Virus record (IMG/VR): IMGVR_UViG_3300028034_000051
Coordinates: 1 to 64,000 of that record
Length of the DNA stretch: 64,000 nt
Origin: a virus
Reading direction: 5' to 3' (one strand)
Shown here: piece by piece, positions 1 through 64,000 of the stretch
How positions within the stretch are numbered: position 1 is the stretch's first letter
How the letters are laid out: each line of letters opens with the position of its first letter
The notes under the pieces: generated by a model
Seen by the model: only the letters and a program-made list of their open reading frames with translations
Told to the model about the DNA's origin: nothing
Databases searched by the model: none
Translations under genes and position numbers: made by a program

Positions 1-127
1 ATGATCACCTCCATTTTTTGCATTAAAAAAGACACCCTTTCAGGAGTCTACGAAGTTATTGCATATATTAATGACGCTATTGCTACAAGCCACCCGCCCC
101 ATTTTCTAATTGTTTCTGCTAATTCAT
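1..127. repeat. 127-bp exact repeat shared with 43667..43793 (3' end of holin-like gene plus endolysin leader)
   Basis: Base-by-base identity of 1..127 with 43667..43793; sequences diverge immediately after. Confidence 0.95.
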
Positions 128-329
128 ATTTACCTTGTGATGTATTACTAATCTCACTTATCTTCTTTTCATTTTCAGCAGAAAGTTTCAGGGTTTCTCC
201 TAAATCTTGTCTTAATCCATTATATTTTCTAATTATCTCTCTAGTCTCTGATAATTCATCATGCAGCCTTTGGATCATCTCGAATAGATCCTTATTACTA
301 TACCATTGTTGCTTTTCATCACCTGCCAT
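48..329 (-). CDS. Holin-like protein (N-terminal coiled coil, C-terminal TM helix)
   Basis: C-terminal WGGWLVAIASLIYAITS; paralog at 43714..43992 lies directly upstream of the endolysin. Confidence 0.7.
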   Translation of the reverse strand: MAGDEKQQWYSNKDLFEMIQRLHDELSETREIIRKYNGLRQDLGETLKLSAENEKKISEISNTSQGKYELAETIRKWGGWLVAIASLIYAITS

Positions 330-330
330 T

Positions 331-1407
331 CTAATACCCCCCTTCCAAGTCCATACCCCTAAATACTTTCTTTTTTAGATTATGACTGTTGCAGTGCTTA
401 AGAATTCCTAAATATGACTGGATAGTAGAGTTTAGCTCATCATATTCTATCTCTCCTTCCTCATACTTGCGTTTTTTATACTTGATATTCTTTCTCATTT
501 TCTTTTTAGTGCTCTTGCGAAGTTTACGATGTGTCGGCCAAATAACATAACCCATGAAATCAATACCCAGTGTTATTGGTCTTACCGCAGTCTTATTGTT
601 AAGCTTTAGTTCTAAATATTCATCTAAGAATATTTCTATCTCTTTCCTGATTCTGTGTAACTCTTTCTTGCTCTTACCTAGAATAACGAAGTCATCCATA
701 TACCTTATATAGTGTCTAACTCTAAGAGTATGCTTAACATACTTATCAAGCCAATCTAAATATATATTAGCAAATAGTTGCGACATTAAGTTTCCAATTG
801 GTATTCCTATTCCTTTGATTTTCTCTTTCTCAAAATGATGGTCTCCTAATTGAATTCCAAACTCTCCATCGTCTTTCTTAATGATAGTCCAGAGCAAGTC
901 TAATGTATCCTGACATCCTATCTTCCTTCCAATAATCTGTATTAATCTTTTGTGATTAATCCTGTAGAAGTATTTAGCTATGTCAGCTTTGAGATAATAA
1001 GTTTTTCCTGGACTCCTATCCATCTTTCTTAGCCAATACTGCAACTGATCAGCAGCATAATGAGTACCTTTGCCTTTTCTGCAAGCACAAGAATATTGAT
1101 AGAATACTTTATCAAAGATAGGATATAATTGACGATATATTGCCCACTGGACTACTCGATCACGAAAAGGTAACGCCATAATTAACCTTTGTTTTGGTTC
1201 GTACACGTAAAATTGATGATATTCACCTGGTGTATATTCTTTGTGGATTAGTTCATTTTGGATTTGAATAAGGTTAGATTCTAATTGTGAGCTAAATTTC
1301 AGTACTTGATTTTGATATCTTTTAGATTTTCTAGCTTCTCTATAAGATAAATATAAGTTTTCGAAATCATATATCTTAGAGTATAAATTTCTTATCTTTT
1401 TAGGAAT
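331..1407 (-). CDS. DGR reverse transcriptase (probable ATT start at 1407; ORF track extends to 1446)
   Basis: YIRYMDDF catalytic motif, GIPIGNLMSQ (IGxxxSQ) DGR-type motif, no endonuclease domain, next to TR and avd; RBS AGGAGTGAT before ATT CCT AAA. Confidence 0.95.
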   Translation of the reverse strand: MPKKIRNLYSKIYDFENLYLSYREARKSKRYQNQVLKFSSQLESNLIQIQNELIHKEYTPGEYHQFYVYEPKQRLIMALPFRDRVVQWAIYRQLYPIFDKVFYQYSCACRKGKGTHYAADQLQYWLRKMDRSPGKTYYLKADIAKYFYRINHKRLIQIIGRKIGCQDTLDLLWTIIKKDDGEFGIQLGDHHFEKEKIKGIGIPIGNLMSQLFANIYLDWLDKYVKHTLRVRHYIRYMDDFVILGKSKKELHRIRKEIEIFLDEYLELKLNNKTAVRPITLGIDFMGYVIWPTHRKLRKSTKKKMRKNIKYKKRKYEEGEIEYDELNSTIQSYLGILKHCNSHNLKKKVFRGMDLEGGY

Positions 1408-1431
1408 AGTATCACTCCTAGATTGATGTTG

Positions 1432-1600
1432 TGCCGAGCGTAACAACTTTCGACTAAGCTACTAGTTGTTTTCTCGGCAATTTATATTTTTTGCTGGATT
1501 GACCTTTGAGGTATCTCAGCAAGGACCAAGGGCCTGTTCCTCAAAGAAACACTGTAACAATAGCCGTAACTATTATTATCTATAAAAAATGTATGAAGAG
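1432..1600 (-). ncRNA. Structured DGR spacer RNA between TR and RT
   Basis: Stems TGCCGAG/CTCGGCA plus AACAACT/AGTTGTT with AGUA/GAA internal motif (1432..1479), CTTTGAGG/CCTCAAAG (1504..1546), small hairpin 1559..1574. Confidence 0.65.
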
Positions 1601-1713
1601 CACAGGCCAGGCGGCACCCATTATTCGTGTTCACATTCCACGGTCTGTTGTTCAAGTTGACAGTCCGAGCACCACAGTGAACGCCATCATTCCAATTGCC
1701 GCCGGCATGGAAA
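1601..1713 (-). repeat. DGR template repeat (TR), 113 bp
   Basis: Aligns without gaps to 2123..2235; all 15 mismatches are A in TR on the minus strand; 9 AAY codons in target frame. Confidence 0.97.
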
Positions 1714-1736
1714 TAACGCCCTCAACCCTGTAAAAT

Positions 1737-2066
1737 TTATAATGATTTAAGCCATCCTCCAAGTAACCTGCCTAATTCACTAACTTTTTTAGCAGCATTC
1801 TCATACTTTTTATGACTTAGATATTTTCTTTCATGAGCAAATCTGATAAGTAACTTTAATTCTTCAAGCATAACATCTATATCATATAGCTTTTGTTTCT
1901 TCTTTCTTGATTTATTAGCTCTGATTATCTTCCTTTCTATATCAATAACTAAATTTTTAATCTGCGTGCATAGAACAAACTTCTCAAATTTCGGAAAGTT
2001 GTCTACAATCGGGAAAAACCACAGCATAAAATCGTATGTCTTTTGGTAGATTGTTAATTTCTCTAT
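1737..2066 (-). CDS. avd: DGR accessory variability determinant (four-helix bundle); probable ATA start at 2066
   Basis: (M)EKLTIYQKTYDFMLWFFP..FPKFEKFVL..ELGRLLGGWLK signature; located between VR and TR. Confidence 0.92.
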   Translation of the reverse strand: MEKLTIYQKTYDFMLWFFPIVDNFPKFEKFVLCTQIKNLVIDIERKIIRANKSRKKKQKLYDIDVMLEELKLLIRFAHERKYLSHKKYENAAKKVSELGRLLGGWLKSL

Positions 2067-2111
2067 ATTATCACAACCTTAATACAGATATTCAGATTAC
2101 AGAATACAGAT

Positions 2112-3149
2112 TTACAAAGGATCACAGGCCAGGCGGCACCCACCAGTCGTGCCCACAGTCCACGGTCTGGAGCTCAAGTAGACAGTCCGAGCACCACAGC
2201 GAACGCCATCATGCCAAGAGCCGCCGGCAGGGAAAGCTACTAAACCATTATTATTAGGTAGATGCATATCACCGTAACCATCCCAACCAGATTCCATACT
2301 TTCATCAAAATCTGTAGCTGGATCATACCATTGCCAAGTTGTGCTATCTTGCCTAATAGACAATTCATCTAACCATTCCCAAACGTTACCTGCACAATCT
2401 ACAATATTATAATTACTAATAGCATTAACTACTGTTCCTGTAGCTGTTCTTCCGCTATTAGAAGTTGCAGACCAGGCATTAACGTTGTCTCCGTCATTAC
2501 CTTGCGGACTTCCTTGTGCTGCTTGTATCCATTCAGACATTGATAGCATTCTTTTTTCAACCTTTGCAGCTCTTTCTGCAAAATTATACCAACTTAAACC
2601 TTCTGAACCAGTTGCAGGAGTTGCATTATATCTACTTTCTAATCCACCTTGACCGTCTTCAGAAGCTAAATATATATCTACCCAAATATTTCCTACCTTA
2701 GCCATCCCTTCGGGTGAACACTTAGGACGATTAACTAAGTCCCAAACTGAATTAGGAACAATGCCTTCTGCTACATCTCCAGCAAGGCTACCTGTCCTAA
2801 TTCTTGCGTAGTGAAATCCACCGATTTTTCTAGTATTGTCTGCATTCGGGGTTTCTCCAGAAGGCATTGAGCTTGGATAAGTAGAATTAAGTGAAAGAAT
2901 AAAGTCAGGCTCTACACCTTCAGCAGGTTGACATGCATATACATAGTAATCAGTACCTACTGCAAAACTAGAAAAACTGCCATCATTATCGGCAGCTGCT
3001 AATGTAGTTATATTTTCTATTTTCAAATTTTGCCTATCAATTCGTAATGCTAATGGTGGAATATCTACACTTTCTGCTCCATCTGTTTTTTGAATGTTAC
3101 CTTTCGCATTATAAAACGCTGGGCTATCTACTCCTACTAAGCTGAGCAT
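2112..3149 (-). CDS. DGR target: Mtd-like receptor-binding tail protein, C-type lectin (FGE-sulfatase-like) fold
   Basis: GTDYYVYAC and RKIGGFHY (Mtd-like N-terminus), DCAGNVWEW, GGSW, C-terminal VR; last gene of the tail module. Confidence 0.9.
   Translation of the reverse strand: MLSLVGVDSPAFYNAKGNIQKTDGAESVDIPPLALRIDRQNLKIENITTLAAADNDGSFSSFAVGTDYYVYACQPAEGVEPDFILSLNSTYPSSMPSGETPNADNTRKIGGFHYARIRTGSLAGDVAEGIVPNSVWDLVNRPKCSPEGMAKVGNIWVDIYLASEDGQGGLESRYNATPATGSEGLSWYNFAERAAKVEKRMLSMSEWIQAAQGSPQGNDGDNVNAWSATSNSGRTATGTVVNAISNYNIVDCAGNVWEWLDELSIRQDSTTWQWYDPATDFDESMESGWDGYGDMHLPNNNGLVAFPAGGSWHDGVRCGARTVYLSSRPWTVGTTGGCRLACDPL
2123..2235 (-). repeat. DGR variable repeat (VR)
   Basis: Encodes FPAGGSWHDGVRCGARTVYLSSRPWTVGTTGGCRLAC versus TR FHAGGNWNDGVHCGARTVNLNNRPWNVNTNNGCRLAC. 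Confidence 0.97.
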
Positions 3150-3457
3150 TTATCAATCACCTCTTGAACTTCAGTTTCAGTAAATCCTAATTGTTTCATT
3201 TTTGAATCTGGATTATCAACTAATTTATACTGTACTATTTTTTCAGTGCCATCTTGATTTTCTTCAGTCATTACTATATAATCTTGTGCTGGACCAGTTC
3301 TATCACTTTCAGATACAAGCTGTTTATCAAATACATAATGTTTGTCAGCGTTTAATAATGCTTGATATACATCTTTGACTTGCGATGTGTAACCAAAGTC
3401 GTCTATAATATTGTCATAATCTTCTCTTGAGTTAAGTCTTTTTGGAAATTCTTTCAT
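3137..3457 (-). CDS. Phage protein upstream of DGR target (possible fibre chaperone/adaptor)
   Basis: ORF overlapping target start; position in tail module. Confidence 0.55.
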   Translation of the reverse strand: MKEFPKRLNSREDYDNIIDDFGYTSQVKDVYQALLNADKHYVFDKQLVSESDRTGPAQDYIVMTEENQDGTEKIVQYKLVDNPDSKMKQLGFTETEVQEVIDKCSA

Positions 3458-3458
3458 A

Positions 3459-3839
3459 TTATACCTCCTCTAGTGCTAATGAACCGCCTATTACTTTTAA
3501 TGAGTAACTTTTAGTTTGATCTTGTTCATCTTGAAACTTTGGCGAAATCAAATTCCAAGTAGATCCATCACTTCTATACCATCTATTTTCATCAGTGGCA
3601 AAGAAAATATAATTTTTATTATCACTACTTGCTGCTGGTCGATTTGCTAATGTATCAAATGTAATAGATGTGTCCAGGTCAGTCAAAGCTTGAATTACAT
3701 GATAGAAAAAGAAATCAAAAGTTGCTGCATCAGGACTTTCTCCTGCTAAAAAATCTCTTGTACCTGCATCTCTAAATATACCTGGCGCTTCCCAATCTTC
3801 AGGTATATTTGGCGTTCTATTTCCTGTTTTCGTTGACAT
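3459..3839 (-). CDS. Short tail fibre/adaptor protein
   Basis: FATDENRWYRSDGSTW motif common in fibre proteins; follows baseplate genes. Confidence 0.55.
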   Translation of the reverse strand: MSTKTGNRTPNIPEDWEAPGIFRDAGTRDFLAGESPDAATFDFFFYHVIQALTDLDTSITFDTLANRPAASSDNKNYIFFATDENRWYRSDGSTWNLISPKFQDEQDQTKSYSLKVIGGSLALEEV

Positions 3840-3853
3840 TTAATTCACCTCTC

Positions 3854-4540
3854 TTATAATGGCAATGGTGTCTGCTCTGGCGGATCATAGTAAGCACCTA
3901 ATGTACCATTACCAAATCCTTTATCAGTGTCATATTCTGGCTGATCATAAGTATCTGAAAATTTAAATGTACCCTTCCAGCCTAAATCAACTTTCACTCC
4001 ACCAGCTGCTATCTTCTCTATCAATTCAAGAAACCACTGACGAGAAAATCCAATACTATTAATAGCTTCTGGAGGAATATATATCATTAATCTGGCCACA
4101 TCTTTCCTATCAGTAGCTAAGGTTCCTTTTCCAAAACCATATTCTGAATCATATTCTGGTTCATCATATTTTCTACTAAAATGAAAAGTCCCCCAATGTG
4201 GTTCCTCTATTTTAACTTGATCATTATTAATATCAAAAATAGTTGCTAGAATTTCTATAATCTCATTGATAGTTCCGCTAGATAAGTTAATCTTAGTTCT
4301 AGCTTTAAGAAGTATTCGATATATCTTATCATTTAGTGGGCCACGTTCCTGCTTGATATTCTCACCAATGCGATCTAAATTTTGACCATAAGCTTTATCA
4401 ATAATCCTAGTGTCTTGAATTGCATTTATCTCGTTTTTAAGATTATCTAAATCAACACTAGTCATAGTCAACAGTTTATAATTGTTCTTATCACTATCCT
4501 TGTTATAAACATCTGGTAGTCTTTTGACTAAATTAGACAA
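3854..4540 (-). CDS. Baseplate wedge protein (DUF2612/gp48-like); probable TTG start at 4540
   Basis: AYGQNLDRIGENI and D..YR..LKA motifs; follows baseplate J. Confidence 0.75.
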   Translation of the reverse strand: MSNLVKRLPDVYNKDSDKNNYKLLTMTSVDLDNLKNEINAIQDTRIIDKAYGQNLDRIGENIKQERGPLNDKIYRILLKARTKINLSSGTINEIIEILATIFDINNDQVKIEEPHWGTFHFSRKYDEPEYDSEYGFGKGTLATDRKDVARLMIYIPPEAINSIGFSRQWFLELIEKIAAGGVKVDLGWKGTFKFSDTYDQPEYDTDKGFGNGTLGAYYDPPEQTPLPL

Positions 4541-5729
4541 TATTAACCACCACCTTATCTGCATCAGTAGTAGCAACATACCTAGTACCAATAGTGATGT
4601 TAGAAGTTCCACTAGGCGGACTAACTGTGTCTATAGTCAAATTTAAATCTTCAACACCTGGTATGCTCATGGCTGTGTCTATACATTTGTTATAAATGAC
4701 ATCCCCCCCTAAACTAAGACCCAATAAAATCTCTCCTTGTGAATCAGCACCACCTATATAATTAATTACTGCATCTTGAACTTGAGTCTTGCCATCACTC
4801 GGAAACTTTGAATCATCTACATTGGTTAGATCAACAGTAACATATATTTGTTCTTCTATTGCTCTAGAAAGTTTAATTATTTTATCTTGACCACTATCAT
4901 CTTGTAAAGTATAGGTTTCATCAGTACCATACGCTTTTATTCCACCGGCTTTTTTCTCTAGTATTGCTTTAGCTATTTCTTCTCCTATGCCACCAAGAAC
5001 TACAGTCTCTATTGCTTTTGGCGGGATATTATCTACTGTACTAAATGAATCATTCTCAATAACTTTAGCAGCTCTAACGCCATCGACCTCTAATACATTA
5101 GCTAAAATAGAATCTGTTGTTGATCCACCAGGCTTATTAACTGAGTCGAGATATCTTAATCTAAGCCGATAATCAGTTTCCCTATCTTGACCACCTTCAG
5201 TAGCACTACTATTAGTTACTGAATCCAAACCAGAAATAGGATTAGTAATTACAGTAATGGTATTAGCAGCAACTCTAGTATGAGCTCCCTTTTCTATTGA
5301 TTCAATGTTTAATGTAATACTACCAGTAGAATCAATAGTACCGCTTTCAGTAGTCTTAAATTGAATAGCTGGGTCTGTATCTGTTTCGATTTTAGTACCT
5401 ATCGGTATTACTGTGTCTTGATCGCCATTAAAAGTTGCTGAACCTATAGAAACAGTTGGTTCCTTTCGCGAAATACCATTTCGTGCAACAAAGTTATCAA
5501 GTTGCTGTCCACTCACAGAAAAAATATAGGCACTATTGTAAACTTCTTCTGCCATATCCCAAGCTAATGCAGTTTCAAAAGCATTTAATTTGATGTATTT
5601 ACCCAACGGAGAATCATCCTCTAAGTTTATATCATTACCAAATAAATTTCTAGCTCTTGCTTTCTGATCAGCAACTATTTCTTCAAAAGTCTTTTTATTA
5701 AATCCTCGTTCATTTACTCCATATTCCAC
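4533..5729 (-). CDS. Baseplate J/gp47 family protein
   Basis: GQDRETDYRLRLR motif, size and synteny. Confidence 0.9.
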   Translation of the reverse strand: MEYGVNERGFNKKTFEEIVADQKARARNLFGNDINLEDDSPLGKYIKLNAFETALAWDMAEEVYNSAYIFSVSGQQLDNFVARNGISRKEPTVSIGSATFNGDQDTVIPIGTKIETDTDPAIQFKTTESGTIDSTGSITLNIESIEKGAHTRVAANTITVITNPISGLDSVTNSSATEGGQDRETDYRLRLRYLDSVNKPGGSTTDSILANVLEVDGVRAAKVIENDSFSTVDNIPPKAIETVVLGGIGEEIAKAILEKKAGGIKAYGTDETYTLQDDSGQDKIIKLSRAIEEQIYVTVDLTNVDDSKFPSDGKTQVQDAVINYIGGADSQGEILLGLSLGGDVIYNKCIDTAMSIPGVEDLNLTIDTVSPPSGTSNITIGTRYVATTDADKVVVNIV

Positions 5730-5742
5730 ACAATATCACCTC

Positions 5743-6099
5743 CTATATTTCAACTGACTGCTTAAAATCATCACCTGTAGTTAATGTTCCAGATATATCA
5801 ATTACTGCATCACGAGTAGCATTATCAGTGTTTATTTCAATACTATTTATTGATTCAATAGCATCATCAGATTCTAGTGTTTTAACAATTTCTTGCTTAA
5901 TCTCATCTTCTTTTGCTTTGTTCCCTAAAAGTTTAAGCCACGGAATGCCAAAATTCAAATTAAGAAACCACTCACCTTTGCGAGTTGATAAAGAAATTTT
6001 ATTTCGTTGTCTAACTTCATCTGCTCCTTCTACCATTTTTAAATTTCCTAGATTATCAAACTCAATATCACCATTATCATTAAGATATAAACTCTTCAT
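5743..6099 (-). CDS. Baseplate/sheath initiator (gp25-like, DUF2634)
   Basis: KGEWFLNLNFGIPW motif; precedes baseplate J. Confidence 0.8.
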   Translation of the reverse strand: MKSLYLNDNGDIEFDNLGNLKMVEGADEVRQRNKISLSTRKGEWFLNLNFGIPWLKLLGNKAKEDEIKQEIVKTLESDDAIESINSIEINTDNATRDAVIDISGTLTTGDDFKQSVEI

Positions 6100-6103
6100 A
6101 TTA

Positions 6104-6760
6104 TCATTCCACCTTTACTTTACTTGATGGATCAGGGCAAGATTGATTAGGAGAACCTGTGTTCCCACTTCCTGGATCATGACCCCATGTATAAGGATGT
6201 GTATGACCATCTAAATAAGCTTTAACCACATCACCTAATAAGACTCCTTCACTAGCACCATCTGAACCTAATTTAAGAAGATTAGTAGTCTCTAGTATGA
6301 TATTGCCTGCTTTCTTCATAATCACTTTCTCGTTAGTATCTTGGTTCATAATGAGGAAATCTTCTGTGTTGGAGGATGGCAGGTTAGCTTCTTGTTCTGT
6401 TTTTAGCCCAGAAATAACCACTGCATCATCTAAAGAATGTGTTCTAGTATATTCAACCGACTCTGGATCACCAGTAATGATAAGTTTATCTAGAGCTCGC
6501 TCATTAAATAGCACCTGGACCACATCTCCTTTGCTATAAGGTGGCCTTATTACGAAATGTCCAGCATTAAAATGAGCAACAGGGCATTCTACTACTGGTG
6601 GAATTATTACTTCTTCGCCCTCTAGTTCTTTTTTAGCTAACAATGTCACTTTAGCCCTCATTTTCTCTGGATCATACTCTTCAATTTTTGCCGGCAATGC
6701 TACATGAAGTTCGTTTAGTTCTTGATCAAGCATGTTTTTAACCATTTTACTAACTTGCAT
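6104..6760 (-). CDS. Tail spike (Gp138/GpV-like)
   Basis: N-terminal OB-fold motifs, C-terminal HTH metal-binding histidines (GHTHP). Confidence 0.8.
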   Translation of the reverse strand: MQVSKMVKNMLDQELNELHVALPAKIEEYDPEKMRAKVTLLAKKELEGEEVIIPPVVECPVAHFNAGHFVIRPPYSKGDVVQVLFNERALDKLIITGDPESVEYTRTHSLDDAVVISGLKTEQEANLPSSNTEDFLIMNQDTNEKVIMKKAGNIILETTNLLKLGSDGASEGVLLGDVVKAYLDGHTHPYTWGHDPGSGNTGSPNQSCPDPSSKVKVE

Positions 6761-7565
6761 ATTTGCTCACCTCAATCTCAGTAACAAAATCATTACCGCT
6801 CTTTCTATGAGTACCTTTATTAACTCTATATAAACCTTCGATAGTCTTAGACTCAATTTTAACTATTGAATCAGTATGAATACGATAATTTAATAATGAT
6901 TGAACCTTATATGCTTCTTCTTTAGCTGAAGCATCATCGACAACTTGAGGAATTGCAATAAGTCCTGTCTCTGAATTTAATTTTACTATTTGTCTTGTGC
7001 CTTTACCTTCTGGCCTTAAGTAGACTCTGCCACGACTGACGTGTAATTTTAGTCCCAAGTCATTCTTAATCTCGTTTAGTGCTTTCTGGATAGTAGTAGA
7101 AAACGTTTTCCCTTTAGAATAAGTCTTATCTTTGGTTATCTGTAGATCTCCTATTTCAAGTGGCAGTTCATTAATTAAGTCTTTTGCTACTTGACTAGCT
7201 CTAATTCCTGCCCTCCAGGTGCGATTAATTGTTGAATTAAGCCACTCTTTAGTAGCATCTCCTATAACAACCTCTGTCATTTTCTCAGTGCCATTCCATC
7301 TAGTGCTGCAATTATTAATAATACCGGGCAAAAGAGTTCCAACATCCCCCTTATACCCGGCTTTTAACAAAAAGGTAGTGTCTTTTTTAAGCTTTTGAAT
7401 TGTCTTGTCAGCTAAATTAAATAATCTTATGTGACCAGTATTGCCATTTGATTCAGCGTTAAAATTAATTTCAAATTCTATATTTAATCCAGGATATTTA
7501 ATTACTTTATCATTGGGTAAATACAGTTCAATTCGTTGCCCAAAAGCTCTAATCACTGTTATCAC
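6750..7565 (-). CDS. Baseplate hub protein
   Basis: LFNLA, LKAGYKGD, LNSETGLI motifs; precedes spike. Confidence 0.75.
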   Translation of the reverse strand: MITVIRAFGQRIELYLPNDKVIKYPGLNIEFEINFNAESNGNTGHIRLFNLADKTIQKLKKDTTFLLKAGYKGDVGTLLPGIINNCSTRWNGTEKMTEVVIGDATKEWLNSTINRTWRAGIRASQVAKDLINELPLEIGDLQITKDKTYSKGKTFSTTIQKALNEIKNDLGLKLHVSRGRVYLRPEGKGTRQIVKLNSETGLIAIPQVVDDASAKEEAYKVQSLLNYRIHTDSIVKIESKTIEGLYRVNKGTHRKSGNDFVTEIEVSKYAS

Positions 7566-7914
7566 CTACTACAATGTAAGTTTTAACTGACTGCATGAAA
7601 TTATCAAATGTGATTCCAATCTTTTCAGCCTGCCCTGTCTTATCGAGTGGTATTATTTTTACATTCGTCGGCAGCCGATCATCAATTATATTTTCTAATA
7701 TATTTACTCCATATACGATCCTGCGGCCATAGATAATTGGGTTTTCTTCCTTATCAAATAGATTGAAACTAAAAAATTCTCCTTGAGCATTATAAAAAAC
7801 TTCAAATATTAATTCAGCATCTTTTAAGTTAATTGTAAATTTATCTGGTTTCTTATTTATATTTTCTGTTTTTATCGGTAAGTAATTAACTACTGCCATT
7901 GGAATCACCACCAA
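7549..7914 (-). CDS. Small baseplate protein
   Basis: Synteny between Dit-like and hub genes. Confidence 0.6.
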   Translation of the reverse strand: MVVIPMAVVNYLPIKTENINKKPDKFTINLKDAELIFEVFYNAQGEFFSFNLFDKEENPIIYGRRIVYGVNILENIIDDRLPTNVKIIPLDKTGQAEKIGITFDNFMQSVKTYIVVGDNSD

Positions 7915-8425
7915 TATTAAAAACTTTTCCTATAGAGTATAAGAAAGAATCATCTGATGTATTCTCATCTACCTCTTCGCTATTAGAGTCTCTCTTCTCT
8001 GATTCTCCAGCATCAGCTTGAGCCTGCTTTCCTGTAACAGGATCCTTTCCAAGATTAATAGTAGCAGTCTCCTGTTCAGCTATTCTTATTTGCTTAAGAG
8101 ACATAGAACCACGAAATCCGTTAGCTACATCAACAGCATTGCTGATACTTAATGAAGTAATAGCCATGTTAGGATATGTTCTTAATTCTTTTACATCAGT
8201 ATAATCAAATACTTGATCAGAGTCTCGTATATCCTGTAATTTATCTCTGCGATCTTCGGCATCTAAACCTGCAATTGTAAAATCAATAGACAGCTCTACT
8301 GGCTTATGATTAATATGATCGCCAATCTCTGCGCCATCTTCAACAGGTTTACTGGTCACTTCATTTCTATAATCAATATTTTCAGTTTTAACAACATTAA
8401 TCTCTACATCTCCTAAAAAAGACAT
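7886..8425 (-). CDS. Dit-like/tail tube initiator protein
   Basis: PVEDGAEIGDHI motif; follows tape measure. Confidence 0.7.
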   Translation of the reverse strand: MSFLGDVEINVVKTENIDYRNEVTSKPVEDGAEIGDHINHKPVELSIDFTIAGLDAEDRRDKLQDIRDSDQVFDYTDVKELRTYPNMAITSLSISNAVDVANGFRGSMSLKQIRIAEQETATINLGKDPVTGKQAQADAGESEKRDSNSEEVDENTSDDSFLYSIGKVFNIGGDSNGSS

Positions 8426-10269
8426 TATGAATCAGCTCCTACAGAAGCAGCATCTTCATTAATAATAGTTTTGAATTCTTCCCTAACTACTCTTCTAGTC
8501 TTTTCTGGATTGTCAGACTCATTTATAGTCATATCGAATTTAAAGTCGCGATTATCTACTACTCTTTTACTGCTGGTACTGTAATTTCTAGTAGTTCTAT
8601 TAGCAGCTACAGCACTTTTAGCTTTAATATTAGATTGGGCGCCAATAGTAGTATTAGTTGGCCCTCCGCCAATAAAATCTAATATTTTATTGGCTGCTCC
8701 TTGCAAAAATCCTGGTAACTTACTTATTCCTGTATTAATCATATTGCCTAGAGCCCCCATGATATCTACATCATTTACTAGCCAATTAATGAATTGCACT
8801 ATCTTATCTTTAGCAAACGCAAATGGGGCTACTACAAAATCCAAAATACCTAATATGGCATTTTGTAACCCTTTAGATAGATTTTCAAAACCTGTGTTCA
8901 AGGTACTAAAATCATCTGTAACTAATCCTTTAATAAGACCTGCAATAACACCAATTACTCCACCGATAACTTGACCAAAACCTTTTATAATTCTCATGGT
9001 GGCTTCAAACTTATCTTTAACTAAAGGAGCTATAAAATCAGCACCAACTTTTAAAACACCCCATAAAAAGTTTGCTGCTACTTGTATTCCACTTAAAACA
9101 TCTTCTAGATCATAACCTAAGTTTAGAAAATCTAAGAATTGTTCAAGCAAAGGTACTATTACTGAATCCCCACCTCTAAACGCAGTCCACAAATCTTCTA
9201 CTATAATTATTAAAGCGACTATAGCTCCAGCTACTGCAAAGTATGGAGCAGCAAAAAAACCACCTATAACTCCCCAGGCAGCACTTGCAAATCCTATAGC
9301 AGCACCTAAAGCAGTAACAGCAGTTGCTATTCCTAGTATCTTGGCAGCAACCTGTAATTCTTCACTTCCTTTTAGCACTCCTAAAAATTTATTAGTTACA
9401 ATTAAAACTCGAGTAAATGTAGGTAAGTATGACTGCCCCATATCTATTCTAATATCTCGTAGAAACCCTTTAAATCTTAATAATTGGTTGTTAAACTCAA
9501 ATTTTGTTCTTGTTGCATCATCTATAGCATCACTAGATTGCCTGATCATCTCTTTAAACCTTAATTGCATTTTAGTTAAATTACCTAATTCTCTAAAATT
9601 TTTCTGATAACCAGCTCTTTGTGCCGCTAAATCTAAATTAGTTTCAGAAATTTGTATTCCCAACTGTCTTACCGCTTCATGATTTCCTATAAGAGCAGAC
9701 TGCATCATTTGGGCAGCTTTATTTGTCGCTACATTATTAAAAGATCCTAAGTCAGCTGCTAAATCTACCATTCTTTTAGAAAATCTTGCAGCTTCTTTTC
9801 TAGCTAATCCCATTGGTACTAATACATCCTGAAAACTATTTAGCCAATCAAATACCGCATATTTAGATCTACCTACATCTCGAGAGAAACTAATAGCCCA
9901 TTGTTTTGTTGTATCTGCAACTTTTCCAAAGACTACGTTAAACTTATTTACGATTTCATTAGCATTAGCTGCATCTTTGGCAAGCATTCCAATTGCGAAG
10001 GTTCCAGCGACAGCAGCGGCACCCAATTGGTATCTGTATCTTTCCAATAATGAAACCCCCCGACCCAAAGTTCTTTGAACTGACTGAAAAACATTTTTCA
10101 TTTTATTGCCGGTTATAGTCGCTTGCCTTCCAAGGCCACCTATTGCACTTTCGCTCTGCATTGCATTGGCTTTTAATTTATCTACTTCCCGATTGGCTCC
10201 AACTAATGGTCCTTTATTAACACCAAATCCAATATCAATGCCTAATGTTCTAGCCATTGCCAATGCCAC
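8425..10269 (-). CDS. Tail tape measure protein (prophage A)
   Basis: Long helical Ala/Gly-rich protein with hydrophobic segments after chaperones. Confidence 0.88.
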   Translation of the reverse strand: MALAMARTLGIDIGFGVNKGPLVGANREVDKLKANAMQSESAIGGLGRQATITGNKMKNVFQSVQRTLGRGVSLLERYRYQLGAAAVAGTFAIGMLAKDAANANEIVNKFNVVFGKVADTTKQWAISFSRDVGRSKYAVFDWLNSFQDVLVPMGLARKEAARFSKRMVDLAADLGSFNNVATNKAAQMMQSALIGNHEAVRQLGIQISETNLDLAAQRAGYQKNFRELGNLTKMQLRFKEMIRQSSDAIDDATRTKFEFNNQLLRFKGFLRDIRIDMGQSYLPTFTRVLIVTNKFLGVLKGSEELQVAAKILGIATAVTALGAAIGFASAAWGVIGGFFAAPYFAVAGAIVALIIIVEDLWTAFRGGDSVIVPLLEQFLDFLNLGYDLEDVLSGIQVAANFLWGVLKVGADFIAPLVKDKFEATMRIIKGFGQVIGGVIGVIAGLIKGLVTDDFSTLNTGFENLSKGLQNAILGILDFVVAPFAFAKDKIVQFINWLVNDVDIMGALGNMINTGISKLPGFLQGAANKILDFIGGGPTNTTIGAQSNIKAKSAVAANRTTRNYSTSSKRVVDNRDFKFDMTINESDNPEKTRRVVREEFKTIINEDAASVGADS

Positions 10270-10537
10270 TAGTATCACCTCCTTCTTTTGCTTCTTCTAT
10301 CTCTTTTTCTGTTTCCTCGTTGAATATTGCTTTCGCTTCGCACCCTTTTAAGAATTCATCCCAGCTCATTCTATTCACTTCCTCATATGAGCTCAACTCA
10401 AAAGCTAAAGCCCATCTTGCTTTTTCATAAGGATTCTTTTCTACTGCTTTTCTATACCTATCGTATTCAACATCAGGGAAAAATCCACTTATATAATCTG
10501 GAATATTATCCGATATGTTTTTATACGTTGGTCCCAA
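10250..10537 (-). CDS. Tail assembly chaperone extension (probably reached by +1 frameshift)
   Basis: Overlaps the upstream chaperone in the +1 frame, lacks RBS, YEEVNRMSWDE motif. Confidence 0.65.
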   Translation of the reverse strand: MGPTYKNISDNIPDYISGFFPDVEYDRYRKAVEKNPYEKARWALAFELSSYEEVNRMSWDEFLKGCEAKAIFNEETEKEIEEAKEGGDTSGIGNG

Positions 10538-10802
10538 GAAATGAGTTTACTTCGGCCATGAATTCCTGGAATGCTCCCATATCTTTAAAATCATCCATTT
10601 TTAACTTTGCTGGCTTAACTACTACATTATCTAAAACAGCTTTAACTAATTTAGATTCCATAATAACTCCAAATTCATTTTTGCATTTATCTCGTTGGTT
10701 CATGATCCATCCTATCCCTGGATCCTGTACCATTACTTTTTCACTTTCTATATTTTCATTAAAACCATCAAAATCAAATGTATGCTTATCTCCTTGAGCC
10801 AT
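10521..10802 (-). CDS. Tail assembly chaperone
   Basis: Between tail tube and tape measure. Confidence 0.7.
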   Translation of the reverse strand: MAQGDKHTFDFDGFNENIESEKVMVQDPGIGWIMNQRDKCKNEFGVIMESKLVKAVLDNVVVKPAKLKMDDFKDMGAFQEFMAEVNSFLGTNV

Positions 10803-10831
10803 TTATATCACCCTCCGCTTACATTATTTTT

Positions 10832-11245
10832 TTATAAAATTTCACTAAAGACTTCTTCGTAGTCAAAAACTACAATCGTCCACTCGTTATCAGATGCTTC
10901 ATTGCCACGTTTAAAATCTGGTCTTGAAGTAACTACAGCTTCCGCACCAGAACCACCAACATCACCTGCAAAGTTCATATCCAATGCAGCAAAAGAAAAA
11001 GTTTCATCAGAGTTATACAACTGATCTAACTTGTAGTTAGATGGTGATGTGTGCTTTAATTTGATTGTGACCTCAGCTCTATCATCTGCTGACTTATTAA
11101 CTGTTACATTGCCTTGGGCTCCAACTACAGTACTACGTTTATCTGACATTCTAGAGACAGTAATCATTTCGCTTTCAACAAAACCACTTAACACAAAACC
11201 ATCTACAATAGTCATTACTTTAGTCGGGTCATAAGTTTGAGACAT
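10832..11245 (-). CDS. Tail tube protein (DUF3277-like)
   Basis: TYDP..V, VGAQG, TSPSN motifs; follows sheath. Confidence 0.8.
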   Translation of the reverse strand: MSQTYDPTKVMTIVDGFVLSGFVESEMITVSRMSDKRSTVVGAQGNVTVNKSADDRAEVTIKLKHTSPSNYKLDQLYNSDETFSFAALDMNFAGDVGGSGAEAVVTSRPDFKRGNEASDNEWTIVVFDYEEVFSEIL

Positions 11246-11293
11246 AATTACACTCCTTTCTAAAATTAGACACTAAAAATACTCATTAATCGC

Positions 11294-12319
11294 TTATACC
11301 TTCAATACTCCGTTAACTTTTACGTCATGAACTGCTCCGGCCACTGTTGCTTCAAAGTTGATATCTGGAAGAAGTCGATTAGCGATAGTATTATCAGGAA
11401 TATCTGAGCGGTTAGGATAGCTAACGGAATACATACCGTTACCGTCTTTATCTACTGCTATTACTCCTCTCCTTACTGCTAGTTGCAATACTGATTTAAG
11501 TTTACTAACTACTTGAGCTATGCCACTAGCATCATAAGGTACTTTTTCGTTATTGTAGAGCAAGAAACTAATATTCTCTTGAATTCTAGCTTTAAGCCAA
11601 TCTTTTGACCTTTGAATATCTAAAAACCCTCCAGTAGTTTCTTTGCCTTCGCTAGTTTGTAGTACTCCTAACTTCTTAACGTAAGTATTAACATTAGAAT
11701 CGTGCAATGTACTAACATCAGCATTAAGATAAGTAGCTACCGGTATTCCATTGACAGTTTTAAATTTCCATGTTGCTTGTCCTGGATTAAGTGGTGCTAT
11801 TCTACCAACAATTCCAGCATCTAAGTAAGGATCTGTTGCATCTGTGCCGCCATCATGGGCAAATAACCCTGTTCTAGAGCTTGCTATATTACCTGCAATA
11901 GTAGTAATATTGCTTACTGTCTCAGTAATATCTGGTTGAGCTACAAATAACTTTTCATTAGCACCAGCCCAACTAGCTGCTTCTTCTATATCAGCTTGAG
12001 TTCTACTAGCTAATAATAAGAAATACCAATCGTTATGCTCAACATGCATTGCATCTAATTCATCTGTAATAGTACTTGCTGCTGTTGCTACGTCTACACC
12101 ATAGATTGCTACTTTCTCAGGGCTTGGTTCTTGACTAAGAGCAGTAGCTATCATTTCATAAGCTGGATCACCAGCTGCTAAAGCCGAGGGAATTTCACTT
12201 GTCTCTGTAACTTCGGCATAAGCTACATCAGTCGTTGGATCGAATACCAGAGGCAGGCCAAAACCTGCTCGAGATAAAGGTTGCGTTTGGTCTGATATTA
12301 CAACTTCAACATCACTCAT
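11294..12319 (-). CDS. Tail sheath protein (DUF3383-like)
   Basis: PGQATWKFKT, DWLKARIQE, KVPYDASGI, AGAVH motifs. Confidence 0.85.
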   Translation of the reverse strand: MSDVEVVISDQTQPLSRAGFGLPLVFDPTTDVAYAEVTETSEIPSALAAGDPAYEMIATALSQEPSPEKVAIYGVDVATAASTITDELDAMHVEHNDWYFLLLASRTQADIEEAASWAGANEKLFVAQPDITETVSNITTIAGNIASSRTGLFAHDGGTDATDPYLDAGIVGRIAPLNPGQATWKFKTVNGIPVATYLNADVSTLHDSNVNTYVKKLGVLQTSEGKETTGGFLDIQRSKDWLKARIQENISFLLYNNEKVPYDASGIAQVVSKLKSVLQLAVRRGVIAVDKDGNGMYSVSYPNRSDIPDNTIANRLLPDINFEATVAGAVHDVKVNGVLKV

Positions 12320-12346
12320 AAATTCTCACTCCTTACAAATTATATT

Positions 12347-12889
12347 TTACAAATTATATTTTTTCGTGTTATTATCTTGATCAGTAATTTCAATCTGTTC
12401 AATAGTCTTCTCTCTCACCTTAATTGTGTCTTCAATCTCTAATATTACATCAAAACCCCAACGATCTTCAAAGTCAGTCTCTAAAAACGTCTTTCGGTTA
12501 CTTGCATCACCAACATTGGCAATGACAGTATTATAATCTTCTAAAAATCTTGGTCCTAATTGATCTATTTTAAACCACTCTACTGCTTTTTCAATATGCT
12601 GCTTTGCATCATCACCATAAGCATTAATACTTACTGTTACTTGTGGGCTACTAATATAACTATACTCAATATCTTTCTCAAAGTTAGGATCATCACTTGC
12701 TACTACATCTTTTTTAACTACCATTGATTGCCTTGGCTCAGAAGTTCGAACAATAAAATTATAAACCATTCTTTCCTTAGGTAATTTATCTGGTGGTATT
12801 TCCTGATCTGCTTCAATTACTTTTTGAATTCCTGTATAGCTTTCAAGTGGTGCAGCCATGGCTTTGCCTAAAGCATCTAAATCTAACAT
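12347..12889 (-). CDS. Neck/tail terminator protein
   Basis: Synteny upstream of sheath. Confidence 0.6.
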   Translation of the reverse strand: MLDLDALGKAMAAPLESYTGIQKVIEADQEIPPDKLPKERMVYNFIVRTSEPRQSMVVKKDVVASDDPNFEKDIEYSYISSPQVTVSINAYGDDAKQHIEKAVEWFKIDQLGPRFLEDYNTVIANVGDASNRKTFLETDFEDRWGFDVILEIEDTIKVREKTIEQIEITDQDNNTKKYNL

Positions 12890-13263
12890 TATTTCACCTT
12901 CTTCTTAGCCACGTATTCATGATAATCAGCATGAATAGTCCTAGGTTGATGTTCTCTTACTTCATAAGTAGCACCTTGGAAAACTATTTGGTCTTCTATT
13001 TCGAGAGTTATAGCTTCTTCTTTTCCTGTGCTTTGGTTAATAGCAGTTAAACCCTCAGTTGTTTGTAGCTTCAAGTCTTGAGTAGTATAATCTCCACCTG
13101 AATAGTACTCAATACTCTTAGGTGTCATAAAAAAGACTGCAAGCTTAGCAGTATAAGTAGTCTTCGTCCCATCTACCCACTTAGGACCATCAAAATATCC
13201 ATCTGACTCCTTTATAACCTCTACCTCGGTGCTGTTTTTTCTGATTAAATCACTAAAATACAT
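12889..13263 (-). CDS. Head closure protein
   Basis: Size and synteny. Confidence 0.55.
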   Translation of the reverse strand: MYFSDLIRKNSTEVEVIKESDGYFDGPKWVDGTKTTYTAKLAVFFMTPKSIEYYSGGDYTTQDLKLQTTEGLTAINQSTGKEEAITLEIEDQIVFQGATYEVREHQPRTIHADYHEYVAKKKVK

Positions 13264-13707
13264 TTAACGCACCACCTTATAGGTTATTGAATCTATCATA
13301 TCCCCTGTATCGATTAATGGCTGACTACTTCCTTTTTGTTCTATGGTATCTGGATCGTTTTCTGGTTCCATATTTCTTATTTTTTCTTTAACTGCTTCCA
13401 CTAAATATTTACCCATTCTTTCTAAAACATCATCAGGGCTTTCTCTACCAGCTAAGACATTCATAACTCCTTTATCGCCCATTTCATCTAACTTACGTCT
13501 TTCTTCATCAAAAGTAGCACGAATAAATGAACGTTCTGGAATTATTTCTGACTTGCCGGCAGATCCATACTCATTCACATTTGCTCGAATGATTATTTCT
13601 TTACCAGCATCCTTAGGAATCCCAACTTGTAATTCTATATCTCTTAACTTCTCTAAATCGGATAATAGGCTCGGTATATTGTTATTGTCTTTAATTCTAA
13701 CACTCAT
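13264..13707 (-). CDS. Neck/tail completion protein (HK97 gp10-like)
   Basis: NEYG, IPERSFIR, PLIDTG motifs. Confidence 0.75.
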   Translation of the reverse strand: MSVRIKDNNNIPSLLSDLEKLRDIELQVGIPKDAGKEIIIRANVNEYGSAGKSEIIPERSFIRATFDEERRKLDEMGDKGVMNVLAGRESPDDVLERMGKYLVEAVKEKIRNMEPENDPDTIEQKGSSQPLIDTGDMIDSITYKVVR

Positions 13708-14273
13708 ATTGGTATCACCCTATAAGGACTAAGTAATGCTCTAACCGTACCTGGCAATTTAGCTTCTGCATTTTCAAAGTATGACTCACTCATATCTGCA
13801 TTAGACTTTCTTTGCACCCTAAAGTCAGCATCTTGCTGATGATGCAAATGACTAGCTAACATAATAGCAGCATGTTCAATACCTTGAGGAAGTGTTCTTG
13901 GATTAGGACTTCCATCATCTTTTGGTAATACATATCCACCATCATAGGTTACTTCTAGATCATACTTTTCAAAATTCCAGCCTTCTGGACGATAAATTAC
14001 TCCTTCTTCTTGAAGTACTGTGTAAGAAGTTATCTCTTCTACTCCATCATCATAAGTTATACTAGTTACATTAAGGATAGGATATTTTTTTAAAGGCAAA
14101 TATTCGCTTTCTGTTCCTTCTTTTAATTCTACAATTCCAGTATCTTTTGCAAACTCTCGATTACAATAAGTTTCAATAATATCACTAGCTGCATTAATTA
14201 GCATTTCTTTTTCAGTGGCATCAATACTTAATCTAATTTTATCAGTAGTCGTAAGTGCATTATCAGCTAGCAT
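13704..14273 (-). CDS. Head-tail connector (gp6-like)
   Basis: AASDIIETYCNREF and LLSPYR motifs. Confidence 0.75.
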   Translation of the reverse strand: MLADNALTTTDKIRLSIDATEKEMLINAASDIIETYCNREFAKDTGIVELKEGTESEYLPLKKYPILNVTSITYDDGVEEITSYTVLQEEGVIYRPEGWNFEKYDLEVTYDGGYVLPKDDGSPNPRTLPQGIEHAAIMLASHLHHQQDADFRVQRKSNADMSESYFENAEAKLPGTVRALLSPYRVIPI

Positions 14274-14278
14274 TTATA

Positions 14279-14587
14279 TCACTCGCTTTCAAGTTCTTCT
14301 TGTGCTTTAATAGCTTCTTCTTCGCCTCGCACAGTAGTACCATTACTTAATTCGTAATACCCTCCACCTTTGTGATAAGGATATTTTTTTTGCTCTCCAT
14401 CCTGACTTTCATCTCTTTCTTGCTGGTTCTTTTGATTATCTTTTTTAGAATCTTTCTCTTCCTTAGGGCTAGCTAATCCAGCATTAAACCATCTTTGAGC
14501 AAGTTCTGTCTCAATATCTTTAATTTCTTGTCCTTCCGGTACATCTTCTCCTTTATACCTAACCCCCTTAGAAATAACATTAACCAT
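14279..14587 (-). CDS. Small head-associated protein
   Basis: Post-capsid position; HKGGGYYELSNG motif. Confidence 0.55.
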   Translation of the reverse strand: MVNVISKGVRYKGEDVPEGQEIKDIETELAQRWFNAGLASPKEEKDSKKDNQKNQQERDESQDGEQKKYPYHKGGGYYELSNGTTVRGEEEAIKAQEELESE

Positions 14588-14637
14588 TTATTCCACCTCC
14601 ATAAAAGGAAAGGCCCTTGCGGGCCCTAATTATTACT

Positions 14638-15087
14638 TTATGCTACTACACTAGCATCTGCATCTTGAACAGGCATAAATCTAGCATCTCCACGTAATAA
14701 ATCAACTGCTACCTGAGAAGCTGCATCATCAGAAGTAACTTTAACAGCTAAATGAGTAAATCCATTATTAGTGTCCATTATTGCTGCTTGAACTTCTGCA
14801 AATAATTCTACTGAAGGTACACTTGCACCAGTAGAGTTAGTATATTCAACAACTATTGGATTACCATCTAAATCATTAACTGATTTTGCTCCTGTTCCAC
14901 TAGAGTCTTGAGCTTGCATAAGTTCAAGACTAACCAATGATCCATTTGCAAGAGCTCCAGAGTTTAATATAGCAAGAGCTTTTCGATATTCACTCATATC
15001 GAAATAAGCACTTGTCGTACTAGCAGCACCTAAGTTTTGACTTTCAACAGCATTATCTATCTTCATCTGTTCAGATAACCTTTTCAC
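14638..15087 (-). CDS. Putative capsid decoration protein
   Basis: Beta-rich ORF directly after major capsid. Confidence 0.5.
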   Translation of the reverse strand: MKRLSEQMKIDNAVESQNLGAASTTSAYFDMSEYRKALAILNSGALANGSLVSLELMQAQDSSGTGAKSVNDLDGNPIVVEYTNSTGASVPSVELFAEVQAAIMDTNNGFTHLAVKVTSDDAASQVAVDLLRGDARFMPVQDADASVVA

Positions 15088-15117
15088 TTTATATCACACT
15101 CCTCAATTTAATTTAGA

Positions 15118-16419
15118 TTATTGTAAGACTACAAAAGGACTTACCTTAGATTGTCCATCTCTTAATGTTAATGGTTCTTTCACCCAAGACTGTCCATCAG
15201 TGTTACGTACAATCTTAATTACAGTCTTGTTATTCATGAATTTAACATGCTTTGACACAGCAATAAATGGACCAGAACCATCCTTAATCCAGTAGTATCT
15301 CATATCAACTAACATTAAGTCACCTTTTTTACCGATTGTTGGTAAATTGCCAGTAAACTCAAGTGGAATCCCTTCTAAAGAAGCTGGGGTTCCTTTAACT
15401 AAATTAGGACCAGTATAAACTCTATTTCCAGCTGAGTCTTTCATATCTTTAATATCTTCAAATGCACTCTGAGAAGCAACCCACATTAAATTACTTTGAG
15501 AGTATACTTTACTCATCATCTTAATTACATCTTCATAAACTATCTTGCTAGATGTATTTCTAGAAACCAAAATTGCACCGTCAGAATTTAAAATACCTAA
15601 AGGTTTACCGACTCCATCACCTTGAATAAAAGCATCATCTTCAGCTTCTATCATTGCTCCTCTAAGTAATTCAGTTAACATAGCATTCATTGCTGCTGCA
15701 TTTCTTAATAATTTATTACTTACTGTAATAGAGCCACTAACCTCTTGAGGTTCAAGGCTTACATCTGTAAGTTTAGCATCTGAGTCTCCAACAGTTTCTC
15801 CTTCAGCAGTCCAATTTACTTCAACTCCTCCATACTGTCCTTTTTTTCCTTGTTGTAAAGCCGGGAAAGAAATCTTTGCATCTGGAGGATTACCTGCTGG
15901 AATAACTCTAGCTCTTGGTCTTACTATTGGATCTTCACCTTCTAACTTAAGTAATTCATCACTAAACTGCTCAGGAACTAATATTCCACCTTCGTCTCCC
16001 TGGTTCATTGTCATTTCTCTAAGTTCTGGACTATCAGGATTAAACCTTAATTCGTATAAGAATTCTCCTAGGTTTCTAAACTCACTATCTCCACCTCGGC
16101 CACCACCTCGTTGCCCAGTAACTCTTACTGGCGGTCGAGTAGGTTCCGTTCGAGAACTATTAGCAAAACCATTTACATCCCCAAGAGTTGAGTTCCGAGA
16201 CTGGATATTCTCAATCTTGCTCTTAACTTCATCAAACTCATCTCCTAAACTATCCCACTCTTCCTGTTCATCTTCATTCAAAGCTCTACCTTCTGCCTGG
16301 TCATTAATCTCATTCATTCGCTCTTGGATTTCTCGTAGTCTAGTTTGTAACTCTTCTAATCCTTGAGCAAAAAGCTGTAATTTCATTTCAGATAAACCAT
16401 TACTAGTAACTAACGTCAT
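15118..16419 (-). CDS. Major capsid protein, HK97 family
   Basis: N-terminal coiled-coil delta domain, GGILVPEQF, GDGVGKPLGIL. Confidence 0.93.
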   Translation of the reverse strand: MTLVTSNGLSEMKLQLFAQGLEELQTRLREIQERMNEINDQAEGRALNEDEQEEWDSLGDEFDEVKSKIENIQSRNSTLGDVNGFANSSRTEPTRPPVRVTGQRGGGRGGDSEFRNLGEFLYELRFNPDSPELREMTMNQGDEGGILVPEQFSDELLKLEGEDPIVRPRARVIPAGNPPDAKISFPALQQGKKGQYGGVEVNWTAEGETVGDSDAKLTDVSLEPQEVSGSITVSNKLLRNAAAMNAMLTELLRGAMIEAEDDAFIQGDGVGKPLGILNSDGAILVSRNTSSKIVYEDVIKMMSKVYSQSNLMWVASQSAFEDIKDMKDSAGNRVYTGPNLVKGTPASLEGIPLEFTGNLPTIGKKGDLMLVDMRYYWIKDGSGPFIAVSKHVKFMNNKTVIKIVRNTDGQSWVKEPLTLRDGQSKVSPFVVLQ

Positions 16420-16420
16420 A

Positions 16421-17038
16421 TTAATTAATACCTCCTGTTATTTTATTAGCTTCTAATACCATCTTTCTTAACTCTTCTTGCCTTGCTGTTTGAATATCTT
16501 CAGCAGAAACATTTTTTTGCTTATATTGATTAAATACATCTTCAGCTGACCTTACTCCACTTTCTGTATCTTCATACCAGGGGAAAGTTACTGGGCTAAC
16601 ATCGTGTAATTCTCCAACTTCCAATATAGTTCTAGTAGGAACATCTCCAGTTTCATCCCACTCTTCCTTATCAACTGTAAATCCAAAGCTAGACTGATTG
16701 ATATCTCCACGTCTCATAGATTCCATTAAATCATTAGCATAAGTAGTGTCTGGTGGATCAATTTCATAATACAATCCTTTTTTATCTTCTTTTAATATAA
16801 GAGTTTCTGCTTCTTTTCTTCCTAAAATCAAATTAGGATCATGATTGATTAACGCTCTAGTGTCTGAATTCAATATTGCTTTTGTAAAAGCACCAGGTGC
16901 AATTTTTTCAACGAACCCCCATCTCTCATCTGCTGGTTTATCAAAAAGAGCAGCATAACCAACAATCTTCCCTTCCTCTTCTTGGTCTTCTCTAATCTCA
17001 AAGTTAGTAGAGATAATTCTTAACTCTTTTTCTGCCAT
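16421..17038 (-). CDS. HK97-family prohead protease
   Basis: GYAALF, LINHD, SSFGF, DVSPVTFPWY. Confidence 0.93.
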   Translation of the reverse strand: MAEKELRIISTNFEIREDQEEEGKIVGYAALFDKPADERWGFVEKIAPGAFTKAILNSDTRALINHDPNLILGRKEAETLILKEDKKGLYYEIDPPDTTYANDLMESMRRGDINQSSFGFTVDKEEWDETGDVPTRTILEVGELHDVSPVTFPWYEDTESGVRSAEDVFNQYKQKNVSAEDIQTARQEELRKMVLEANKITGGIN

Positions 17039-17050
17039 TCAATCACCCCC

Positions 17051-19036
17051 TTATCCTGCTGCTATTCCGCATTCACATCCTCCATGTAATGGTGGATGTC
17101 CTATATTGCCATCTGGATCTAATGGCTCATCTCTATCATCTACTTCTAAACTATCTTCTTTACTAAGGAAACTTTGTTCAATTCCTACAACTTTACCATT
17201 CATTTCTTGACAATAAGGGCACGGATCATCACCTAAAGTTACCCATCTTATTGTTGTTATTCCTGCTGCCCCATAAACAAATTTAGTAAATGCACCATTT
17301 CCTTTAGTAGACTCTCTTGTCGCAATTTTGTCTGGTCTTTTTTCTTCCCATTCATCTAGTCTTTGGTTAACAGTTTCAAACATATCATTATCATCATTTA
17401 AAGCTTCTTCAACTAAAGCTTTAATCTGATTACGAGAATATCTAGAATGTTTAATAGCAAGAGTGTCTAAATAATTATCAATAAACCTTTCAAGACCATC
17501 TATTTCATCAAGACCAACTTCTTCACTAGCTACTTCACTAATAGCTTCAGCAAATGTAGTTATTACTGGACTTAATTCACTTCTTATCTGTTCTGGAAAC
17601 TCTTCATAAAAATCTTCAAGCCATCTTTTAAAGTTTCCAGCATTTCTAGATTTAAGTTCTTCTTTAGCTTTAGATCTAACTTGACCTACTTCAGTTTTAA
17701 TAAGGTTTTCTGCTGAATTCCTAATTACTTTTTTATAACGTGATGCAACATTTTTTCTAGCAGCTGCTGATCTACGTGCTCTTATTTCTTTAATTTTTTT
17801 TTGCCTTTGTTCAGCTGTTAAAGGTTTGCTATTACTTTCTAACTTTGGGTTTTGTGAACTCTGATCAATAGGGATCATATTAAGAGGTTGTAAGCGAGTA
17901 TCTCCATTTTCAACTTCATTCATATTCTCTAGTTTTCTAATATCATTAATAGATAACCATCCCCACTGACGACCAATTGAATAAGCATTGTAACGGCTCT
18001 CAATATCTCCTCGTAACAATCCATCAACAACAAACTCAGCAAAAAACCTATTATTAGAAATAAGGTCTTTCTTAAATGATTGCTCCCAATTTTTTAACCA
18101 TGGCAATAACGAAAAGATAACAAACTCTAATGACTGCTGTTCAATATTAGAAAATGTCGCACGTTCTAAATCTTTTAACATATGCGGAGGTAAATTAAAC
18201 CACCTTGCTACTTCTGTGACTTGAAATTTACGAGTCTCTAAAAACTGTGCATCTTCTGGAGGAATACCAATTTGCTTCCACTGCATTCCTTCTTCTAAAA
18301 TTGCAACTCTATGAGCATTATCTAAACCTTGATGCTTCTCTTCCCATGATTGCTTTAATCTTTTAGCTGCTTGGCCTTTTAGTTTCCCAGGATGTTCTAA
18401 TACACCACCAGGATTACTACCATTCCCAAAAAATCCTGCTCCATATTTTTCAGTTGCAAGACCTAACCCTACACCTTCCCGAGCAAAACTAATTATTGAC
18501 CTACCTTGAATGCCATTAAACCCAAGACCAGGTATATGTAAGACTCTTTCCTTAGGAAGTTTTACTTGCTTTCCACTAGGAAGTGTTGTTACATAATACA
18601 ACTCTTGCGCCCTTTCATCTCGCATAGGCCATGTTTTGTTAGGTAGTAACGGCCACAATGCTTTAACCCTTCCGGCATTATCGTAATCTATCTCTGTATA
18701 ACCATTACCCCAAAGTAATATATGAGCCATTGTAGCTACTCTCCAAGACCAAGAAGTCATTTCGGGGTTTGGTTGGTCATGTAGCAACTTGTATAGATGA
18801 TGCTGAGTAGCTTTAGATTTACCTTTGTCCTCTCTTTGGTATAAAAATAACGGTAAGGAAGCCAATGTAAAGGCATATATGGTTACTGCATTATAAACAG
18901 CTGAATACTTCATAGATTTTTCTTCATTAACATTAATCCCGCTTGCTGTTGATCCTCCACCTAATAAATTAATTAACCATTGTTGAGGACTTGATAAACT
19001 ACTTATGCTATCCTTAACACTTGATATAATTCCCAT
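17051..19036 (-). CDS. HK97-family portal fused to C-terminal MuF-like head morphogenesis domain
   Basis: Portal motifs (DAQFLETRKF, FSNIEQQ) then W..LGDDPCPYC..HPPLHGGCECGI. Confidence 0.88.
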   Translation of the reverse strand: MGIISSVKDSISSLSSPQQWLINLLGGGSTASGINVNEEKSMKYSAVYNAVTIYAFTLASLPLFLYQREDKGKSKATQHHLYKLLHDQPNPEMTSWSWRVATMAHILLWGNGYTEIDYDNAGRVKALWPLLPNKTWPMRDERAQELYYVTTLPSGKQVKLPKERVLHIPGLGFNGIQGRSIISFAREGVGLGLATEKYGAGFFGNGSNPGGVLEHPGKLKGQAAKRLKQSWEEKHQGLDNAHRVAILEEGMQWKQIGIPPEDAQFLETRKFQVTEVARWFNLPPHMLKDLERATFSNIEQQSLEFVIFSLLPWLKNWEQSFKKDLISNNRFFAEFVVDGLLRGDIESRYNAYSIGRQWGWLSINDIRKLENMNEVENGDTRLQPLNMIPIDQSSQNPKLESNSKPLTAEQRQKKIKEIRARRSAAARKNVASRYKKVIRNSAENLIKTEVGQVRSKAKEELKSRNAGNFKRWLEDFYEEFPEQIRSELSPVITTFAEAISEVASEEVGLDEIDGLERFIDNYLDTLAIKHSRYSRNQIKALVEEALNDDNDMFETVNQRLDEWEEKRPDKIATRESTKGNGAFTKFVYGAAGITTIRWVTLGDDPCPYCQEMNGKVVGIEQSFLSKEDSLEVDDRDEPLDPDGNIGHPPLHGGCECGIAAG

Positions 19037-19182
19037 TAATTTTCACCTGCCCTTAACCAACCAAAAGCCATAAAAATAACCCCGGCTACTGTTAAGCACA
19101 AAGCGGGGCTAAATAACCATAATCCAGTTGTAGTGAGTGTCGTTCCGCTAAAAAATAGAATATCATTGCTATCTACATTCAC
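19036..19182 (-). CDS. Small membrane protein (48 aa) between terminase and portal, absent from ORF track
   Basis: RBS AAGGAG, GTG start, two hydrophobic segments, stop overlaps portal ATG. Confidence 0.65.
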   Translation of the reverse strand: MNVDSNDILFFSGTTLTTTGLWLFSPALCLTVAGVIFMAFGWLRAGEN

Positions 19183-19199
19183 AATGTGACCACTCCTTT

Positions 19200-20870
19200 C
19201 TAAAGAGTTATAATTCCTCTTTCCTCATACACCGACTTACCATCACCTTCATTTCTAATTGCTCTATCTATTGCCATAATCAAAGCTACAATTCCATCTA
19301 TTCTTTCTTTCGATTTAGCTTTATCTGGTTTGATGTTTTCGCTTGGGTCAGTCTTAGCTACTACGTTATCTGCCATCCATCTTAGAACTGGATGACCAAA
19401 ATGGATTAATTTCTTCTCAAGAATCAACTTTTCAACTTCTTTCATTGGTTCAGACATGCTTTTGTAGCCCTGACCCATTGGAACCATCAACAGACCTGCA
19501 TCATCTAAGTTTTGAGCTAATTGAGTAGCTCCCCATCTATCATGAGCAACTTCTTTAATATCATAATTGGTATAATCATCTATAATCATATTCTCAATAG
19601 CTGCATAATGGACCACATTCCCTTCAGTAGCATTAACATATCCTTTTTCTGCCCAGATGTTATAAGGAACACCATCTTCTTGACTTCTTTCCTGAATAGT
19701 GTCTTCTGGGATGAAGAATTCAGGTATAATAATATACTTATCATCTACTGGAAATACTTTTAAGTATGCAGTTATATCAATTTTACTAGATAAGTCAAGA
19801 CCAGTATAACAATAATCGCCTTCTAGCTCTTTTTTTACTCTCTCAAAGTCAGACATATCATAACCAGCTGATTCATCCCAGTGCTTCATATCCATCCATC
19901 TTGATTCGGCATTAGTCCAAACATTAAGTCGCTTACAGATTATCCTGTTACGTTGAGCAGGCATCCTTTTAGCTTTATTAATTCTTCTACGAATATTATC
20001 TTTCTTAACAGACACATCTAAGTTAGGATTAGCCTTAACCCAATTACTTTCGTCTTGCCAGTCGTCTTCTTCATCAAGTTCTGCAATATAAGCAAATTGA
20101 CTATCGTCTTTAAAGTCCTTTTTCTTAGGATCAAGCATATCTATACAGTAATTACGGTATTTATAGCAAAAAGACTCCTGGTTAAACCCAGCAGTCGTTA
20201 TCGCAATCATTAAAGGTTGCCTTCTTGATCCAGTACCATCGTCTAGTACATCCCAAATACCACTATCAGGATGAGCATGTAACTCATCGACAAGGCCCAT
20301 ATGAATATTCTTACCATCGAGGCTGTCGTAGTCAGATGAAAGTGGCTCAAATTTAGAAAAACTCTCTACATGAGAGAGATTGTTTTTATATGTGTCAATA
20401 TTATTGATATAATCAGATTTTTGTGCCATTCTTTTGGCTGGAGCGAATATCTCCTTAGCCTGATCACGAGTTGTAGCTGCTGAATATATCTCAGCACCTG
20501 GTTCATTATCAAAACACATTCCATAAAGCCCTATTGGAGCCATCAATGTAGTTTTACCATTCTTTCTAGCTACTTCAATATATCCTTCACGATATTTTCT
20601 AGTACCATCTTCTCTTTTCCAACCAAAAAGACTGCCTACAATAAACTGCTGCCAATCTTCAAGTATAATAGGATTACCAGCCAACTCACCTTTAACGTGA
20701 GGAGTTAATTTATAGAAATTGATTATTCTAGTAGCTGCTTGCTCATCAAAATATACATCATTACGCTTTAGGTCATCCAGGTGTCTTTGGCAAGCCCATT
20801 TTACTTTCTTGCCAGTTACTATTTCTCCTGCAACTACTGCTTCAGCATAATCATGAACTGGATGTGCCAT
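19200..20870 (-). CDS. terL: Terminase large subunit
   Basis: VARKNGKT Walker A, VDELH Walker B, GLDLS and RIDGIVA nuclease motifs. Confidence 0.95.
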   Translation of the reverse strand: MAHPVHDYAEAVVAGEIVTGKKVKWACQRHLDDLKRNDVYFDEQAATRIINFYKLTPHVKGELAGNPIILEDWQQFIVGSLFGWKREDGTRKYREGYIEVARKNGKTTLMAPIGLYGMCFDNEPGAEIYSAATTRDQAKEIFAPAKRMAQKSDYINNIDTYKNNLSHVESFSKFEPLSSDYDSLDGKNIHMGLVDELHAHPDSGIWDVLDDGTGSRRQPLMIAITTAGFNQESFCYKYRNYCIDMLDPKKKDFKDDSQFAYIAELDEEDDWQDESNWVKANPNLDVSVKKDNIRRRINKAKRMPAQRNRIICKRLNVWTNAESRWMDMKHWDESAGYDMSDFERVKKELEGDYCYTGLDLSSKIDITAYLKVFPVDDKYIIIPEFFIPEDTIQERSQEDGVPYNIWAEKGYVNATEGNVVHYAAIENMIIDDYTNYDIKEVAHDRWGATQLAQNLDDAGLLMVPMGQGYKSMSEPMKEVEKLILEKKLIHFGHPVLRWMADNVVAKTDPSENIKPDKAKSKERIDGIVALIMAIDRAIRNEGDGKSVYEERGIITL

Positions 20871-21333
20871 TTAGAATCTCCTCAATTGTCGGTTTATCGT
20901 CTTCTGGTTGTTCTACCTCAATTTTAGTTCTAGCTGCAGGAGTTAAACCAAGAACATTAGCCAGTTTTCTTTTTAAATCTATAAAATCTTTAAGAATACT
21001 CACTATTGGTCTCTTTTGGTAGTAACCACTATCGGTAACAAATTCATAACTACCTTCTCTTATCTTCTTATTAAGTCTAATGCAATGAGCATGAGCTTCA
21101 CAATAATCTTGGAATGTAGATATATCTGCTTCTGTAAGCAACCCAACCTCCACAAGGTGTGGTGCTACTCTCTTCCATTCTTTCTTTGCATAGTAGTCCA
21201 GATAGTATGGAGGATCAGGAATTTTTTTGAGTCCCTTAGGTTTTGGTTCATTTTCATTCATCCGATCCTTCCTGTCAGTTCCGTTTAACACCTTGAGCTT
21301 ACTAGGCTTGTTTGGTCTTCCTTTGTTGCTCAT
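20851..21333 (-). CDS. terS: Terminase small subunit, P27 family (ATG at 21333)
   Basis: GRPNKP, AKKEW, LGLTPAAR motifs; RBS AAGGAGG. Confidence 0.88.
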   Translation of the reverse strand: MSNKGRPNKPSKLKVLNGTDRKDRMNENEPKPKGLKKIPDPPYYLDYYAKKEWKRVAPHLVEVGLLTEADISTFQDYCEAHAHCIRLNKKIREGSYEFVTDSGYYQKRPIVSILKDFIDLKRKLANVLGLTPAARTKIEVEQPEDDKPTIEEILNGTSSS

Positions 21334-21374
21334 TTTTCCTAACCCCCCTCCTTTATTTTTGACATCGTATGAAT

Positions 21375-21435
21375 TCACCTGACGGCGCGGTCTAGAAACG
21401 CCAGGTTTCAGAGATTTGACCCGCCCTCCCCATAC
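21375..21435. other. Probable cos/packaging site region
   Basis: GC-rich GGGGAGGGCGGGTCAAATCTCTG..ACCGCGCC between HNH and terS, the usual cos position in HK97-like phages; exact cut site not determinable. Confidence 0.45.
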
Positions 21436-21821
21436 TATAAACAATCATACTTTTGCTTATCTTTCTCAGTCTTCTTAGCATGGCAACTGCAGCACAATGA
21501 TTGCAAGTTATCTAATCTTAACCTCAGCGACCAGTCAACCTTGATCGGAACAATGTGGTCCACCAAATCTGCTGGCTTAGTTATTCCTTCTTGCAAGCAA
21601 TGCTCACACAGTGGATCCTGCTTAATCTTTTTTCGTCTTACTTTCTGCCATCGAGCTGAACTATAGAACTTCTTTATCTTTGGATTCCGTTGCTGATCAT
21701 CATATCTTTTGTTTCTTATGCGACTCTCCTTCTTTCTATGATCTTCACAATATGTATTTCCAGCTTCTATTAATTCAGGACATCCAGGATGAGCACATGG
21801 TTTCTTACTTCTGCTTGGCAT
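21435..21821 (-). CDS. Terminase-associated HNH endonuclease
   Basis: PLCEHC, VDHIVP, NLQSLCCSCH. Confidence 0.92.
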   Translation of the reverse strand: MPSRSKKPCAHPGCPELIEAGNTYCEDHRKKESRIRNKRYDDQQRNPKIKKFYSSARWQKVRRKKIKQDPLCEHCLQEGITKPADLVDHIVPIKVDWSLRLRLDNLQSLCCSCHAKKTEKDKQKYDCL

Positions 21822-22027
21822 TTAATCACCCACTTTTATGCTCCATAGTTATCATTAGTGCATAATAAAAATATAAAAAACTATATCTGATATCTATATA
21901 GATTACATGTAAGTATAGTGTAAATACAAAAGCTCCACCAGGAGGCCGTGCCACTCCTGATGAAGCTTAATCAGATATTGAAATATTCTCTTATTATATA
22001 TAGTATCATAGATTGTAAATACTTTTG

Positions 22028-22057
22028 CACAAATTCACCACAAATTCACCACAAATT
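22028..22057. promoter_or_regulatory. 11-bp tandem repeats (CACAAATTCAC x~2.7), putative late-activator binding site
   Basis: Directly downstream of the ArpU/RinA-like gene and upstream of the packaging operon. Confidence 0.55.
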
Positions 22058-22506
22058 TAGTCTATTTCAATTTCTAAGATGCCAACTTTCTTTAATTTCA
22101 TAAATATCTCATTCTTCCAATTCCCTATTGTATTTTCAGATACCTCCATCTTGCAACCTGTCTTTAAGTCAGTTTCTCCCTCAAAATATTTATACCTTAC
22201 TACTTTCATTTCTCGTTTATTTAAACACTCCAATGCAGCTGCAATTATGTCTCTTTTTTTTATTAGATTAACAACTTCTTGCTTGACCTCTTCTTTATTC
22301 GTTACATAGCTTTCTACATCTGAAAATATCGCGTTAGTATTTCCACCTGAAACCTTTTTAAAATCTACAGCCTGTAGTGCATACTCTTTATGAGAATCAA
22401 TTATTTTAATCTTTATCTTACTTTTTAACTGAGGATATTCTTCCAAAAGTGCTTTTATCTTAGCTCTTTCATCATCAGTAACTTTGCCAACATCTATCTC
22501 AGTCAT
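22057..22506 (-). CDS. Late transcriptional regulator (ArpU/RinA-like, sigma region 4-type HTH)
   Basis: ALECLNKREMKVVRYKY C-terminal HTH; last gene before packaging module. Confidence 0.75.
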   Translation of the reverse strand: MTEIDVGKVTDDERAKIKALLEEYPQLKSKIKIKIIDSHKEYALQAVDFKKVSGGNTNAIFSDVESYVTNKEEVKQEVVNLIKKRDIIAAALECLNKREMKVVRYKYFEGETDLKTGCKMEVSENTIGNWKNEIFMKLKKVGILEIEID

Positions 22507-22832
22507 TACAGCTGCACTCCCTTCCTCTCCCTCATTAGATTTGCTATCTTTCGCTTCTCATAATCGAACTCCTGCTCCATAACTATCTCCAGTTCTCCCA
22601 TCTTCCACGCTAGGCCACATTCCTCACACCTAGCTAATGGATTATCTCCTCTTAGCTTCAGCGACTCTGTCTCACACATAGGACACTCGATCATCAACGG
22701 ATCACAATACTCAACCTCTAGCATTCTGCAAATATTACGGATCACTCGGCTATATCTACCCAATCTCCTCACCTCCAAAAAGAAAAGCTGCCACTCCTGG
22801 TGCAGGAATGACAGCCTGGGTTCTTCCCTCAA
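22506..22832 (-). CDS. Zinc-ribbon protein
   Basis: CPMC..CEEC. Confidence 0.5.
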   Translation of the reverse strand: MREEPRLSFLHQEWQLFFLEVRRLGRYSRVIRNICRMLEVEYCDPLMIECPMCETESLKLRGDNPLARCEECGLAWKMGELEIVMEQEFDYEKRKIANLMRERKGVQL

Positions 22833-22969
22833 CTGCTTAGCCGTTTTCTATTTTGCGTTACTATGTCTATCACCTTTCCATCTTTGATTATCAGCCTGAC
22901 TTCTCCATAATCAACATCATCAGCTTCCTTAATTACTTCTTCTACTACTTCTTGAGTTATCTCTGCCAT
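22829..22969 (-). CDS. YezD/DUF2292-like small protein (46 aa), absent from ORF track
   Basis: RBS GGAGG; DYGEVRLIIKDGKVIDI motif. Confidence 0.6.
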   Translation of the reverse strand: MAEITQEVVEEVIKEADDVDYGEVRLIIKDGKVIDIVTQNRKRLSS

Positions 22970-23114
22970 GCCTCGACCTCCTCAGTCATGATTATATCCA
23001 CATTTTACTTTATCGCATTTCTTACAATTACCTGGTATTTCTCGACCTCGAAACTGCTTACATAACTCTTTCTTACTAGGTACTCTTAAGTTACCTCTAT
23101 TCCAAACAGGCTCT

Positions 23115-23660
23115 TCACACAATATCAATCATCCTCTCTACTACCTCCAAGTAATCTATTAATACTAATCCTGTTCCCTGCTTAATCTCATATTCATCTT
23201 TAGCTATCTCCTCATACGGAATGCTCTTTCGACCGCCTTGGAGCTTTCCTTGCCAGTACTTATCTAACAACTCAAATGGCAAGTAATAAAATTCATCTAA
23301 ACTACTAAACCAAACAATTAAGAATCCAATACCACCGTTGGCCGTCCAACTAGCCAAATGCAAATATTGATGATCTTTCACGTTCTTAAGATCAAATCTA
23401 GTCTCTACCTTAGTCTCTTTCGCATCAAAAGCTATTGGAATTCCTTTGTGAATTCCTATGTAATCCACCGTCGACTTCTTTTCATAAAATCCTGTTACCT
23501 TTCCTGTTCGCTTGTTAATGCTCAATACTTTCACTGGAGTAGCAATCTTCTGCACCAAGGCTTGACCCTGGCGCAGATATTGCTGATTTGTCTGCTCTAT
23601 CATATCTTCTAAGTCTTGACCTCTGTTGGCGTAACTGGTGAATCTAGTCATATTACTCAC
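23115..23660 (-). CDS. recU: Holliday junction resolvase RecU
   Basis: ANRG..LE, KSTVDYIG, FDAKET, HQ motifs. Confidence 0.92.
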   Translation of the reverse strand: MSNMTRFTSYANRGQDLEDMIEQTNQQYLRQGQALVQKIATPVKVLSINKRTGKVTGFYEKKSTVDYIGIHKGIPIAFDAKETKVETRFDLKNVKDHQYLHLASWTANGGIGFLIVWFSSLDEFYYLPFELLDKYWQGKLQGGRKSIPYEEIAKDEYEIKQGTGLVLIDYLEVVERMIDIV

Positions 23661-24213
23661 CAGAAACCTGAGGAAAATTCATTCTTGTCTGCAAAATAGA
23701 ATTTTCTATTCTCTCTAAGTCTTTTCTCCAAGCTCCATACTCACGCATATTATCAACATTAACTTTCACATCATAGTCATAAATCTTAATGTCATAATCA
23801 CATATCTCTCTTTGAGCTTCTTCTGCTTCTGTTTGCCCTTTAACTCGCTTCCCATTACTTAGCAAAAAGTAATTGTCAGCTAATCTTCGAGGAAATTCAT
23901 CTGCTAATTCTTTCTCTTCTAATTCAATAGTCCTAAAGACATCATCAATAATAGCTTCTTGAGTATGAGGATCTTCAACAGCTGCCCATATGTTTTCAGC
24001 CACAGTAACTATTAAGTCAAACTCTATGAAGTTTTCATACTTACCAGGTACTTTGTTAGCTTCAGCAAAAATAGTTCTACCTTTAGAATTTCTAGCCTTG
24101 TCTATGAACTGATAGCCAATTTTGATATTAGCCAACTTAGGATGATGCTTCTTAATTACTTCCTTAGCCACTTCCTCTATGTGCTCTGCTCCTTCTTTGA
24201 TGTAATTAGCCAC
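23653..24213 (-). CDS. Phage metallopeptidase-like protein lacking HExxH
   Basis: HHPKLANIKIGY, DLIVTV..W; AIIDDVF where homologs usually carry HEL. Confidence 0.5.
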   Translation of the reverse strand: MANYIKEGAEHIEEVAKEVIKKHHPKLANIKIGYQFIDKARNSKGRTIFAEANKVPGKYENFIEFDLIVTVAENIWAAVEDPHTQEAIIDDVFRTIELEEKELADEFPRRLADNYFLLSNGKRVKGQTEAEEAQREICDYDIKIYDYDVKVNVDNMREYGAWRKDLERIENSILQTRMNFPQVSGE

Positions 24214-24450
24214 CTATATCTCCTCCTTGTAGTAATAAATCCCTAAACAACCTAACTGTAACCTTTTTAACTGTTCATCTGTGCAATGCGCCCTTCCTTC
24301 GGTATTATCGCTTTGACAATAAGGACAAGTAATATCTACTTCTTTTGATAGATCTAAACCTGTTATAAAATCCCTATCACAATCTAAGCATTTATACTTT
24401 TCTAAGTTATCCTGAAACTTATTTTCTGGATATTCGCATTGGATAGACAC
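24214..24450 (-). CDS. Zinc-ribbon protein
   Basis: CLDC..CPYC. Confidence 0.55.
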   Translation of the reverse strand: MSIQCEYPENKFQDNLEKYKCLDCDRDFITGLDLSKEVDITCPYCQSDNTEGRAHCTDEQLKRLQLGCLGIYYYKEEI

Positions 24451-24457
24451 TTAGCCA

Positions 24458-24781
24458 TCACCTCTCCTCTAGAAAGTCAACATCCACCTTAATAATGCTT
24501 CCTTTTAGATTTGCTACTCCATCCCAATAATGATCTTTTAAATTAATATTATCTAATCCATTAATTGTTGATATTACAAGCATATTCTGTGCTATATTCT
24601 CTTCTTTGACTACCATATACTGCTCCTTGGCTTTCTCCTTAACTTCGTTATCTACATTAACTAAAGCCGTAACTACAACTTTTGCTTTAATTAGATTTTT
24701 ATTTTGACAATCAGGGCACATCCCATCATTCATATCAAAATCATCAACAGATTCTCCACAAATCCTGCAAAATCTAAGCAC
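24458..24781 (-). CDS. Hypothetical protein with N-terminal Zn finger
   Basis: CRIC..CPDC; strong RBS. Confidence 0.55.
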   Translation of the reverse strand: MLRFCRICGESVDDFDMNDGMCPDCQNKNLIKAKVVVTALVNVDNEVKEKAKEQYMVVKEENIAQNMLVISTINGLDNINLKDHYWDGVANLKGSIIKVDVDFLEER

Positions 24782-24794
24782 TTATATCTCCTCC

Positions 24795-24884
24795 TTGACT
24801 TTTCTTTAGCTGCAATATAAAATAAATACGTCTTTTATTTCTGTATTGGCGGTAGTGAGTTAGTGGCTCACCACCGCTTTTTTT
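24795..24884 (+). promoter_or_regulatory. Antisense sigmaA promoter and intrinsic terminator (short transcript)
   Basis: TTGACT-17-TAAAAT (24795..24823) then hairpin GCGGTAGTGAG/CTCACCACCGC and T run. Confidence 0.55.
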
Positions 24885-25123
24885 TATGCTGAAATATCTT
24901 CTGAACAATCTTGGCATATAATTTTACCTTTGAATTCAATTGTATCTCCAGCTTCACCACAGAAAATACAAGCCGGCTCATACTTATTAAAAATTATCTT
25001 ATCTCCATCTACATAAATCTCAAGCGCGTCACCTTCATCAATATTCATTGTTCTTCTTAACTCTACTGGAATCACTATCCTCCCTAAATTGTCTACCTTT
25101 CTTACAACACCTGTACTCTTCAT
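24884..25123 (-). CDS. abrB: AbrB-family transition-state regulator
   Basis: MKSTGVVRKVDNLGRIVIPVELRR and C-terminal CIFCG..ICQDC. Confidence 0.92.
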   Translation of the reverse strand: MKSTGVVRKVDNLGRIVIPVELRRTMNIDEGDALEIYVDGDKIIFNKYEPACIFCGEAGDTIEFKGKIICQDCSEDISA

Positions 25124-25230
25124 AATTAATCATCCTCCTATTTTGAATAATATGTACAAAATAAACATTACAATTGCCGGTCCTGTCATAAACACTGCAA
25201 AACACTTCAGCAACTTCATTTTTTTGCTCC

Positions 25231-26052
25231 TCAATTAACATAATCTCTAATATACTTCATCCTGGCTGGATGTCTCAATTTCCTGAACGCCAACTCCTGC
25301 AATTGTCCAATTCTTCCCCTGGTCACTCCAATAACTTTACCAACTTCTTTCAAAGTTCTTTGTCTACCATCTATCAGTCCAAATCTCAATCTAACTATCT
25401 CAGCTTGTCTATCCGGAAGAGTCTCTAATGCTTTGTCTAAGCTCTCTTTGATCAACTCATGTAAAAGATTAGAGAATGGATCTTCAACATTTTCATTGGC
25501 TATAAATTGACCAAACTCTGTCTCTTCATCGCTTCCAACTAATTTATTCAAAGAAGCAAGGTTTTGGTTGTATGCTACTTCTAGCATTTCTTTGACTTTC
25601 TCTGGCTTCAATTCTACTTTAGCTGCTATCTCTTCATTCGTTGGCTCTCGATTCAATTCATTATAGAGTTTATCTTTAGCCTTGAATAACTTTATCATTT
25701 TCTGGTGAACGTGATTTGGTACTCTAATCGTTCTGCTCTTATCTTCAATAGCTCGAGTTATCCCTTGTCTAATCCACCAGGTAGCATATGTACTGAATCG
25801 ATACCCTTTCTCTGGGTCGAATTTGTCTATAGCTTTCATAAGTCCTAAATTGCCTTCTTGAATTAGGTCCTGCAATTCTAATCCTTTACCTTGATATTTC
25901 TTAGCTGTACTGACTACTAACCGCAAGTTATGCTCAATCAGTTCTTTTCTAGCTTCCTGATCACCATCTTTAGCCTGTCTTGCTAACTCTATCTCTTCTT
26001 CCTTCGATAGAATATCGTGCGATGCTTCTCGATAATACTGTCCTAGACTCAT
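25231..26052 (-). CDS. RpoD/SigA-like sigma factor (regions 1.2-4)
   Basis: [44 protein letters not shown]. Confidence 0.93.
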
Positions 26053-26138
26053 TATTCATCCTCCTTCTCAATTCTCTAGTTCCCCATACTCTAACTGCTA
26101 CTACTTCACCAGGTGCTAACTTATCTCTTCTATCTGGG

Positions 26139-26603
26139 TCATGCATTTTCATTCGACCACTCCTTTCTGCGCCTGGCTAACTTCTCCTCATGCTCCTGGA
26201 GGAAGCGGTCAACTAACTCGCGCCTGTGATTCTTGTTACCTCGGTCATTAGCACAAATCAAACCATAAAACATATCTAACACTTCACCAATGAAGTAATT
26301 ACAAACTATTATATTTATATGGACATCATCAAACCTTTTTACTCTACTATGGAAGAACCTATAACTTAAGTTCAGTTTTCCTACACTAAATGAGGTATTA
26401 TTGACATAAGAAACATCAACTGGTATTGACCTGACCATATCCTTATATCCAACTACTGTCTGAGCTAAATCTAGCAATTCATGACACCTATCCTGCCAAT
26501 TATCTGCTTCCAATACTTCTTGCTGTTCCTCTTCTATTTTGTCTATTTGAGTTTCTCTAGTTCTCCAAGGTTCATAAGTTGGTACTAGTTTGATTTCTAT
26601 CAT
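26139..26603 (-). CDS. MazG-like all-alpha NTP pyrophosphatase domain protein
   Basis: KIEEEQQEV..ELLD (EExxE..ExxD). Confidence 0.45.
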   Translation of the reverse strand: MIEIKLVPTYEPWRTRETQIDKIEEEQQEVLEADNWQDRCHELLDLAQTVVGYKDMVRSIPVDVSYVNNTSFSVGKLNLSYRFFHSRVKRFDDVHINIIVCNYFIGEVLDMFYGLICANDRGNKNHRRELVDRFLQEHEEKLARRRKEWSNENA

Positions 26604-27376
26604 TCTGCATCACCTACCTCAGGAAACTCTTGAATCTTCTCCTGCCAATCTAGATTATCTTTAACAAATACTGGACCGTTATAATTTCTAAACACTTGAT
26701 CAACCCACCATCTTTCAGGTTTTCTTGCTCCTGGTCCAGTTTGAGCCCCAATAATAACCCAGTTAAACGGAGCTAAAGTTATATGATCTTCTACATTCCC
26801 TAACAATGGTTCAATTGAAAGAAATTTTACATTAGCTTTAACATAATACATAATGTCGGTTCTTTCCATATCTGCTTTAAAATCGGTACCATCTACACTA
26901 GTTCCTAACCAGCAGTTACTAGGTATATCAAAATCACAATATCGTCTAGGATTCTTAGTTAACAGCTGGAACGTGTGCTGATCTGCTTGTCTAATTACAT
27001 CCAAGACTTTCTCTATCCATTCATCTGGCACCCATTCACCGAACATATCTGCCATTGATCCAACGAATATTTTTACTGGCTTACTTCTTTCTAACGGTTC
27101 ATTAAGTCTATATCTGTGAAGTGTTGGCTCGAATCCGAAAGGATGAGCAGTTTTTCTCAAATCTCCATCATGTATATGACTATCTATATCCCATATTCGG
27201 CCATATTCAGTTGGAACAGAACACCTTTTACGATTGAATTCTTTACATTTTTTGCGATCATATTCTGACAAAAACCTATGAGCTATCTTTCGTGCATAAC
27301 AATATTCGCAATCATGATAACAACCTGTGATCGGATTCCAAGTGAAGTCAGTCCACTCTATTCCTGTTCTGTTCAC
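26600..27376 (-). CDS. DUF5131 (Gp37/Gp68) radical-SAM-like phage protein
   Basis: IEWTDFTWNPITGCYHDCEYCYA, IFVGSMADMF, FQLLTKNP, FLSIEPLL. Confidence 0.9.
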   Translation of the reverse strand: MNRTGIEWTDFTWNPITGCYHDCEYCYARKIAHRFLSEYDRKKCKEFNRKRCSVPTEYGRIWDIDSHIHDGDLRKTAHPFGFEPTLHRYRLNEPLERSKPVKIFVGSMADMFGEWVPDEWIEKVLDVIRQADQHTFQLLTKNPRRYCDFDIPSNCWLGTSVDGTDFKADMERTDIMYYVKANVKFLSIEPLLGNVEDHITLAPFNWVIIGAQTGPGARKPERWWVDQVFRNYNGPVFVKDNLDWQEKIQEFPEVGDAE

Positions 27377-27603
27377 TCTGCATCACCATCTTCAATATTA
27401 TAACTATGAACTACTCTATCCCTGTGATCAACCATAAAAACACACTCTCTCCAGCAGTCATTGCAACTCTTGAAGCTTTTCTCCGAGTAATCAAACTCTC
27501 TTACATCAATCTCTTTCTCACATACAACCACATTATCTTCGTTTTCGTGAGTCCATAGCACTGTTTTCTTCCTCCTTTTCTCCAAATGTTCCTTGCTTAT
27601 CAA
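27373..27603 (-). CDS. Hypothetical Cys-containing protein
   Basis: ORF in operon; start uncertain. Confidence 0.4.
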   Translation of the reverse strand: MISKEHLEKRRKKTVLWTHENEDNVVVCEKEIDVREFDYSEKSFKSCNDCWRECVFMVDHRDRVVHSYNIEDGDAE

Positions 27604-27883
27604 TCTCTTGCTCGGTTTGACTTACTATTCGCTCTATCTCACTTCTGGATAAGCCAAAGCTATTATTAAGCTTGTCTACTAATCGTTCTCGATCATACAC
27701 TCTACTCACCTCGCTATGTAATTTTGTTCTTTCTTATTCGCTCAAGTACATCAGTCTCTCCGGTCGTATCTAATTCGTGATTGGCAATTGAATATGTAAC
27801 TGGTTCCTTCATGAGTCTTAATGCAAATAGTGCAGCTGCAATAGTGATTATTGCCGCAATGATGATTAATACAATGAGCATGA

Positions 27884-28087
27884 TTATCCCTCCTTACAAT
27901 TGTCACAGAGCAAGCCGCCTTCGACTACTATTCTTCGGTCCTGGTCCAGACACCATGGAACTGATATTGACATTTGCTTATATCCGAAATGTTCACATCC
28001 ATCACTTCCCCGACACTTCGGACATATATCATAACCTGGAGCAGTTTGACAACCACATTCTCGACAAGTCTGATTAGGAGTAGTCAT
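27884..28087 (-). CDS. Cys-rich small protein
   Basis: Multiple CxxC; coupled to upstream gene. Confidence 0.5.
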   Translation of the reverse strand: MTTPNQTCRECGCQTAPGYDICPKCRGSDGCEHFGYKQMSISVPWCLDQDRRIVVEGGLLCDNCKEG

Positions 28088-28902
28088 TAGAACCTGTTCA
28101 GAATACTGACTAATTCTTCCTTAATCTCTTCAACTTCATGGCTCTTATTTGTTATATGACTTACTCCCTGGATTCTAGTTATCAGCTGACTAATTTGCTC
28201 TACATCATCAGTCTCCAGATCATCATCGAAAGCTACGAATACACCTTTTAGCTCGCTATTTTCTTCCTCAGTCTCTGAATCATTATCATCTTCAAATACT
28301 TCTGCTACTGCATCATGTATAGCTTTGTTGTCTTCTTGTGATAATTCTTTCTCTTGCTGGTCAACGTCTTCTGTTTCTTCTTCCTCAATACTAAAATTAG
28401 CATCTTCTAATTTCTCAATAACCTTGTCAACATCATATTTCTTTTTGATTTTAGATTCAGCATTCTTCTTTAAAGTGCAGCTATAAGAATCAGATATATC
28501 TAATTCAGCAGCTACTTCTTTGTAATGTTTCTCTTCGATGTTAGATTTAACAAAAGCCTTAAATTCCTTCTCATTCAAAATACTCTTAAGTTCTACAACC
28601 AACTCTTCCGTAGTCATCTTTTCCACTTTTCTCATCCTCCATTCTTTTAATAATTCTAAGTTTATTGAACCACCTTTTCTTAAATGTCCGAATTTAGTAT
28701 CGTCAAAAATTCCTGCCGGCGTATATGCTTTATCTTTAATCTTCTTTCTAATTTCTTTATATTCTGCAAATAACTTTTGCTTCTGTTCCTGGTCCAAGTC
28801 TCCTTTTTTGATATAATCATATAGTTGTTTTTTCTTTTCTACTAGCTTCAGTAGTGCAATATCATCATCTGTCAATTTGTTACCAACTAGTCTAACAGCC
28901 AC
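28087..28902 (-). CDS. Hypothetical protein with sigma region 4-like HTH
   Basis: LNEKEFKAF..HYKEVAAELDIS. Confidence 0.55.
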   Translation of the reverse strand: MAVRLVGNKLTDDDIALLKLVEKKKQLYDYIKKGDLDQEQKQKLFAEYKEIRKKIKDKAYTPAGIFDDTKFGHLRKGGSINLELLKEWRMRKVEKMTTEELVVELKSILNEKEFKAFVKSNIEEKHYKEVAAELDISDSYSCTLKKNAESKIKKKYDVDKVIEKLEDANFSIEEEETEDVDQQEKELSQEDNKAIHDAVAEVFEDDNDSETEEENSELKGVFVAFDDDLETDDVEQISQLITRIQGVSHITNKSHEVEEIKEELVSILNRF

Positions 28903-28916
28903 TACCTCACCTCCTC

Positions 28917-29777
28917 CTAACCTGTCAGTAATTCTTCAAGTAACTGATCATTTTCTTTTTCAGCTAAGTTCTCTCTAGCACTCTCCTCAGGTGCTTGAAT
29001 TGGAATAGCCATTTTCTTAATTCTGTCTCTTATCCGAAAGTCGTAAGGTAACTTTTCAATTTTGCAGTTACTGCTGAAAATAGTTACTACGTCATGATTA
29101 AGTCTGTGGTTGAGTATATCAAATAAGTGATCATTAGTGTCTACCTTGATAGATTGCTGCCCCATATCGTCTAGTATGAGTACTTCTACTTTTCTAGCTG
29201 CATCTATCAATTCATGAGTCTTAATCTCTGAATTTCGACTGTAAGTGGCTCTTATAGCATTGAGCAAGTCTCCAGCTGTAGCAAACTTAACTTTAGCACC
29301 ATATCCGTATATCAATTCATTTCCAATAGCTGATATTAACATTGTCTTGCCTGATCCAGCAGTCTCTGAATAGAAATATAACCCTTTTTTCTTACCTTTC
29401 ATCTCTACAAACCTAGAAACATATTGCTTAGCTGCTTTCTTGCATACAGCTGCAAACTTACGTGATTCTATTTTTTGATAATGCTCAGCACTAACTTCAA
29501 AATCTTCTATCCTGGTCTCTTGGAACTTATCCAAAATAGTGGCAAACTCTAGCTTTTTGCTAACTATCCTTGCTTCTCGACATTCACATTCTACTGCTAC
29601 TGTTCGACCATCTTCTTCTGCAATCTTGAAACCAGTACCATCACATTCTCCATAAGGGCAACTATGCTTCTTCGAATCCCATGAGTTCAAATGCTTTCTT
29701 TTGGAGTCTTGCTCCTTCATCTTTTGATTCTTCTCCATTATTCTCGCTATCGTCTCTTGAATTTCGTTCATTATCAC
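28917..29777 (-). CDS. DnaC/IstB-like helicase loader ATPase
   Basis: Zn motif CPYGECDG..CEC, AGSGKT, LILDDMG. Confidence 0.9.
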   Translation of the reverse strand: MIMNEIQETIARIMEKNQKMKEQDSKRKHLNSWDSKKHSCPYGECDGTGFKIAEEDGRTVAVECECREARIVSKKLEFATILDKFQETRIEDFEVSAEHYQKIESRKFAAVCKKAAKQYVSRFVEMKGKKKGLYFYSETAGSGKTMLISAIGNELIYGYGAKVKFATAGDLLNAIRATYSRNSEIKTHELIDAARKVEVLILDDMGQQSIKVDTNDHLFDILNHRLNHDVVTIFSSNCKIEKLPYDFRIRDRIKKMAIPIQAPEESARENLAEKENDQLLEELLTG

Positions 29778-30801
29778 TTCCCCCTTTCAAGACTTCTTTT
29801 GCTTCTTCAATAAAACACTGAACATACTTCCAACTGCCAATGTCTACTCCATTCTTTGGATCACCTCTAGTGTACTTGCCTTGCGATTTCTGACGCATCA
29901 CTGCTAAATCAATAGCTTTCCTAAGTACTTCTGGACTATGTTTTTGCAGATCTTCACTGATCAAATATTCACGGCTAAGAAAATTAACAACTATCTTCTG
30001 TTTAGCATAATCAAGAATTTTTTTGTATGCAGGATGAAAATCGTCATCTTCTTCTGTATCTCTATTATGTAATCTATTACCTTTAACGTTACGTAACGTA
30101 TTTATTTCTTTATTATTAGTTTCTTTAGTACTAGTTTCTTTAGAGCCTCTATGATCAGCGCCATCACTGGGTTCAGAGGATTGTGATGTTAGTGTTTTAC
30201 TAACCTTTTCATCATTACTTGTTAGTGTTTTACTAACCTCATTGTCGTCTTGGGTTAGTATTTTACTAACTTGCTTATCTTCGTTACTTAGTGTTTCACT
30301 AACATTATCACCTGTGTTATTTAGTGTTTTACTAACTTTCTGATGTTCTTCACTTAGTGTTTTACTAACTTTTTTACTACTTAAACTTAGTATTTTACTA
30401 ATATTTTCGTCTGTATTTCCATCTAAATTTGCTTCAAAATCTTCAAATTGACGTTTTAAAATCTTCTTAAAATTGACTTTTCCATTGACTGCTGTCTTTG
30501 ATAATGAGATCCTCCAACGGTCATAATCTTTGTTGAAAGCTATCAAATCATTTGCTTCATCCCAAAATATTACTCTAGTTTCTTTAAGGTAGTTTAGTTC
30601 CTCTGCTATATCAGTTGGATAGATTCCTACTGCTTGAAAGTCACATTTTTTTAATTTGGCAACCTTCTGGTCGAAACCATAACTACATCTCCATATTAAG
30701 AAAAGTATATTATATTGTCTTTTACTAAAGTCTGATTTCATTATTGCTTCTAAAAGTTCATTAGATAACCTTGTAAAGCTATCCGGTTGAGGATTAGCCA
30801 C
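29662..30801 (-). CDS. Replication initiator (lambda O-like N-terminus)
   Basis: MANPQ..FTRLSNELLEA, FNKDYDRW; internal iterons. Confidence 0.85.
   Translation of the reverse strand: MANPQPDSFTRLSNELLEAIMKSDFSKRQYNILFLIWRCSYGFDQKVAKLKKCDFQAVGIYPTDIAEELNYLKETRVIFWDEANDLIAFNKDYDRWRISLSKTAVNGKVNFKKILKRQFEDFEANLDGNTDENISKILSLSSKKVSKTLSEEHQKVSKTLNNTGDNVSETLSNEDKQVSKILTQDDNEVSKTLTSNDEKVSKTLTSQSSEPSDGADHRGSKETSTKETNNKEINTLRNVKGNRLHNRDTEEDDDFHPAYKKILDYAKQKIVVNFLSREYLISEDLQKHSPEVLRKAIDLAVMRQKSQGKYTRGDPKNGVDIGSWKYVQCFIEEAKEVLKGGSDNERNSRDDSENNGEESKDEGARLQKKAFELMGFEEA
30188..30402. repeat. Seven 17-bp palindromic iterons at 33-bp period (putative origin)
   Basis: GTTAGTGTTTTACTAAC variants at 30188, 30221, 30254, 30287, 30320, 30353, 30386. 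Confidence 0.85.
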
Positions 30802-30828
30802 TCATTTCACCTCGCTTATCTGCGAATA

Positions 30829-31530
30829 TTATGCTACAAATACCATCTTGCCTGTTAACTCCTGAATCTCTCGTTTGAACCGTTCTTCATCACTATTCCG
30901 ATCACTAAGATGCAATAAATGAATCTCTTTCACTCGACTTAAATCGTTAACTCTCAAGAAATCTTTCACGTTCTCTAAGCTAAAATGACTCCTAAGTAAT
31001 CTCTTCTTTTGCACCGCTGGAACTCGTCCAGATCTAATATTCTCATCGAGTATGTCTAAAGCATAGTTACACTCGATCATGATATGTGTGAGTCCTGGGA
31101 ACTTGTATCTTAGATAGTATGTATCTGTCGCATATAATAGTTTGTCCCCTGCTTCATTTGCTAGCAAAAAACCCAGAGGTTCCTCTGCATCGTGTTGGAT
31201 TTCAAATGGTACTATCGTCCAGGTTCCTAGCTTGAATTTTCCCTTAGGCTCTATTAACTTAATCCTATGACCATGCTTTTCTGTTGCCCATATTGTTCCC
31301 TCCGACACATAACAATCAATTCCTGTTCTAACTATGTCATCAATACTCTTACAATGGTCCCCATGCTCATGAGTAATAAGACATCCAGCCAGTTCATGAG
31401 TCTTGAAGTTAATCCCTCGCTTAATCTCCTTCATTGATATTCCGCACTCCAGGAGTAAGGGAGTACTACCATCAGTTACATGGTAGCAATTCCCCTTGCT
31501 TCCAGAGGCTAATGTCTTAATCTCTATCAT
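30829..31530 (-). CDS. MBL-fold metallo-hydrolase
   Basis: LASGSKGN, THEHGDH, HD, LLHLS. Confidence 0.9.
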   Translation of the reverse strand: MIEIKTLASGSKGNCYHVTDGSTPLLLECGISMKEIKRGINFKTHELAGCLITHEHGDHCKSIDDIVRTGIDCYVSEGTIWATEKHGHRIKLIEPKGKFKLGTWTIVPFEIQHDAEEPLGFLLANEAGDKLLYATDTYYLRYKFPGLTHIMIECNYALDILDENIRSGRVPAVQKKRLLRSHFSLENVKDFLRVNDLSRVKEIHLLHLSDRNSDEERFKREIQELTGKMVFVA

Positions 31531-31531
31531 C

Positions 31532-32434
31532 TTAGAATCCTGGCCCTTCTGTACCGGTCTTTTTCATATTCATAGTCTCTTCCGTATCTGTGAAAGCAGG
31601 TTGTTCTGTCTCTTGTTCCTCTTCCTGATCTGCATCGTTAGATTCTTCGGTGTCTATATCGATTACTTCACTATTAGCATTTTCATCGACTTCCTTTTGC
31701 ACTTCCTGTTCTGCCTTGGCTTCACCTACGCGATTGAAGCTTTCAATCATAAGATTACTATCGTTAGAAGAGTTAATATAAGCTTTACAAGTTCGATTAA
31801 TGACTGTTTTCTTGGCCATCTCTTCTGTAAACTTATTATGAGGACTACCTCCACCTTCTTTGTAAGTCTGACCTTGCTTCCAAGACTGCTTAATTTGGTC
31901 CATAGTCATTATATCTACATAATCAGGTCTTTCATCTGGGAAAGTAATTACTGCATAAGCTCCAAGCGGTTCCCCATCAACTTTATTAGCAAAACTCTGC
32001 TTATGCTTAGTGATCACCTTCCTCCCTCTTTCAATCTCATACTCGAAATCATCACCCTTATATATAATCTGAGCATATACATCTTCAGCACCGGCAAACT
32101 GCTTAGTAACTGCTATAGTACCAAAATATGATCTCATACAGACTAATTTATTTCCGTATGCTACAAAATAACACTGATTCTTAGCTGGATTCAATCCTTG
32201 TACAGCCATATCTAATAATGAGTTGGCTATACTGTCTCTGCTACAAGATTGAAGCACTGGTTTACCACTTTTATTTTTAGTACTCTGCAACTCTAACCAA
32301 GCACTCTTCATGGCGTTCTCTACACTATAATTAGGTGGAAGGTCAATCTCACCGCCCTCTTGGAACTCTCTAATCCTTTCTGTGACTACATCAACTGTGT
32401 CTTTCTTAATCATTGCTAATTCGTTATTACTCAT
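31532..32434 (-). CDS. recT: RecT-family recombinase
   Basis: GLNPAKNQCYFVAY, EEMAKKTVI. Confidence 0.9.
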   Translation of the reverse strand: MSNNELAMIKKDTVDVVTERIREFQEGGEIDLPPNYSVENAMKSAWLELQSTKNKSGKPVLQSCSRDSIANSLLDMAVQGLNPAKNQCYFVAYGNKLVCMRSYFGTIAVTKQFAGAEDVYAQIIYKGDDFEYEIERGRKVITKHKQSFANKVDGEPLGAYAVITFPDERPDYVDIMTMDQIKQSWKQGQTYKEGGGSPHNKFTEEMAKKTVINRTCKAYINSSNDSNLMIESFNRVGEAKAEQEVQKEVDENANSEVIDIDTEESNDADQEEEQETEQPAFTDTEETMNMKKTGTEGPGF

Positions 32435-32619
32435 TATCTAATTCCTCCTCAATTTTAATTTTAGATATTTGATATCTAGCTCTTAATTTATGACCTTTGC
32501 TAATAGCAGTGTAAATGCTTCCAATTCCCTGTATATTTCGCAATATCTTTCGCTTGTTCAAAAATACCTACACACTGATTTTTGTTCTTGATGTCATATA
32601 GGCCATATACTTCTTCCAT
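32427..32619 (-). pseudogene. Small frameshifted ORF
   Basis: MEEVYGLYD..YTG stops early; +1 frame continues GSIYTAISKG.. to a stop overlapping the recT start. Confidence 0.45.
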
Positions 32620-32634
32620 AAAAATCACCTCATA

Positions 32635-34623
32635 TTATATAGCCTCCTTCAGCTCTTCACGCTCAACTCTTAGTTCCTTATCTTGCTTGCTAACTATTAA
32701 GCTAATAAGCTGACTATTAACATCTATCAACTCGGTAACACTCTCACGATTGTCGATGAAGATTGGAGCTTGGAATTGGTGATGCTTCGACAAAGTATTA
32801 ATAATATCTAATCCAACATTGATGCAGGCCCCATTGTTCAAGCCTGTGCCATAAGGAACTCCTTGGTATAATGTCTGGCATACTTCTTTCAATCCTCCAT
32901 TAATCTGCTCTTCAAATAATTTGAAATGAGCGTGATCAAACTCATCATTAATCTTCTCTTCCAACATGTTAACTTTGCACCTGGTGAACTCTTCGCAAAG
33001 ATACATCTGCTCTTCCATCTTGCTATATTCAGCTGCAAGTTCTTTCTCCTTAGCTTTGAGTTCTTCGATTCGCTCTTGGGCCTTCTCATACTGCTCAATG
33101 TCATTCAGCTTGCTCTGTAGCTCATCTATCTGCTCCTCTATACCATCTACTTCTTTCTCGATAGCTCTAATCTTCTGGAACCTATCTCGCTTCAATCCTT
33201 CGATGTCCTGCTTAATTTGCTCTTTCTCTTCGAGCTTCTCTTGGTATGTATCTGACTCTTGGTAAGCCTTGGCTTTTTCTTTCAAGCTCTCGATTTCTTT
33301 CTTGATCTGCTCTGCTTTCTCGTTGCAATCTGTTTTCTGGTCCTCTAATGACTCAATCCCTTCTCTTAATCTTTTATTCTCTGACATGAGCTTTTCACTC
33401 TTCTGCTTGATCTGCTTGCCTTCAGCATTAATGCTTTCTAGAGTGTCTGACTTCTCTTGATTGAAATCTGCTCTTGCCTTATCTCTAGCTTCCTGTAATT
33501 GCTCCTGAGGGATATCCTGCCCGCAAGTAGGACAAACCTCTTTCTGGTCAAAATCAAACTCTCTGTCATCGACCTCATACCATTTCTCTCGAAGTTTTTC
33601 AGCTTTCTCTTCTAACTCTTCAATCTTAGAATCATTATCTGCTTCATCTTCAGCTTTAGAACTTATTTCACGCTCCAAAGCCCTGAATTCATCTCGTGCC
33701 TTCTCCAATTCATCCTTCTTAGCTTCTATCTTATCCTCAAATTCAGCTCGATGATTATTCTTGATATTCAACAATTCAGTCTCTATTTCAGCAAGTCTCT
33801 TTTGCTTCTCAGCGACTTCACCACCACTTTCAATCCTGTTAATCTGCTGCTCTTTCTGCTTCTTCTCCTGCTCCAGGTCCGCAATTTTCAGTGTTATCTC
33901 TTTCTTATCGAGATCTGAAATATCCGGCAATCCCTGGGTCACTTCATCTATTCGGACCGGTAGCTTGTCTAATTGTCTGTTAATCTCTTTTTTCTTAGCT
34001 GCTACTACTTTCTTGTGATCCTCTAGGCTTCGCTCTTCTAGAATATCCTGTAATTTCTCAAGCTGACTATTAGAATCTATCACCTCCTGATCATCAACGT
34101 CTCCACAGACTTCAAGCAATATTTCACGTCTATCTTGCCAATGCAGCTGTTCATTGAAGTAGCTCGGATTAGTTAATAGTTTGAAAATATCTTCATCGAT
34201 AATCTCGCTAATCCGCTGATCATACTCTGATTTCTTAACCGGTACCCCATTAAGAGCATAATCTGTAGTGTGTCCTGTGAACTTCTTTTCAGCTGATCCA
34301 CGCTTCTTGGTCCACTTTTCGTAGTAAGTCTTCTTAAGTGTTAGTTTGCTTCCATTGATTTCAAGAATTGCTTCTACTTCATGATCCAGGCCATGAATTA
34401 CTTCTCCAGACTCATTCAGAGTCTTGATATCAAATTTCTGAGTACTATTGTCTTTCGAGTCTTTGTCGAATAGTAACCAGGTGAACGAATCGAATAAAGT
34501 TGTTTTGCCTGCGCCATTATCTCCATACACCTTTACATTTGCCCCTCGAGTATCAAGACAAAATTCCTTGATACCTTTGAAGTTCTTAAGCTTAAGCTGA
34601 AGGAGCTTGATTTCTTTAGTCAT
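32635..34623 (-). CDS. SbcC/Rad50-like ATPase
   Basis: LKNFKG, GDNGAGKTT, CPTC hook within coiled coil, IFIDN. Confidence 0.88.
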   Translation of the reverse strand: MTKEIKLLQLKLKNFKGIKEFCLDTRGANVKVYGDNGAGKTTLFDSFTWLLFDKDSKDNSTQKFDIKTLNESGEVIHGLDHEVEAILEINGSKLTLKKTYYEKWTKKRGSAEKKFTGHTTDYALNGVPVKKSEYDQRISEIIDEDIFKLLTNPSYFNEQLHWQDRREILLEVCGDVDDQEVIDSNSQLEKLQDILEERSLEDHKKVVAAKKKEINRQLDKLPVRIDEVTQGLPDISDLDKKEITLKIADLEQEKKQKEQQINRIESGGEVAEKQKRLAEIETELLNIKNNHRAEFEDKIEAKKDELEKARDEFRALEREISSKAEDEADNDSKIEELEEKAEKLREKWYEVDDREFDFDQKEVCPTCGQDIPQEQLQEARDKARADFNQEKSDTLESINAEGKQIKQKSEKLMSENKRLREGIESLEDQKTDCNEKAEQIKKEIESLKEKAKAYQESDTYQEKLEEKEQIKQDIEGLKRDRFQKIRAIEKEVDGIEEQIDELQSKLNDIEQYEKAQERIEELKAKEKELAAEYSKMEEQMYLCEEFTRCKVNMLEEKINDEFDHAHFKLFEEQINGGLKEVCQTLYQGVPYGTGLNNGACINVGLDIINTLSKHHQFQAPIFIDNRESVTELIDVNSQLISLIVSKQDKELRVEREELKEAI

Positions 34624-34773
34624 CTATACCACCTCTCCTTGAAATTCAAGCCAACATTTATAACTACAGCAACATTCCCATTGATTATTAATATACTCTG
34701 GTACTCCTTCACCAGCATCAAAAGCAAATCCGCAATTAACACAAGTTTTTGTTGTTTCTTCTGTATCAACCAT

Positions 34774-35199
34774 TTATACCGCCACCTTCTTATCTGTAAT
34801 TTCTTCTTTAGGACGCTGCTCGATTATTTCCCAAGTGTATGTTTGTCCTAAAAAGCTGATAACAAAAATATACTTAGTTCCTATTTCAGAATCTATCTTG
34901 ATCACACTCTCGATCTTCTCTCTACCTATTGGATAACCACACATTAGAATAAGCTTCTCCATAAACAACTCTTCATTTTCAACAGCTTGTCTCTTAGGAC
35001 CAAACAATTGATTAATGATGTATCCTTTCTTTTTGATCTCTTGCAACATTTCTTCAATATCAAATGATAATATATTACCTTCGATTACTTTGTTGAAACT
35101 CTTAACTCCAGCTTTAACTTGCATGTAATTAACGAATCTAACTGATGTTACTCTATCCATAATCTCTTGAGCACTTTCTAATCTTCTCGGTGTTTCCAT
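34774..35199 (-). CDS. Hypothetical phage protein
   Basis: ORF with RBS AGGAGG. Confidence 0.55.
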   Translation of the reverse strand: METPRRLESAQEIMDRVTSVRFVNYMQVKAGVKSFNKVIEGNILSFDIEEMLQEIKKKGYIINQLFGPKRQAVENEELFMEKLILMCGYPIGREKIESVIKIDSEIGTKYIFVISFLGQTYTWEIIEQRPKEEITDKKVAV

Positions 35200-35241
35200 T
35201 GATAATCGACCTCCTATATGGTATAATTAAATATAAGTTAA

Positions 35242-35787
35242 TTAAATATTCTTTCTTGCAAGAGCTCCATTGCCGTGGAGCTTTTTTTCATTTCTAAGCC
35301 TAATCCTATCCAGTAATACTTCAAACGTCTCAGCAAATCTAATCATTGTAAACTGTACTCCTGGAGAAACATCATAGATCTGCTCTAATTCATCCATCAT
35401 TCTTTCAAACTCTTGCTCTGTCAAATCATCTCTGCTTGTCTTATTTGTTATACCCATTGTTAACAGTTTGTCTATTGCTTCTATACCTTCAACCATCTCT
35501 TCTCTTAACTTAGCCAATACTGCAATAGGGTTATCATTAGCTCCATCCATATAAGGCGCTGTAAATATATTAGAATCACATTCTTGACACCTTTCTATTG
35601 GTAGTCTCCAGCTCTGTAACTTCTTAACTGCTTTCTTGATCACTACATCTGGTATATCAATTTCTCTTCGTTCCATGCCTGAAACAGCACTCTTTGAGTA
35701 CCCTAATATTCTGCCTAACTCTGTCTGAGAAAGCCCTCTCTGCTTTCTAGTTTCCTTTAATACTGTTGCTACACACATCATTGTCAC
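35242..35787 (-). CDS. XRE-family HTH regulator
   Basis: RKQRGLSQTELG..SAVSGMER. Confidence 0.75.
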   Translation of the reverse strand: MTMMCVATVLKETRKQRGLSQTELGRILGYSKSAVSGMERREIDIPDVVIKKAVKKLQSWRLPIERCQECDSNIFTAPYMDGANDNPIAVLAKLREEMVEGIEAIDKLLTMGITNKTSRDDLTEQEFERMMDELEQIYDVSPGVQFTMIRFAETFEVLLDRIRLRNEKKLHGNGALARKNI

Positions 35788-36006
35788 CTCACTTTCAATT
35801 TGACATTAGCCTTGTCAATAACTTATAGATGTTACACCTCAATCTTGCTATAATTAACATAGAAGATAAAAATTACATATTTGGATCACGTAAGAAATCT
35901 TGAAACTTTGGATAATGCACTACTAAATGCCACATCATCATATTCCAACTCACCTACTTCACCTCCCTTCAAAGCCTGTACACTTTCTTTCCGAGGTTAG
36001 TTCCCA

Positions 36007-36294
36007 CTAGCCCACAACTTTCATTCTTTCCTCAAAATCCTGTGTATCACTCGCTTCCTTGCTAATCCACTCAATCAGCTCTCGCTTTGGCAACAGCTTT
36101 CGATCTCCAATCATTAGATGCGGTATTCTATCCTGCTTGATTAGTTCATATATTGTAGCTTTGCTTACTCCTAACATTTCTTTTGCTTCTTTCACACTTA
36201 TCAGCTTCTGCTCAGTCTTTGGATCAGTTGAAGCATTCTTGACTTCTTCTCTGAGTAATCTTAGTTCTTGTAATATTTCCTCCATAACTCCCAT
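36007..36294 (-). CDS. xis: Excisionase-like HTH protein
   Basis: LISVKEAKEMLGVSKATIYELI..IP. Confidence 0.75.
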   Translation of the reverse strand: MGVMEEILQELRLLREEVKNASTDPKTEQKLISVKEAKEMLGVSKATIYELIKQDRIPHLMIGDRKLLPKRELIEWISKEASDTQDFEERMKVVG

Positions 36295-36297
36295 TGC

Positions 36298-36462
36298 TTA
36301 TTCACCTCCTTGGTCCCAATTTATTTCATCATATCCCTTTCTTTCGAAAGTTTTGCCAATCTGCTCCTTGAAATCTTCAGCTGCATCTTCTCCAAGAGTC
36401 TCTTTCATGTCTTCATACATTGATCGTAATAAGCTATCTGATAGATCGTTATCCAGTACCAT
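36298..36462 (-). CDS. Small acidic hypothetical protein, absent from ORF track
   Basis: Open frame filling the gap in the early operon; start uncertain. Confidence 0.45.
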   Translation of the reverse strand: MVLDNDLSDSLLRSMYEDMKETLGEDAAEDFKEQIGKTFERKGYDEINWDQGGE

Positions 36463-36634
36463 CACCTCCTTCGAAGTCTTGAAATATCCTCAGTAGATCA
36501 CAACCATCTGACTCAGCTTTCCGATTCATATAGAAATCATTAGCTTCCATTTCATTTTCAAAAACATGAACCTCATCATTGTAGATCACTATCCAATTAG
36601 CAGTTCCGACATCTGCATCATGCTCAATGAACAT
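36449..36634 (-). CDS. Hypothetical protein
   Basis: RBS AAGGAG. Confidence 0.5.
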   Translation of the reverse strand: MFIEHDADVGTANWIVIYNDEVHVFENEMEANDFYMNRKAESDGCDLLRIFQDFEGGDGTG

Positions 36635-36732
36635 TATCTATTCTCCTTTCACGCTGATTCTGGTATTTCTGTGGGTTGCAGGTCTTCTATTCCCTTCTCT
36701 CGAAAGTTTATCGTAGAAAGGAGGTGCAACCT

Positions 36733-36975
36733 ATGTTTGAATTCGACTTCGAAAAAGAATTTAACAAAGAAATTGCTAGTCATTTTGAAGATTTCATCAC
36801 ATTATCTAAGCAAATACCCATCTTATATGAAGAAAATCAAAAGTCAGTAGAACATTTTTCTGAACAAGCAATGCAAGAGTTTAGTGAACTTTATAGTAAA
36901 ATATGTGCCAATGTCTTAGAACAATACCACACTGATTTAATACACTTCTTAGAAGAAAAATTTGAAACTAAATAA
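36733..36975 (+). CDS. Antisense-oriented accessory protein (80 aa)
   Basis: RBS AAAGGAGGTG, ATG at 36733, hairpin 36981..37014 downstream. Confidence 0.7.
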   Translation: MFEFDFEKEFNKEIASHFEDFITLSKQIPILYEENQKSVEHFSEQAMQEFSELYSKICANVLEQYHTDLIHFLEEKFETK

Positions 36976-37000
36976 CATTCTAACTCTGTCTTAGCCCCAA

Positions 37001-37141
37001 CTAAGGCAGAGTTACTTCTACTTCTATATCTCTAAGTTCCTTTGTTAATCTCTCCAACTTGATTAAAGTTTCTCTTATTTCTTTGGTCTTCTCCTCCAAC
37101 TCCTTAACTGCTTCTGACTTAGACTTTACTTTTACTTTCAT
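37001..37141 (-). CDS. Small coiled-coil protein (46 aa), absent from ORF track
   Basis: RBS GGAGGTG; MKVKVKSKSEAVKELEEK.. Confidence 0.55.
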   Translation of the reverse strand: MKVKVKSKSEAVKELEEKTKEIRETLIKLERLTKELRDIEVEVTLP

Positions 37142-37218
37142 ACTCTCTCACCTCCTCACGCTGATTCTGGTATTTCTGTGGGTTGTATTGACTATAAAGT
37201 AGTCAATAAGTTACTTGT

Positions 37219-37431
37219 TTAAGCTGTTTTGTCTATTTCTGGGACATTAGTGTTCAAAAAAATATCTTTTCCTAATAAATCCATCATCCTAACAAAAAGC
37301 TCAAAAGAAGGGTTTTTGCCAGATTCTATATTAGCATAATGAGAACGGCTTATCTCTAAAAGGTCAGCCATTTCTTCCTGAGTCATATCTAAATCATCTC
37401 TAACTTTCTTTAATATATCTCCTACATCCAT
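37219..37431 (-). CDS. Cro-like XRE repressor
   Basis: MTQEEMA..SRSHYANIESG; divergent from CI-like gene. Confidence 0.85.
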   Translation of the reverse strand: MDVGDILKKVRDDLDMTQEEMADLLEISRSHYANIESGKNPSFELFVRMMDLLGKDIFLNTNVPEIDKTA

Positions 37432-37557
37432 GAAAAGCCCTCCTTTCTCTTAACTTACTATTATTATAGTTTATTTTCGGGACATTGTCAAGTTTAAAAA
37501 CAAAAAAAGTCGATAATCAGAACAAAAGTTTATTTTAAGGACATTATATTATATAAT
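37230..37557. promoter_or_regulatory. Lysis/lysogeny switch: four 17-bp operators and divergent promoters
   Basis: WGTY-N9-RACA at 37230, 37468, 37508, 37527; minus-strand TTGACA-17-TATAAT (37491..37463); plus-strand TATAAT at 37552. Confidence 0.75.
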
Positions 37558-37585
37558 AGAACCGAGTTAAAGGAGGTAGTTTAAA

Positions 37586-37981
37586 TTGGAATTTGGCAAA
37601 AGGCTAAAAAAACTAAGAAAAGAATCAAAATTAACTCAGCAAGAATTGGCCGATAAATTAAATATAAAAAGATCTACGCTAGCCGGCTACGAATCAGGTA
37701 AACAACCATCATACGAAACTCTAGTTAAACTTTCTGATATATTTAATGTCTCAGTAGACTATATACTAGGAGACACAGACGAACGTAAAAAAGCAGATCA
37801 CATCAAAGCTGCACTATCAGATGATCCAGAACTACTTGAGTTCTGGGATGAGATGAATGAAAGAGAAGATCTTAGAATGTATTTCAAGAAATGCAGTGAA
37901 CTTAGCCCTGAAACAATCAAAAAGCTCATTCATATCTCCAAAGTTTTCGAGGAAGAAGAAAGAGAGCGACATGGAGGATGA
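37586..37981 (+). CDS. CI/ImmR-like XRE repressor
   Basis: LTQQELA..YESG..VSVDYILG. Confidence 0.9.
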   Translation: MEFGKRLKKLRKESKLTQQELADKLNIKRSTLAGYESGKQPSYETLVKLSDIFNVSVDYILGDTDERKKADHIKAALSDDPELLEFWDEMNEREDLRMYFKKCSELSPETIKKLIHISKVFEEEERERHGG

Positions 37982-38298
37982 GCTTGGCTAAATCTCTGGG
38001 CTTACCTAGCAATTTAGACAAGCTACATGAATGGGCTAGTTTACATAATATTTACATTGCTACAGAAAACTTTGATCTAGAACTTTGGGGATATGCAACT
38101 AAATCTGACTACGATTCATATTTAGTGTTAATTAACAATCGTCTTTGTTATGAAATGCAACAAAAAGTATTAATGCATGAACTAGTACATATTCTAAAAC
38201 ATTCTCCAGGAAGTCATCCTATCTACAAGGATCAGTATGACATCGAAAAAGAAGCAGATGAATTAGCTGAAAAGATTATCAAAGATGCAAGTGGTTGA
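37978..38298 (+). CDS. ImmA/IrrE-like metallopeptidase (anti-repressor)
   Basis: HELVH and EKEAD; coupled to repressor. Confidence 0.85.
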   Translation: MSLAKSLGLPSNLDKLHEWASLHNIYIATENFDLELWGYATKSDYDSYLVLINNRLCYEMQQKVLMHELVHILKHSPGSHPIYKDQYDIEKEADELAEKIIKDASG

Positions 38299-38351
38299 TT
38301 TTTTATTTTGCTTTGCTCAGAAATATTTAGTAATATGACTAAATTAAGGAG

Positions 38352-39140
38352 GTGGTTTTAATTAAGTGTACTAAATGTGGTCAAGAAATAAATGATAATT
38401 CTAAATTTTGTCAGTATTGTGGCGCTAGACTTTATAGCACTAAAAATAATAATGAAAAATGGTACCAAAAAAAGGGTTGGATTATTGCATTATTATTTTT
38501 GTTTTTTCCTGCTGGTTTATTTTTAATGTGGAAATCAAATAAATTTAATAAAACAACTAAAATATTGGTTGCCATATTTTTTGTCTTTATGTTTATTATT
38601 ACTCCTGCTAGCCAAGAAAAGCAAAATATTAATCAAGCAAATAAAACAACAGTAGAAAACAAATCAAAAACTAATAAAAAGTCTACTTTGAATAAAGTTA
38701 ATAATAAAAATCATAAAGTCAACCCAACCGATATGACAATAGATGAGTATACTACTTATTTAGTTAATAATACAATAGGCAAAACTACTAACATGGGTAA
38801 TACTACTTTAATAAAACACACATATTCTAAAAATGATAACGAATTATTTTTAGAGTTATACGCTAATGAAAACTTTAGTTCAAATATGACTCGAAGAGGG
38901 ATCATTATGGATAGTAAAGATATATTTAAAAAATTCTTCAATGACCGAAAAGATGTACGTAGTTTAGTACTTGGATGGTACTTAACTTTAGTTGACCAAA
39001 GAGGAAATGAAAAACTAAGCAGAGTGTTATTAATAGATATGACTAAAAGCAACGCTAACACTATTAATTGGAGTAATGTAATAACTGACAATATACCTGT
39101 AATCGCTAACCATTATTGGGTTCATCCTGCTTTAAAATAA
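38352..39140 (+). CDS. Zinc-ribbon membrane protein with extracytoplasmic domain (possible superinfection exclusion)
   Basis: CTKC..FCQYCG, TM helices, low-complexity linker; lysogeny operon; RBS spacing favours ATT at 38361. Confidence 0.6.
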   Translation: MVLIKCTKCGQEINDNSKFCQYCGARLYSTKNNNEKWYQKKGWIIALLFLFFPAGLFLMWKSNKFNKTTKILVAIFFVFMFIITPASQEKQNINQANKTTVENKSKTNKKSTLNKVNNKNHKVNPTDMTIDEYTTYLVNNTIGKTTNMGNTTLIKHTYSKNDNELFLELYANENFSSNMTRRGIIMDSKDIFKKFFNDRKDVRSLVLGWYLTLVDQRGNEKLSRVLLIDMTKSNANTINWSNVITDNIPVIANHYWVHPALK

Positions 39141-39255
39141 TAAAAAATGGTTGATCTCATGAAAAAAACAGGTAATAGACCTCATTTCAGAGGTTTTCTT
39201 TTTAACTTTAAATCGAACATACATTCTTTACTTGACGCCGTAATTTGTAAAGGAG

Positions 39256-40407
39256 ATGATATTCATGGCTCACTTAAGAAAAAGAGGTGACAACTGGCAG
39301 ATTACAATCGAAGTTGGTCGTGATCCAGTCACAGGTAAACGAGAAAGAATCTATGAGACAGTCAAGGGAACTAAGAAGGAAGCAAGGAAGCGTATGCATG
39401 AACTAGCTTATCAAGTCGAAAACGGAACTTATGTAGAACCATCAGAATTAACTATGAAGGAATTTATGCTTAAATGGTATGAAGACTATTGCAAAAATAA
39501 TCTTGCCCCTTCTACGCAAGAATACTATGAGATGATCATCAATAGTCACTACATTCCTCTACTAGGTAATATTAAAATATCTGATCTTAAGCCAATGCAT
39601 ATTCAAAGCTATATTACAGAGAAGTTGAATAATGGCAGATTAGACGGTAAAGAAGGTGGTCTTTCTAGAAAATCAGTTAAGCGGCACTATACAGTCTTGA
39701 ATCAAATACTAAAATATGCTGTAAAGTTACAAGTGATTGATAGAAATCCAGCTGACCCAATAAGCCCACCTACTCCTAATAAGCCTGAAATACAAGCTAT
39801 GACCCACGAAGAGCTTAGTGAACTGTTAGAACATGTAGAAGGTTGGTTATATGATTTTATCTATATAGCATCCTTCACAGGCGCTAGAAGAGGTGAATTA
39901 TTAGCATTAAGATGGAAAGACGTAAACTTTAAAGAAAAGAAAATACAAATCAAACAGAGTGCATCTAAATTATCTGGAGGTAGATTAGTTTTTAGAGAGC
40001 CAAAAACAAATTCAAGTATTAGACCTATCGATATCGATGAAGACATTATCAAAATATTGAAACGTCGCAATAAAAAACAAAAAGAAGATAGATTGAGATT
40101 AGGCGAAAATTACAATAATGAATATGATTTAATATTTGTAAAAGAAAACGGAAATCCTTATTTCCCTGATTATGCTACAAAACAATTTAAAAAAGCCGTT
40201 AGGAAACTTGGTTTAGAAGAATATCGATTACATGATCTGCGGCATACCCATGCTACACTTATGTTGCAAGCTGGAGTTCATCCTAAAATAGTCCAGGAGC
40301 GTCTTGGGCATTCTTCTATTACTCAAACTCTTGACACTTACTCTCATGTAATTCCATCTATGCAAAAAGAGGCCGTCCAAAAACTAAAAAATAGCTTAAA
40401 AAAGTAA
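39256..40407 (+). CDS. int: Tyrosine integrase
   Basis: TGARRGE, HDLRHTHA, LGHS, Y catalytic residues; N-terminal arm-binding domain. Confidence 0.96.
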   Translation: MIFMAHLRKRGDNWQITIEVGRDPVTGKRERIYETVKGTKKEARKRMHELAYQVENGTYVEPSELTMKEFMLKWYEDYCKNNLAPSTQEYYEMIINSHYIPLLGNIKISDLKPMHIQSYITEKLNNGRLDGKEGGLSRKSVKRHYTVLNQILKYAVKLQVIDRNPADPISPPTPNKPEIQAMTHEELSELLEHVEGWLYDFIYIASFTGARRGELLALRWKDVNFKEKKIQIKQSASKLSGGRLVFREPKTNSSIRPIDIDEDIIKILKRRNKKQKEDRLRLGENYNNEYDLIFVKENGNPYFPDYATKQFKKAVRKLGLEEYRLHDLRHTHATLMLQAGVHPKIVQERLGHSSITQTLDTYSHVIPSMQKEAVQKLKNSLKK

Positions 40408-40444
40408 GTTGGGCGACAAAATGGCGACATTTTATTCTGTCAAT

Positions 40445-40481
40445 AAAAAAAGGGTTAAGAGCAAAAACACTCTTAACCCTT
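40445..40481 (-). terminator. Intrinsic terminator downstream of tRNA fragment
   Basis: 12-bp stem AAGGGTTAAGAG/CTCTTAACCCTT with T run on minus strand. Confidence 0.85.
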
Positions 40482-40501
40482 GATATTATAAGCTTCATAA
40501 G

Positions 40502-40546
40502 TGGTGCGGACAGATGGGATCGAACCATCGGCCTCCACGATGTCAA
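40502..40546 (-). tRNA. 3' half of tRNA-Val(GAC) (att core, not a complete tRNA)
   Basis: TTGACAT loop, T arm GATGG-TTCGATC-CCATC, TGTCCGC-A-CCA; 5' half missing. Confidence 0.88.
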
Positions 40547-40728
40547 TTTTATTATTGCTTTTTTTAACGTTTTTTAGAGTAAAATAAGTCTATATACATT
40601 GCTATTATAGACCCTTATTTAAATTAAATTAAAATGAAAAAAATAATCGGCGTCAAGTTTGGCGACATTGTGGCGACATGATGTCGTCATTTTTATCTAC
40701 ATTATAATAGAAATAAAAAAGACCAGCA

Positions 40729-41244
40729 TTAACTGGTCTTTGGATCACCGTATAGCCTTTTCATAGCTGCATGCGTGACCAACCAATTACTTCCTGACTT
40801 GCGAACCTCTCCTTTCTCGAATCTGTCATCATACTTTGCTTTCCTCAAAGTTGAATCCCCAAGCCCCCATTTTTCTTGAGCTTCAGCAAATGTATATACT
40901 GTGTCTAGGTTATTGAGAGAACCAACCGAAAGGCCAATTCCGTAACTAGTCTTAGGATCATTATTATCAAAATGCTTTTTTGATGTAGAAAGAAATAAGT
41001 CGGCTATAATTTCTCTATACTGTTTGCTTTTTCTATCACCTTCAAGTATCCTTTCCAAAGCAACATACAACGATTGCATGTCCTTAAGATTATTAATTCT
41101 CGTTTTCCCTTCTTTGATTAACCTAACATAGCGATCATGATTAAGCTCGTTGGCGCGTGTAGCAATAACTCCAAGATAGAAAGCGATTCTATTAACATTA
41201 TCCTCAGCTAGCTTGCTTTGTTCAAACTTCGTAATCATATCCAT
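40729..41244 (-). CDS. Accessory protein with C-terminal HTH
   Basis: AEAQEKWGLGDSTLRKA..RKSGSNWLVT..LYG. Confidence 0.7.
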   Translation of the reverse strand: MDMITKFEQSKLAEDNVNRIAFYLGVIATRANELNHDRYVRLIKEGKTRINNLKDMQSLYVALERILEGDRKSKQYREIIADLFLSTSKKHFDNNDPKTSYGIGLSVGSLNNLDTVYTFAEAQEKWGLGDSTLRKAKYDDRFEKGEVRKSGSNWLVTHAAMKRLYGDPKTS

Positions 41245-41254
41245 GATTAACCAT

Positions 41255-41290
41255 CTCCTTTTTTGTAGTTGGCTCCTTTTTTGTAGTTGG
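41255..41290. repeat. 18-bp tandem duplication including the RBS
   Basis: CTCCTTTTTTGTAGTTGG x2. Confidence 0.85.
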
Positions 41291-41323
41291 CTTTTTAATA
41301 AGCAGAAGCCTAACTGCTATCAA

Positions 41324-41803
41324 TTACTTAATATAACCTTTCTCAACAGCTAAATCATAATGTCTAGCAAACTGATCTCTATTCTCTCCAAATTCTTCTT
41401 TTCTCTTTCTTGATTCTCTTCTAAATTTGTAATCATACCATTCGCAATCACTGTATTCCTCAACAAAAACTCCAACTTTTCTTTCATCTTCAATATCATC
41501 TTCGTTGACTTCTTTCCACTCTATAACTGACTTTGGAACCCAAACTTCGTCATTAAATAATGTTGCTTTCTCGGTTTCTTGTGTAACCTCTAAGTTTGAA
41601 AACTCATTAAGTAAACATTCTTGAGCAGAGTTCTTTCTTAACCACCAATCTTCAATAATAGGTTTTTTATTCATCTCTTTTTCCTCCTTTTCTTCTTTCC
41701 AAGCTAATTTCAATGCCAAGCTCATTCTAGCTCTATAATTACCTTCAAAAGTCTTCGCCAACTTGTGTGCCTTTCTCATTAATCTGCTTAACATTGAAAT
41801 CAA
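41324..41803 (-). CDS. Hypothetical accessory protein
   Basis: LMRKAHKLAK..SLALKLAW N-terminus; own promoter. Confidence 0.6.
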   Translation of the reverse strand: MISMLSRLMRKAHKLAKTFEGNYRARMSLALKLAWKEEKEEKEMNKKPIIEDWWLRKNSAQECLLNEFSNLEVTQETEKATLFNDEVWVPKSVIEWKEVNEDDIEDERKVGVFVEEYSDCEWYDYKFRRESRKRKEEFGENRDQFARHYDLAVEKGYIK

Positions 41804-41846
41804 CTCCTCAAATTATTTTGTGCCGTCTCCATCACTTTCTATATAT

Positions 41847-41875
41847 ATTGTAACACATGCGTTACATATTGTCAA
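41847..41875 (-). promoter_or_regulatory. SigmaA promoter with overlapping palindromic operator
   Basis: TTGACA-17-TACAAT; TGTAAC-N6-GTTACA at 41849..41866. Confidence 0.75.
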
Positions 41876-41904
41876 GAGTTATTTCAATTTATTTCTATAC
41901 AAAT

Positions 41905-41935
41905 AAAAAAAGCCCCGCCACCAAACGGCAGCGGG
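41905..41935 (-). terminator. Terminator ending the lysis operon
   Basis: CCCGCTGCC-GTTT-GGTGGCGGG followed by T7. Confidence 0.85.
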
Positions 41936-41940
41936 TACGA

Positions 41941-42057
41941 TTAGAATCTGTAATTGTATTCAGCTGATATACTTTTGTTCTTGATATCTAAGTCTACATC
42001 CAGACCAGGATCGGGCAGCGTCACTTGGTATTCCCTGATTTCTTTTGCGACTTTCCC
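41941..42057 (-). CDS. -1 frame extension of 42021..42392 (VAKEIREYQVTLPDPGLDVDLDIKNKSISAEYNYRF)
   Basis: In-frame G GGA AAG at 42057..42051; -1 frame open from there to TAA just before the terminator. Confidence 0.65.
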   Translation of the reverse strand, partial: GKVAKEIREYQVTLPDPGLDVDLDIKNKSISAEYNYRF

Positions 42058-42392
42058 TTATCAACTCGCTTGATTTCATTAATATGCTTATTAAGTTCCT
42101 TGACTGCATTCTCATCCGTCTTCTCTTCCTGCTCTATTACTTCATTTCTAACCTCAGTCAGCAACTTTGCTACATCCTCATTCTCTACTCCGGCACGCTT
42201 AAGTCCATTTTTGACAGCCTTAGTTATGTCTGGGATTGATGCATAAGCTACATCGTCAATCTCATTTTCTGTGCTTTCTACAAACTCTTTTCCTTCCTTG
42301 GCTAACTTTTTGATATAACCTTTGCTTACTACAAAAGCAACAATACCACTCAATATGATAGGACCTAATGAATTCATTAATAACGCTTCCAT
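42021..42392 (-). CDS. Lysis-cassette membrane protein (single N-terminal TM; holin- or spanin-like)
   Basis: PIILSGIVAFVVS TM then charged helical domain; last gene of lysis operon. Confidence 0.65.
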   Translation of the reverse strand: MEALLMNSLGPIILSGIVAFVVSKGYIKKLAKEGKEFVESTENEIDDVAYASIPDITKAVKNGLKRAGVENEDVAKLLTEVRNEVIEQEEKTDENAVKELNKHINEIKRVDKGKSQKKSGNTK

Positions 42393-42440
42393 AAGTAACC
42401 ATCTCCTCTTAATTTTATATTTCTGTCAATTCTAATCAAA

Positions 42441-43157
42441 CTAACTCCATATATTTTGTTTCCATTCGTCGTTAATCAAATCCCTGCAAATCCCTTTGTA
42501 TCCTTCTTCATTATGATATAAGTCACAACTTATCTCTTCATAAAAATCAGGATATTTCATGATTAGACCGTGTTCAAAATGAATATCCTTCATTGAAGAT
42601 TGGAATTTTAGCATAATTGCTTCGAATTCATTATATCTTCTAGCTTGCATTCCCTTAAGATCATAGAAGCAAATTTCATTAAATTTAGATTCCATAATAA
42701 ATTCAAGTAGTTCTTTGAATTCTTTCTCGTGCATATACCCTACAACTACATTGAGCCAGATTTTATCGACATCATTTTTGTCAATTTTTCTGTCCCATGC
42801 TTCAATTTCTTTTTCATTTGTAATATTAACTCCAACTGTATATGCCTTTTGAATAAGATTGTAGTCAATATCATGATCCTTGGTCATGAATGAGGTTTTA
42901 ATATTGTGCTCAATAGCAAAATCTAGTATTTGCTCTAAATCAGGATGTAACGTCGGGTCTCCACCAACCAGATTGAATTCATTAGTCTTATTTTTGTGAG
43001 CAAGCATAAATTGCTTTATTTTGCTAAGCTCAGCAACTTCCCCTTGACCTTTATCTTTGTTATTTTGAATACAAAATCCGCAACGGAAGTTACATTCGTT
43101 AGTTATCCGTAAATCAATTAAACGAAAATGTTCATTTTCTAATTCTACATCTTGCAT
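42441..43157 (-). CDS. Radical SAM protein (238 aa)
   Basis: CNFRCGFC (CxxxCxxC) and GGDP motif; RBS AAGGAG overlapping the endolysin stop. Confidence 0.85.
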   Translation of the reverse strand: MQDVELENEHFRLIDLRITNECNFRCGFCIQNNKDKGQGEVAELSKIKQFMLAHKNKTNEFNLVGGDPTLHPDLEQILDFAIEHNIKTSFMTKDHDIDYNLIQKAYTVGVNITNEKEIEAWDRKIDKNDVDKIWLNVVVGYMHEKEFKELLEFIMESKFNEICFYDLKGMQARRYNEFEAIMLKFQSSMKDIHFEHGLIMKYPDFYEEISCDLYHNEEGYKGICRDLINDEWKQNIWS

Positions 43158-43162
43158 AATTA

Positions 43163-43666
43163 TCACTCCTTTTCAATTTCTACACGCTTCATCCACCCTC
43201 TGATGAACACCTTTTGACTCGGATCATTAAGAGCTATCTTAACGTATCTTTCACCCTGCAGGATATTCATGATCTTAACTAGCTCATCAGTATACTCAAA
43301 TTCATTAACCGCAGCTGCAGTATTGGGTCCCATAACTCCATCGATTGCTATTTCATTTTCTCGAAAGCAATTGACAGCCATTTGCAAGTGCTTCGTTGCT
43401 GTGAATACGCCCATGTTAACCGCCTGGTCAAAACATTCGATTCCTACTTGGACCGGAACATTTTCGTATTGCCAGTAGTTTTCTCGATATATTTCCTTAG
43501 CTTTCTCCAATGACAAATCCCTCATATCACCTTCATAACCTGCTGCTCTAGCCACTTCTTCAGTAATGCCAAACTTAGTAATTCCTCCTCGATCTGCTTC
43601 ATGATTGGAGTAGCCACCTTCGTAATTCAGTACTTCCTCGAATGCTTTCTCGAACTTTTTGCTCAC
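43163..43666 (-). CDS. Endolysin, glycoside hydrolase family 108 with PG-binding domain
   Basis: EGGYSNHEADRGGITKFGIT, FDQAVNMG, DGVMGPNT, FIRGWMKR. Confidence 0.92.
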   Translation of the reverse strand: MSKKFEKAFEEVLNYEGGYSNHEADRGGITKFGITEEVARAAGYEGDMRDLSLEKAKEIYRENYWQYENVPVQVGIECFDQAVNMGVFTATKHLQMAVNCFRENEIAIDGVMGPNTAAAVNEFEYTDELVKIMNILQGERYVKIALNDPSQKVFIRGWMKRVEIEKE

Positions 43667-43713
43667 ATGATCACCTCCATTTTTTGCATTAAAAAAGACA
43701 CCCTTTCAGGAGT

Positions 43714-43992
43714 CTACGAAGTTATTGCATATATTAATGACGCTATTGCTACAAGCCACCCGCCCCATTTTCTAATTGTTTCTGCTAATTCATGCTTACC
43801 TTTTTCCGTATTCTCTATCTCATTAATCTTTTCTTCGTTCTGATTAATCTTTTGATAGCTTTCCATCATATCTTGCCTTAGTCCGTTGTACCTTTTGATT
43901 ACACTTCGAGTCTGTGTCATTTCTTCTTTGAGACTTTGGATCATATCGAATAGCTCTTTATTTGAATACCACTCTTTTTCATTGTCTGTCAT
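43714..43992 (-). CDS. Holin-like protein (paralog of 48..329)
   Basis: WYSNK N-terminal motif and identical C-terminal TM. Confidence 0.7.
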   Translation of the reverse strand: MTDNEKEWYSNKELFDMIQSLKEEMTQTRSVIKRYNGLRQDMMESYQKINQNEEKINEIENTEKGKHELAETIRKWGGWLVAIASLIYAITS

Positions 43993-44033
43993 TGACCACA
44001 CCCCTTCAAGAAAAAATCCACCTCCCCAGGTGG

Positions 44034-44390
44034 TTAATCCGTAATGCTTTCTGTAATTTTGAGAGTTCCCTCGAACGCCTTATATCTTCTACCAGTTGAA
44101 TCTTCTACTAACGTTAATTCATGCTTATATAGCCCTGTTGCTATATCAGTATCTATGTTAGTTATATTGATTTCAATTTGTCCGTTCAGAGCATCTAGTA
44201 TATCGATTCCATTTCCATCTGACTTGTTGATTACTTCAGTTTTTGTATTCGGGTCCTCAGCCACATACTTCAAAGAAAAATCACCTAATGGAACTTCAAC
44301 TCCATTATCAGTGATAGTGTGCGGGTATGTTCGATCAATCCTTTGAGAAATCTCATAGTTCACTTGAGTTACATCATTCATAAGCATCAC
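44034..44390 (-). CDS. BppU-like baseplate/fibre-associated protein
   Basis: DALNGQIEI..DT..G.YKHEL beta-sandwich pattern. Confidence 0.5.
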   Translation of the reverse strand: MMLMNDVTQVNYEISQRIDRTYPHTITDNGVEVPLGDFSLKYVAEDPNTKTEVINKSDGNGIDILDALNGQIEINITNIDTDIATGLYKHELTLVEDSTGRRYKAFEGTLKITESITD

Positions 44391-45597
44391 CTACTTTCAC
44401 AATATCTAGAGTTTTGTTATCTGCAACACGTGTGATCTCCAATTCTTCCTCTGTTGCTTTTCTAGTTATTTGTGGATTAACGTCCAAAATCTTACGAAAT
44501 ATATCGACTACTCTTGCCATATCAAATGCAATTGGATTACTGTAATATCCTTCCATCTCTGTTGTTGATTCTTTTGATATGTCATCTGTTAATATTGATG
44601 ACGAATAGTAGCCTGGCATAGTTAAAACTACATCTAAAGGTGGATTTAAGGCACTATCTATTAAGAGCACATTCTTTCCACTATACCTACCAATATATAA
44701 AATCCTGTTACTTAACACTTGCAATCCTTCACTTATTCCTGTATTCACTTTTAGCCTTGTATTAAGTGAACAATCAAGATTGTAAATATCAGCATAGGCT
44801 TGGTATGTGCTATTTTCGTATTTATAAAGTCCACACACAAAATATTCACCTGTAGTATTGAATTTTAAGTTATTAATAAATTCTGCAACTTGATTTTCTG
44901 ATAGTATGTCACCTGTTTGTGCATCAATTGTTCTTATCCAATTATTATTATTTACATCTCTATAAAACATAGCAATTCTGTTGCTTACACTTGAATAATC
45001 AAAAGCACGTATGTCTGTATCTTTATCATTGGGCATACTATTTAATATATTGCCTGTATCATAATCAACAAACGTTACTGATGAATTTTCTCTGCTATGT
45101 CTCACTTGTATGAATGTTTGTTCATCTATAAATAAAATTTCTGATATCCCTCTTGCAAGCATCGACTCAATAAATGTACCATCAACATCATATTTGCATA
45201 AATCATACTCCCCAACTAATATTTGAGTATTATCAGGTGACATTTCTATGAAATAGACATCATAAGAATATTGTGCTTCTTGCAAATCAAAGAATTTAAC
45301 AATTTCCCCCGTTGATATTGTAATCTTGAGCACTTCACAATTAGTTGTAACAGCAAATAATATATCATCAGTGTACCATGTAATGTCTTTTAGTTCACCG
45401 CCATTAAATTGGTTTTCCCAATATCCATGCAATGTGGCAGTTTTGTAGTCATATATGAAAATCTCATTTCCATCATGATAGGCATCACCATTGAATAGTG
45501 CTATTAGTTCTTTGTTAGGACTTAAATAAGTGTTCTTCCATGAGCCATAAGCCCTACTATCAATATTAAAACTGAATATAGTATCGCCCTGTGCCAT
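44374..45597 (-). CDS. Beta-propeller (WD40/YVTN-like) tail-associated protein
   Basis: Repeated SPD/SPN, D..TG turns at about 40-aa spacing. Confidence 0.6.
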   Translation of the reverse strand: MAQGDTIFSFNIDSRAYGSWKNTYLSPNKELIALFNGDAYHDGNEIFIYDYKTATLHGYWENQFNGGELKDITWYTDDILFAVTTNCEVLKITISTGEIVKFFDLQEAQYSYDVYFIEMSPDNTQILVGEYDLCKYDVDGTFIESMLARGISEILFIDEQTFIQVRHSRENSSVTFVDYDTGNILNSMPNDKDTDIRAFDYSSVSNRIAMFYRDVNNNNWIRTIDAQTGDILSENQVAEFINNLKFNTTGEYFVCGLYKYENSTYQAYADIYNLDCSLNTRLKVNTGISEGLQVLSNRILYIGRYSGKNVLLIDSALNPPLDVVLTMPGYYSSSILTDDISKESTTEMEGYYSNPIAFDMARVVDIFRKILDVNPQITRKATEEELEITRVADNKTLDIVKVGDAYE

Positions 45598-45598
45598 A

Positions 45599-45820
45599 TT
45601 AATCTACTCCCCATTGAGCCAGAATATTTTTTGCTTCTGTTTTGGTTATTTCTTGTATTTGGGCTGATTGTTCAACTTTCATATCAACTGAATCCTCTGC
45701 TCTCCAAATACATTGCGTCTCGTCTGGAGAATAACCACAATTACTGTAATCCTTGTGACCAACATCTGGATAACTAAAACTAGTTCCAATCTTATCAGTA
45801 TTAATAAGATAATATTTCAT
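45599..45820 (-). CDS. Hypothetical protein
   Basis: ORF in tail operon. Confidence 0.55.
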   Translation of the reverse strand: MKYYLINTDKIGTSFSYPDVGHKDYSNCGYSPDETQCIWRAEDSVDMKVEQSAQIQEITKTEAKNILAQWGVD

Positions 45821-45835
45821 TCTTAATCACCGTCC

Positions 45836-46198
45836 TTATACTATTTTTGGAACTTCAAGCGGACACTTAATTGTCGCCTTATCTGCATCTTGAGTTAACT
45901 CCGTAGTAGAAACACTTTGAACTGGGCCCAGTGAATCTGTAGAACTACCATTAGGAAATAATACCCCTTGATCAATAGTAACTGGTAATGGAATATCCGA
46001 GTCACTACCATTAATCTCAACTGAAAGCTCCATTGGGTTATTCCCTTGTGTATGCGTCCAACTTACTCTGCTATCAGACAACGGCAATCTTACAATTGCA
46101 TTCCCGTTGTCATTCTGTAATTCTATATGAATACTACTGTTACGGATCAATGTTTCCCGAATCCATTCGTAGCCGTTTGAATTGAATTCAACTGCCAA
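45836..46198 (-). CDS. Hypothetical tail-associated protein
   Basis: ORF in tail operon with RBS. Confidence 0.55.
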   Translation of the reverse strand: MAVEFNSNGYEWIRETLIRNSSIHIELQNDNGNAIVRLPLSDSRVSWTHTQGNNPMELSVEINGSDSDIPLPVTIDQGVLFPNGSSTDSLGPVQSVSTTELTQDADKATIKCPLEVPKIV

Positions 46199-46203
46199 TT
46201 ATG

Positions 46204-46419
46204 TCACCTCCCTAGATTTTGTTTTTTTTTATTATCGTAAGTAAAACTAACACTAACCCCTACCGCATTTGCTAACTTTTTAATTGCTGTTATCATTTCT
46301 TCTTTAGTGATAAGATCCAATTCATCTGCTAATTCTGCATTTTCGTCTGCTAATTTTTCTAAGCCCTTTTCAATTTTAACACTACCGTCTAATTGTTTAT
46401 TAGCATTGAATTTAGTCAA
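46204..46419 (-). CDS. Hypothetical protein
   Basis: ORF in tail operon with RBS. Confidence 0.5.
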   Translation of the reverse strand: MTKFNANKQLDGSVKIEKGLEKLADENAELADELDLITKEEMITAIKKLANAVGVSVSFTYDNKKKQNLGR

Positions 46420-46911
46420 TTAAATCACCTCCACTTGAGTCTGTGGGTGATTTCTAAATAAATCCCCTTGATAACTGATAATATAATTGCCTACATCAGT
46501 TACTTCAACAACTTGCTCACCATGATTATTAGTGATAGGTATATTTATTGGAATATCTTCAAAATAAACAGTCACAGATGCTATATCATCAACTGCAATA
46601 GTATCTTTAATATCAACTATAATAGTCAATTTAGAACTTACAGAAGTATTTACTGTAACCTTATCAGTGACTAATTCTATTTTAGGTTTGGGAACAACAT
46701 TATCATTAACTACTCTTAATTCGTTTTGAGCTTGATTAGTAAGCATATTTTGGTCAATAGTTATAAATGACATATACTTTTTAGCATCTTCTGATACTCT
46801 AGCACTACGATACAATGCTTCATCAGAAGGTAATCCTGCACTACCATGAGGTTCTGGCTGACATCTTAATATCTCGTTGGTTCTGGTATCGTATAATATT
46901 TTGCTAGGCAT
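46420..46911 (-). CDS. Hypothetical tail-associated protein
   Basis: Coupled to the tail tip gene. Confidence 0.55.
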   Translation of the reverse strand: MPSKILYDTRTNEILRCQPEPHGSAGLPSDEALYRSARVSEDAKKYMSFITIDQNMLTNQAQNELRVVNDNVVPKPKIELVTDKVTVNTSVSSKLTIIVDIKDTIAVDDIASVTVYFEDIPINIPITNNHGEQVVEVTDVGNYIISYQGDLFRNHPQTQVEVI

Positions 46912-49900
46912 TAATCAGCACCTCCTTCAATTGCAATCCACATTACTTCGCCATTATCAACAATTTGGTCTCTCCAAAAGCTCCATTTTGTTATAATAAG
47001 TGATCCCTTTGCTATTTCTATTTTAATGGCATATTTCCCCGCAGGTAAGTTAGGAATTAGAATTTTATTCGTTGGCCCATAACTGCCATATAATGTCCAA
47101 CCAGTATCATTATATTCTTTATAATATACATTTACAGGGAACGGAGCATCACCTGTATAAAACGTTACAGACAATTTTGTTACATCACTTTGCGAAGTAT
47201 ATGATGATATCCATATTGGATTTTGATAATCAAGAGTTACATCAGTAATATCATTAACATGCTCTATGCCTTTAATGATTGAATGACCGTATGCATAGAA
47301 ACCATCTTTTGAAATAGCACTGGCAAAGCTTTCATAAGTTTGCGTTTTCCCACTATAATTAACATTATAACTCATTAAACTTTTGATAGCCGTTTGCACT
47401 TTTGGAGCTTTATCCCACCCGAGATTAATATAATCACCATCCTGTGCTACACCGTAAGCTACTCGTTTACTATACCAATGAGGAATAGTTGAACCTGCTT
47501 CATAAAATTTCAAATGATCATCATTCAATATTGACCTATCACCATCTGAACCGACAATCTCAATCCCATCTTCACCATTGATTAGCATACCACCCGGGTA
47601 CATTTGTACATTTCCTGCTCCAATTGTTGGTTCAGCATCATAGAATGGTGCGTTAGATTTATGCCAAGATAAAACTTCTTCGTTTGTGTGTGCTTTATCA
47701 GAAATCATAAGTTCATCAATTAGAACACCTTTAATTGAATGACCAAACTCTAAACGGCTCATTTCTTGCGTTACTGTCCCAGTACCTTTTTTAGTTCCAT
47801 CCCCATATACAGTCACAGTCCCATTCTCTCTTACAAAAGTTACTGTATGCCATTCATAAGGAAGGAAGTTATTAACTGCATTAGGACAACCACTCACTCT
47901 AATATCTTGATAAGCAGTTTCACACCACCATCTACCAGAGTGGTCACTATTCCACCAATTAAATACATCTTGCCATCTATCAGTTGAATCATCATACTCT
48001 TTAGTAATTGCAACTTCAAAATGTAAAGTAAAATCACCTGTGCCTATTTGTGGTGTTTTATAATCTAGCACTCCATTTGGTCTACTTCCATCTACAAAAC
48101 TAGTTGAAAATGATTTGCTTTCAATCTGCATCCTTTTTGCATAAGATGTACCTGTATCAATAGTGCCTGGATAATGATATATAGCAAATCCTAATCTATC
48201 AGCAGGATTACCATCACTTCCTAATACACTATCATCTCGAGTGAATGTTATTGAATATCTATCATATGAAGTTTTAGTAGATGATAGAGCCACGGCACCT
48301 ATCCATTCACCATTAGGGTTTTTAGAATAGATATAAAATCTAACTTCACCACCAGCATCTTTTCTAGCTTGATCTATTTTCAAGTCTACAGAGAAAGTGA
48401 CTTTATCTCCATTAGACATACCTAACTTAGCAAATGTATATGACTCTGTCCAAAAACTATATCCTGTTCCAGAATAGGCTAGTTCACCAGTTGCGTAATT
48501 GTTTTGTGCAAGATTAGTTGTACCTTCTTCAATTGCTACCGCACCGCCGAATACACCTTCGTTTGGTCTTAAAGTAGCAACTGGTGTTCCAACTGGCTTA
48601 ACCCCATCTGTACTAACTAATGACCTGTCAAAGTGCCATAGGTGCGCATCTTCTGGTTTTGTTGGATTTGCGTAAGCCTTTGCATTACTCTCAGCACTAT
48701 CAGCTTTAGCCTGTGCTCCAGCTTCATTTTCTGCCGGTGATCCCGAAACAGTTATGCCGTTAGCATCAATATAGGTAGAACTGTTTTCACTTTGAACTTT
48801 CATATTTCCGGTAAGTGTAAGAACCTGGGCTAATATTTCATCAGATAAAGTTACAGTCCAGAATTTCAATTCGTATAATGTTAATGCTGCATCAAATACT
48901 ATTCTCATTTTGTTTGTAGCTACCATCTTATCATTATCAAACCGTTTTATATTCCATTGGTTGGCATTGCAAGCCACAGGACTAGTACTAGAACCTATTA
49001 CATCTATCCAAGCTTCTGTGTCTTTGTCCCAAGCTTGTACATAGTAATTACAGGCAACACTAGGATAGAATCTAACCATGTCAAAGAACCACTGCATCGG
49101 ATATTCAAAAGTAATGGTTGGTGCACTACCGAAAGCAGGTCCTAATCCTGTATCCATATCCCAAAGTTGTTCTAATGATCCAGAGCTTGGCGTTACATCA
49201 CTTATAGGATTAATATTGAACGATTGATTTATATCCTTTGCATCAATTAGGTTAGGAGTAATTGAGCCACTACCCCATGGCCCTTGTTGACCTAACTTAT
49301 CTATAAATCTAGCTCTTACATAGTTAGTTGTATCACCAATAGCAGGTACTTCTCTGATAAAATCTTTTCCTTTATAAATCTCCGGACTACCAAAATTACT
49401 GTCGGTATCAATTTGAAATTCGATAATATCTAAGTCTTTGATATTCGGATCATCAACTGCTAATTGTAATTGCGATAGTGTAGAATTGATATGTAGTGTC
49501 GGCATTGGTGGTACCGAGTTGGTAACAGTTACACTCACTGCATTAGCTGAATATACACCGCTACGATTGAATGCTTTGATATAGAATGTCTCACTAACTG
49601 TTTCTGGTTCCTTAATGTGAGATAATGCATTACCTCGATAGATCAATTCTGAATTAGCAGTCGTATCTTGACCCCAGTTCATATCTGCGGTTCTTATTTC
49701 AAATCCTGACTTATCTTGATCAGGTATATCATTCCATTGTAAGACTATCTTATCTTCAAAAGTACATGTAGCCCAGGTAACATCACTTGGTGGATTTTCA
49801 TTACCAGTTATAGTTATTGTAGTAGTTGGTGATGTTCCAAAGTCTGCTTTAATACCGTGCCTATTTTCAGAAACTACCTTAACATCGTAAATTTCTGGAC

Positions 49901-51473
49901 TAACTGGTTTGATATCAAATTCTAATTCTTCAGTTCTGCCTGCATAATTCCATTCAATTGCTGAGCTAACCTTGTAATAAATATGAGCATATTTCCAGTA
50001 ATGATCTACTGGCTTATCGTATGTTACATGAATAACAGGCACATAAGACCCATCTCCTATCAACTCGCCACTTTCAACTGCTGTTAAATTAAGTACATTA
50101 TCCGGCTTAGCAAATGGATTAGGCAACGTAGAATCTTTTTTAGGTTGCTCTACTACTCCCGAATCTGAATATATTGCATCATTATATTCCTGGCAAACTA
50201 ACCTCATTTCGTCATTCTCTTCTTCGTGAATCTCTAAAATACGAAACTCTTTATCTACCCAACCAGGAACATCATGACTTACTGTAATTACATCTCCCAC
50301 TTCACAATGCAAACTATCTATCCCTACTTTGAATTCACAAAATGTAGAGCAAAATTTAGCTTTTTTCTGATAGAACCTTGCTAATCTTCCGGCCTGGTTA
50401 AACCGGTTGATTCCAAGTAGAGATATAGTCTTATCTACTACTTCCCCTCTCTTTTCAATATCTCGATCGTCGGTATATTGAGCGTATACTTTTTGCCAAT
50501 TTTTATTAGGATCCGTATACTGGACTAAAACTTTGTTAGGAACTTCTTTTCTACTACTTTTATTGTAACTAAACGAATCCTCAACTATATTATCCATGGT
50601 GTAACTCTGCACCGGTGCTTCCGGCATATCTGCTTTAAGTCTTAATTCTCCACCTGAATAAAGTAAAAATGCTCTAAAAGTACCAAGTATACTTTGAATA
50701 ATATCTAAACTAGATTGTTTAGCGTCAATTACATAATCTAATTTAAACCTTGGAACTTGGTTACCGCTGCCATCATCAACCGTTTCATCACAATGATTAG
50801 CAACAGTTTTAAATGACTCTAAATCAATATGTTGCTTATCTATTCCCAGGCCATAACGTGAATTAGTTAAGAAATCAAGTAAACAATAAGCTGGATTTTG
50901 AGAGTATTGAGTAACCCAGCTAGAAGTACCATTATTCCATACTTCAACTTCCCTACCTTCTATAATAGAAGTTATAGTTGGAGTACCACTTAATTCTAAT
51001 TCTTCAGCATCCAAAGAAGCTGAAATGTAAGCTAAAAAAGGAAATGTTTCACCATTAAGATTAATACTATCTGCTGTTTGAGCCCGGTTTCCTAGCCTAA
51101 TATTAGCAGTTATGCTTACATTGTCTGCTTTAATTGAAGATATAGACTTAATAGGTCCTTCGGATACTCCAACTTGAATATCCATGTATTGATCATTATC
51201 ACCAGATATCTTTTGAAAAATTATATTACCGGCAACTCTATTTCTTCCGTATGCCACCGGAATAGGTAATTCTTGCGATTTTGTATTACGAATAGGGCCA
51301 AACGAATAAGTTGAAGAACTAGCTAATTGAGATTCTAATTCTTGGGCCTGTTGGTAATTATCGTAGCTTCTACCAAGCGAAAAACCCATCATTACTCCCC
51401 GAAGGATATTAGCCCCAATTGCTTCAGCTGTAAACCCTCCTATTACTGCTCCTATCGCTGCTCCAGCTCCCAA
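46911..51473 (-). CDS. Tail tip/host-specificity protein (gpJ-like) with FN3-like, carbohydrate-binding-like and LamG-like domains
   Basis: PIPVAYGR..GN, NPAYCLLDFLT..RYGLG, EEGTTNL, IDELMIS motifs. Confidence 0.85.
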   Translation of the reverse strand: MGAGAAIGAVIGGFTAEAIGANILRGVMMGFSLGRSYDNYQQAQELESQLASSSTYSFGPIRNTKSQELPIPVAYGRNRVAGNIIFQKISGDNDQYMDIQVGVSEGPIKSISSIKADNVSITANIRLGNRAQTADSINLNGETFPFLAYISASLDAEELELSGTPTITSIIEGREVEVWNNGTSSWVTQYSQNPAYCLLDFLTNSRYGLGIDKQHIDLESFKTVANHCDETVDDGSGNQVPRFKLDYVIDAKQSSLDIIQSILGTFRAFLLYSGGELRLKADMPEAPVQSYTMDNIVEDSFSYNKSSRKEVPNKVLVQYTDPNKNWQKVYAQYTDDRDIEKRGEVVDKTISLLGINRFNQAGRLARFYQKKAKFCSTFCEFKVGIDSLHCEVGDVITVSHDVPGWVDKEFRILEIHEEENDEMRLVCQEYNDAIYSDSGVVEQPKKDSTLPNPFAKPDNVLNLTAVESGELIGDGSYVPVIHVTYDKPVDHYWKYAHIYYKVSSAIEWNYAGRTEELEFDIKPVSPEIYDVKVVSENRHGIKADFGTSPTTTITITGNENPPSDVTWATCTFEDKIVLQWNDIPDQDKSGFEIRTADMNWGQDTTANSELIYRGNALSHIKEPETVSETFYIKAFNRSGVYSANAVSVTVTNSVPPMPTLHINSTLSQLQLAVDDPNIKDLDIIEFQIDTDSNFGSPEIYKGKDFIREVPAIGDTTNYVRARFIDKLGQQGPWGSGSITPNLIDAKDINQSFNINPISDVTPSSGSLEQLWDMDTGLGPAFGSAPTITFEYPMQWFFDMVRFYPSVACNYYVQAWDKDTEAWIDVIGSSTSPVACNANQWNIKRFDNDKMVATNKMRIVFDAALTLYELKFWTVTLSDEILAQVLTLTGNMKVQSENSSTYIDANGITVSGSPAENEAGAQAKADSAESNAKAYANPTKPEDAHLWHFDRSLVSTDGVKPVGTPVATLRPNEGVFGGAVAIEEGTTNLAQNNYATGELAYSGTGYSFWTESYTFAKLGMSNGDKVTFSVDLKIDQARKDAGGEVRFYIYSKNPNGEWIGAVALSSTKTSYDRYSITFTRDDSVLGSDGNPADRLGFAIYHYPGTIDTGTSYAKRMQIESKSFSTSFVDGSRPNGVLDYKTPQIGTGDFTLHFEVAITKEYDDSTDRWQDVFNWWNSDHSGRWWCETAYQDIRVSGCPNAVNNFLPYEWHTVTFVRENGTVTVYGDGTKKGTGTVTQEMSRLEFGHSIKGVLIDELMISDKAHTNEEVLSWHKSNAPFYDAEPTIGAGNVQMYPGGMLINGEDGIEIVGSDGDRSILNDDHLKFYEAGSTIPHWYSKRVAYGVAQDGDYINLGWDKAPKVQTAIKSLMSYNVNYSGKTQTYESFASAISKDGFYAYGHSIIKGIEHVNDITDVTLDYQNPIWISSYTSQSDVTKLSVTFYTGDAPFPVNVYYKEYNDTGWTLYGSYGPTNKILIPNLPAGKYAIKIEIAKGSLIITKWSFWRDQIVDNGEVMWIAIEGGAD

Positions 51474-51475
51474 AC

Positions 51476-51883
51476 CTATTCACCTCCAATTCTCCATATT
51501 GAATGCAATCTATTTTTCCATCTATTCAAACGAGCAACTTCTACTTTTCTATCTTCTAATACATGAATAAATTTATTTCTACTAACTAAAACTCCACTAT
51601 GAGTAGGCACTTTGCAAAAACAAAAAACAACCACATCTAATGGTTGTTTACTTTCAAACTCTATTTTATTTGCATGTTTCTCTAACCCCTCAATAAATCG
51701 TTTAGGATCATCTTCATACCAATTCTTTTTAATTTTTCTACCATCATCATTTGGCAAGGTAATACCATTATCAGCAAGAAAATTAATTATAAGTCCAAGA
51801 CAATCTAACCCTTCCAAATCTCTTCCATTATGAGTATAAGATATTCCTATATACTTTCTAATGATATCCTGCATATTAACCAA
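51476..51883 (-). CDS. NlpC/P60 tail protein
   Basis: GRD..GLDCLGL, HSGV, FIH. Confidence 0.88.
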   Translation of the reverse strand: MVNMQDIIRKYIGISYTHNGRDLEGLDCLGLIINFLADNGITLPNDDGRKIKKNWYEDDPKRFIEGLEKHANKIEFESKQPLDVVVFCFCKVPTHSGVLVSRNKFIHVLEDRKVEVARLNRWKNRLHSIWRIGGE

Positions 51884-52715
51884 ACTCTCTCGGATCTTTT
51901 ATTTCTGGTATAGCTAAGAAACCACCGTAATATTGGGTATTGGACCAAAATGCACAACCATGGCCAGCATCATAAGATTTGTCGCAACCTGTTTTCATGC
52001 TATATGAATCTCCAGCAGCTGCAGAAGAAAAAGGATAATCTACCTTTACATAGCCACTTCCGGATTCAATTATATCTCTAGTTTCATTACCAATTGTGAT
52101 GCTCCCATGCTTCCAGTAGTTATTTGTTTCAGTTATACCTGCATCATTAATAGTAAGATAATCGCTAGAAATACTATCAACAATACCACTTTTCGTCGGT
52201 ACTGTAGCTCCGCAAGTGTCTGGATTGCCAAATTGCCAGTTACAACTTACTTGATATTCTCGGCCTGGTAATTGTTTATCTAATGTATCTAACTTTGAAA
52301 CTACATTGACCTTCATAGCATTTTGAGTAATCTGCGGTGAATCCATTATACCATCAAAAACTACTACTTTATTTGCTGGATTGCCAAGAGCATCTAAGAA
52401 CACTTTCCAAATTTCAAGACTACGGCCACGGAATTCTGTATTAGCAATATAAGATGACATTTCTCTACTAACATTGTCGATTGAAACTGAGGTTTCATCT
52501 ACTTTAGTGTCTACATTAGTTGAAATTGTGTCTCTGCTAAATGCAAAAGCTGTGTATGTTTGTGGATTATCATTTTCATCGAAAAACTCAATGTCTTCTG
52601 GATGATTAGCCAAGTATAATGTTGTTTCATCAAGATGTACTAATAATAATTCTACTGGCCGGTTCGCTTCTTTGTCCTTTTCCATTGTTACGTTAGTACT
52701 TAAATCACGAGACAT
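51876..52715 (-). CDS. Minor tail protein (gpL-like, DUF2163/BR0599)
   Basis: C.WQFG...CG, GCDK..C..N..YGGF..IP. Confidence 0.85.
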   Translation of the reverse strand: MSRDLSTNVTMEKDKEANRPVELLLVHLDETTLYLANHPEDIEFFDENDNPQTYTAFAFSRDTISTNVDTKVDETSVSIDNVSREMSSYIANTEFRGRSLEIWKVFLDALGNPANKVVVFDGIMDSPQITQNAMKVNVVSKLDTLDKQLPGREYQVSCNWQFGNPDTCGATVPTKSGIVDSISSDYLTINDAGITETNNYWKHGSITIGNETRDIIESGSGYVKVDYPFSSAAAGDSYSMKTGCDKSYDAGHGCAFWSNTQYYGGFLAIPEIKDPREFG

Positions 52716-53054
52716 TTATAACACCTCCACTAAAGGCAATCCAAACTTAAACATCAAATCATAAAATACTTCTCGACTAAGCTTATCTACTCCAAAACGG
52801 ACTTTGATCACTTCTCCAGTTCTCGGATGAGTCCAGTTAAAAACTTCAAATTTACCTTTTCTTGCTTTAAAAAAGTTATATATTTCATCAGCAGGAGTTT
52901 CCTGCTTTTCAAATTTAAGCTGAAATTTGCGTTTTGGACTTCCTTTACTTCTACGCTGTTCTTTGCCTGATTCAAACTTGGTAATCAAAGTATTATATTT
53001 TATATCTTCTGTCCTTACTCTGTGAGCAGGCCATATGAATTCTGGTAGTGCCAT
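52716..53054 (-). CDS. Distal tail protein (DUF2460/gpM-like)
   Basis: SGKEQRR, FFKARKG..F.W, VRF. Confidence 0.8.
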   Translation of the reverse strand: MALPEFIWPAHRVRTEDIKYNTLITKFESGKEQRRSKGSPKRKFQLKFEKQETPADEIYNFFKARKGKFEVFNWTHPRTGEVIKVRFGVDKLSREVFYDLMFKFGLPLVEVL

Positions 53055-53115
53055 ATCACCACCTCCATTTTATTGCATAAAAAACCACCTTCTTAAAAGG
53101 TGGTTAAAAACTTTA

Positions 53116-53217
53116 TTAACAATATTTATTTATTAAATTGGCAATTTCACTCTTAGGTATGTCGCTTTTGTCTTTTTTAGAATAAACAATAACTAGAACA
53201 TCATACTGGCCTGCCAT
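53116..53217 (-). pseudogene. Internally deleted RelE/HigB-like toxin remnant (33 aa)
   Basis: MAGQYDV joined to LVIVYSKKDKSDIPKSEI, resembling the C-terminus of HigB/RelE-like toxins. Confidence 0.5.
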
Positions 53218-53220
53218 CAA

Positions 53221-53373
53221 TTACTCCCCCTGGGCTTCTTCCTCTTCTAAAAAATCGTCTATAGATGTTTTAGGCAATTTACCTTCTCTCATTAATTGCA
53301 TTTCTTTTAATGATTCTTTTAATGATTCACGTGGGGAGTGTTCTTCAATTTCAGTTTTAGCTACGGCACTCAT
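53221..53373 (-). CDS. Small acidic antitoxin-like protein (50 aa)
   Basis: ESLKESLKEMQLMREGKLPKTSIDDFL; RBS AAGGAGG; precedes toxin remnant. Confidence 0.55.
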   Translation of the reverse strand: MSAVAKTEIEEHSPRESLKESLKEMQLMREGKLPKTSIDDFLEEEEAQGE

Positions 53374-53480
53374 ATTATCCCCCTCCTTTTTATGATTATA
53401 TCCATTATCATCACACATATCCATCACCTCGTAAGATTATACTCTCCAGATGACGAAAATATTATTTACTTTGTAACTTA

Positions 53481-53509
53481 ATTATAGCACTTTATATCTT
53501 GAATGTAAA
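53481..53509 (-). promoter_or_regulatory. SigmaA promoter of moron
   Basis: TTTACA-17-TATAAT with extended TG. Confidence 0.7.
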
Positions 53510-53592
53510 GATATGAGAGTCAAAATATTTATTCAATACTTAGAAACTTTCTGCAGTCTTATCCATTTATTTTTTCTTTGTACATGCTTTTT

Positions 53593-55977
53593 TTATAGAT
53601 TTTGTTTAATTGTCTTCCTAGTTAACCCATTCTTTTTAATATCATTATTGACCACACCAGTGATAGCCTCTGGATTTCTAGCAGCAAGATCAGCAAATGA
53701 TTTAGCATCGACAGCATTAATATTTATATTGTATGTTTCTCCTCCTGACCCTTGATTGTTTAGAAAAGCTTTAGTATCTTCTCTGCTAAGTATAAGTTCT
53801 CCAGTTTGAGCTTTGATTAACCTTTCATCATTAGCTAATGGCTTTAGTCCCACCATGCCGCCTGAATGATAAGCATCTACCAATCCTCTTGCAGTTACAA
53901 GACCACCATTATGAGCCGTTGGAAAACCAGCAAAACTTAATACACTGTTAACTGCGGGTCCTACAATAGCTTTTTGAATCACTAATGATGCTACTTGATC
54001 AAGAAAATTATCAAAAACTTTACTTAAGCTTTTACCTTTAGCAATAGCAGCGGATAATCCTGAAATCATTTGGTTTTTAAACCTAATAAATTGCTCTCGA
54101 GCACTTTTAATTCTTTCAGTCATATTTTTCCAGGTCATTTCTTTCTTTAAAGCTGCATAATGGTTTTTAGCCCGGTTTATCACTTTAACAAATTTTTCCC
54201 ATACACTTAAAGTAGGTAATTTTTCAGGAACATCACCTACTTTAATCGGGCCCATTCCTCCTTTATCAGCTCCTCCTTTTTTATCTCCTATATCAACATC
54301 GATAGTGAGTTTCCCTTTGAAAGCATCTACTATTTTTTTAATTTGTTTATATAACTCGGGGGCTCTCTGCTTAACTAAAATTAATATTTCATCAAAAGTA
54401 TCTTTTGCTGTTTGTTTCATAGCTTCCCACAGTTCGCCCATTCCTTTTTTAGCTTTTTCAGACCACTTTTTGATTTCTCCAGCAATCTCTGGAGCTTTTT
54501 CTTTGACTATCTCAAATGTTTTATCTAAGTTTTTACCTATATTAGCTATGTGGTCTTCACCAACTCCTTCAAGAATCTGCCCAAGAAAACCATCATGTTC
54601 TTTTCCAACATTTTTATAAGATTTTTCTACATTATCTGCTACACTAGCAAATTTTACACCAAACAATTCAAGTTTTTTCATTATCCAATCTAAAACTCCA
54701 CCTATAAATTTAGCTATTTTATCCCAATTATTTTTAACAACTTCATAAGACATAACAGCTACATTTTTAACTACTACATAAAAATCCAAGTTTCTATTAA
54801 TCAACCATTTTAATATTTTCCAAACAGAATTAAAAGCAGATTTGAATTTATCAAAAAAGTAACTTGCTGTTTTATTGCCACCGTTCATAATATTATCATA
54901 CCATTCTTTAAAATTGTTCCATAATTGGTCTAAATAATCTCTAACCCCCCAAAGATTTTGTTTCCACGCCGAATAAAAAGTATAGGCTAAAGCAATTATA
55001 ATCGTCACAGGGTTAGTTAAAGAAACAAAAGCACTTGCCACAACACTTAAGGCTCCAATAATTGCTTCTATTCCAATTACCAGGCCTGCCAGTCCTGCTA
55101 TAGCTGATAACAATCCTGTAGCAAAAAGTCCAATTTGGACTATGTTTTGATGAATAGAATCCGGTAGTTCATTGAATGCCTTTATAGCTTCTCTAGCTTT
55201 ATTAACAACCTTTGTGGCAATTGGTAATAAATACGAACCTAACTCTTCTCTGGCATTACGAACCTCTCCCAAAAAACCACGCCAGGAGTTAGCTAGTTCA
55301 TCTCTAGTTCTAACAGCATCTCCTTGAATTTCACTCATTTTTTCCATGATTACATTATATCTAAGCATAACTTTCTCCGACTCTGTCATTTCCCGAACCG
55401 ATTTCTCAATTCCATTCTTTAAAGCATATTGCTCCAAAGCAGCTTGTTGTGTATTAAAACCGAGCCTTTTTAAAGCTTCTGCTTCTCCTGTTAAAGCTCC
55501 AGTAAGAGCTTCAAATGCTCTGTCTGTTTTTATATTCCTAAAAGAAGATAAATCTACTGCTAATTTTGTTATAGCTTTACTCATTTCGGCAGCTTCTTTT
55601 TTGCTTTCAACCATGTTTTTTAACATGCTCATAGAAGTACCTACATAATTTTTAATTGCATAATCTGATCTATTAACTGCCTCTGCTGTTTGCTCAGCCC
55701 ATTCATTGATATCATCTGCCATTGCTCCAAAGCTAACCTCTATTACATTCTGTAATTCCTTAGCATCAGATGCAGCTTTAATCAAAAATCCACCTGCTGT
55801 ACCAATCCCTGCTAAGGCTGCCGTTGCTAATGCCCCGGCACGTTTAATTCCATTAGCTGCTGTTTTAGCTGTATTTGATAGATCTTTCAAACCTCTTTTT
55901 GCCGTGTTAATACCACTTTTAAGTCCGCTAGTACCTGCTTTTATTCTTGCTAATATGCTTCCTGCATTATACGCCAT
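53593..55977 (-). CDS. Tail tape measure protein (prophage B)
   Basis: Long helical protein after chaperones; AHNGG/YHSGG and GELIL C-terminal motifs. Confidence 0.9.
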   Translation of the reverse strand: MAYNAGSILARIKAGTSGLKSGINTAKRGLKDLSNTAKTAANGIKRAGALATAALAGIGTAGGFLIKAASDAKELQNVIEVSFGAMADDINEWAEQTAEAVNRSDYAIKNYVGTSMSMLKNMVESKKEAAEMSKAITKLAVDLSSFRNIKTDRAFEALTGALTGEAEALKRLGFNTQQAALEQYALKNGIEKSVREMTESEKVMLRYNVIMEKMSEIQGDAVRTRDELANSWRGFLGEVRNAREELGSYLLPIATKVVNKAREAIKAFNELPDSIHQNIVQIGLFATGLLSAIAGLAGLVIGIEAIIGALSVVASAFVSLTNPVTIIIALAYTFYSAWKQNLWGVRDYLDQLWNNFKEWYDNIMNGGNKTASYFFDKFKSAFNSVWKILKWLINRNLDFYVVVKNVAVMSYEVVKNNWDKIAKFIGGVLDWIMKKLELFGVKFASVADNVEKSYKNVGKEHDGFLGQILEGVGEDHIANIGKNLDKTFEIVKEKAPEIAGEIKKWSEKAKKGMGELWEAMKQTAKDTFDEILILVKQRAPELYKQIKKIVDAFKGKLTIDVDIGDKKGGADKGGMGPIKVGDVPEKLPTLSVWEKFVKVINRAKNHYAALKKEMTWKNMTERIKSAREQFIRFKNQMISGLSAAIAKGKSLSKVFDNFLDQVASLVIQKAIVGPAVNSVLSFAGFPTAHNGGLVTARGLVDAYHSGGMVGLKPLANDERLIKAQTGELILSREDTKAFLNNQGSGGETYNININAVDAKSFADLAARNPEAITGVVNNDIKKNGLTRKTIKQNL

Positions 55978-56390
55978 TAATCTTCACCTCCCTCTTCAGT
56001 ACTGTCAAACACTTCTACATTTGGATTCTGCATCATTTGCTTACTTTCATTAGCTAATCCAATGCTTGCAAAGTCCTGTTGACCACTTTTATTTTGACTA
56101 TCATTTTGCTTAAGTTCAATAATCTTCTCCGGTGGATCATCAGCAAATGCAGCTCCAATAGCAAAACGCAAAATATTATATTCTAAATTAGCTTCTTTCA
56201 TCTTACGGTTTTGAATAGCAGCGTAAATATCAGCTATTTGTCTCGGACTATACCGGATCACAACTTCATCTGGCCCCATTTTGTATTCAGTTGCAATTTC
56301 TTCTACTACTTCAAATTCTGTTACCCTCGCAGATTCTTCACTACTCCCATCACTGGCTTCATCACTCCTGCGAGAGACTGCAAGTTTTTT
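55977..56390 (-). CDS. Tail chaperone gpGT-like extension via -1 frameshift
   Basis: -1 frame is open from A AAA AAC (56390..56384) into ORF 55977..56279. Confidence 0.75.
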   Translation of the reverse strand, partial: KKLAVSRRSDEASDGSSEESARVTEFEVVEEIATEYKMGPDEVVIRYSPRQIADIYAAIQNRKMKEANLEYNILRFAIGAAFADDPPEKIIELKQNDSQNKSGQQDFASIGLANESKQMMQNPNVEVFDSTEEGGED

Positions 56391-56752
56391 ACTATTTCCC
56401 CCACTCTATTAACTTTGAATATAGCAGAAAACAATTCAATTTCTTTAGATAACGTTAAATTATCATCTAAAAACTCTTTATCTAGTCCAGCAGCAACTTC
56501 ATAGATTTCTAGTAATACATCATCACTTAAATAAAGCAATAAACCTTCAATTTCATTCTCAATATTTTCTAAATCAAAATCTAAATTACCACTATCTATG
56601 TCCTTAACCATCTTGCCTAATACTTTCATCAGTTTCTTATATTTCTTACGTGGCAACTCAGTAATCAAAACATCTTCATCACCAATTGTAATTTCAACTT
56701 CATCTGGAATAAGGACATCATCAACTCTATTTTCTTCACTCAAAAATAACAA
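56321..56752 (-). CDS. Tail assembly chaperone
   Basis: Between major tail and tape measure. Confidence 0.75.
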   Translation of the reverse strand: MLFLSEENRVDDVLIPDEVEITIGDEDVLITELPRKKYKKLMKVLGKMVKDIDSGNLDFDLENIENEIEGLLLYLSDDVLLEIYEVAAGLDKEFLDDNLTLSKEIELFSAIFKVNRVGEIVKNLQSLAGVMKPVMGVVKNLRG

Positions 56753-56797
56753 CCCCTTTCTATAATAAAAGGCGGCCGTTAAGCCACCTCAGTTAAT

Positions 56798-57655
56798 TTA
56801 TGCAGTTTCAAAGCTAGTTCTGTAATTGCTACCCATCTTGTTTCCAGCTAGATCTCTAACCTCTCCGGAAGCAAAAGCTAAATAAGTAGTTAATGAGCTT
56901 AAATCTACGTCCGGTGTGAATATGACTTTATTGGTTCCTTTATCATAAGCTAAGCTTCCTGATACTTCGGTTCCACTAGCATCAACAAGATTAAAGTTTC
57001 CGGAAGTAATATCTCTCTCTTGAATTGGCTCAGAGAAAGTCCATTCAACAGTAGTAGTCACTGCTACTGTTGTCGCTGCGTCAGTAGGACTTACGCTACT
57101 AACTGAAGGAGGAGTAGTGTCATCATATACATCTGTACGCTTACCAAACCGCTGCCCTTTAGGTTTAGTAGTGTCTTCAAGTACTAACATAGTAATTTCT
57201 TTGAGCGCTTCCCCTTCTTTATTGTAAGTAGTTTCCCCAATATCCATAGCAACTACTTTCCATAATTCCCATTTAGCAGTACCTCCACCAGGAGCAGGAC
57301 CATTAATATAAAGACAACGATAATTAACTGTGTCGTCTCCACCAAAATCTAGTACATTATTAGCTTCATCTATAGCACTATCTGGTAGATCCCAAGCAAG
57401 AGCCATATTTTCTAAAGTATCTTCTTTCATAGTAAAGGAAACTTCTAATCTTTCACCAATTTTCTTAACATCGATTACCGAAAGAAACTGGTCTGCTGTC
57501 GCTTCGTATAACTCTGTAGAATGATTATAGCTTACTCCACCTTCTGTCAATCCTACATCTCTAGAATTAGCTTCTGTATCACCATAAGCACCGACTAATA
57601 TTTGAGAATCACCCATTGTCAAATTGCCTGGTTGATTAGTCTGTCGTGTAACCAT
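56798..57655 (-). CDS. Major tail protein with C-terminal Ig-like domain
   Basis: GLTEGGV tube motif; DTTPPSVSSVSP..FSE..DLAGN. Confidence 0.85.
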   Translation of the reverse strand: MVTRQTNQPGNLTMGDSQILVGAYGDTEANSRDVGLTEGGVSYNHSTELYEATADQFLSVIDVKKIGERLEVSFTMKEDTLENMALAWDLPDSAIDEANNVLDFGGDDTVNYRCLYINGPAPGGGTAKWELWKVVAMDIGETTYNKEGEALKEITMLVLEDTTKPKGQRFGKRTDVYDDTTPPSVSSVSPTDAATTVAVTTTVEWTFSEPIQERDITSGNFNLVDASGTEVSGSLAYDKGTNKVIFTPDVDLSSLTTYLAFASGEVRDLAGNKMGSNYRTSFETA

Positions 57656-57669
57656 TTATCTCACCTCTC

Positions 57670-58068
57670 TTAATAATATTTAATTCTTAAATGATAATTA
57701 CAACTAAATAAATCCCGACCATTCTCATCTTTTCCAATGTGGCCAGGCTCTCCTAACGCTTCGCTTACGTACACAAAAATGTAATCACCTAGCCAAAAAT
57801 TATTCTTATCTTTAAGTAAGCTATGAATTTTTTGCAATAAATCCATTCCAACAGAATAATCATCGTTTCTCACTTGAATCATTACTGTTGGATCAGAAGT
57901 AGTATCTTTTTTAGGCGCAAATCCTCCAGTATCAAAGATGGTAATGCAATTAACAGGAGAGGAAGGTTTACTGCCATAATAGATATCACCACCAACATCA
58001 TTTGGTTTAAAAGCCCCAATACTGTTGGTAGCTAAGTATTTACATATTTCTTCACTAAGTACCGACAT
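57670..58068 (-). CDS. Tail terminator/minor structural protein
   Basis: DTGG, QVR, GKDENGR..FSCN. Confidence 0.7.
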   Translation of the reverse strand: MSVLSEEICKYLATNSIGAFKPNDVGGDIYYGSKPSSPVNCITIFDTGGFAPKKDTTSDPTVMIQVRNDDYSVGMDLLQKIHSLLKDKNNFWLGDYIFVYVSEALGEPGHIGKDENGRDLFSCNYHLRIKYY

Positions 58069-58574
58069 TATACTCCTCTCCCTTCCTTATCTAATGCATT
58101 TTCAATAGCTTCAGCTAAGCCTTCAATATAATCTTTAGCATTTTCTTTCAATGGCTTTTCCAAGTATTTAGCTTCTCCACCTTTAGGATGATTAAGGTCT
58201 AACTCCTCATGTTGATATGTAGCATATGGAGTGTTAAAGACCACTTCTCCAATTAACTCATTCATCAATCTCTGTAATGATATATTTCCAGTCTGATAAT
58301 CTCTTATTAATTCAGCAGTTCCTTCACTTACTTGCTCTGTATGAGCTACTTGATCATCGTTTACTTTTGCCAGTCCTGAACCTCTTAACGTTCCTTCATC
58401 AACCGGTGCCCTTCTCATTCCTTCACCTAGTAGATCATAAACGATATTTACCATTTCATCTATAACAGCTTGAATAGCAATTTCTTCAGCATCTTCTAAA
58501 GCTTCTTGGACCCGTTCTATATCATCTTCCAGTTTTTCAATATCTAACTCAAATAACGGTTCATCTTTATTCAT
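58068..58574 (-). CDS. HK97 gp10-like neck protein
   Basis: APVDEGTLRGS, TPYATYQHE, AKYLEKP. Confidence 0.8.
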   Translation of the reverse strand: MNKDEPLFELDIEKLEDDIERVQEALEDAEEIAIQAVIDEMVNIVYDLLGEGMRRAPVDEGTLRGSGLAKVNDDQVAHTEQVSEGTAELIRDYQTGNISLQRLMNELIGEVVFNTPYATYQHEELDLNHPKGGEAKYLEKPLKENAKDYIEGLAEAIENALDKEGRGV

Positions 58575-58882
58575 TTTAAGAACACCCTGAGATACTTGTT
58601 TTCAACTATACCAGGTACATAACCAGATTTAATAACCTCATAACTATTACCGTTCTTTACTATCTCGCTTTGAGGATTTAGTTTAGTAGTATCAGGAGAT
58701 AACCAAACTTCTATTGAAGAAACTATCTCATTTCCTTTATCATCACGAATTAGTTTTGTTTCTTCTTTCCAACGACAAGCAATATCCTGGCCCACAAGAT
58801 TAGTTTTCTTTTTACCACTCCCAGTGGTCCCAAGAAAATTATTAATCTTATCTACTCTAGCATTAAAGTAGCTCTCAATCAT
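58571..58882 (-). CDS. Head closure protein
   Basis: Size and synteny. Confidence 0.55.
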   Translation of the reverse strand: MIESYFNARVDKINNFLGTTGSGKKKTNLVGQDIACRWKEETKLIRDDKGNEIVSSIEVWLSPDTTKLNPQSEIVKNGNSYEVIKSGYVPGIVENKYLRVFLK

Positions 58883-59238
58883 ATAAGATCACCAACTTGG
58901 AACTTATACTTCTTTATCAGTTGCCTAACTGTCGCACAGTAAGCTATCCCATCAATTATATAGGCTTCACTAACCCCTTCGGATATACTTATCCTTTCTA
59001 TTCCTTGAGACTGCATTTTAAGCCTTTGCCTATCTTCTGGTCCTAATTGTAAAAGAAATAAAGCCTGTTCAAATACTGCTTTATTGTAATCTTCAGTACT
59101 CATCCTATTTGCAAAACTTAATGAGTCCACTTGATTTAGGGCCATAGTCAAGGCGGCATTCTTTTTACCATCAGTAGAATTGTCCCATTCGTCAGTCCAG
59201 AGCCGGTTATTGAAATAGTTATTAGCACCACTTAACAT
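58879..59238 (-). CDS. Head-tail adaptor
   Basis: ANNYF..W..K..AL, A..EQAL. Confidence 0.6.
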   Translation of the reverse strand: MLSGANNYFNNRLWTDEWDNSTDGKKNAALTMALNQVDSLSFANRMSTEDYNKAVFEQALFLLQLGPEDRQRLKMQSQGIERISISEGVSEAYIIDGIAYCATVRQLIKKYKFQVGDLI

Positions 59239-59248
59239 GTGGTATCAC

Positions 59249-59653
59249 CTACAATTCTTCAGCAATAGATTCGACAAGTTCATCTTTAGACTTCTTACTA
59301 TAGTTACTGACATCCAATTCACTGGCTAATTTACGTAATAAATCAACCGTTAACTTATCAATAGTTGGCATATCGCTAGCTTTATTTAATTCTTCTTGTA
59401 ATTCCTCTACCTTTTCTTTCATCGCTTCGTACCTTCCAACTGCAACCACTTCCGGACCACCTTCGCTCTTCATCTCTTCTGGGTCCTTAGCAACGCCTAA
59501 ATTAATTAATCTATTAGCTTCATCAATTGGCAACTCAATAACCTTTTTAGGCTCTATCCTTTTACCCTCTCGACGAATAGCCTGTTCTAAAAACACTTCC
59601 TTCATTTTGGCCATAATATCAACCTCCCATAATAGAAATAGGAGAGGCGTCAA
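59249..59653 (-). CDS. Post-capsid protein with Rho-N-like domain
   Basis: LTVDLLRKLA..YSKKSKDELVESI; true start likely the internal ATG (MAKMKE). Confidence 0.7.
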   Translation of the reverse strand: MTPLLFLLWEVDIMAKMKEVFLEQAIRREGKRIEPKKVIELPIDEANRLINLGVAKDPEEMKSEGGPEVVAVGRYEAMKEKVEELQEELNKASDMPTIDKLTVDLLRKLASELDVSNYSKKSKDELVESIAEEL

Positions 59654-59668
59654 CCTCTCCCTTTAGTC

Positions 59669-60700
59669 TTAGATTACTGTAGCCTGGAATACTTCATCTG
59701 CTCTCTCGAACGTAGGAATAGAAGTAGCAGCAGCTTTAGTTACAATTTCCACTGGATCCTTACTGCTTTTATAAGTAACAGCATAGATACCAGGTGCATC
59801 TGTAGCTTCTAAATTATCATCTAATAACGCTTCTTCAGTAGGTCCTAATAACTGACCTCCTAATGCTCCATCTGGCAACATAACAAACTTGTTTTCAGGG
59901 AACATCCTTACACTAGAATAAGCTCCAGCATTATCCTGAGTTCTACCACGAACATTATAAGTAGCAATAGTAGGTAGTCCCATTCTCTCTAATAACTGAT
60001 TTACATCATTAAGAGTAATAACTCTGCTACCGCCATTATCACCAAAGATCATCTGTCTAACTGTAGAGTTTTGGAGCATGTTAGAAGCAACAGTGTTAGA
60101 AGTTAATGCTCTGCTTAATTCAACTCCTGTATCACTAGTGACAGTATTGGCCCATCTTTGAATATCTTCGATAGGATTAGAAGCTGCATCACTCCAAAGA
60201 TTAGAACCACTTAATATCTCCTGATGATCTGCCGGCACTCTATAATCAACTTCTGCTTGGATCTTATCACCAGTAATAGTGATCTTGCCATTAGCTAAAG
60301 CATCCATCTTCATTTTTTCAATTCTAGCTTTAATTGCAGCTACCATATTGTCTAAATCACCAAAAATAGTGTCTCTAACTGCTTCTAAATCTCCTAATCC
60401 TTGTCGATTAAGCTGAACTAATGTATCTCCATCTAATGGAATTTTACGCTTGATAGCAGGAATAGAACCTTCGTCAACGTAAGCTCCTTCTCTACTAGCC
60501 TGATCAGCTTCTACACCAAAAGCGTGAACATTAGCTAATACAGGTGCTCCAGCAGCTCCTTTTACAATCTTATACTTTAATTCATTAGTAGTATCTTCTG
60601 GAAAGAATAAGCTACCAATGTAATTCGGATTAGCTTCTAAGTTTCTAGCATAAGTAGTAGTATACTTTGAATCAAATAAGTCTTTTAAAATTTTATTCAT
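59669..60700 (-). CDS. Major capsid protein (lambda gpE-like family)
   Basis: LFFP, RIEKMKMDAL..G, WSD...NPIEDI. Confidence 0.85.
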   Translation of the reverse strand: MNKILKDLFDSKYTTTYARNLEANPNYIGSLFFPEDTTNELKYKIVKGAAGAPVLANVHAFGVEADQASREGAYVDEGSIPAIKRKIPLDGDTLVQLNRQGLGDLEAVRDTIFGDLDNMVAAIKARIEKMKMDALANGKITITGDKIQAEVDYRVPADHQEILSGSNLWSDAASNPIEDIQRWANTVTSDTGVELSRALTSNTVASNMLQNSTVRQMIFGDNGGSRVITLNDVNQLLERMGLPTIATYNVRGRTQDNAGAYSSVRMFPENKFVMLPDGALGGQLLGPTEEALLDDNLEATDAPGIYAVTYKSSKDPVEIVTKAAATSIPTFERADEVFQATVI

Positions 60701-60731
60701 CCTGTTTCACTCTCCTTATCTTAAATTAGTC

Positions 60732-61295
60732 TTACACAAATGTAATTTGGTCTAAGTCTGTCTTTTCTTTATCGCTTACCGTACCAGGTAATCTAGCTTC
60801 GATAAGTCTAGCTTCATCAATCCCACCGACTGCAATATCCCCGTCAGTACAATCTACATCATGTGGATATAAAACAAATACAGCAGTGGCACTTCCGTCA
60901 GTTACAGTTACTGAATCACCAGTACTTGCAGCTGCTCCTAATTGAGCAGTAAGCGTAATAGTATTAGCTACTTCATCTACAGTATCAATAGTTGCAGTAG
61001 TGCCACCTACATCGATTTCATCACCACTCTGGAAATAAGTAGCATCTACGACAGAAATAGTGGTATCAGTAGATGCAGCATCACTAGCTAATTCTGTAGA
61101 CTTAACAGGTGCATATTTACCACTGGATGTAATCTGTCCTAATCTAGTTCCTAATTCTACAATTTTACGCCCTTCAGTATTTGCTTTAACTTTACTTGAA
61201 TCAATAGTTGCTCCAACAGAAATATAACGTTTCTGTTCAGAATCTAAGATATTAACTTCACCAGTAATATTCGTTCTTTTAATAGATAAATCCAT
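60732..61295 (-). CDS. Head decoration protein
   Basis: GT.LG.ITSSGKYAP, ARLP; upstream of capsid. Confidence 0.65.
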   Translation of the reverse strand: MDLSIKRTNITGEVNILDSEQKRYISVGATIDSSKVKANTEGRKIVELGTRLGQITSSGKYAPVKSTELASDAASTDTTISVVDATYFQSGDEIDVGGTTATIDTVDEVANTITLTAQLGAAASTGDSVTVTDGSATAVFVLYPHDVDCTDGDIAVGGIDEARLIEARLPGTVSDKEKTDLDQITFV

Positions 61296-61311
61296 TATTC
61301 ATCACTCCCTT

Positions 61312-62010
61312 TTATTTATTCCACGGATCTTTTACCTTTTGGTTACTCTTCTGCTTATCTGAATTACTTCTATCTTTAGCTAATTCAGCAGCAGACTTAT
61401 AAGTATCATCACTACCACTAGGGTTACTGTCTCCACCGATATCTTGACCGCCTTCTTTGCTACCGATTAAATCTGGTTTATCTTCTGCAAGTTCATCAAT
61501 TAGCTTACCAGCTCCAAATTTCTTGCCATCTTCACTAGTAATTATATTACCTTCTTTATCAGTAGCAAAAATATTGCCTTCATCATCGACTTTAAGTCTG
61601 TCTTTAAGACCTCTCTTTTCTACTAAAAAGTCAAAATACTCTTCATCTTCAACGCCAGCTTTAGCAGCAGCTAGTTTCAATTCATAATCTTTCTTGAAAT
61701 CATTACTAGCTTCTTGATCCTTCTTTTCTAATTCCTCAATCTTAGTTTCATACTCTTCTATCTTCTCTGGATCAACTAAATCCTCCATCTGCTCTTTAAG
61801 CTGTTTAATTTGCTTATTCTTCTGCTCAATCTCATTTTCATGTAAGTTTCTTTCTCGACCTAATCTTCTATCTAGTGCATCGTCAAATTCTTGCTGAGTA
61901 AGTAAATCATCAGTACTTGGCATTGCATCTTCAATTTGACTTCTTAGCTCATCAGTAACCTCGACATCATTGTTTTTTAATACTTCTAATACTTTATCCA
62001 CAATCAACAT
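61312..62010 (-). CDS. Capsid scaffolding protein
   Basis: TQQEFD..RL.RER, acidic coiled coil, Gly-rich tail. Confidence 0.75.
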   Translation of the reverse strand: MLIVDKVLEVLKNNDVEVTDELRSQIEDAMPSTDDLLTQQEFDDALDRRLGRERNLHENEIEQKNKQIKQLKEQMEDLVDPEKIEEYETKIEELEKKDQEASNDFKKDYELKLAAAKAGVEDEEYFDFLVEKRGLKDRLKVDDEGNIFATDKEGNIITSEDGKKFGAGKLIDELAEDKPDLIGSKEGGQDIGGDSNPSGSDDTYKSAAELAKDRSNSDKQKSNQKVKDPWNK

Positions 62011-62016
62011 CTCCTT

Positions 62017-62142
62017 CCCGATTTTAAGTCTCGTTCGACTCCCGTTTAAGCTCGTCAGCTTTGTCTTAACCAGTATTGTCTTACCCGTATTATAAGCTCG
62101 TCAGCTCCCAACAGAGTTTATTGTCATCCAGCGTCTTGGACA
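62017..62142 (-). promoter_or_regulatory. Repeated small hairpin units in scaffold gene leader
   Basis: AGCT-GACG-AGCT-TA..CGGG twice and AGTC-GAACGA-GACT-TAAAATCGGG abutting the RBS. Confidence 0.55.
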
Positions 62143-62253
62143 TTAGTACATATAATAAAAATAACACCCACTAAGGTGTTTAAGCATAAGAAAAAGCACC
62201 CTTTATTGGATGCTTAAAAGTATCTATTTTATTTTAAAATAAATCAATTTTCT

Positions 62254-62496
62254 TTAATGCAAATATAATTCTATATCAGTAATAATCTCCTCTAATTTTT
62301 TGCCTTGTACTCTAAAATTTTCTAATAATTCATCTATGGTTTCAAACTCAATTGAAGGTTCCCAGGCTTCACCAGCTGCATAAATTCCATGGACAGGACA
62401 AATAGAATATTCTCTCCCATTATATCCAAACTCTATATCTTTAAAGCTTTTTAAGTCTTGGATTAATTCATCAATACTATTATATTTGCCAGCCAT
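62254..62496 (-). CDS. Candidate immunity protein
   Basis: Small acidic ORF directly after toxin-like domain; IEFGYNGREYSI. Confidence 0.6.
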   Translation of the reverse strand: MAGKYNSIDELIQDLKSFKDIEFGYNGREYSICPVHGIYAAGEAWEPSIEFETIDELLENFRVQGKKLEEIITDIELYLH

Positions 62497-62509
62497 TTAA
62501 ATCATCTCC

Positions 62510-63730
62510 TTATTTAGGAAGAATATCTGAATTTAATTTTCTTTCATTCTTGATCACTTCTCGAGTAGTACGATTTTTAAGTTCTCCATTTTCCCACTCA
62601 AAATCATGAGCGTGCTCACCATTTAACCCATATGGATGGTTATCTGGTCTATTATGAGGGTTAGTATCTATTTGTTTAATTATTTTTCCTTGTTTATCAT
62701 AAAATACTCGTTGTTTGATTGGTTGATCTCTACCTTCTAAATCTATTACGCCAAATGGTTTATATGTTTTAGGAGCAGAACTACCAAGTTCTAATACTTT
62801 GTCTGTCTTTATTATACCATTTTCTGTGTCATATTTAAACTCATCTTTATAATATTTTGTTACGTCTTCACCACGTTTTTTAGCATATTTCTCCACCCAT
62901 GGAGTAACAACATGAGCACAATTAGGATGATATGGTGGCCTTTGTTCTAACGCTGGATACCTGTCACTATTACCGGAAATAGCAAAAACCTTGCCTTCAT
63001 ATAAGTTACAAATATCCATACCATCTACATCAACATGTTTACTTATTTTAACCAAATCTAGTTCATTTTTCTGCATGCGATCAATGGTACCTTTAGTTTG
63101 GTATTCACGGGTTCTGGTTCTGGCATACATTCTAGCATACTTAACTGGATCCCATTTGCGCCCAGCAGAATCAACTAACTTTAATCCGTTTTCTCGTAAC
63201 TCCCGGTATATCTTAGAACCTATTTCATCTCCAGTAGTTGTACCACCTAATTTACCCGGTTCCTGTACTACTCTAACCCCTTGTCCTTCTTTAATCCCTT
63301 GCTGGGCTAATTTATCTAATCTATCTCTCATATCATTATTGACCATTTTAACATCTTTAAAAGTCTGTTTCTTAATCTTATCTATAGTTTCTTTGATAAA
63401 CTCTCTATCTCTAGGTTTAAGAGTTATTTTTCCGTTACTATCTCTCTTGACAACTGCATCAACTATATCTAATCCCCGAGTATAGCTCTTTTTCGAAATA
63501 ACTTCAGCCCATTTTTCAACTATTTTATTTAATTTATTAACTTTTGTGTTAACCTCTTTTTGAAAAGCCTTAGCTACCGAAGGATTAAATCCACTTTGTT
63601 CTAATCGATTTATGCTTTTTTCTAGGTCTTTAACAACTTTATCGTAATACTTAAGCATTTTTATTATTTCATCTTTAGTTGGATTTTTTTCTAATCCTTC
63701 AATGTTGTTGAGTTTATCGTATAACTTCAT
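62510..63730 (-). CDS. Minor capsid (MuF-type) protein with C-terminal toxin-like extension
   Basis: DSAGRKW..YARM, C..YEGKV, PPYHPNCAH, then ~125-aa tail with H..P..HP...GEHAHD. Confidence 0.8.
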   Translation of the reverse strand: MKLYDKLNNIEGLEKNPTKDEIIKMLKYYDKVVKDLEKSINRLEQSGFNPSVAKAFQKEVNTKVNKLNKIVEKWAEVISKKSYTRGLDIVDAVVKRDSNGKITLKPRDREFIKETIDKIKKQTFKDVKMVNNDMRDRLDKLAQQGIKEGQGVRVVQEPGKLGGTTTGDEIGSKIYRELRENGLKLVDSAGRKWDPVKYARMYARTRTREYQTKGTIDRMQKNELDLVKISKHVDVDGMDICNLYEGKVFAISGNSDRYPALEQRPPYHPNCAHVVTPWVEKYAKKRGEDVTKYYKDEFKYDTENGIIKTDKVLELGSSAPKTYKPFGVIDLEGRDQPIKQRVFYDKQGKIIKQIDTNPHNRPDNHPYGLNGEHAHDFEWENGELKNRTTREVIKNERKLNSDILPK

Positions 63731-63742
63731 CTAATCACCGCC

Positions 63743-64000
63743 TTACAATACAGGAGCAGTACGTTCTTCGGCTTTTTCTGCTTCTATCCTGCTAATTTCA
63801 TCCTGTATTCTCTGCTCTGACCAGTCTGGATGGTTATATCTCACTTTTTCCTCTGTACTCATAGCTGAAGCTCTGTCTAATGATTCAGTAGTTTCAGCTT
63901 TCTCTTTTGGATCATCAGGCAATCCATCACGCCAAGTAATACTTGGCTCTTCTACTTTATAATTCTGACCATTATGCTCATTATCTAGCTTTTGAGCTAT
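63743..64000 (-). CDS. Portal protein C-terminus (SPP1/A118-like), partial
   Basis: ITWRDGLPDD..MSTEEKV..HPDW..EISRI; open to window edge. Confidence 0.75.
   Translation of the reverse strand: MAQKLDNEHNGQNYKVEEPSITWRDGLPDDPKEKAETTESLDRASAMSTEEKVRYNHPDWSEQRIQDEISRIEAEKAEERTAPVL

What the first reader, a model, noticed from the sequence alone, without database searches (positions are those of the whole stretch)
41941..42392. Hidden -1 frameshift appends an OMP-like beta-hairpin with a beta-signal to a lysis membrane protein
Seen: the last lysis gene (N-terminal TM) contains G GGA AAG in the correct X XXY YYZ phase 9 codons before its stop. The -1 frame is closed by TAA just upstream of the heptamer, opens at it, and runs 36 codons to a stop a few bases before the operon terminator, giving a 150-aa product ending GLDVDLDI-KNK-SISAEYNYRF: two strands of alternating hydrophobic residues with terminal YxF. 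Established: GGGAAAG is the lambda G-T slippery site, and alternating hydrophobics with C-terminal Phe is the beta-signal read by BamA. I see no lipobox o-spanin in the cassette. Inference: an unannotated outer-membrane disruption device (single-chain spanin substitute, beta-pore former or BAM ligand) for a probably diderm Firmicute host. Caveat: basic residues after the TM predict a cytoplasmic C-terminus, so access to the OM may require holin lesions or release.
Basis: partly seen in the sequence, partly recalled or inferred. Interest (0 to 1): 0.9.

Follow-up and report, generated by a model that had tools for sequence, protein, structure and literature searches.

The report
Conserved frameshift tail on lysis protein
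The last gene of a phage lysis operon carries a slippery site and a short hidden reading frame that also occur in two phages of a related two-membraned Firmicute, so a second, longer protein ending in an outer-membrane-like beta hairpin is probably made, though its job is untested.

Summary
There is an in-phase G_GGA_AAG at 42057-42051 (minus strand). The -1 frame opens at it and runs 36 more codons to TAA at 41943-41941, 5 nt before the terminator.

From the window alone I read this as chance: 4 of 81 in-phase heptamers have a -1 frame at least as long, and no stimulatory fold is present.

Degenerate-pattern scans of viral contigs changed that reading. Two prophages of Sporohalobacter salinus (Halanaerobiales, a diderm order) end their lysis cassette the same way. 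Each has an N-terminal-TM gene that is not detectably homologous to the window's gene. Each also has an in-phase G_GGA_AAC, a -1 frame of identical length, and a conserved tail ending AEYN[YW]RF. Differences in the tail are mostly synonymous or conservative.

The extension is therefore very probably coding (about 0.9). It is probably made by -1 frameshifting (about 0.6). A separately initiated 25-27-aa peptide is the main rival.

The outer-membrane role is untested inference (about 0.3-0.35 for the whole chain). No lipoprotein o-spanin candidate exists in any of the three cassettes.

DNA of the closest homologues could not be fetched. The scan had noted this same stretch before in an overlapping window, but not on other DNA.

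The parts
42021..42392 (-). Zero-frame gene: 123-aa protein with an N-terminal hydrophobic/TM segment followed by a charged, predicted-helical domain. It is the last gene of the late/lysis operon.
   Evidence: ORF. Hydropathy maximum 2.12. All-helical AF2 model at low confidence (pLDDT 54.7). No Pfam, PHROG or NCBIfam family above cut-off. Small family of 99-138-aa homologues.
42051..42057 (-). Slippery heptamer G_GGA_AAG in X_XXY_YYZ phase.
   Evidence: The matching in-phase G_GGA_AAC sits at the same distance from the -1 stop in L002 and L031.
41941..42057 (-). -1 frame open reading stretch of 38 codons (GK...YNYRF) plus TAA.
   Evidence: Same length and frame layout in L002 (5433..5549, minus) and L031 (4312..4428, plus).
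41944..42018 (-). Conserved part of the extension (residues 14-38: LPDPGLDVDLDIKNKSISAEYNYRF). Two predicted strands of alternating hydrophobic residues, ending aromatic-R-F.
   Evidence: Alignment A4 has 18 invariant columns. Substitution pattern. AF2 hairpin at E19-24 and E29-34, pLDDT 61.
42021..42024 (-). GTGA: a -1-frame GTG (extension codon 12) overlapping the zero-frame TGA stop. This is the possible restart site of the rival 'separate small ORF' reading.
   Evidence: Sequence. Weak SD (-4.9 kcal/mol against a median of -8.4 for 58 ORF starts).
41914..41935 (-). Intrinsic terminator of the late/lysis operon, 5 nt after the -1 stop.
   Evidence: A near-identical stem-loop occurs in L002. 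A different hairpin occurs in L031.
43163..43666 (-). Endolysin (Glyco_hydro_108 + PG_binding_3).
   Evidence: E 2e-23 and 3e-13; phrog_315, endolysin.
43714..44001 (-). 95-aa protein with a C-terminal hydrophobic segment, upstream of the endolysin. It is a candidate holin-type membrane protein; the function is inferred from position only.
   Evidence: ORF and sequence. No family hit.
42441..43166 (-). Radical SAM gene inserted between the endolysin and the 123-aa gene. It is not part of the conserved module, because it is absent from L002 and L031.
   Evidence: The cassettes of L002 and L031 lack it.

Best explanation
The 81 nt between the annotated stop of the 123-aa gene and the terminator are protein-coding in the -1 frame. 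They are most likely decoded by tandem -1 slippage of tRNA-Gly and tRNA-Lys on G_GGA_AAG, the same heptamer as lambda G/GT.

Most ribosomes would finish the 123-aa form. A minority would shift and make a 150-aa form. The long form has the same N-terminal membrane anchor and helical domain. It then has a variable 11-residue linker and a conserved 25-residue amphipathic beta hairpin ending Y-R-F.

The gene is the last one of the lysis cassette in phages of diderm Halobacteroidaceae, and these cassettes have no lipoprotein o-spanin candidate. I therefore infer that the pair of isoforms acts at the last step of lysis. In this reading the long form carries an outer-membrane-directed, beta-signal-like end. 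It would work like a single-chain spanin anchored in the inner membrane, or like a BAM-directed strand.

What is shown: the sequence layout, its conservation in 3 sequences from 2 lineages, and coding-type substitutions. What is inferred: frameshifting itself, the topology, and any outer-membrane action.

My odds: coding about 0.9, frameshift about 0.6, whole chain including the outer-membrane role about 0.35. The confidence field gives the whole chain.
For: (1) The layout is confirmed.

(2) A pattern scan for AEYNYRF-stop found L002. A protein scan with L002's gene found L031. These are two prophage records of one genome, and the gene product there is named as Sporohalobacter salinus.

(3) In both records the gene after the endolysin is a 114-aa N-terminal-TM protein that is not detectably homologous to the window's family (hhalign probability 6.9%; no tblastn hit at E<=10). 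Even so, both carry in-phase G_GGA_AAC, a -1 frame closed two codons upstream, exactly 38 codons to the stop, and the tails GKRKDFSRYRVGELPEAGLHIDMDFGEKEVYAEYNYRF and ...EIYAEYNWRF.

(4) Two further scans that did not force the same residues re-found only these two records among real matches. The 5 other hits were chance.

(5) L002 against L031 after the zero-frame stop shows 8 nt differences in 81. In the extension frame these are 4 synonymous changes plus E>D, V>I and Y>W. The other two sense frames show 1 synonymous with 5 non-synonymous and 1 with 6. Six of the 8 changed bases are third positions of the extension frame. The terminator differs between the two, so the conservation is not simply shared DNA.

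(6) Window against L002 shows 28 of 81 nt different, yet every hydrophobic position of both strands stays hydrophobic (L/L, V/I, L/M, I/F, I/V, A, Y, Y, F).

(7) The 11 codons between the heptamer and the conserved part are almost random between lineages, while GGGAAA is kept. Apart from the heptamer under study, in-phase GGGAAAN occurs only 2 times in the window's 18,717 codons.

(8) No candidate internal start has a normal ribosome-binding site, and their positions differ. The window has GTG at codon 12 (-4.9 kcal/mol). L002 and L031 have TTG at codon 14 with an SD only 1-2 nt away. The median for 58 ORF starts is -8.4 kcal/mol with 7 nt spacing.

(9) The same prophage uses A_AAA_AAC at its tail-chaperone/tape-measure junction, with a 135-codon -1 frame. 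This suggests that AAC-type sites shift in this host group.

(10) Passages of PMC5009743 say G_GGA_AAG is highly shift-prone in E. coli. [quoted passage not shown] Table 1 of PMC3296357 gives GGGAAAG for lambda G/GT.

(11) AF2 on the 3-row alignment gives a hairpin (E19-24, E29-34) at modest confidence.

(12) No lipobox ORF occurs in any of the three cassettes. The hosts' order is diderm with BamA (PMC5007114 passages).
Against: Only 3 sequences from 2 lineages are available, and two of them come from one genome.

DNA of the 79%-identical homologue P0003 and of 8 other family proteins (P0004-P0007, P0009-P0012) could not be read. Five of those (P0005, P0007, P0010-P0012, 99-108 aa) have no matching tail at the protein level.

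No in-frame fused form was found.

No stimulatory RNA structure is present (z -0.07 and +0.47; consensus -8.5 kcal/mol with a positive covariation term).

Codon usage of the extension is only at the 6.7th percentile of 905 real coding windows.

Conservation begins at codon 14, close to possible restart codons, as a separate small ORF would predict.

An antisense frame is also open in all three sequences and has a similar synonymous count for L002 against L031 (5 synonymous, 2 non-synonymous).

Against the outer-membrane step: there is no cleavable signal peptide. In the window's protein five Lys follow the TM and no basic residue precedes it, which by the positive-inside rule predicts a cytoplasmic C-terminus. 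The hairpin is net acidic. The Gly of the E. coli beta-signal consensus is absent. Halanaerobiales have LolA, so lipoprotein spanins would not be impossible there.
Confidence: 0.35

Rival explanations
1. A separate small gene. In this reading the conserved hairpin is a free 25-27-aa peptide. It starts at GTG (window, overlapping the TGA stop as GTGA) or at TTG (L002 and L031, 5 nt after TAG). It is translated by termination-reinitiation from the upstream gene, and the heptamer is irrelevant.
For: Conservation begins at L14-P15, right at these codons. The GTGA stop/start overlap is in the window. AGGAG lies next to the TTG in L002 and L031. The upstream zero-frame proteins are not homologous while the tail is, as expected for an independent module. 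There is a precedent of an overlapping lysis gene activated by termination of the upstream gene: MS2 L, which I saw only as reference titles in PMC5009743. Overlapping out-of-frame partner genes are normal for spanins (PMC6139136 passage).
Against: The start codon differs in kind and in position between lineages. SD strength or spacing is atypical in all three. This reading gives no reason for the in-phase GGGAAAN at the identical distance in both lineages amid unconserved flanks. It also gives no reason for the -1 frame staying open from the heptamer to the start in 3 of 3. The peptide has no export signal and is acidic, unlike the cationic phiKT gp28 peptide (abstract only).
Confidence: 0.25
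2. The frameshift is real, but the long isoform works at the cytoplasmic membrane or in the cytoplasm. It would be a timing regulator or assembly partner of the short form, in the way holin/antiholin isoform pairs work. It would not act at the outer membrane.
For: The charge distribution around the window protein's TM predicts C-in (sequence). There is no signal peptide. Two isoforms in a fixed ratio from one lysis gene is the logic of known holin/antiholin pairs (recalled knowledge). The zero-frame protein belongs to no known family.
Against: A strictly alternating hydrophobic/acidic hairpin ending aromatic-x-Phe, kept through a Y>W change, is what membrane beta strands look like and is unusual for a cytoplasmic tail. 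Both cassettes already have another small membrane protein upstream of the endolysin. None of the cassettes has any other outer-membrane device.
Confidence: 0.2
3. No function. In this reading the ORF is a chance open frame in a 3' untranslated region. Its similarity among the three records reflects recently shared DNA around a common terminator, or a nucleic-acid element.
For: From the window alone the ORF length is unremarkable (4 of 81). Codon usage is intermediate. The last 24 nt and the terminator are identical or nearly so between the window and L002. The scan covers very many windows, so rare patterns will turn up by chance.
Against: L031 has a different terminator and 8 differences in the tail, and these are synonymous or conservative. 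The window and L002 differ at 28 of 81 nt yet keep frame, length and hydrophobic pattern. There is no Rfam match and no conserved fold.
Confidence: 0.07
4. The coding strand is the other one. In this reading a 39-aa antisense ORF is the real gene: window 41954..42073 on the plus strand (MYSADILL...) and L002 5446..5565 on the plus strand.
For: It is open, with the same length, in the window and L002. L002 against L031 gives 5 synonymous and 2 non-synonymous changes in that frame.
Against: It shares third-codon positions with the sense tail frame, so it inherits that frame's synonymous pattern. Neither of its 2 replacements between L002 and L031 is conservative, and only 2 of 13 are between the window and L002. 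The sense frame has 3 of 3 and 4 of 12. Its hydrophobic pattern is not kept. I see no SD before its TTG (sequence). It would be transcribed against the late operon, starting inside the terminator.
Confidence: 0.03

Closest known systems
Lambda G/GT-type programmed -1 frameshift (tail assembly chaperone), including the g-t sites of haloarchaeal viruses HCTV-1, -2 and -5
   Same: The heptamer is identical (GGGAAAG; PMC3296357 Table 1). G_GGA_AAG and G_GGA_AAC are interchanged among relatives (PMC5009743 passage). The site lies near the 3' end of the upstream frame. No strong stimulatory structure is present. The result would be a minor C-terminally extended isoform.
   Different: The gene is the last one of a lysis cassette, not a tail chaperone; the window's own chaperone site is elsewhere, at 56390. 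The extension is only 36 codons. It encodes a beta hairpin rather than a tape-measure-binding domain.
Two-component spanins (i-spanin Rz with o-spanin Rz1, including overlapped and -1-frame architectures)
   Same: The position is after the endolysin in a phage of a diderm host. The first protein has an N-terminal TM and a helical charged domain. A second reading frame overlaps the 3' end of the first gene. PMC6139136 reports o-spanins in the -1 frame in 116 cases (passage).
   Different: The overlapping frame has no start with a normal RBS, no signal peptide and no lipobox. It would be joined to the first protein by frameshifting rather than made separately. There is no sequence similarity to any spanin family in PHROGs or Pfam.
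Unimolecular spanin (T1 gp11 type)
   Same: The idea is the same: one chain with one anchor for each membrane (described in the PMC6139136 abstract).
   Different: The polarity is reversed. Here there is an N-terminal TM and a C-terminal beta-signal-like hairpin. The u-spanin has an N-terminal lipoprotein signal and a C-terminal TM. Neither anchor type is shown here.
C-terminal beta-signal of outer-membrane proteins, and its mimics (C-terminal peptide of lectin-like bacteriocins that binds BamA strand 1; darobactin)
   Same: The tail ends aromatic-x-aromatic/Phe with a hydrophobic residue 8 positions upstream. These are the elements called essential in PMC10945584 (passages). They are conserved in 3 of 3 tails. 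The bioRxiv abstract 10.64898/2026.09.25.754295 describes proteins that inhibit BAM through a C-terminal peptide mimicking the signal.
   Different: The Gly of the 8-residue consensus is Glu here. No Sec signal is present. No binding has been tested. The consensus comes from Proteobacteria, not from Halanaerobiales.
phiKT gp28 ('disruptin'), a spanin-less outer-membrane disruptor
   Same: It is a small product of a lysis cassette in a phage without spanins that breaks the outer membrane (abstract start of 10.1101/515445).
   Different: gp28 is described as a cationic antimicrobial-type peptide. The tail here is net acidic (about -2 in the window and -5 in L002, counted from the sequences) and is predicted to be beta, not helical.

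Membership tests
Programmed -1 ribosomal frameshift site (tandem-slippage heptamer) | X_XXY_YYZ heptamer in phase with the zero frame | tested here: met
   G_GGA_AAG at 42057..42051. G_GGA_AAC is in phase in L002 and L031.
Programmed -1 ribosomal frameshift site (tandem-slippage heptamer) | -1 frame open from the site, giving a distinct C-terminal extension | tested here: met
   36 codons follow GGG AAA in 3 of 3 sequences.
Programmed -1 ribosomal frameshift site (tandem-slippage heptamer) | Heptamer and -1 frame conserved in relatives, with coding-type substitutions in the new frame | tested here: met
   Met in 3 of 3 sequences with readable DNA, representing 2 lineages. DNA of 9 other family proteins was not available.
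Programmed -1 ribosomal frameshift site (tandem-slippage heptamer) | Stimulatory element (downstream hairpin or pseudoknot, or upstream SD-like sequence). This is common but not obligatory. | tested here: not met
   z -0.07 and +0.47. The alignment fold is -8.5 kcal/mol with a positive covariation term.
Programmed -1 ribosomal frameshift site (tandem-slippage heptamer) | Trans-frame protein actually made | not testable with these tools
   No RNA or proteome data were reachable. It needs mass spectrometry or a reporter assay.
Two-component spanin | i-spanin: N-terminal TM (N-in) with a periplasmic, largely helical domain | tested here: inconclusive
   The TM is present. The model is helical only at pLDDT 54.7. 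Orientation is not testable, and the flanking charges of the window protein argue for C-in.
Two-component spanin | o-spanin: lipoprotein with signal peptide and lipobox Cys, encoded embedded, overlapping or adjacent | tested here: not met
   No sense-strand lipobox ORF in window 41000..47000. None in L031 1..8099 or L002 3000..9000.
Two-component spanin | Encoded in the lysis cassette of a phage of a diderm host | tested here: met
   An endolysin lies directly or nearly upstream. Named relatives belong to Halobacteroidaceae. The order is diderm (PMC5007114). The window's own host is inferred, not shown.
Unimolecular spanin (T1 gp11 type) | N-terminal lipoprotein signal plus C-terminal TM in one chain | tested here: not met
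   The N-terminus is a plain hydrophobic segment without a lipobox. The C-terminus is an amphipathic hairpin.
Outer-membrane protein beta-signal | C-terminal consensus polar-x-G-x-x-[aromatic/hydrophobic]-x-[aromatic/hydrophobic] (PMC10945584) | tested here: inconclusive
   The last 8 residues are SAEYNYRF, YAEYNYRF and YAEYNWRF. The aromatic-x-Phe end is met in 3 of 3. The polar first position is met. Gly is not met (Glu in 3 of 3).
Outer-membrane protein beta-signal | Delivery to the periplasm by a cleavable signal peptide | tested here: not met
   There is no n-region/h-region/cleavage-site pattern, only an uncleaved N-terminal hydrophobic segment (sequence).
Disruptin (phiKT gp28-like cationic peptide) | Cationic amphipathic peptide | tested here: not met
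   The tail is net acidic in all 3 sequences (counted). It is predicted to be beta.

The most novel reading that the evidence does not exclude
This would be a third kind of spanin. A minority of an inner-membrane-anchored, helical lysis protein receives, by programmed -1 frameshifting, a C-terminal beta hairpin with a BAM-type beta-signal. The hairpin inserts into the outer membrane or jams the BamA gate, so that one chain bridges or breaches both membranes. In this reading it is the way phages of diderm Firmicutes (Halanaerobiales) get through an outer membrane tethered by OmpM rather than by Braun lipoprotein.
Probability: 0.25. Interest if true: 0.9.

Novelty: new variant of a known kind. 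Interest (0 to 1): 0.72.

Why it matters
Conserved -1 frameshifting in tailed phages is best known from the tail-chaperone gene (recalled). A second conserved site in a lysis gene would be a new use of recoding.

How phages of two-membraned Firmicutes breach the outer membrane appears not to be described in the library I searched. No listed paper combined 'spanin' with Negativicutes or Halanaerobiales names. None combined beta-signal, BamA, phage and lysis protein. The one comparative preprint on their prophages discusses only holin and lysin position (passages of 10.1101/606087).

This module gives a concrete candidate that is small and easy to test. Sporohalobacter salinus carries two copies, one on a record classed as complete with terminal repeats.

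If the tail is a natural BAM-directed strand, it would also interest the field of BAM inhibitors.

Tried and rejected
Chance-only reading. I held this until. It rested and on the homologues' short tails. I rejected it after L002 and L031 were found.

tblastn against the phage collection found none. The genome search cannot draw relatives for virus records. I therefore could not search Halanaerobiales genomes.

Reads. No RNA holder was listed. In runs X3-X6 no contig covers 41916..42020. This gives no information on variation of the tail.

Extension searches. tblastn of the 38-aa tail against phages gave only an E=6 hit. A PDB sequence search gave E>=0.6. The ESM Atlas gave scores of 0.89 or less and low recognition, with one rank-12 cluster in which 14% of members carry Phage_OMP, a lead too weak to use. 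The 'longer' search with L002's 40-aa open frame found nothing.

Pattern hits judged to be chance. L003 lies inside a repeat-rich ORF in another frame. The 23 loci gave best tblastn E 0.07. L027-L029 share only the terminator motif. L032-L036 are also chance.

Family assignment of the 123-aa protein. Pfam, PHROGs and NCBIfam gave nothing above cut-off. phrog_2738 (unknown function) was touched by 5 of 6 members at best E 0.0015. The Atlas gave 0.78 or less. I did not run fold search because both AF2 models are of low confidence.

Complex prediction with 4 copies of the tail returned no verdict. It is not used as evidence either way.

RNA explanations. There are no Rfam matches and no conserved structure.

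The two Sporohalobacter cassettes have the tail but no radical SAM gene, so I do not link them.

Supplementary files of papers were closed. Table S4 of PMC6139136 (frames of o-spanins) and the gene tables of PMC5007114 were not seen.
Full report
WHAT IS THERE

The finding sits on the minus strand. The ORF at 42021..42392 encodes 123 aa. It starts after a good SD and has an N-terminal hydrophobic segment (KD-19 maximum 2.12). An intrinsic terminator follows at 41935..41914 and a promoter-like site at 41875..41847.

The 3' end reads ...GAT AAG GGA AAG TCG CAA AAG AAA TCA GGG AAT ACC AAG TGA. G_GGA_AAG (42057..42051) is therefore in X_XXY_YYZ phase, nine codons before the stop. In the -1 frame a TAA directly precedes GGG. 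The frame then reads GKVAKEIREYQVTLPDPGLDVDLDIKNKSISAEYNYRF-stop and ends 5 nt before the terminator stem.

CONTEXT

Upstream on the same strand lie four genes:
- a 95-aa protein with a C-terminal hydrophobic end (43714..44001);
- a Glyco_hydro_108/PG_binding_3 endolysin (43163..43666, and phrog_315);
- a 241-aa radical SAM protein overlapping the endolysin stop (42441..43166; generic core only, best NCBIfam hit 54 bits against a cut-off of 180);
- the 123-aa gene.

Further upstream are tail genes. Downstream come an excisionase-like HTH gene and, on the other strand, an integrase. The record is a 72,413-base virus record.

CHANCE LEVEL FROM THE WINDOW ALONE

In 78 non-overlapping ORFs (18,717 codons) there are 81 in-phase XXXYYYZ heptamers. 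Four have a -1 frame of 36 or more codons. The longest is A_AAA_AAC at 56390 with 135 codons. It lies in a tail assembly chaperone (phrog_1442) directly before the tape-measure gene. This is the canonical G/GT-type site and a useful positive control.

Other window-only results:
- The RNA after the heptamer folds no better than shuffles (z -0.07).
- Codon usage of the extension is 0.062 bits per codon. That is the 6.7th percentile of 905 real coding windows. It lies above 37 of the 38 off-frame open windows.
- The tail pattern is rare: 1 of 808 real open frames and 0 of 40,271 simulated ones under strict criteria written after the fact, and 0.27% under a looser version.
- The protein family is tiny. 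It comprises P0003 (125 aa, 79% identity, named Ca. Frackibacter sp. T328-2), P0004 (138 aa), P0005-P0007 (99-107 aa) and cluster mates P0009-P0012.
- No member is longer than 138 aa, and none has the tail in frame.

At this point I put about 85% on chance.

THE TURN

I therefore scanned viral contigs with a degenerate DNA pattern for AEYNYRF-stop. It gave two hits. One (L003) is a chance hit inside a repeat-rich ORF.

The other (L002) is the end of a lysis cassette. That cassette holds:
- a 62-aa YvrJ-family membrane protein;
- a 155-aa Phage_lysozyme endolysin;
- a 114-aa protein beginning MKELILSQ with an N-terminal TM.

The Pfam assignments were made on the near-identical L031 copies.

The 114-aa gene ends ...TTG TCG GGA AAC GAA AAG ... 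GAG TAG. It therefore has G_GGA_AAC in phase. In the -1 frame a TAG lies two codons upstream of the heptamer. The frame reads GKRKDFSRYRVGELPEAGLHIDMDFGEKEVYAEYNYRF-stop. This is again exactly 38 codons, followed by a terminator almost identical to the window's.

A scan with the 114-aa protein found a second prophage record of the same genome. This is L031/L037, 97% identical, classed as complete with terminal repeats. It has the same heptamer, the tail ...GEKEIYAEYNWRF and a different terminator. The 114-aa protein is named as Sporohalobacter salinus.

Two further scans used patterns that leave the previously forced residues free. One covered the hairpin to the stop. The other covered the heptamer, a gap and the first strand. 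Both re-found only these two records as real matches. The five other hits are chance.

IS THE TAIL CODING?

L002 and L031 differ at 8 of 311 nt in the gene body but at 8 of 81 nt in the tail after the zero-frame stop. In the tail frame these 8 differences are four synonymous codon changes plus E>D, V>I and Y>W. The other two sense frames show 1 synonymous with 5 non-synonymous and 1 with 6, with stops in one of them.

Six of the eight changed bases are third positions of the tail frame. By my own binomial arithmetic, not run as a call, p is about 0.02 for that pre-specified phase.

The window and L002 differ at 28 of 81 nt. Only 5 of these are second codon positions. All nine hydrophobic positions of the two strands stay hydrophobic. 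Among the sense frames only the tail frame is open in all three sequences.

One antisense frame is open too. It has a similar synonymous count for L002 against L031 because it shares third positions with the tail frame. Its replacements are not conservative, and I see no SD before it. No Rfam family and no conserved fold explain the conservation. AF2 on the three tails gives a hairpin (E19-24, E29-34; pLDDT 61). I put coding at about 0.9.

FRAMESHIFT OR SEPARATE START?

For frameshifting:
- The zero-frame proteins of the two lineages are not detectably homologous (hhalign 6.9%; no tblastn hit).
- The 11 codons after the heptamer are essentially unconserved. Yet GGGAAA is kept, in phase, at the identical distance from the stop.
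- In-phase GGGAAAN is rare. Apart from the heptamer under study it occurs 2 times in 18,717 codons.
- The -1 frame is open from the heptamer in 3 of 3.
- Interchange of G_GGA_AAG with G_GGA_AAC is documented for related viruses' g-t sites. G_GGA_AAG is highly shift-prone in E. coli (PMC5009743 passage). It is the lambda G/GT site (PMC3296357 Table 1).
- At the protein level x-G-[K/N] is also kept in P0003 (TGK) and P0004 (TGN), with the zero-frame stop nine codons later.
- P0003's two replacements in that stretch (G>E, T>I) would be third-position changes of the -1 frame if single-base. This is an inference without DNA.
- Candidate internal starts differ between lineages (GTG at codon 12; TTG at codon 14) and have atypical SD strength or spacing.

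For a separate ORF:
- Conservation starts at codon 14.
- The window has a GTGA stop/start overlap.
- L002 and L031 have AGGAG just before the TTG.
- The tail behaves as a module attached to unrelated upstream genes.

I put the frameshift at about 0.6 and the separate ORF at about 0.25.

WHAT IT MAY DO

The named relatives belong to Halobacteroidaceae in the Halanaerobiales. Passages of PMC5007114 describe that order as diderm, with LPS, a single BamA, OmpM-type tethering and LolA.

The gene occupies the place where spanin genes lie in phages of Gram-negative hosts. No lipobox ORF exists in any of the three cassettes.

The tail meets the elements that PMC10945584 calls essential for BAM signals: a hydrophobic residue, then aromatic-x-aromatic at the very end. 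These elements survive a two-base Y>W change. The consensus Gly is Glu, however.

Against an outer-membrane role:
- there is no signal peptide;
- the window protein's charges predict C-in (L002's are neutral);
- the tail is acidic;
- one hairpin cannot make a barrel alone.

I therefore give the spanin-like or BAM-directed reading about 0.55 conditional on frameshifting, which is about 0.35 overall. An inner-membrane or cytoplasmic regulatory role for the long isoform gets about 0.2.

COMPARISON AND NOVELTY

The recoding mechanism is the known lambda G/GT kind. The gene context and the nature of the extension are new to me and to the searched library. The module is not a member of the i/o-spanin or u-spanin families by their defining features. 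It may nevertheless work like one. I rate it a new variant of a known kind, with a categorically new lysis device as the boldest reading that the evidence does not exclude.

LIMITS

- Only three sequences from two lineages were available, and two come from one genome.
- There are no expression data.
The family's wider distribution is therefore unknown.
- Paper supplements were closed.

Noticed in passing
window 56384..56390 (minus strand), gene 56321..56752, -1 frame into 55977..56279: Canonical tail-assembly-chaperone frameshift site A_AAA_AAC. It has a 135-codon -1 frame and lies directly before the tape-measure gene 53593..55977.
   Followed up: partly
window 42441..43166 (minus strand): A radical SAM gene lies inside the lysis cassette and overlaps the endolysin stop. 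Only the generic core matches (viperin-family model at 54 bits against a cut-off of 180). The gene is absent from the two Sporohalobacter cassettes. In run X5 a 707-nt contig carries the 123-aa gene with 3 differences but runs on unlike the window upstream of 42411. The gene therefore looks like an insertion rather than a partner of the tail.
   Followed up: partly
window 1..40407 versus 40729..64000: There are two structural modules. An integrase (39256..40407, plus strand) lies between them, next to an excisionase-like HTH gene (40729..41244).
   Followed up: no
window 41954..42073 (plus strand); L002 5446..5565 (plus strand): A 39-aa antisense ORF starting MYSA is open with the same length in the window and L002. 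It is probably a shadow of the sense tail frame.
   Followed up: yes
window 40398 and 35287: Two more in-phase A_AAA_AAG heptamers lie near gene ends and have long -1 frames. One is at the end of the integrase (57 codons). The other is 12 codons before the stop of 35242..35787 (42 codons). Neither was examined.
   Followed up: no
L002 4786..5155: An array of about 36-nt repeats with a period of 66-72 nt lies just beyond the prophage's lysis end (TRF period 72, 3.5 copies; repeated peptide). It looks like a CRISPR array in the host flank.
   Followed up: partly
window 42240..42338: Run X3 holds a 99-nt contig that differs at 11 positions from the window's gene, alongside identical contigs. A diverged variant of the gene therefore coexists in that run.
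   Followed up: no
L031 902..2752: The 616-aa protein upstream of the Sporohalobacter lysis cassette has many tandem 'VALKEDGTLKAWG...NQVTDTPTD' repeats. It is probably a repeat-built tail fibre.
   Followed up: no

Follow-up and report, generated by a model that had tools for sequence, protein, structure and literature searches.

Radical SAM enzymes are, to our knowledge, common in phages, and we know of no substrate for most of them. SuiB, one of the characterized enzymes of this type, carries a leader-binding domain at its N terminus and, at its C terminus, a SPASM domain that binds two additional clusters. DarE and DynA are SPASM-type enzymes whose genes, in Gram-negative bacteria, adjoin that of a conserved precursor, and their products, darobactin and dynobactin, mimic beta strands and bind BamA. 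Spanins (Rz/Rz1 type) lie at the end of the lysis cassette when the phage infects a Gram-negative host. The heptamer G_GGA_AAG, also found at the locus described here, is the one used in the lambda G/GT frameshift.

We have analyzed a radical SAM gene in a 64,000-nucleotide stretch of viral DNA (the window; positions 1 to 64,000 of IMG/VR record IMGVR_UViG_3300028034_000051). The gene is certainly real, and its surroundings are those of a temperate tailed prophage of the Firmicute type, at the point where the late/lysis operon ends. We favor, with moderate confidence, the reading that it is optional single-gene cargo in this operon, coding for a PHROG 16999-like enzyme, in a prophage whose host is probably one of the Halanaerobiales. 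The cassette lies entirely on the minus strand, in the order 95-aa gene, endolysin, radical SAM ORF, 123-aa gene, 27-aa ORF, and terminator, with the following features.

43714..44001, minus strand: 95-aa protein, coiled coil plus C-terminal transmembrane segment; opens the lysis cassette
43163..43666, minus strand: endolysin, 167 aa, GH108 muramidase plus PG_binding_3, without signal sequence
43166..43171, minus strand: AAGGAG ribosome-binding site of the radical SAM gene, as read from the sequence
42412..43174, no strand assigned: 763-base gene-sized insertion/deletion, comprising the radical SAM gene and its ribosome-binding site
42441..43157, minus strand: radical SAM enzyme, 238 aa, single CX3CX2C cluster
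42021..42392, minus strand: 123-aa membrane protein, N-terminal hydrophobic segment followed by a charged helical region
42051..42057, minus strand: heptamer G_GGA_AAG, codons G113-K114 of the 123-aa gene (0 frame)
41941..42024, minus strand: 27-aa ORF ending YNYRF, starting at a GTG that overlaps the stop codon (TGA) of the 123-aa gene
41914..41935, minus strand: intrinsic terminator, 9-pair hairpin plus T run

The 95-aa protein is holin-like or XhlA-like by architecture only, and it matched no Pfam family at an E value of <0.01. A copy with 66% identity is found in the other prophage at 48-329, and the gene before the endolysin is 42% identical to it in seven of nine Halanaerobium-type loci (36% in the other two). 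The endolysin matches Glyco_hydro_108 (2.1e-23) and PG_binding_3 (3e-13) in Pfam, as well as the endolysin family phrog_315 (1.1e-43); 772 phage records match it, and the commonest host genera among those listed are all Gram-negative. A preliminary description of this DNA had placed a radical SAM ORF with the cluster motif and GGDP between the endolysin and the last lysis gene, which coordinates and Pfam confirm. It had also located the ribosome-binding site at the endolysin stop, and we indeed found AAGGAG immediately 5' of the endolysin TGA (43163-43165), with 8 nt between it and the radical SAM ATG (the ORF list uses an alternative start, GTG 43166, giving 241 aa). As this site abuts the endolysin stop and promoter-like sites did not exceed the chance level in a promoter scan (15 versus 14.4 expected), the coexpression with the lysis genes that had been proposed is likely. 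The 27-aa ORF in the -1 frame, ending AEYNYRF, is likewise present as described, and the terminator begins 5 nt past its stop. This terminator closes the late/lysis transcript, which the radical SAM gene and the small ORF share. Rfam gave no match in 38000-46000, ARAGORN found no tRNA in the window, and the sequencing runs listed as containing this DNA include no RNA run.

The enzyme matches the Pfam Radical_SAM family (PF04055) with 47.2 bits against a cutoff of 29.5. Its cluster motif begins at residue 22, with the CX3CX2C cysteines at C22, C26, and C29 and GGDP at residues 65-68. These three are the only cysteines invariant among the three family members, as the extra cysteines 163, 211, and 224 are V, S, and Y in the relative P0003. 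SPASM/twitch auxiliary-cluster cysteines are absent, the protein ending at residue 238 with no PF13186 match, and no leader-binding (PqqD-like) domain was found in the enzyme or the scanned neighboring ORFs with Pfam, NCBIfam, and PHROGs. The earlier remark that the enzyme is short and shows no full SPASM cysteine cluster is thus borne out. From its sequence, we predict an intact enzyme with one [4Fe-4S]/SAM site and neither an auxiliary cluster nor a peptide-recognition domain.

Beyond Pfam Radical_SAM, the enzyme reached no curated family cutoff. NCBIfam peptide-maturase models scored 21-32 bits against cutoffs of 265-650 (best 25 of 49 matches), the QueE model 23.5 bits against 260, the MoaA models 36.8 against 325 and 36.5 against 284 bits, and the NrdG activase model 27.4 against 131 bits. 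MoaA, QueE, and viperin had been suggested as families to compare, and although all of them stayed under their cutoffs, prokaryotic viperin models were the best matches in both NCBIfam and PADLOC, with 54 bits each. The viperin model NF038283 (54 bits against a cutoff of 180) aligned residues 17-108 with profile positions 4-103 of 281, and PADLOC pVip (54.4 bits) covered the N terminus only. An AF2 model of the enzyme built from 38 sequences reached a pLDDT of 88.6, where an earlier three-sequence model had been poor (pLDDT 66). It has the radical SAM core fold, a partial TIM barrel, matching many solved enzymes over residues 5-238 with Z scores of 12-17. SuiB (Z 17.4) comes before viperin (15.3) and GDGT-MAS (15.2), a lead over viperin and the others of only about 2 Z units, and SkfB, PqqE, and a PflA-activase are also among the structural neighbors. 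Taking structure and sequence profiles together, the best matches are the cores of the peptide-modifying SuiB and SkfB, with viperin-like enzymes narrowly behind. No tool discriminated among the substrate candidates. A complex prediction with the enzyme, 4Fe-4S, SAM, and the 38-residue open frame that includes the small ORF returned a score of 0.00 ("no answer"), which is evidence neither way.

Close relatives are extremely scarce. At an E value of ≤1e-30, only two of 1.84 billion representative proteins were found, the enzyme itself and P0003; P0002, a further member, is 74% identical. Across these three members, with 43-74% identity, 85 columns are invariant, which indicates purifying selection. 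No family relatives were found in viral or genome contigs, and metagenome contigs gave only four distant matches (27-33% identity, N terminus only). A wider affiliation is suggested by hhalign, which aligned the family with 10 small viral radical SAM proteins (99.8%, E value 1.1e-27, 218 columns, query residues 11-232). These 10 match phrog_16999 over their full length and P0003 matches it over residues 3-217; the window enzyme alone matches it over residues 14-86 only, so it is an outlying member of this group. The best BFVD matches are small phage radical SAM proteins of the same kind. The enzyme thus belongs to a very rare, divergent branch of the PHROG 16999-like group. In the three lytic phages inspected (Arash, RM378, and Ma-LMM01), a distant relative, with only about 22% identity to the enzyme, is surrounded by genes for polymerase, helicase, primase, and RNA ligase. 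No useful names were found for the 444-502-aa relatives. P0002 and P0003 might adjoin similar small ORFs.

A natural relative of the cassette lacks exactly this gene. A public contig (run X5, record 24, 707 b, depth 9.4) replaces the 763-base stretch by 10 other letters, joining 42411 to 43175. It differs from the window at 3 of 391 positions in the 123-aa gene (99% identity) and at 39 of 306 in its part of the endolysin. The radical SAM gene therefore behaves as optional cargo; it would not belong to the core lysis machinery, and neither the 123-aa gene nor the YNYRF ORF would depend on it as a partner. The event may be a deletion in the variant instead of an insertion here. The G+C content of the gene is 0.30-0.32, against 0.36-0.41 in the flanks. 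None of the 12 endolysin-related IMG/VR loci codes for a relative of the enzyme, and in eight of nine Halanaerobium-type loci an 82/85-aa membrane ORF and a DUF5662 gene fill its slot. The fallback offered in the preliminary description, an unrelated insert, fits these data. Its main idea had been that the enzyme may modify the YNYRF strand, with lysis cassettes that keep the beta-signal ORF but lack the enzyme counting against it. The variant, which keeps the 123-aa gene without the enzyme, goes part of the way toward this; its contig ends at 42021, so it speaks for the 123-aa gene and not for the small ORF.

According to the favored reading, the radical SAM gene would be a single-gene cassette that follows the endolysin and precedes the next gene of the lysis cassette. 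As it is translationally coupled to the endolysin, we infer that its product would be made late in infection. Our best guess is that the enzyme, like single-domain enzymes of viperin-like architecture, would act in the cytoplasm late in infection, its substrate being a nucleotide, a nucleic acid, or another small molecule. We do not think that it cross-links the neighboring peptide, and no test supported an enzyme-peptide link.

The viperin-like models raise the question of a defense gene, whose modified nucleotide or similar product would block competing phages as prokaryotic viperins do. Besides giving the best NCBIfam and PADLOC matches, viperins share with the enzyme a single domain, a similar length, and the lack of an auxiliary cluster (201 residues aligned in the structural match), and the gene lies near the prophage end, where cargo genes gather. 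However, the score is far from the cutoff and the match covers only profile positions 4-103 of 281, no kinase or other partner gene adjoins, and, without a promoter of its own and coupled to the endolysin, the enzyme is probably silent in the lysogen. We consider viperin-like or other defense cargo unlikely.

So tight a coupling to the endolysin is uncommon among unrelated cargo genes and could point to a lysis-linked role. The enzyme might act late on a lysis-timing or envelope protein (the 95-aa protein, the 123-aa protein, or the endolysin) as a nonessential modifier. Its translational coupling inside the cassette would agree with this, as would the peptide- or protein-directed SuiB, SkfB, PqqE, and PflA-activase among its structural neighbors, and the Halanaerobium-type cassette has another enzyme-like gene (DUF5662) in the same slot. 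Against it, we found neither a substrate motif nor a recognition domain, nor any glycyl-radical partner, and the variant cassette does without the gene. Such a modifier seems decidedly unlikely to us.

Other proposals involve the outer membrane of the host, which probably belongs to the Halanaerobiales, an order of Firmicutes that have this membrane and BamA. The 123-aa protein has a 79%-identical homolog of 125 aa, named from a Candidatus Frackibacter MAG. PMC5007114 describes an LPS outer membrane and BamA in Halanaerobiales. It limits the absence of Lol to Negativicutes and reports LolA homologs in Halanaerobiales, and an argument from diderm Firmicutes lacking Lol was dropped for that reason. 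With an outer membrane in the probable host, the beta-signal idea of the preliminary description is meaningful and not absurd. How phages of diderm Firmicutes breach this membrane appears to be little studied, and we found no paper on it in the open-access literature. Recognizable spanins are absent from the lysis cassettes seen here, where the odd genes are DUF5662 and secreted coiled-coil proteins ending in F.

The 123-aa protein had no family match (ESM Atlas scores were <0.8), and its gene had no relatives in viral, genome, or metagenome contigs; a search with the neighboring 407-aa gene likewise gave none. Its N terminus, MEALLMNS, lacks positive charge, and K24, K28, K29, K32, and K35 follow the hydrophobic segment, so that the positive-inside rule predicts an N-out/C-in topology. 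An i-spanin reading was rejected, as this is the opposite of an N-in/C-out anchor.

For the small ORF, the frame is open for 38 codons from 42057, and GTG is its only start codon. This is not beyond chance, with 6.6% of shuffles of its own bases staying open over 38 codons. Its codon usage (0.148 per codon) falls in the 6th percentile of real gene windows and is equaled by 13.8% of the open shuffles, so the coding signal is not significant. Neither the ORF nor the 38-codon frame has a cysteine or a signal peptide, and an o-spanin reading was rejected for lack of both a lipobox cysteine and a signal peptide. The C terminus has the form Y-x-Y-x-F, with A and I further upstream and no barrel. Ends of the type aromatic-x-aromatic-x-F occur in only 8 of 2,253 six-frame pieces of the window, and none of the other seven lies on the coding strand. 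Homology to an F-ended 146-aa Halanaerobium protein, a resemblance by eye, was dropped because the HMM E value was 92 (2,253 pieces). The -1 frame opens at G_GGA_AAG, with a TAA just upstream, stays open for 36 codons in the heptamer scan, and runs past the 0-frame stop, an arrangement found at 4 of the 93 in-frame heptamers in the window, one of them the tail-chaperone site. No stable hairpin follows the heptamer (163-nt fold, z = -0.52). The region is identical in an independent sample, which therefore gives no comparative signal. The sequence is only suggestive of a -1 frameshift by which the small ORF could be reached.

The preliminary description had joined these elements in a RiPP-like lysis aid, in which the enzyme would modify the YNYRF strand, as a 27-aa peptide or a frameshift extension, to act on the outer membrane or BamA. 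The shared transcript with its single terminator, a host order with LPS outer membrane and BamA (PMC5007114), the rare aromatic C terminus, and the SuiB core as top structural match are consistent with this, and the positive-inside rule would put the C-terminal part of the 123-aa protein in the cytoplasm, where the enzyme could reach it. The proposal nevertheless fared poorly. The enzyme has neither SPASM/twitch cysteines nor a leader-binding domain and stays far under every RiPP-maturase cutoff (best 25 of 49 matches), the 123-aa gene persists at 99% identity without it, and the codon usage of the small ORF, which also lacks a signal peptide, is not significant. It is weakened further by the distant relatives, which occur without such a peptide among the replication genes of lytic phages, and we regard it as very unlikely. 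We give hardly any credence to an extended form in which dual decoding and a darobactin-like attack on BamA would replace spanins in a phage whose Firmicute host has two membranes. The final lysis gene would yield the plain 123-aa membrane protein as one product, and slippage into the -1 frame at G_GGA_AAG, or coupled reinitiation at the GTG, would add or release a beta-signal-like hairpin ending YNYRF. The cotranslated minimal radical SAM enzyme would cross-link this hairpin in the cytoplasm until the holin opened the inner membrane and let it reach the outer membrane, to jam or hijack BamA. Finally, an inert passenger, recently acquired, functionless for the phage, and heading for loss, would agree with the patchy presence of the gene among relatives and the extreme rarity of its family, but the intact frame with all cluster and SAM motifs, the 85 invariant columns, and the good ribosome-binding site make it highly improbable.

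The enzyme is unusually small, nearly without relatives, and directly wired to the endolysin. As natural lysis cassettes exist with and without it, they offer a ready-made comparison for finding its role. If the frameshift or peptide reading were true, this would be a new way of attacking the outer membrane; if false, the gene is an ordinary piece of phage cargo.

Compared with known systems, the 123-aa gene and the small ORF occupy the spanin position at the end of the lysis cassette, but the charge pattern of the former is opposite to that of an i-spanin and the latter lacks a lipobox cysteine. The tail-chaperone gene of the window has a site comparable to the heptamer of the 123-aa gene, the one used in lambda G/GT. 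We found no stimulatory RNA structure after this heptamer. With DarE/DynA, the locus has radical SAM chemistry in common but not the SPASM domain, and no conserved precursor is apparent. SuiB, a RiPP maturase that makes the Lys-Trp cross-link of streptide (PDB 5v1q/5v1s/5v1t), is also the best PDB profile match (3.5e-12) and superimposes with an rmsd of 3.0 over 216 aligned residues. The match covers only residues 97-368 of its 425-459, and the window enzyme lacks its leader-binding and SPASM domains. Viperin and pVip resemble the enzyme in domain architecture and length; unlike them, it matches the profile in the N-terminal cluster region only and is coupled to late genes instead of standing alone as a defense gene. 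The PHROG 16999-like "Fe-S oxidoreductase" proteins (Rhodothermus phage RM378 p108, Microcystis phage Ma-LMM01 gp128, and the C-terminal half of Salmonella phage Arash gp146) share with it a phage-borne, single-cluster core without SPASM and with no known function, and they differ in belonging to the replication modules of large lytic phages, whereas the window enzyme belongs to a prophage lysis operon.

The 238-aa radical SAM enzyme of the right prophage is real, intact and nearly an orphan, and its gene is optional cargo tied into the transcript of the lysis genes. The whole virus record has 72.4 kb, and its first 64 kb, covered by the window, hold two prophage-like genomes in tandem, with the majority of genes on the minus strand. 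At the end of the left prophage lie a repressor region and an integrase (39256-40407, plus strand). The 3' part of a tRNA could be read from the sequence at about 40502-40547 (minus strand; ARAGORN found no whole tRNA in the window), and the right prophage starts beyond it with the following features:

40729-41244, minus strand: HTH_59/excisionase-like gene, first from the junction
41324-41803, minus strand: 159-aa gene with its own strong promoter-like site
41847-41875, minus strand: promoter-like site of the 159-aa gene (11/12 matches)
41914-41935, minus strand: lysis terminator

Past the terminator, rightwards and all on the minus strand, come a small ORF ending in YNYRF, a 123-aa gene, the radical SAM gene, the endolysin gene, a 95-aa membrane protein gene and the tail genes, so the radical SAM gene and the small ORF lie at the far end of the late/lysis transcript, beside the attachment junction. 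A 93-aa protein of the left prophage (48-329) is a copy, 66% identical, of the 95-aa membrane protein with which the lysis cassette begins; the endolysin of the left prophage would fall beyond the contig start.

At the junction, contigs of two public runs (X2 and X3) that span 40400-40546 run on into other letters resembling the remainder of the tRNA, and thus some genomes seem to have the left prophage at the tRNA without the right one. 'GGCGACA' words are repeated on either side of the junction (40409-40432 and 40648-40682), perhaps as integrase arm sites. The promoter-like site directly after the lysis terminator is near consensus (TTGACA, 17-nt spacer, TG, TACAAT) and would drive the 159-aa and HTH_59/excisionase-like genes at the prophage end, a module (40729-41803) that has a different left neighbor in run X5.

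The coordinates confirm the preliminary description in placing the radical SAM gene between the endolysin and the next lysis cassette gene. Its ATG lies at 43157, with an AAGGAG 8 nt upstream that abuts the endolysin TGA. As the promoter scan found 15 promoter-like sites, with 14.4 expected by chance, and those on the minus strand inside the cassette matched just 9/12 positions, coexpression with the endolysin, as proposed earlier, is the simplest reading.

Contigs from four public runs were compared with 40400-45000. Run X2, from a sample that differs from the probable source of the window, is identical across 41871-42583 with no insertion or deletion, so a one-off assembly error does not account for the arrangement of the 123-aa gene and the small ORF in two frames. 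In run X5, one 707-base contig (depth of 9.4), ending at 42021, short of the small ORF, joins the endolysin straight to the 123-aa gene, with 39/306 bases differing in the former and 3/391 in the latter. It skips 42412-43174, so the radical SAM gene is a gene-sized insertion/deletion. The 10 letters found in its place, read in frame, give the endolysin stop codon and at once the ribosome-binding site of the 123-aa gene, which reads as a compact native junction. The lower G+C content of the radical SAM gene (0.30 to 0.32 versus 0.36 to 0.41 in the flanks) suggests, but does not prove, a gain in this prophage rather than a loss in the X5 variant. The endolysin led to 12 IMG/VR loci, none with a gene for a relative of the enzyme; nine are copies of one Halanaerobium-type prophage, and in eight of these the slot after the endolysin is taken by a membrane ORF of 82/85 aa together with a DUF5662 gene.

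As judged by sequence, the enzyme family is extremely small. A word-indexed search returned just the enzyme and P0002 (281 aa, 74% identity), while exhaustive HMMER searching of 1.84 billion representatives gave 1293 proteins at E <= 0.001 and only two at E <= 1e-30, the enzyme itself and P0003 (225 aa, 43% identity); both relatives come from Logan assemblies. P0002, from a 1.6-kb contig, has a cysteine-rich N-terminal extension of 43 residues with four CxxC pairs (zinc-ribbon-like), which may reflect a genuine fusion or a gene call drawn too long. C22, C26 and C29 are the only invariant cysteines in the three-way alignment, and P0003 has V, S and Y in place of the other three cysteines of the enzyme, so the enzyme has no auxiliary cluster, in keeping with the earlier remark that a full SPASM cysteine cluster is missing.

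The Pfam match covers the cluster-binding third alone (residues 21 to 107), and two PADLOC pVip models match only the N-terminal part (residues 17 to 107 and 17 to 135). Among 49 matching NCBIfam families, prokaryotic viperin is first with 54 bits versus a cutoff of 180, and none of the best 25 comes near its cutoff. The neighbors of the AF2 model (pLDDT of 88.6, 38-sequence alignment) are radical SAM cores, with SuiB at the top (Z of 17.4) and then a flat slope of viperins (15.3), GDGT-MAS (15.2) and BlsE, CteB, SkfB and PqqE (about 14.7); a PDB profile search gave the same order within noise, and the BFVD and ESM Atlas matches are unnamed phage radical SAM proteins. None of these structure, profile, BFVD or ESM Atlas comparisons indicates a substrate. 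In a profile comparison, ten viral proteins of 264 to 285 aa from the same HMMER search align with the enzyme over 218 columns (99.8% probability). They match phrog_16999 ("Fe-S oxidoreductase") full length, as do the C-terminal halves of 444- to 502-aa relatives. Members of this protein group are carried by Salmonella phage Arash, Rhodothermus phage RM378 and the Microcystis phage Ma-LMM01 group, with the match of Thermus phages restricted to the N-terminal cluster region; in the three phages inspected, the gene sits amid genes for DNA polymerase, RNA ligase, poly(A) polymerase, helicase, primase and resolvase.

The preliminary description speculated that the enzyme may modify the YNYRF peptide. 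This link is possible but unsupported, given the lack of an auxiliary cluster and the nearly unchanged 123-aa gene without the enzyme in X5.

Three readings of the small ORF are possible. It could be the end of a -1 frameshift product of the 123-aa gene, which has a G_GGA_AAG heptamer in the 0 frame at codons 113 and 114; the -1 frame is shut by a TAA right before it and then open for 36 codons, predicting a product of about 150 aa with YNYRF at its C terminus. No stimulatory hairpin is predicted. The ORFs of the window contain 93 in-frame X_XXY_YYZ heptamers, and at only 4 of them does the -1 frame pass the stop. The G_GGA_AAG heptamer offers one concrete, testable lead. One of the four is the putative tail-assembly-chaperone site expected in the right prophage, A_AAA_AAC at 56384-56390, in a 143-aa gene upstream of the tape measure gene (-1 frame open for 135 codons). 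A_AAA_AAG also occurs at 35281-35287, 13 codons ahead of the stop in a 181-aa gene (35242-35787; -1 frame open for 42 codons). The small ORF could instead be a chance open frame, as 38 open codons arise in 6.6% of shuffles with the same base composition; its codon usage looks coding-like, but 13.8% of open shuffles equal it. The third possibility is a coupled 27-aa peptide started at the GTG, which is preceded by no more than a weak AGGGAA. The lysis terminator starts 5 nt beyond the stop of the frame. An aromatic-x-aromatic-x-F ending, a motif chosen after being seen, is rare, occurring in 8 of 2253 six-frame pieces, the small ORF being the sole coding-strand case.

Capsid and integrase are about 35 to 37% identical to Firmicute-phage counterparts, and the 772 phage matches of the endolysin are overwhelmingly to phages of Gram-negative hosts. 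The one relative of the 123-aa protein (79% identical) bears the NCBI name of a Candidatus Frackibacter MAG, a lineage of the Halanaerobiales (Halobacteroidaceae), and the endolysin-related loci encode a protein with relatives named from Halanaerobium saccharolyticum and H. salsuginis. According to PMC5007114, the Halanaerobiales have BamA, Skp, OmpM and LolA homologues along with a lipopolysaccharide outer membrane, so a beta-signal would be meaningful in such a host.

The 123-aa protein has an uncharged N terminus, and its hydrophobic segment is followed by five lysines, which predicts a cytoplasmic C-terminal part, the opposite of the i-spanin orientation; with this topology, an extension at the C terminus would not leave the cytoplasm before lysis. 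The cassette of the Halanaerobium-type prophage offers a comparison:

L002 4622-7216: Halanaerobium-type lysis cassette (also in L004, L005, L006, L008 and L010)

It starts with a 125-aa tail-anchored protein, a GH108 endolysin, an 82-aa membrane ORF and the DUF5662 gene and ends with a 121-aa N-in membrane/coiled-coil protein and a 146-aa secreted coiled-coil protein, followed in four of the six loci (L002, L004, L008 and L010) by a 74-aa two-TM ORF. The 146-aa protein has no cysteine. It ends in GFDFQF or GFDFRF and looks analogous to the YNYRF frame; homology is not claimed, since the HMM of its family does not detect the small ORF (E = 92). The 121/146 pair looks like spanins, but its outer partner lacks a lipobox, and the pair may represent a different route to the outer membrane.
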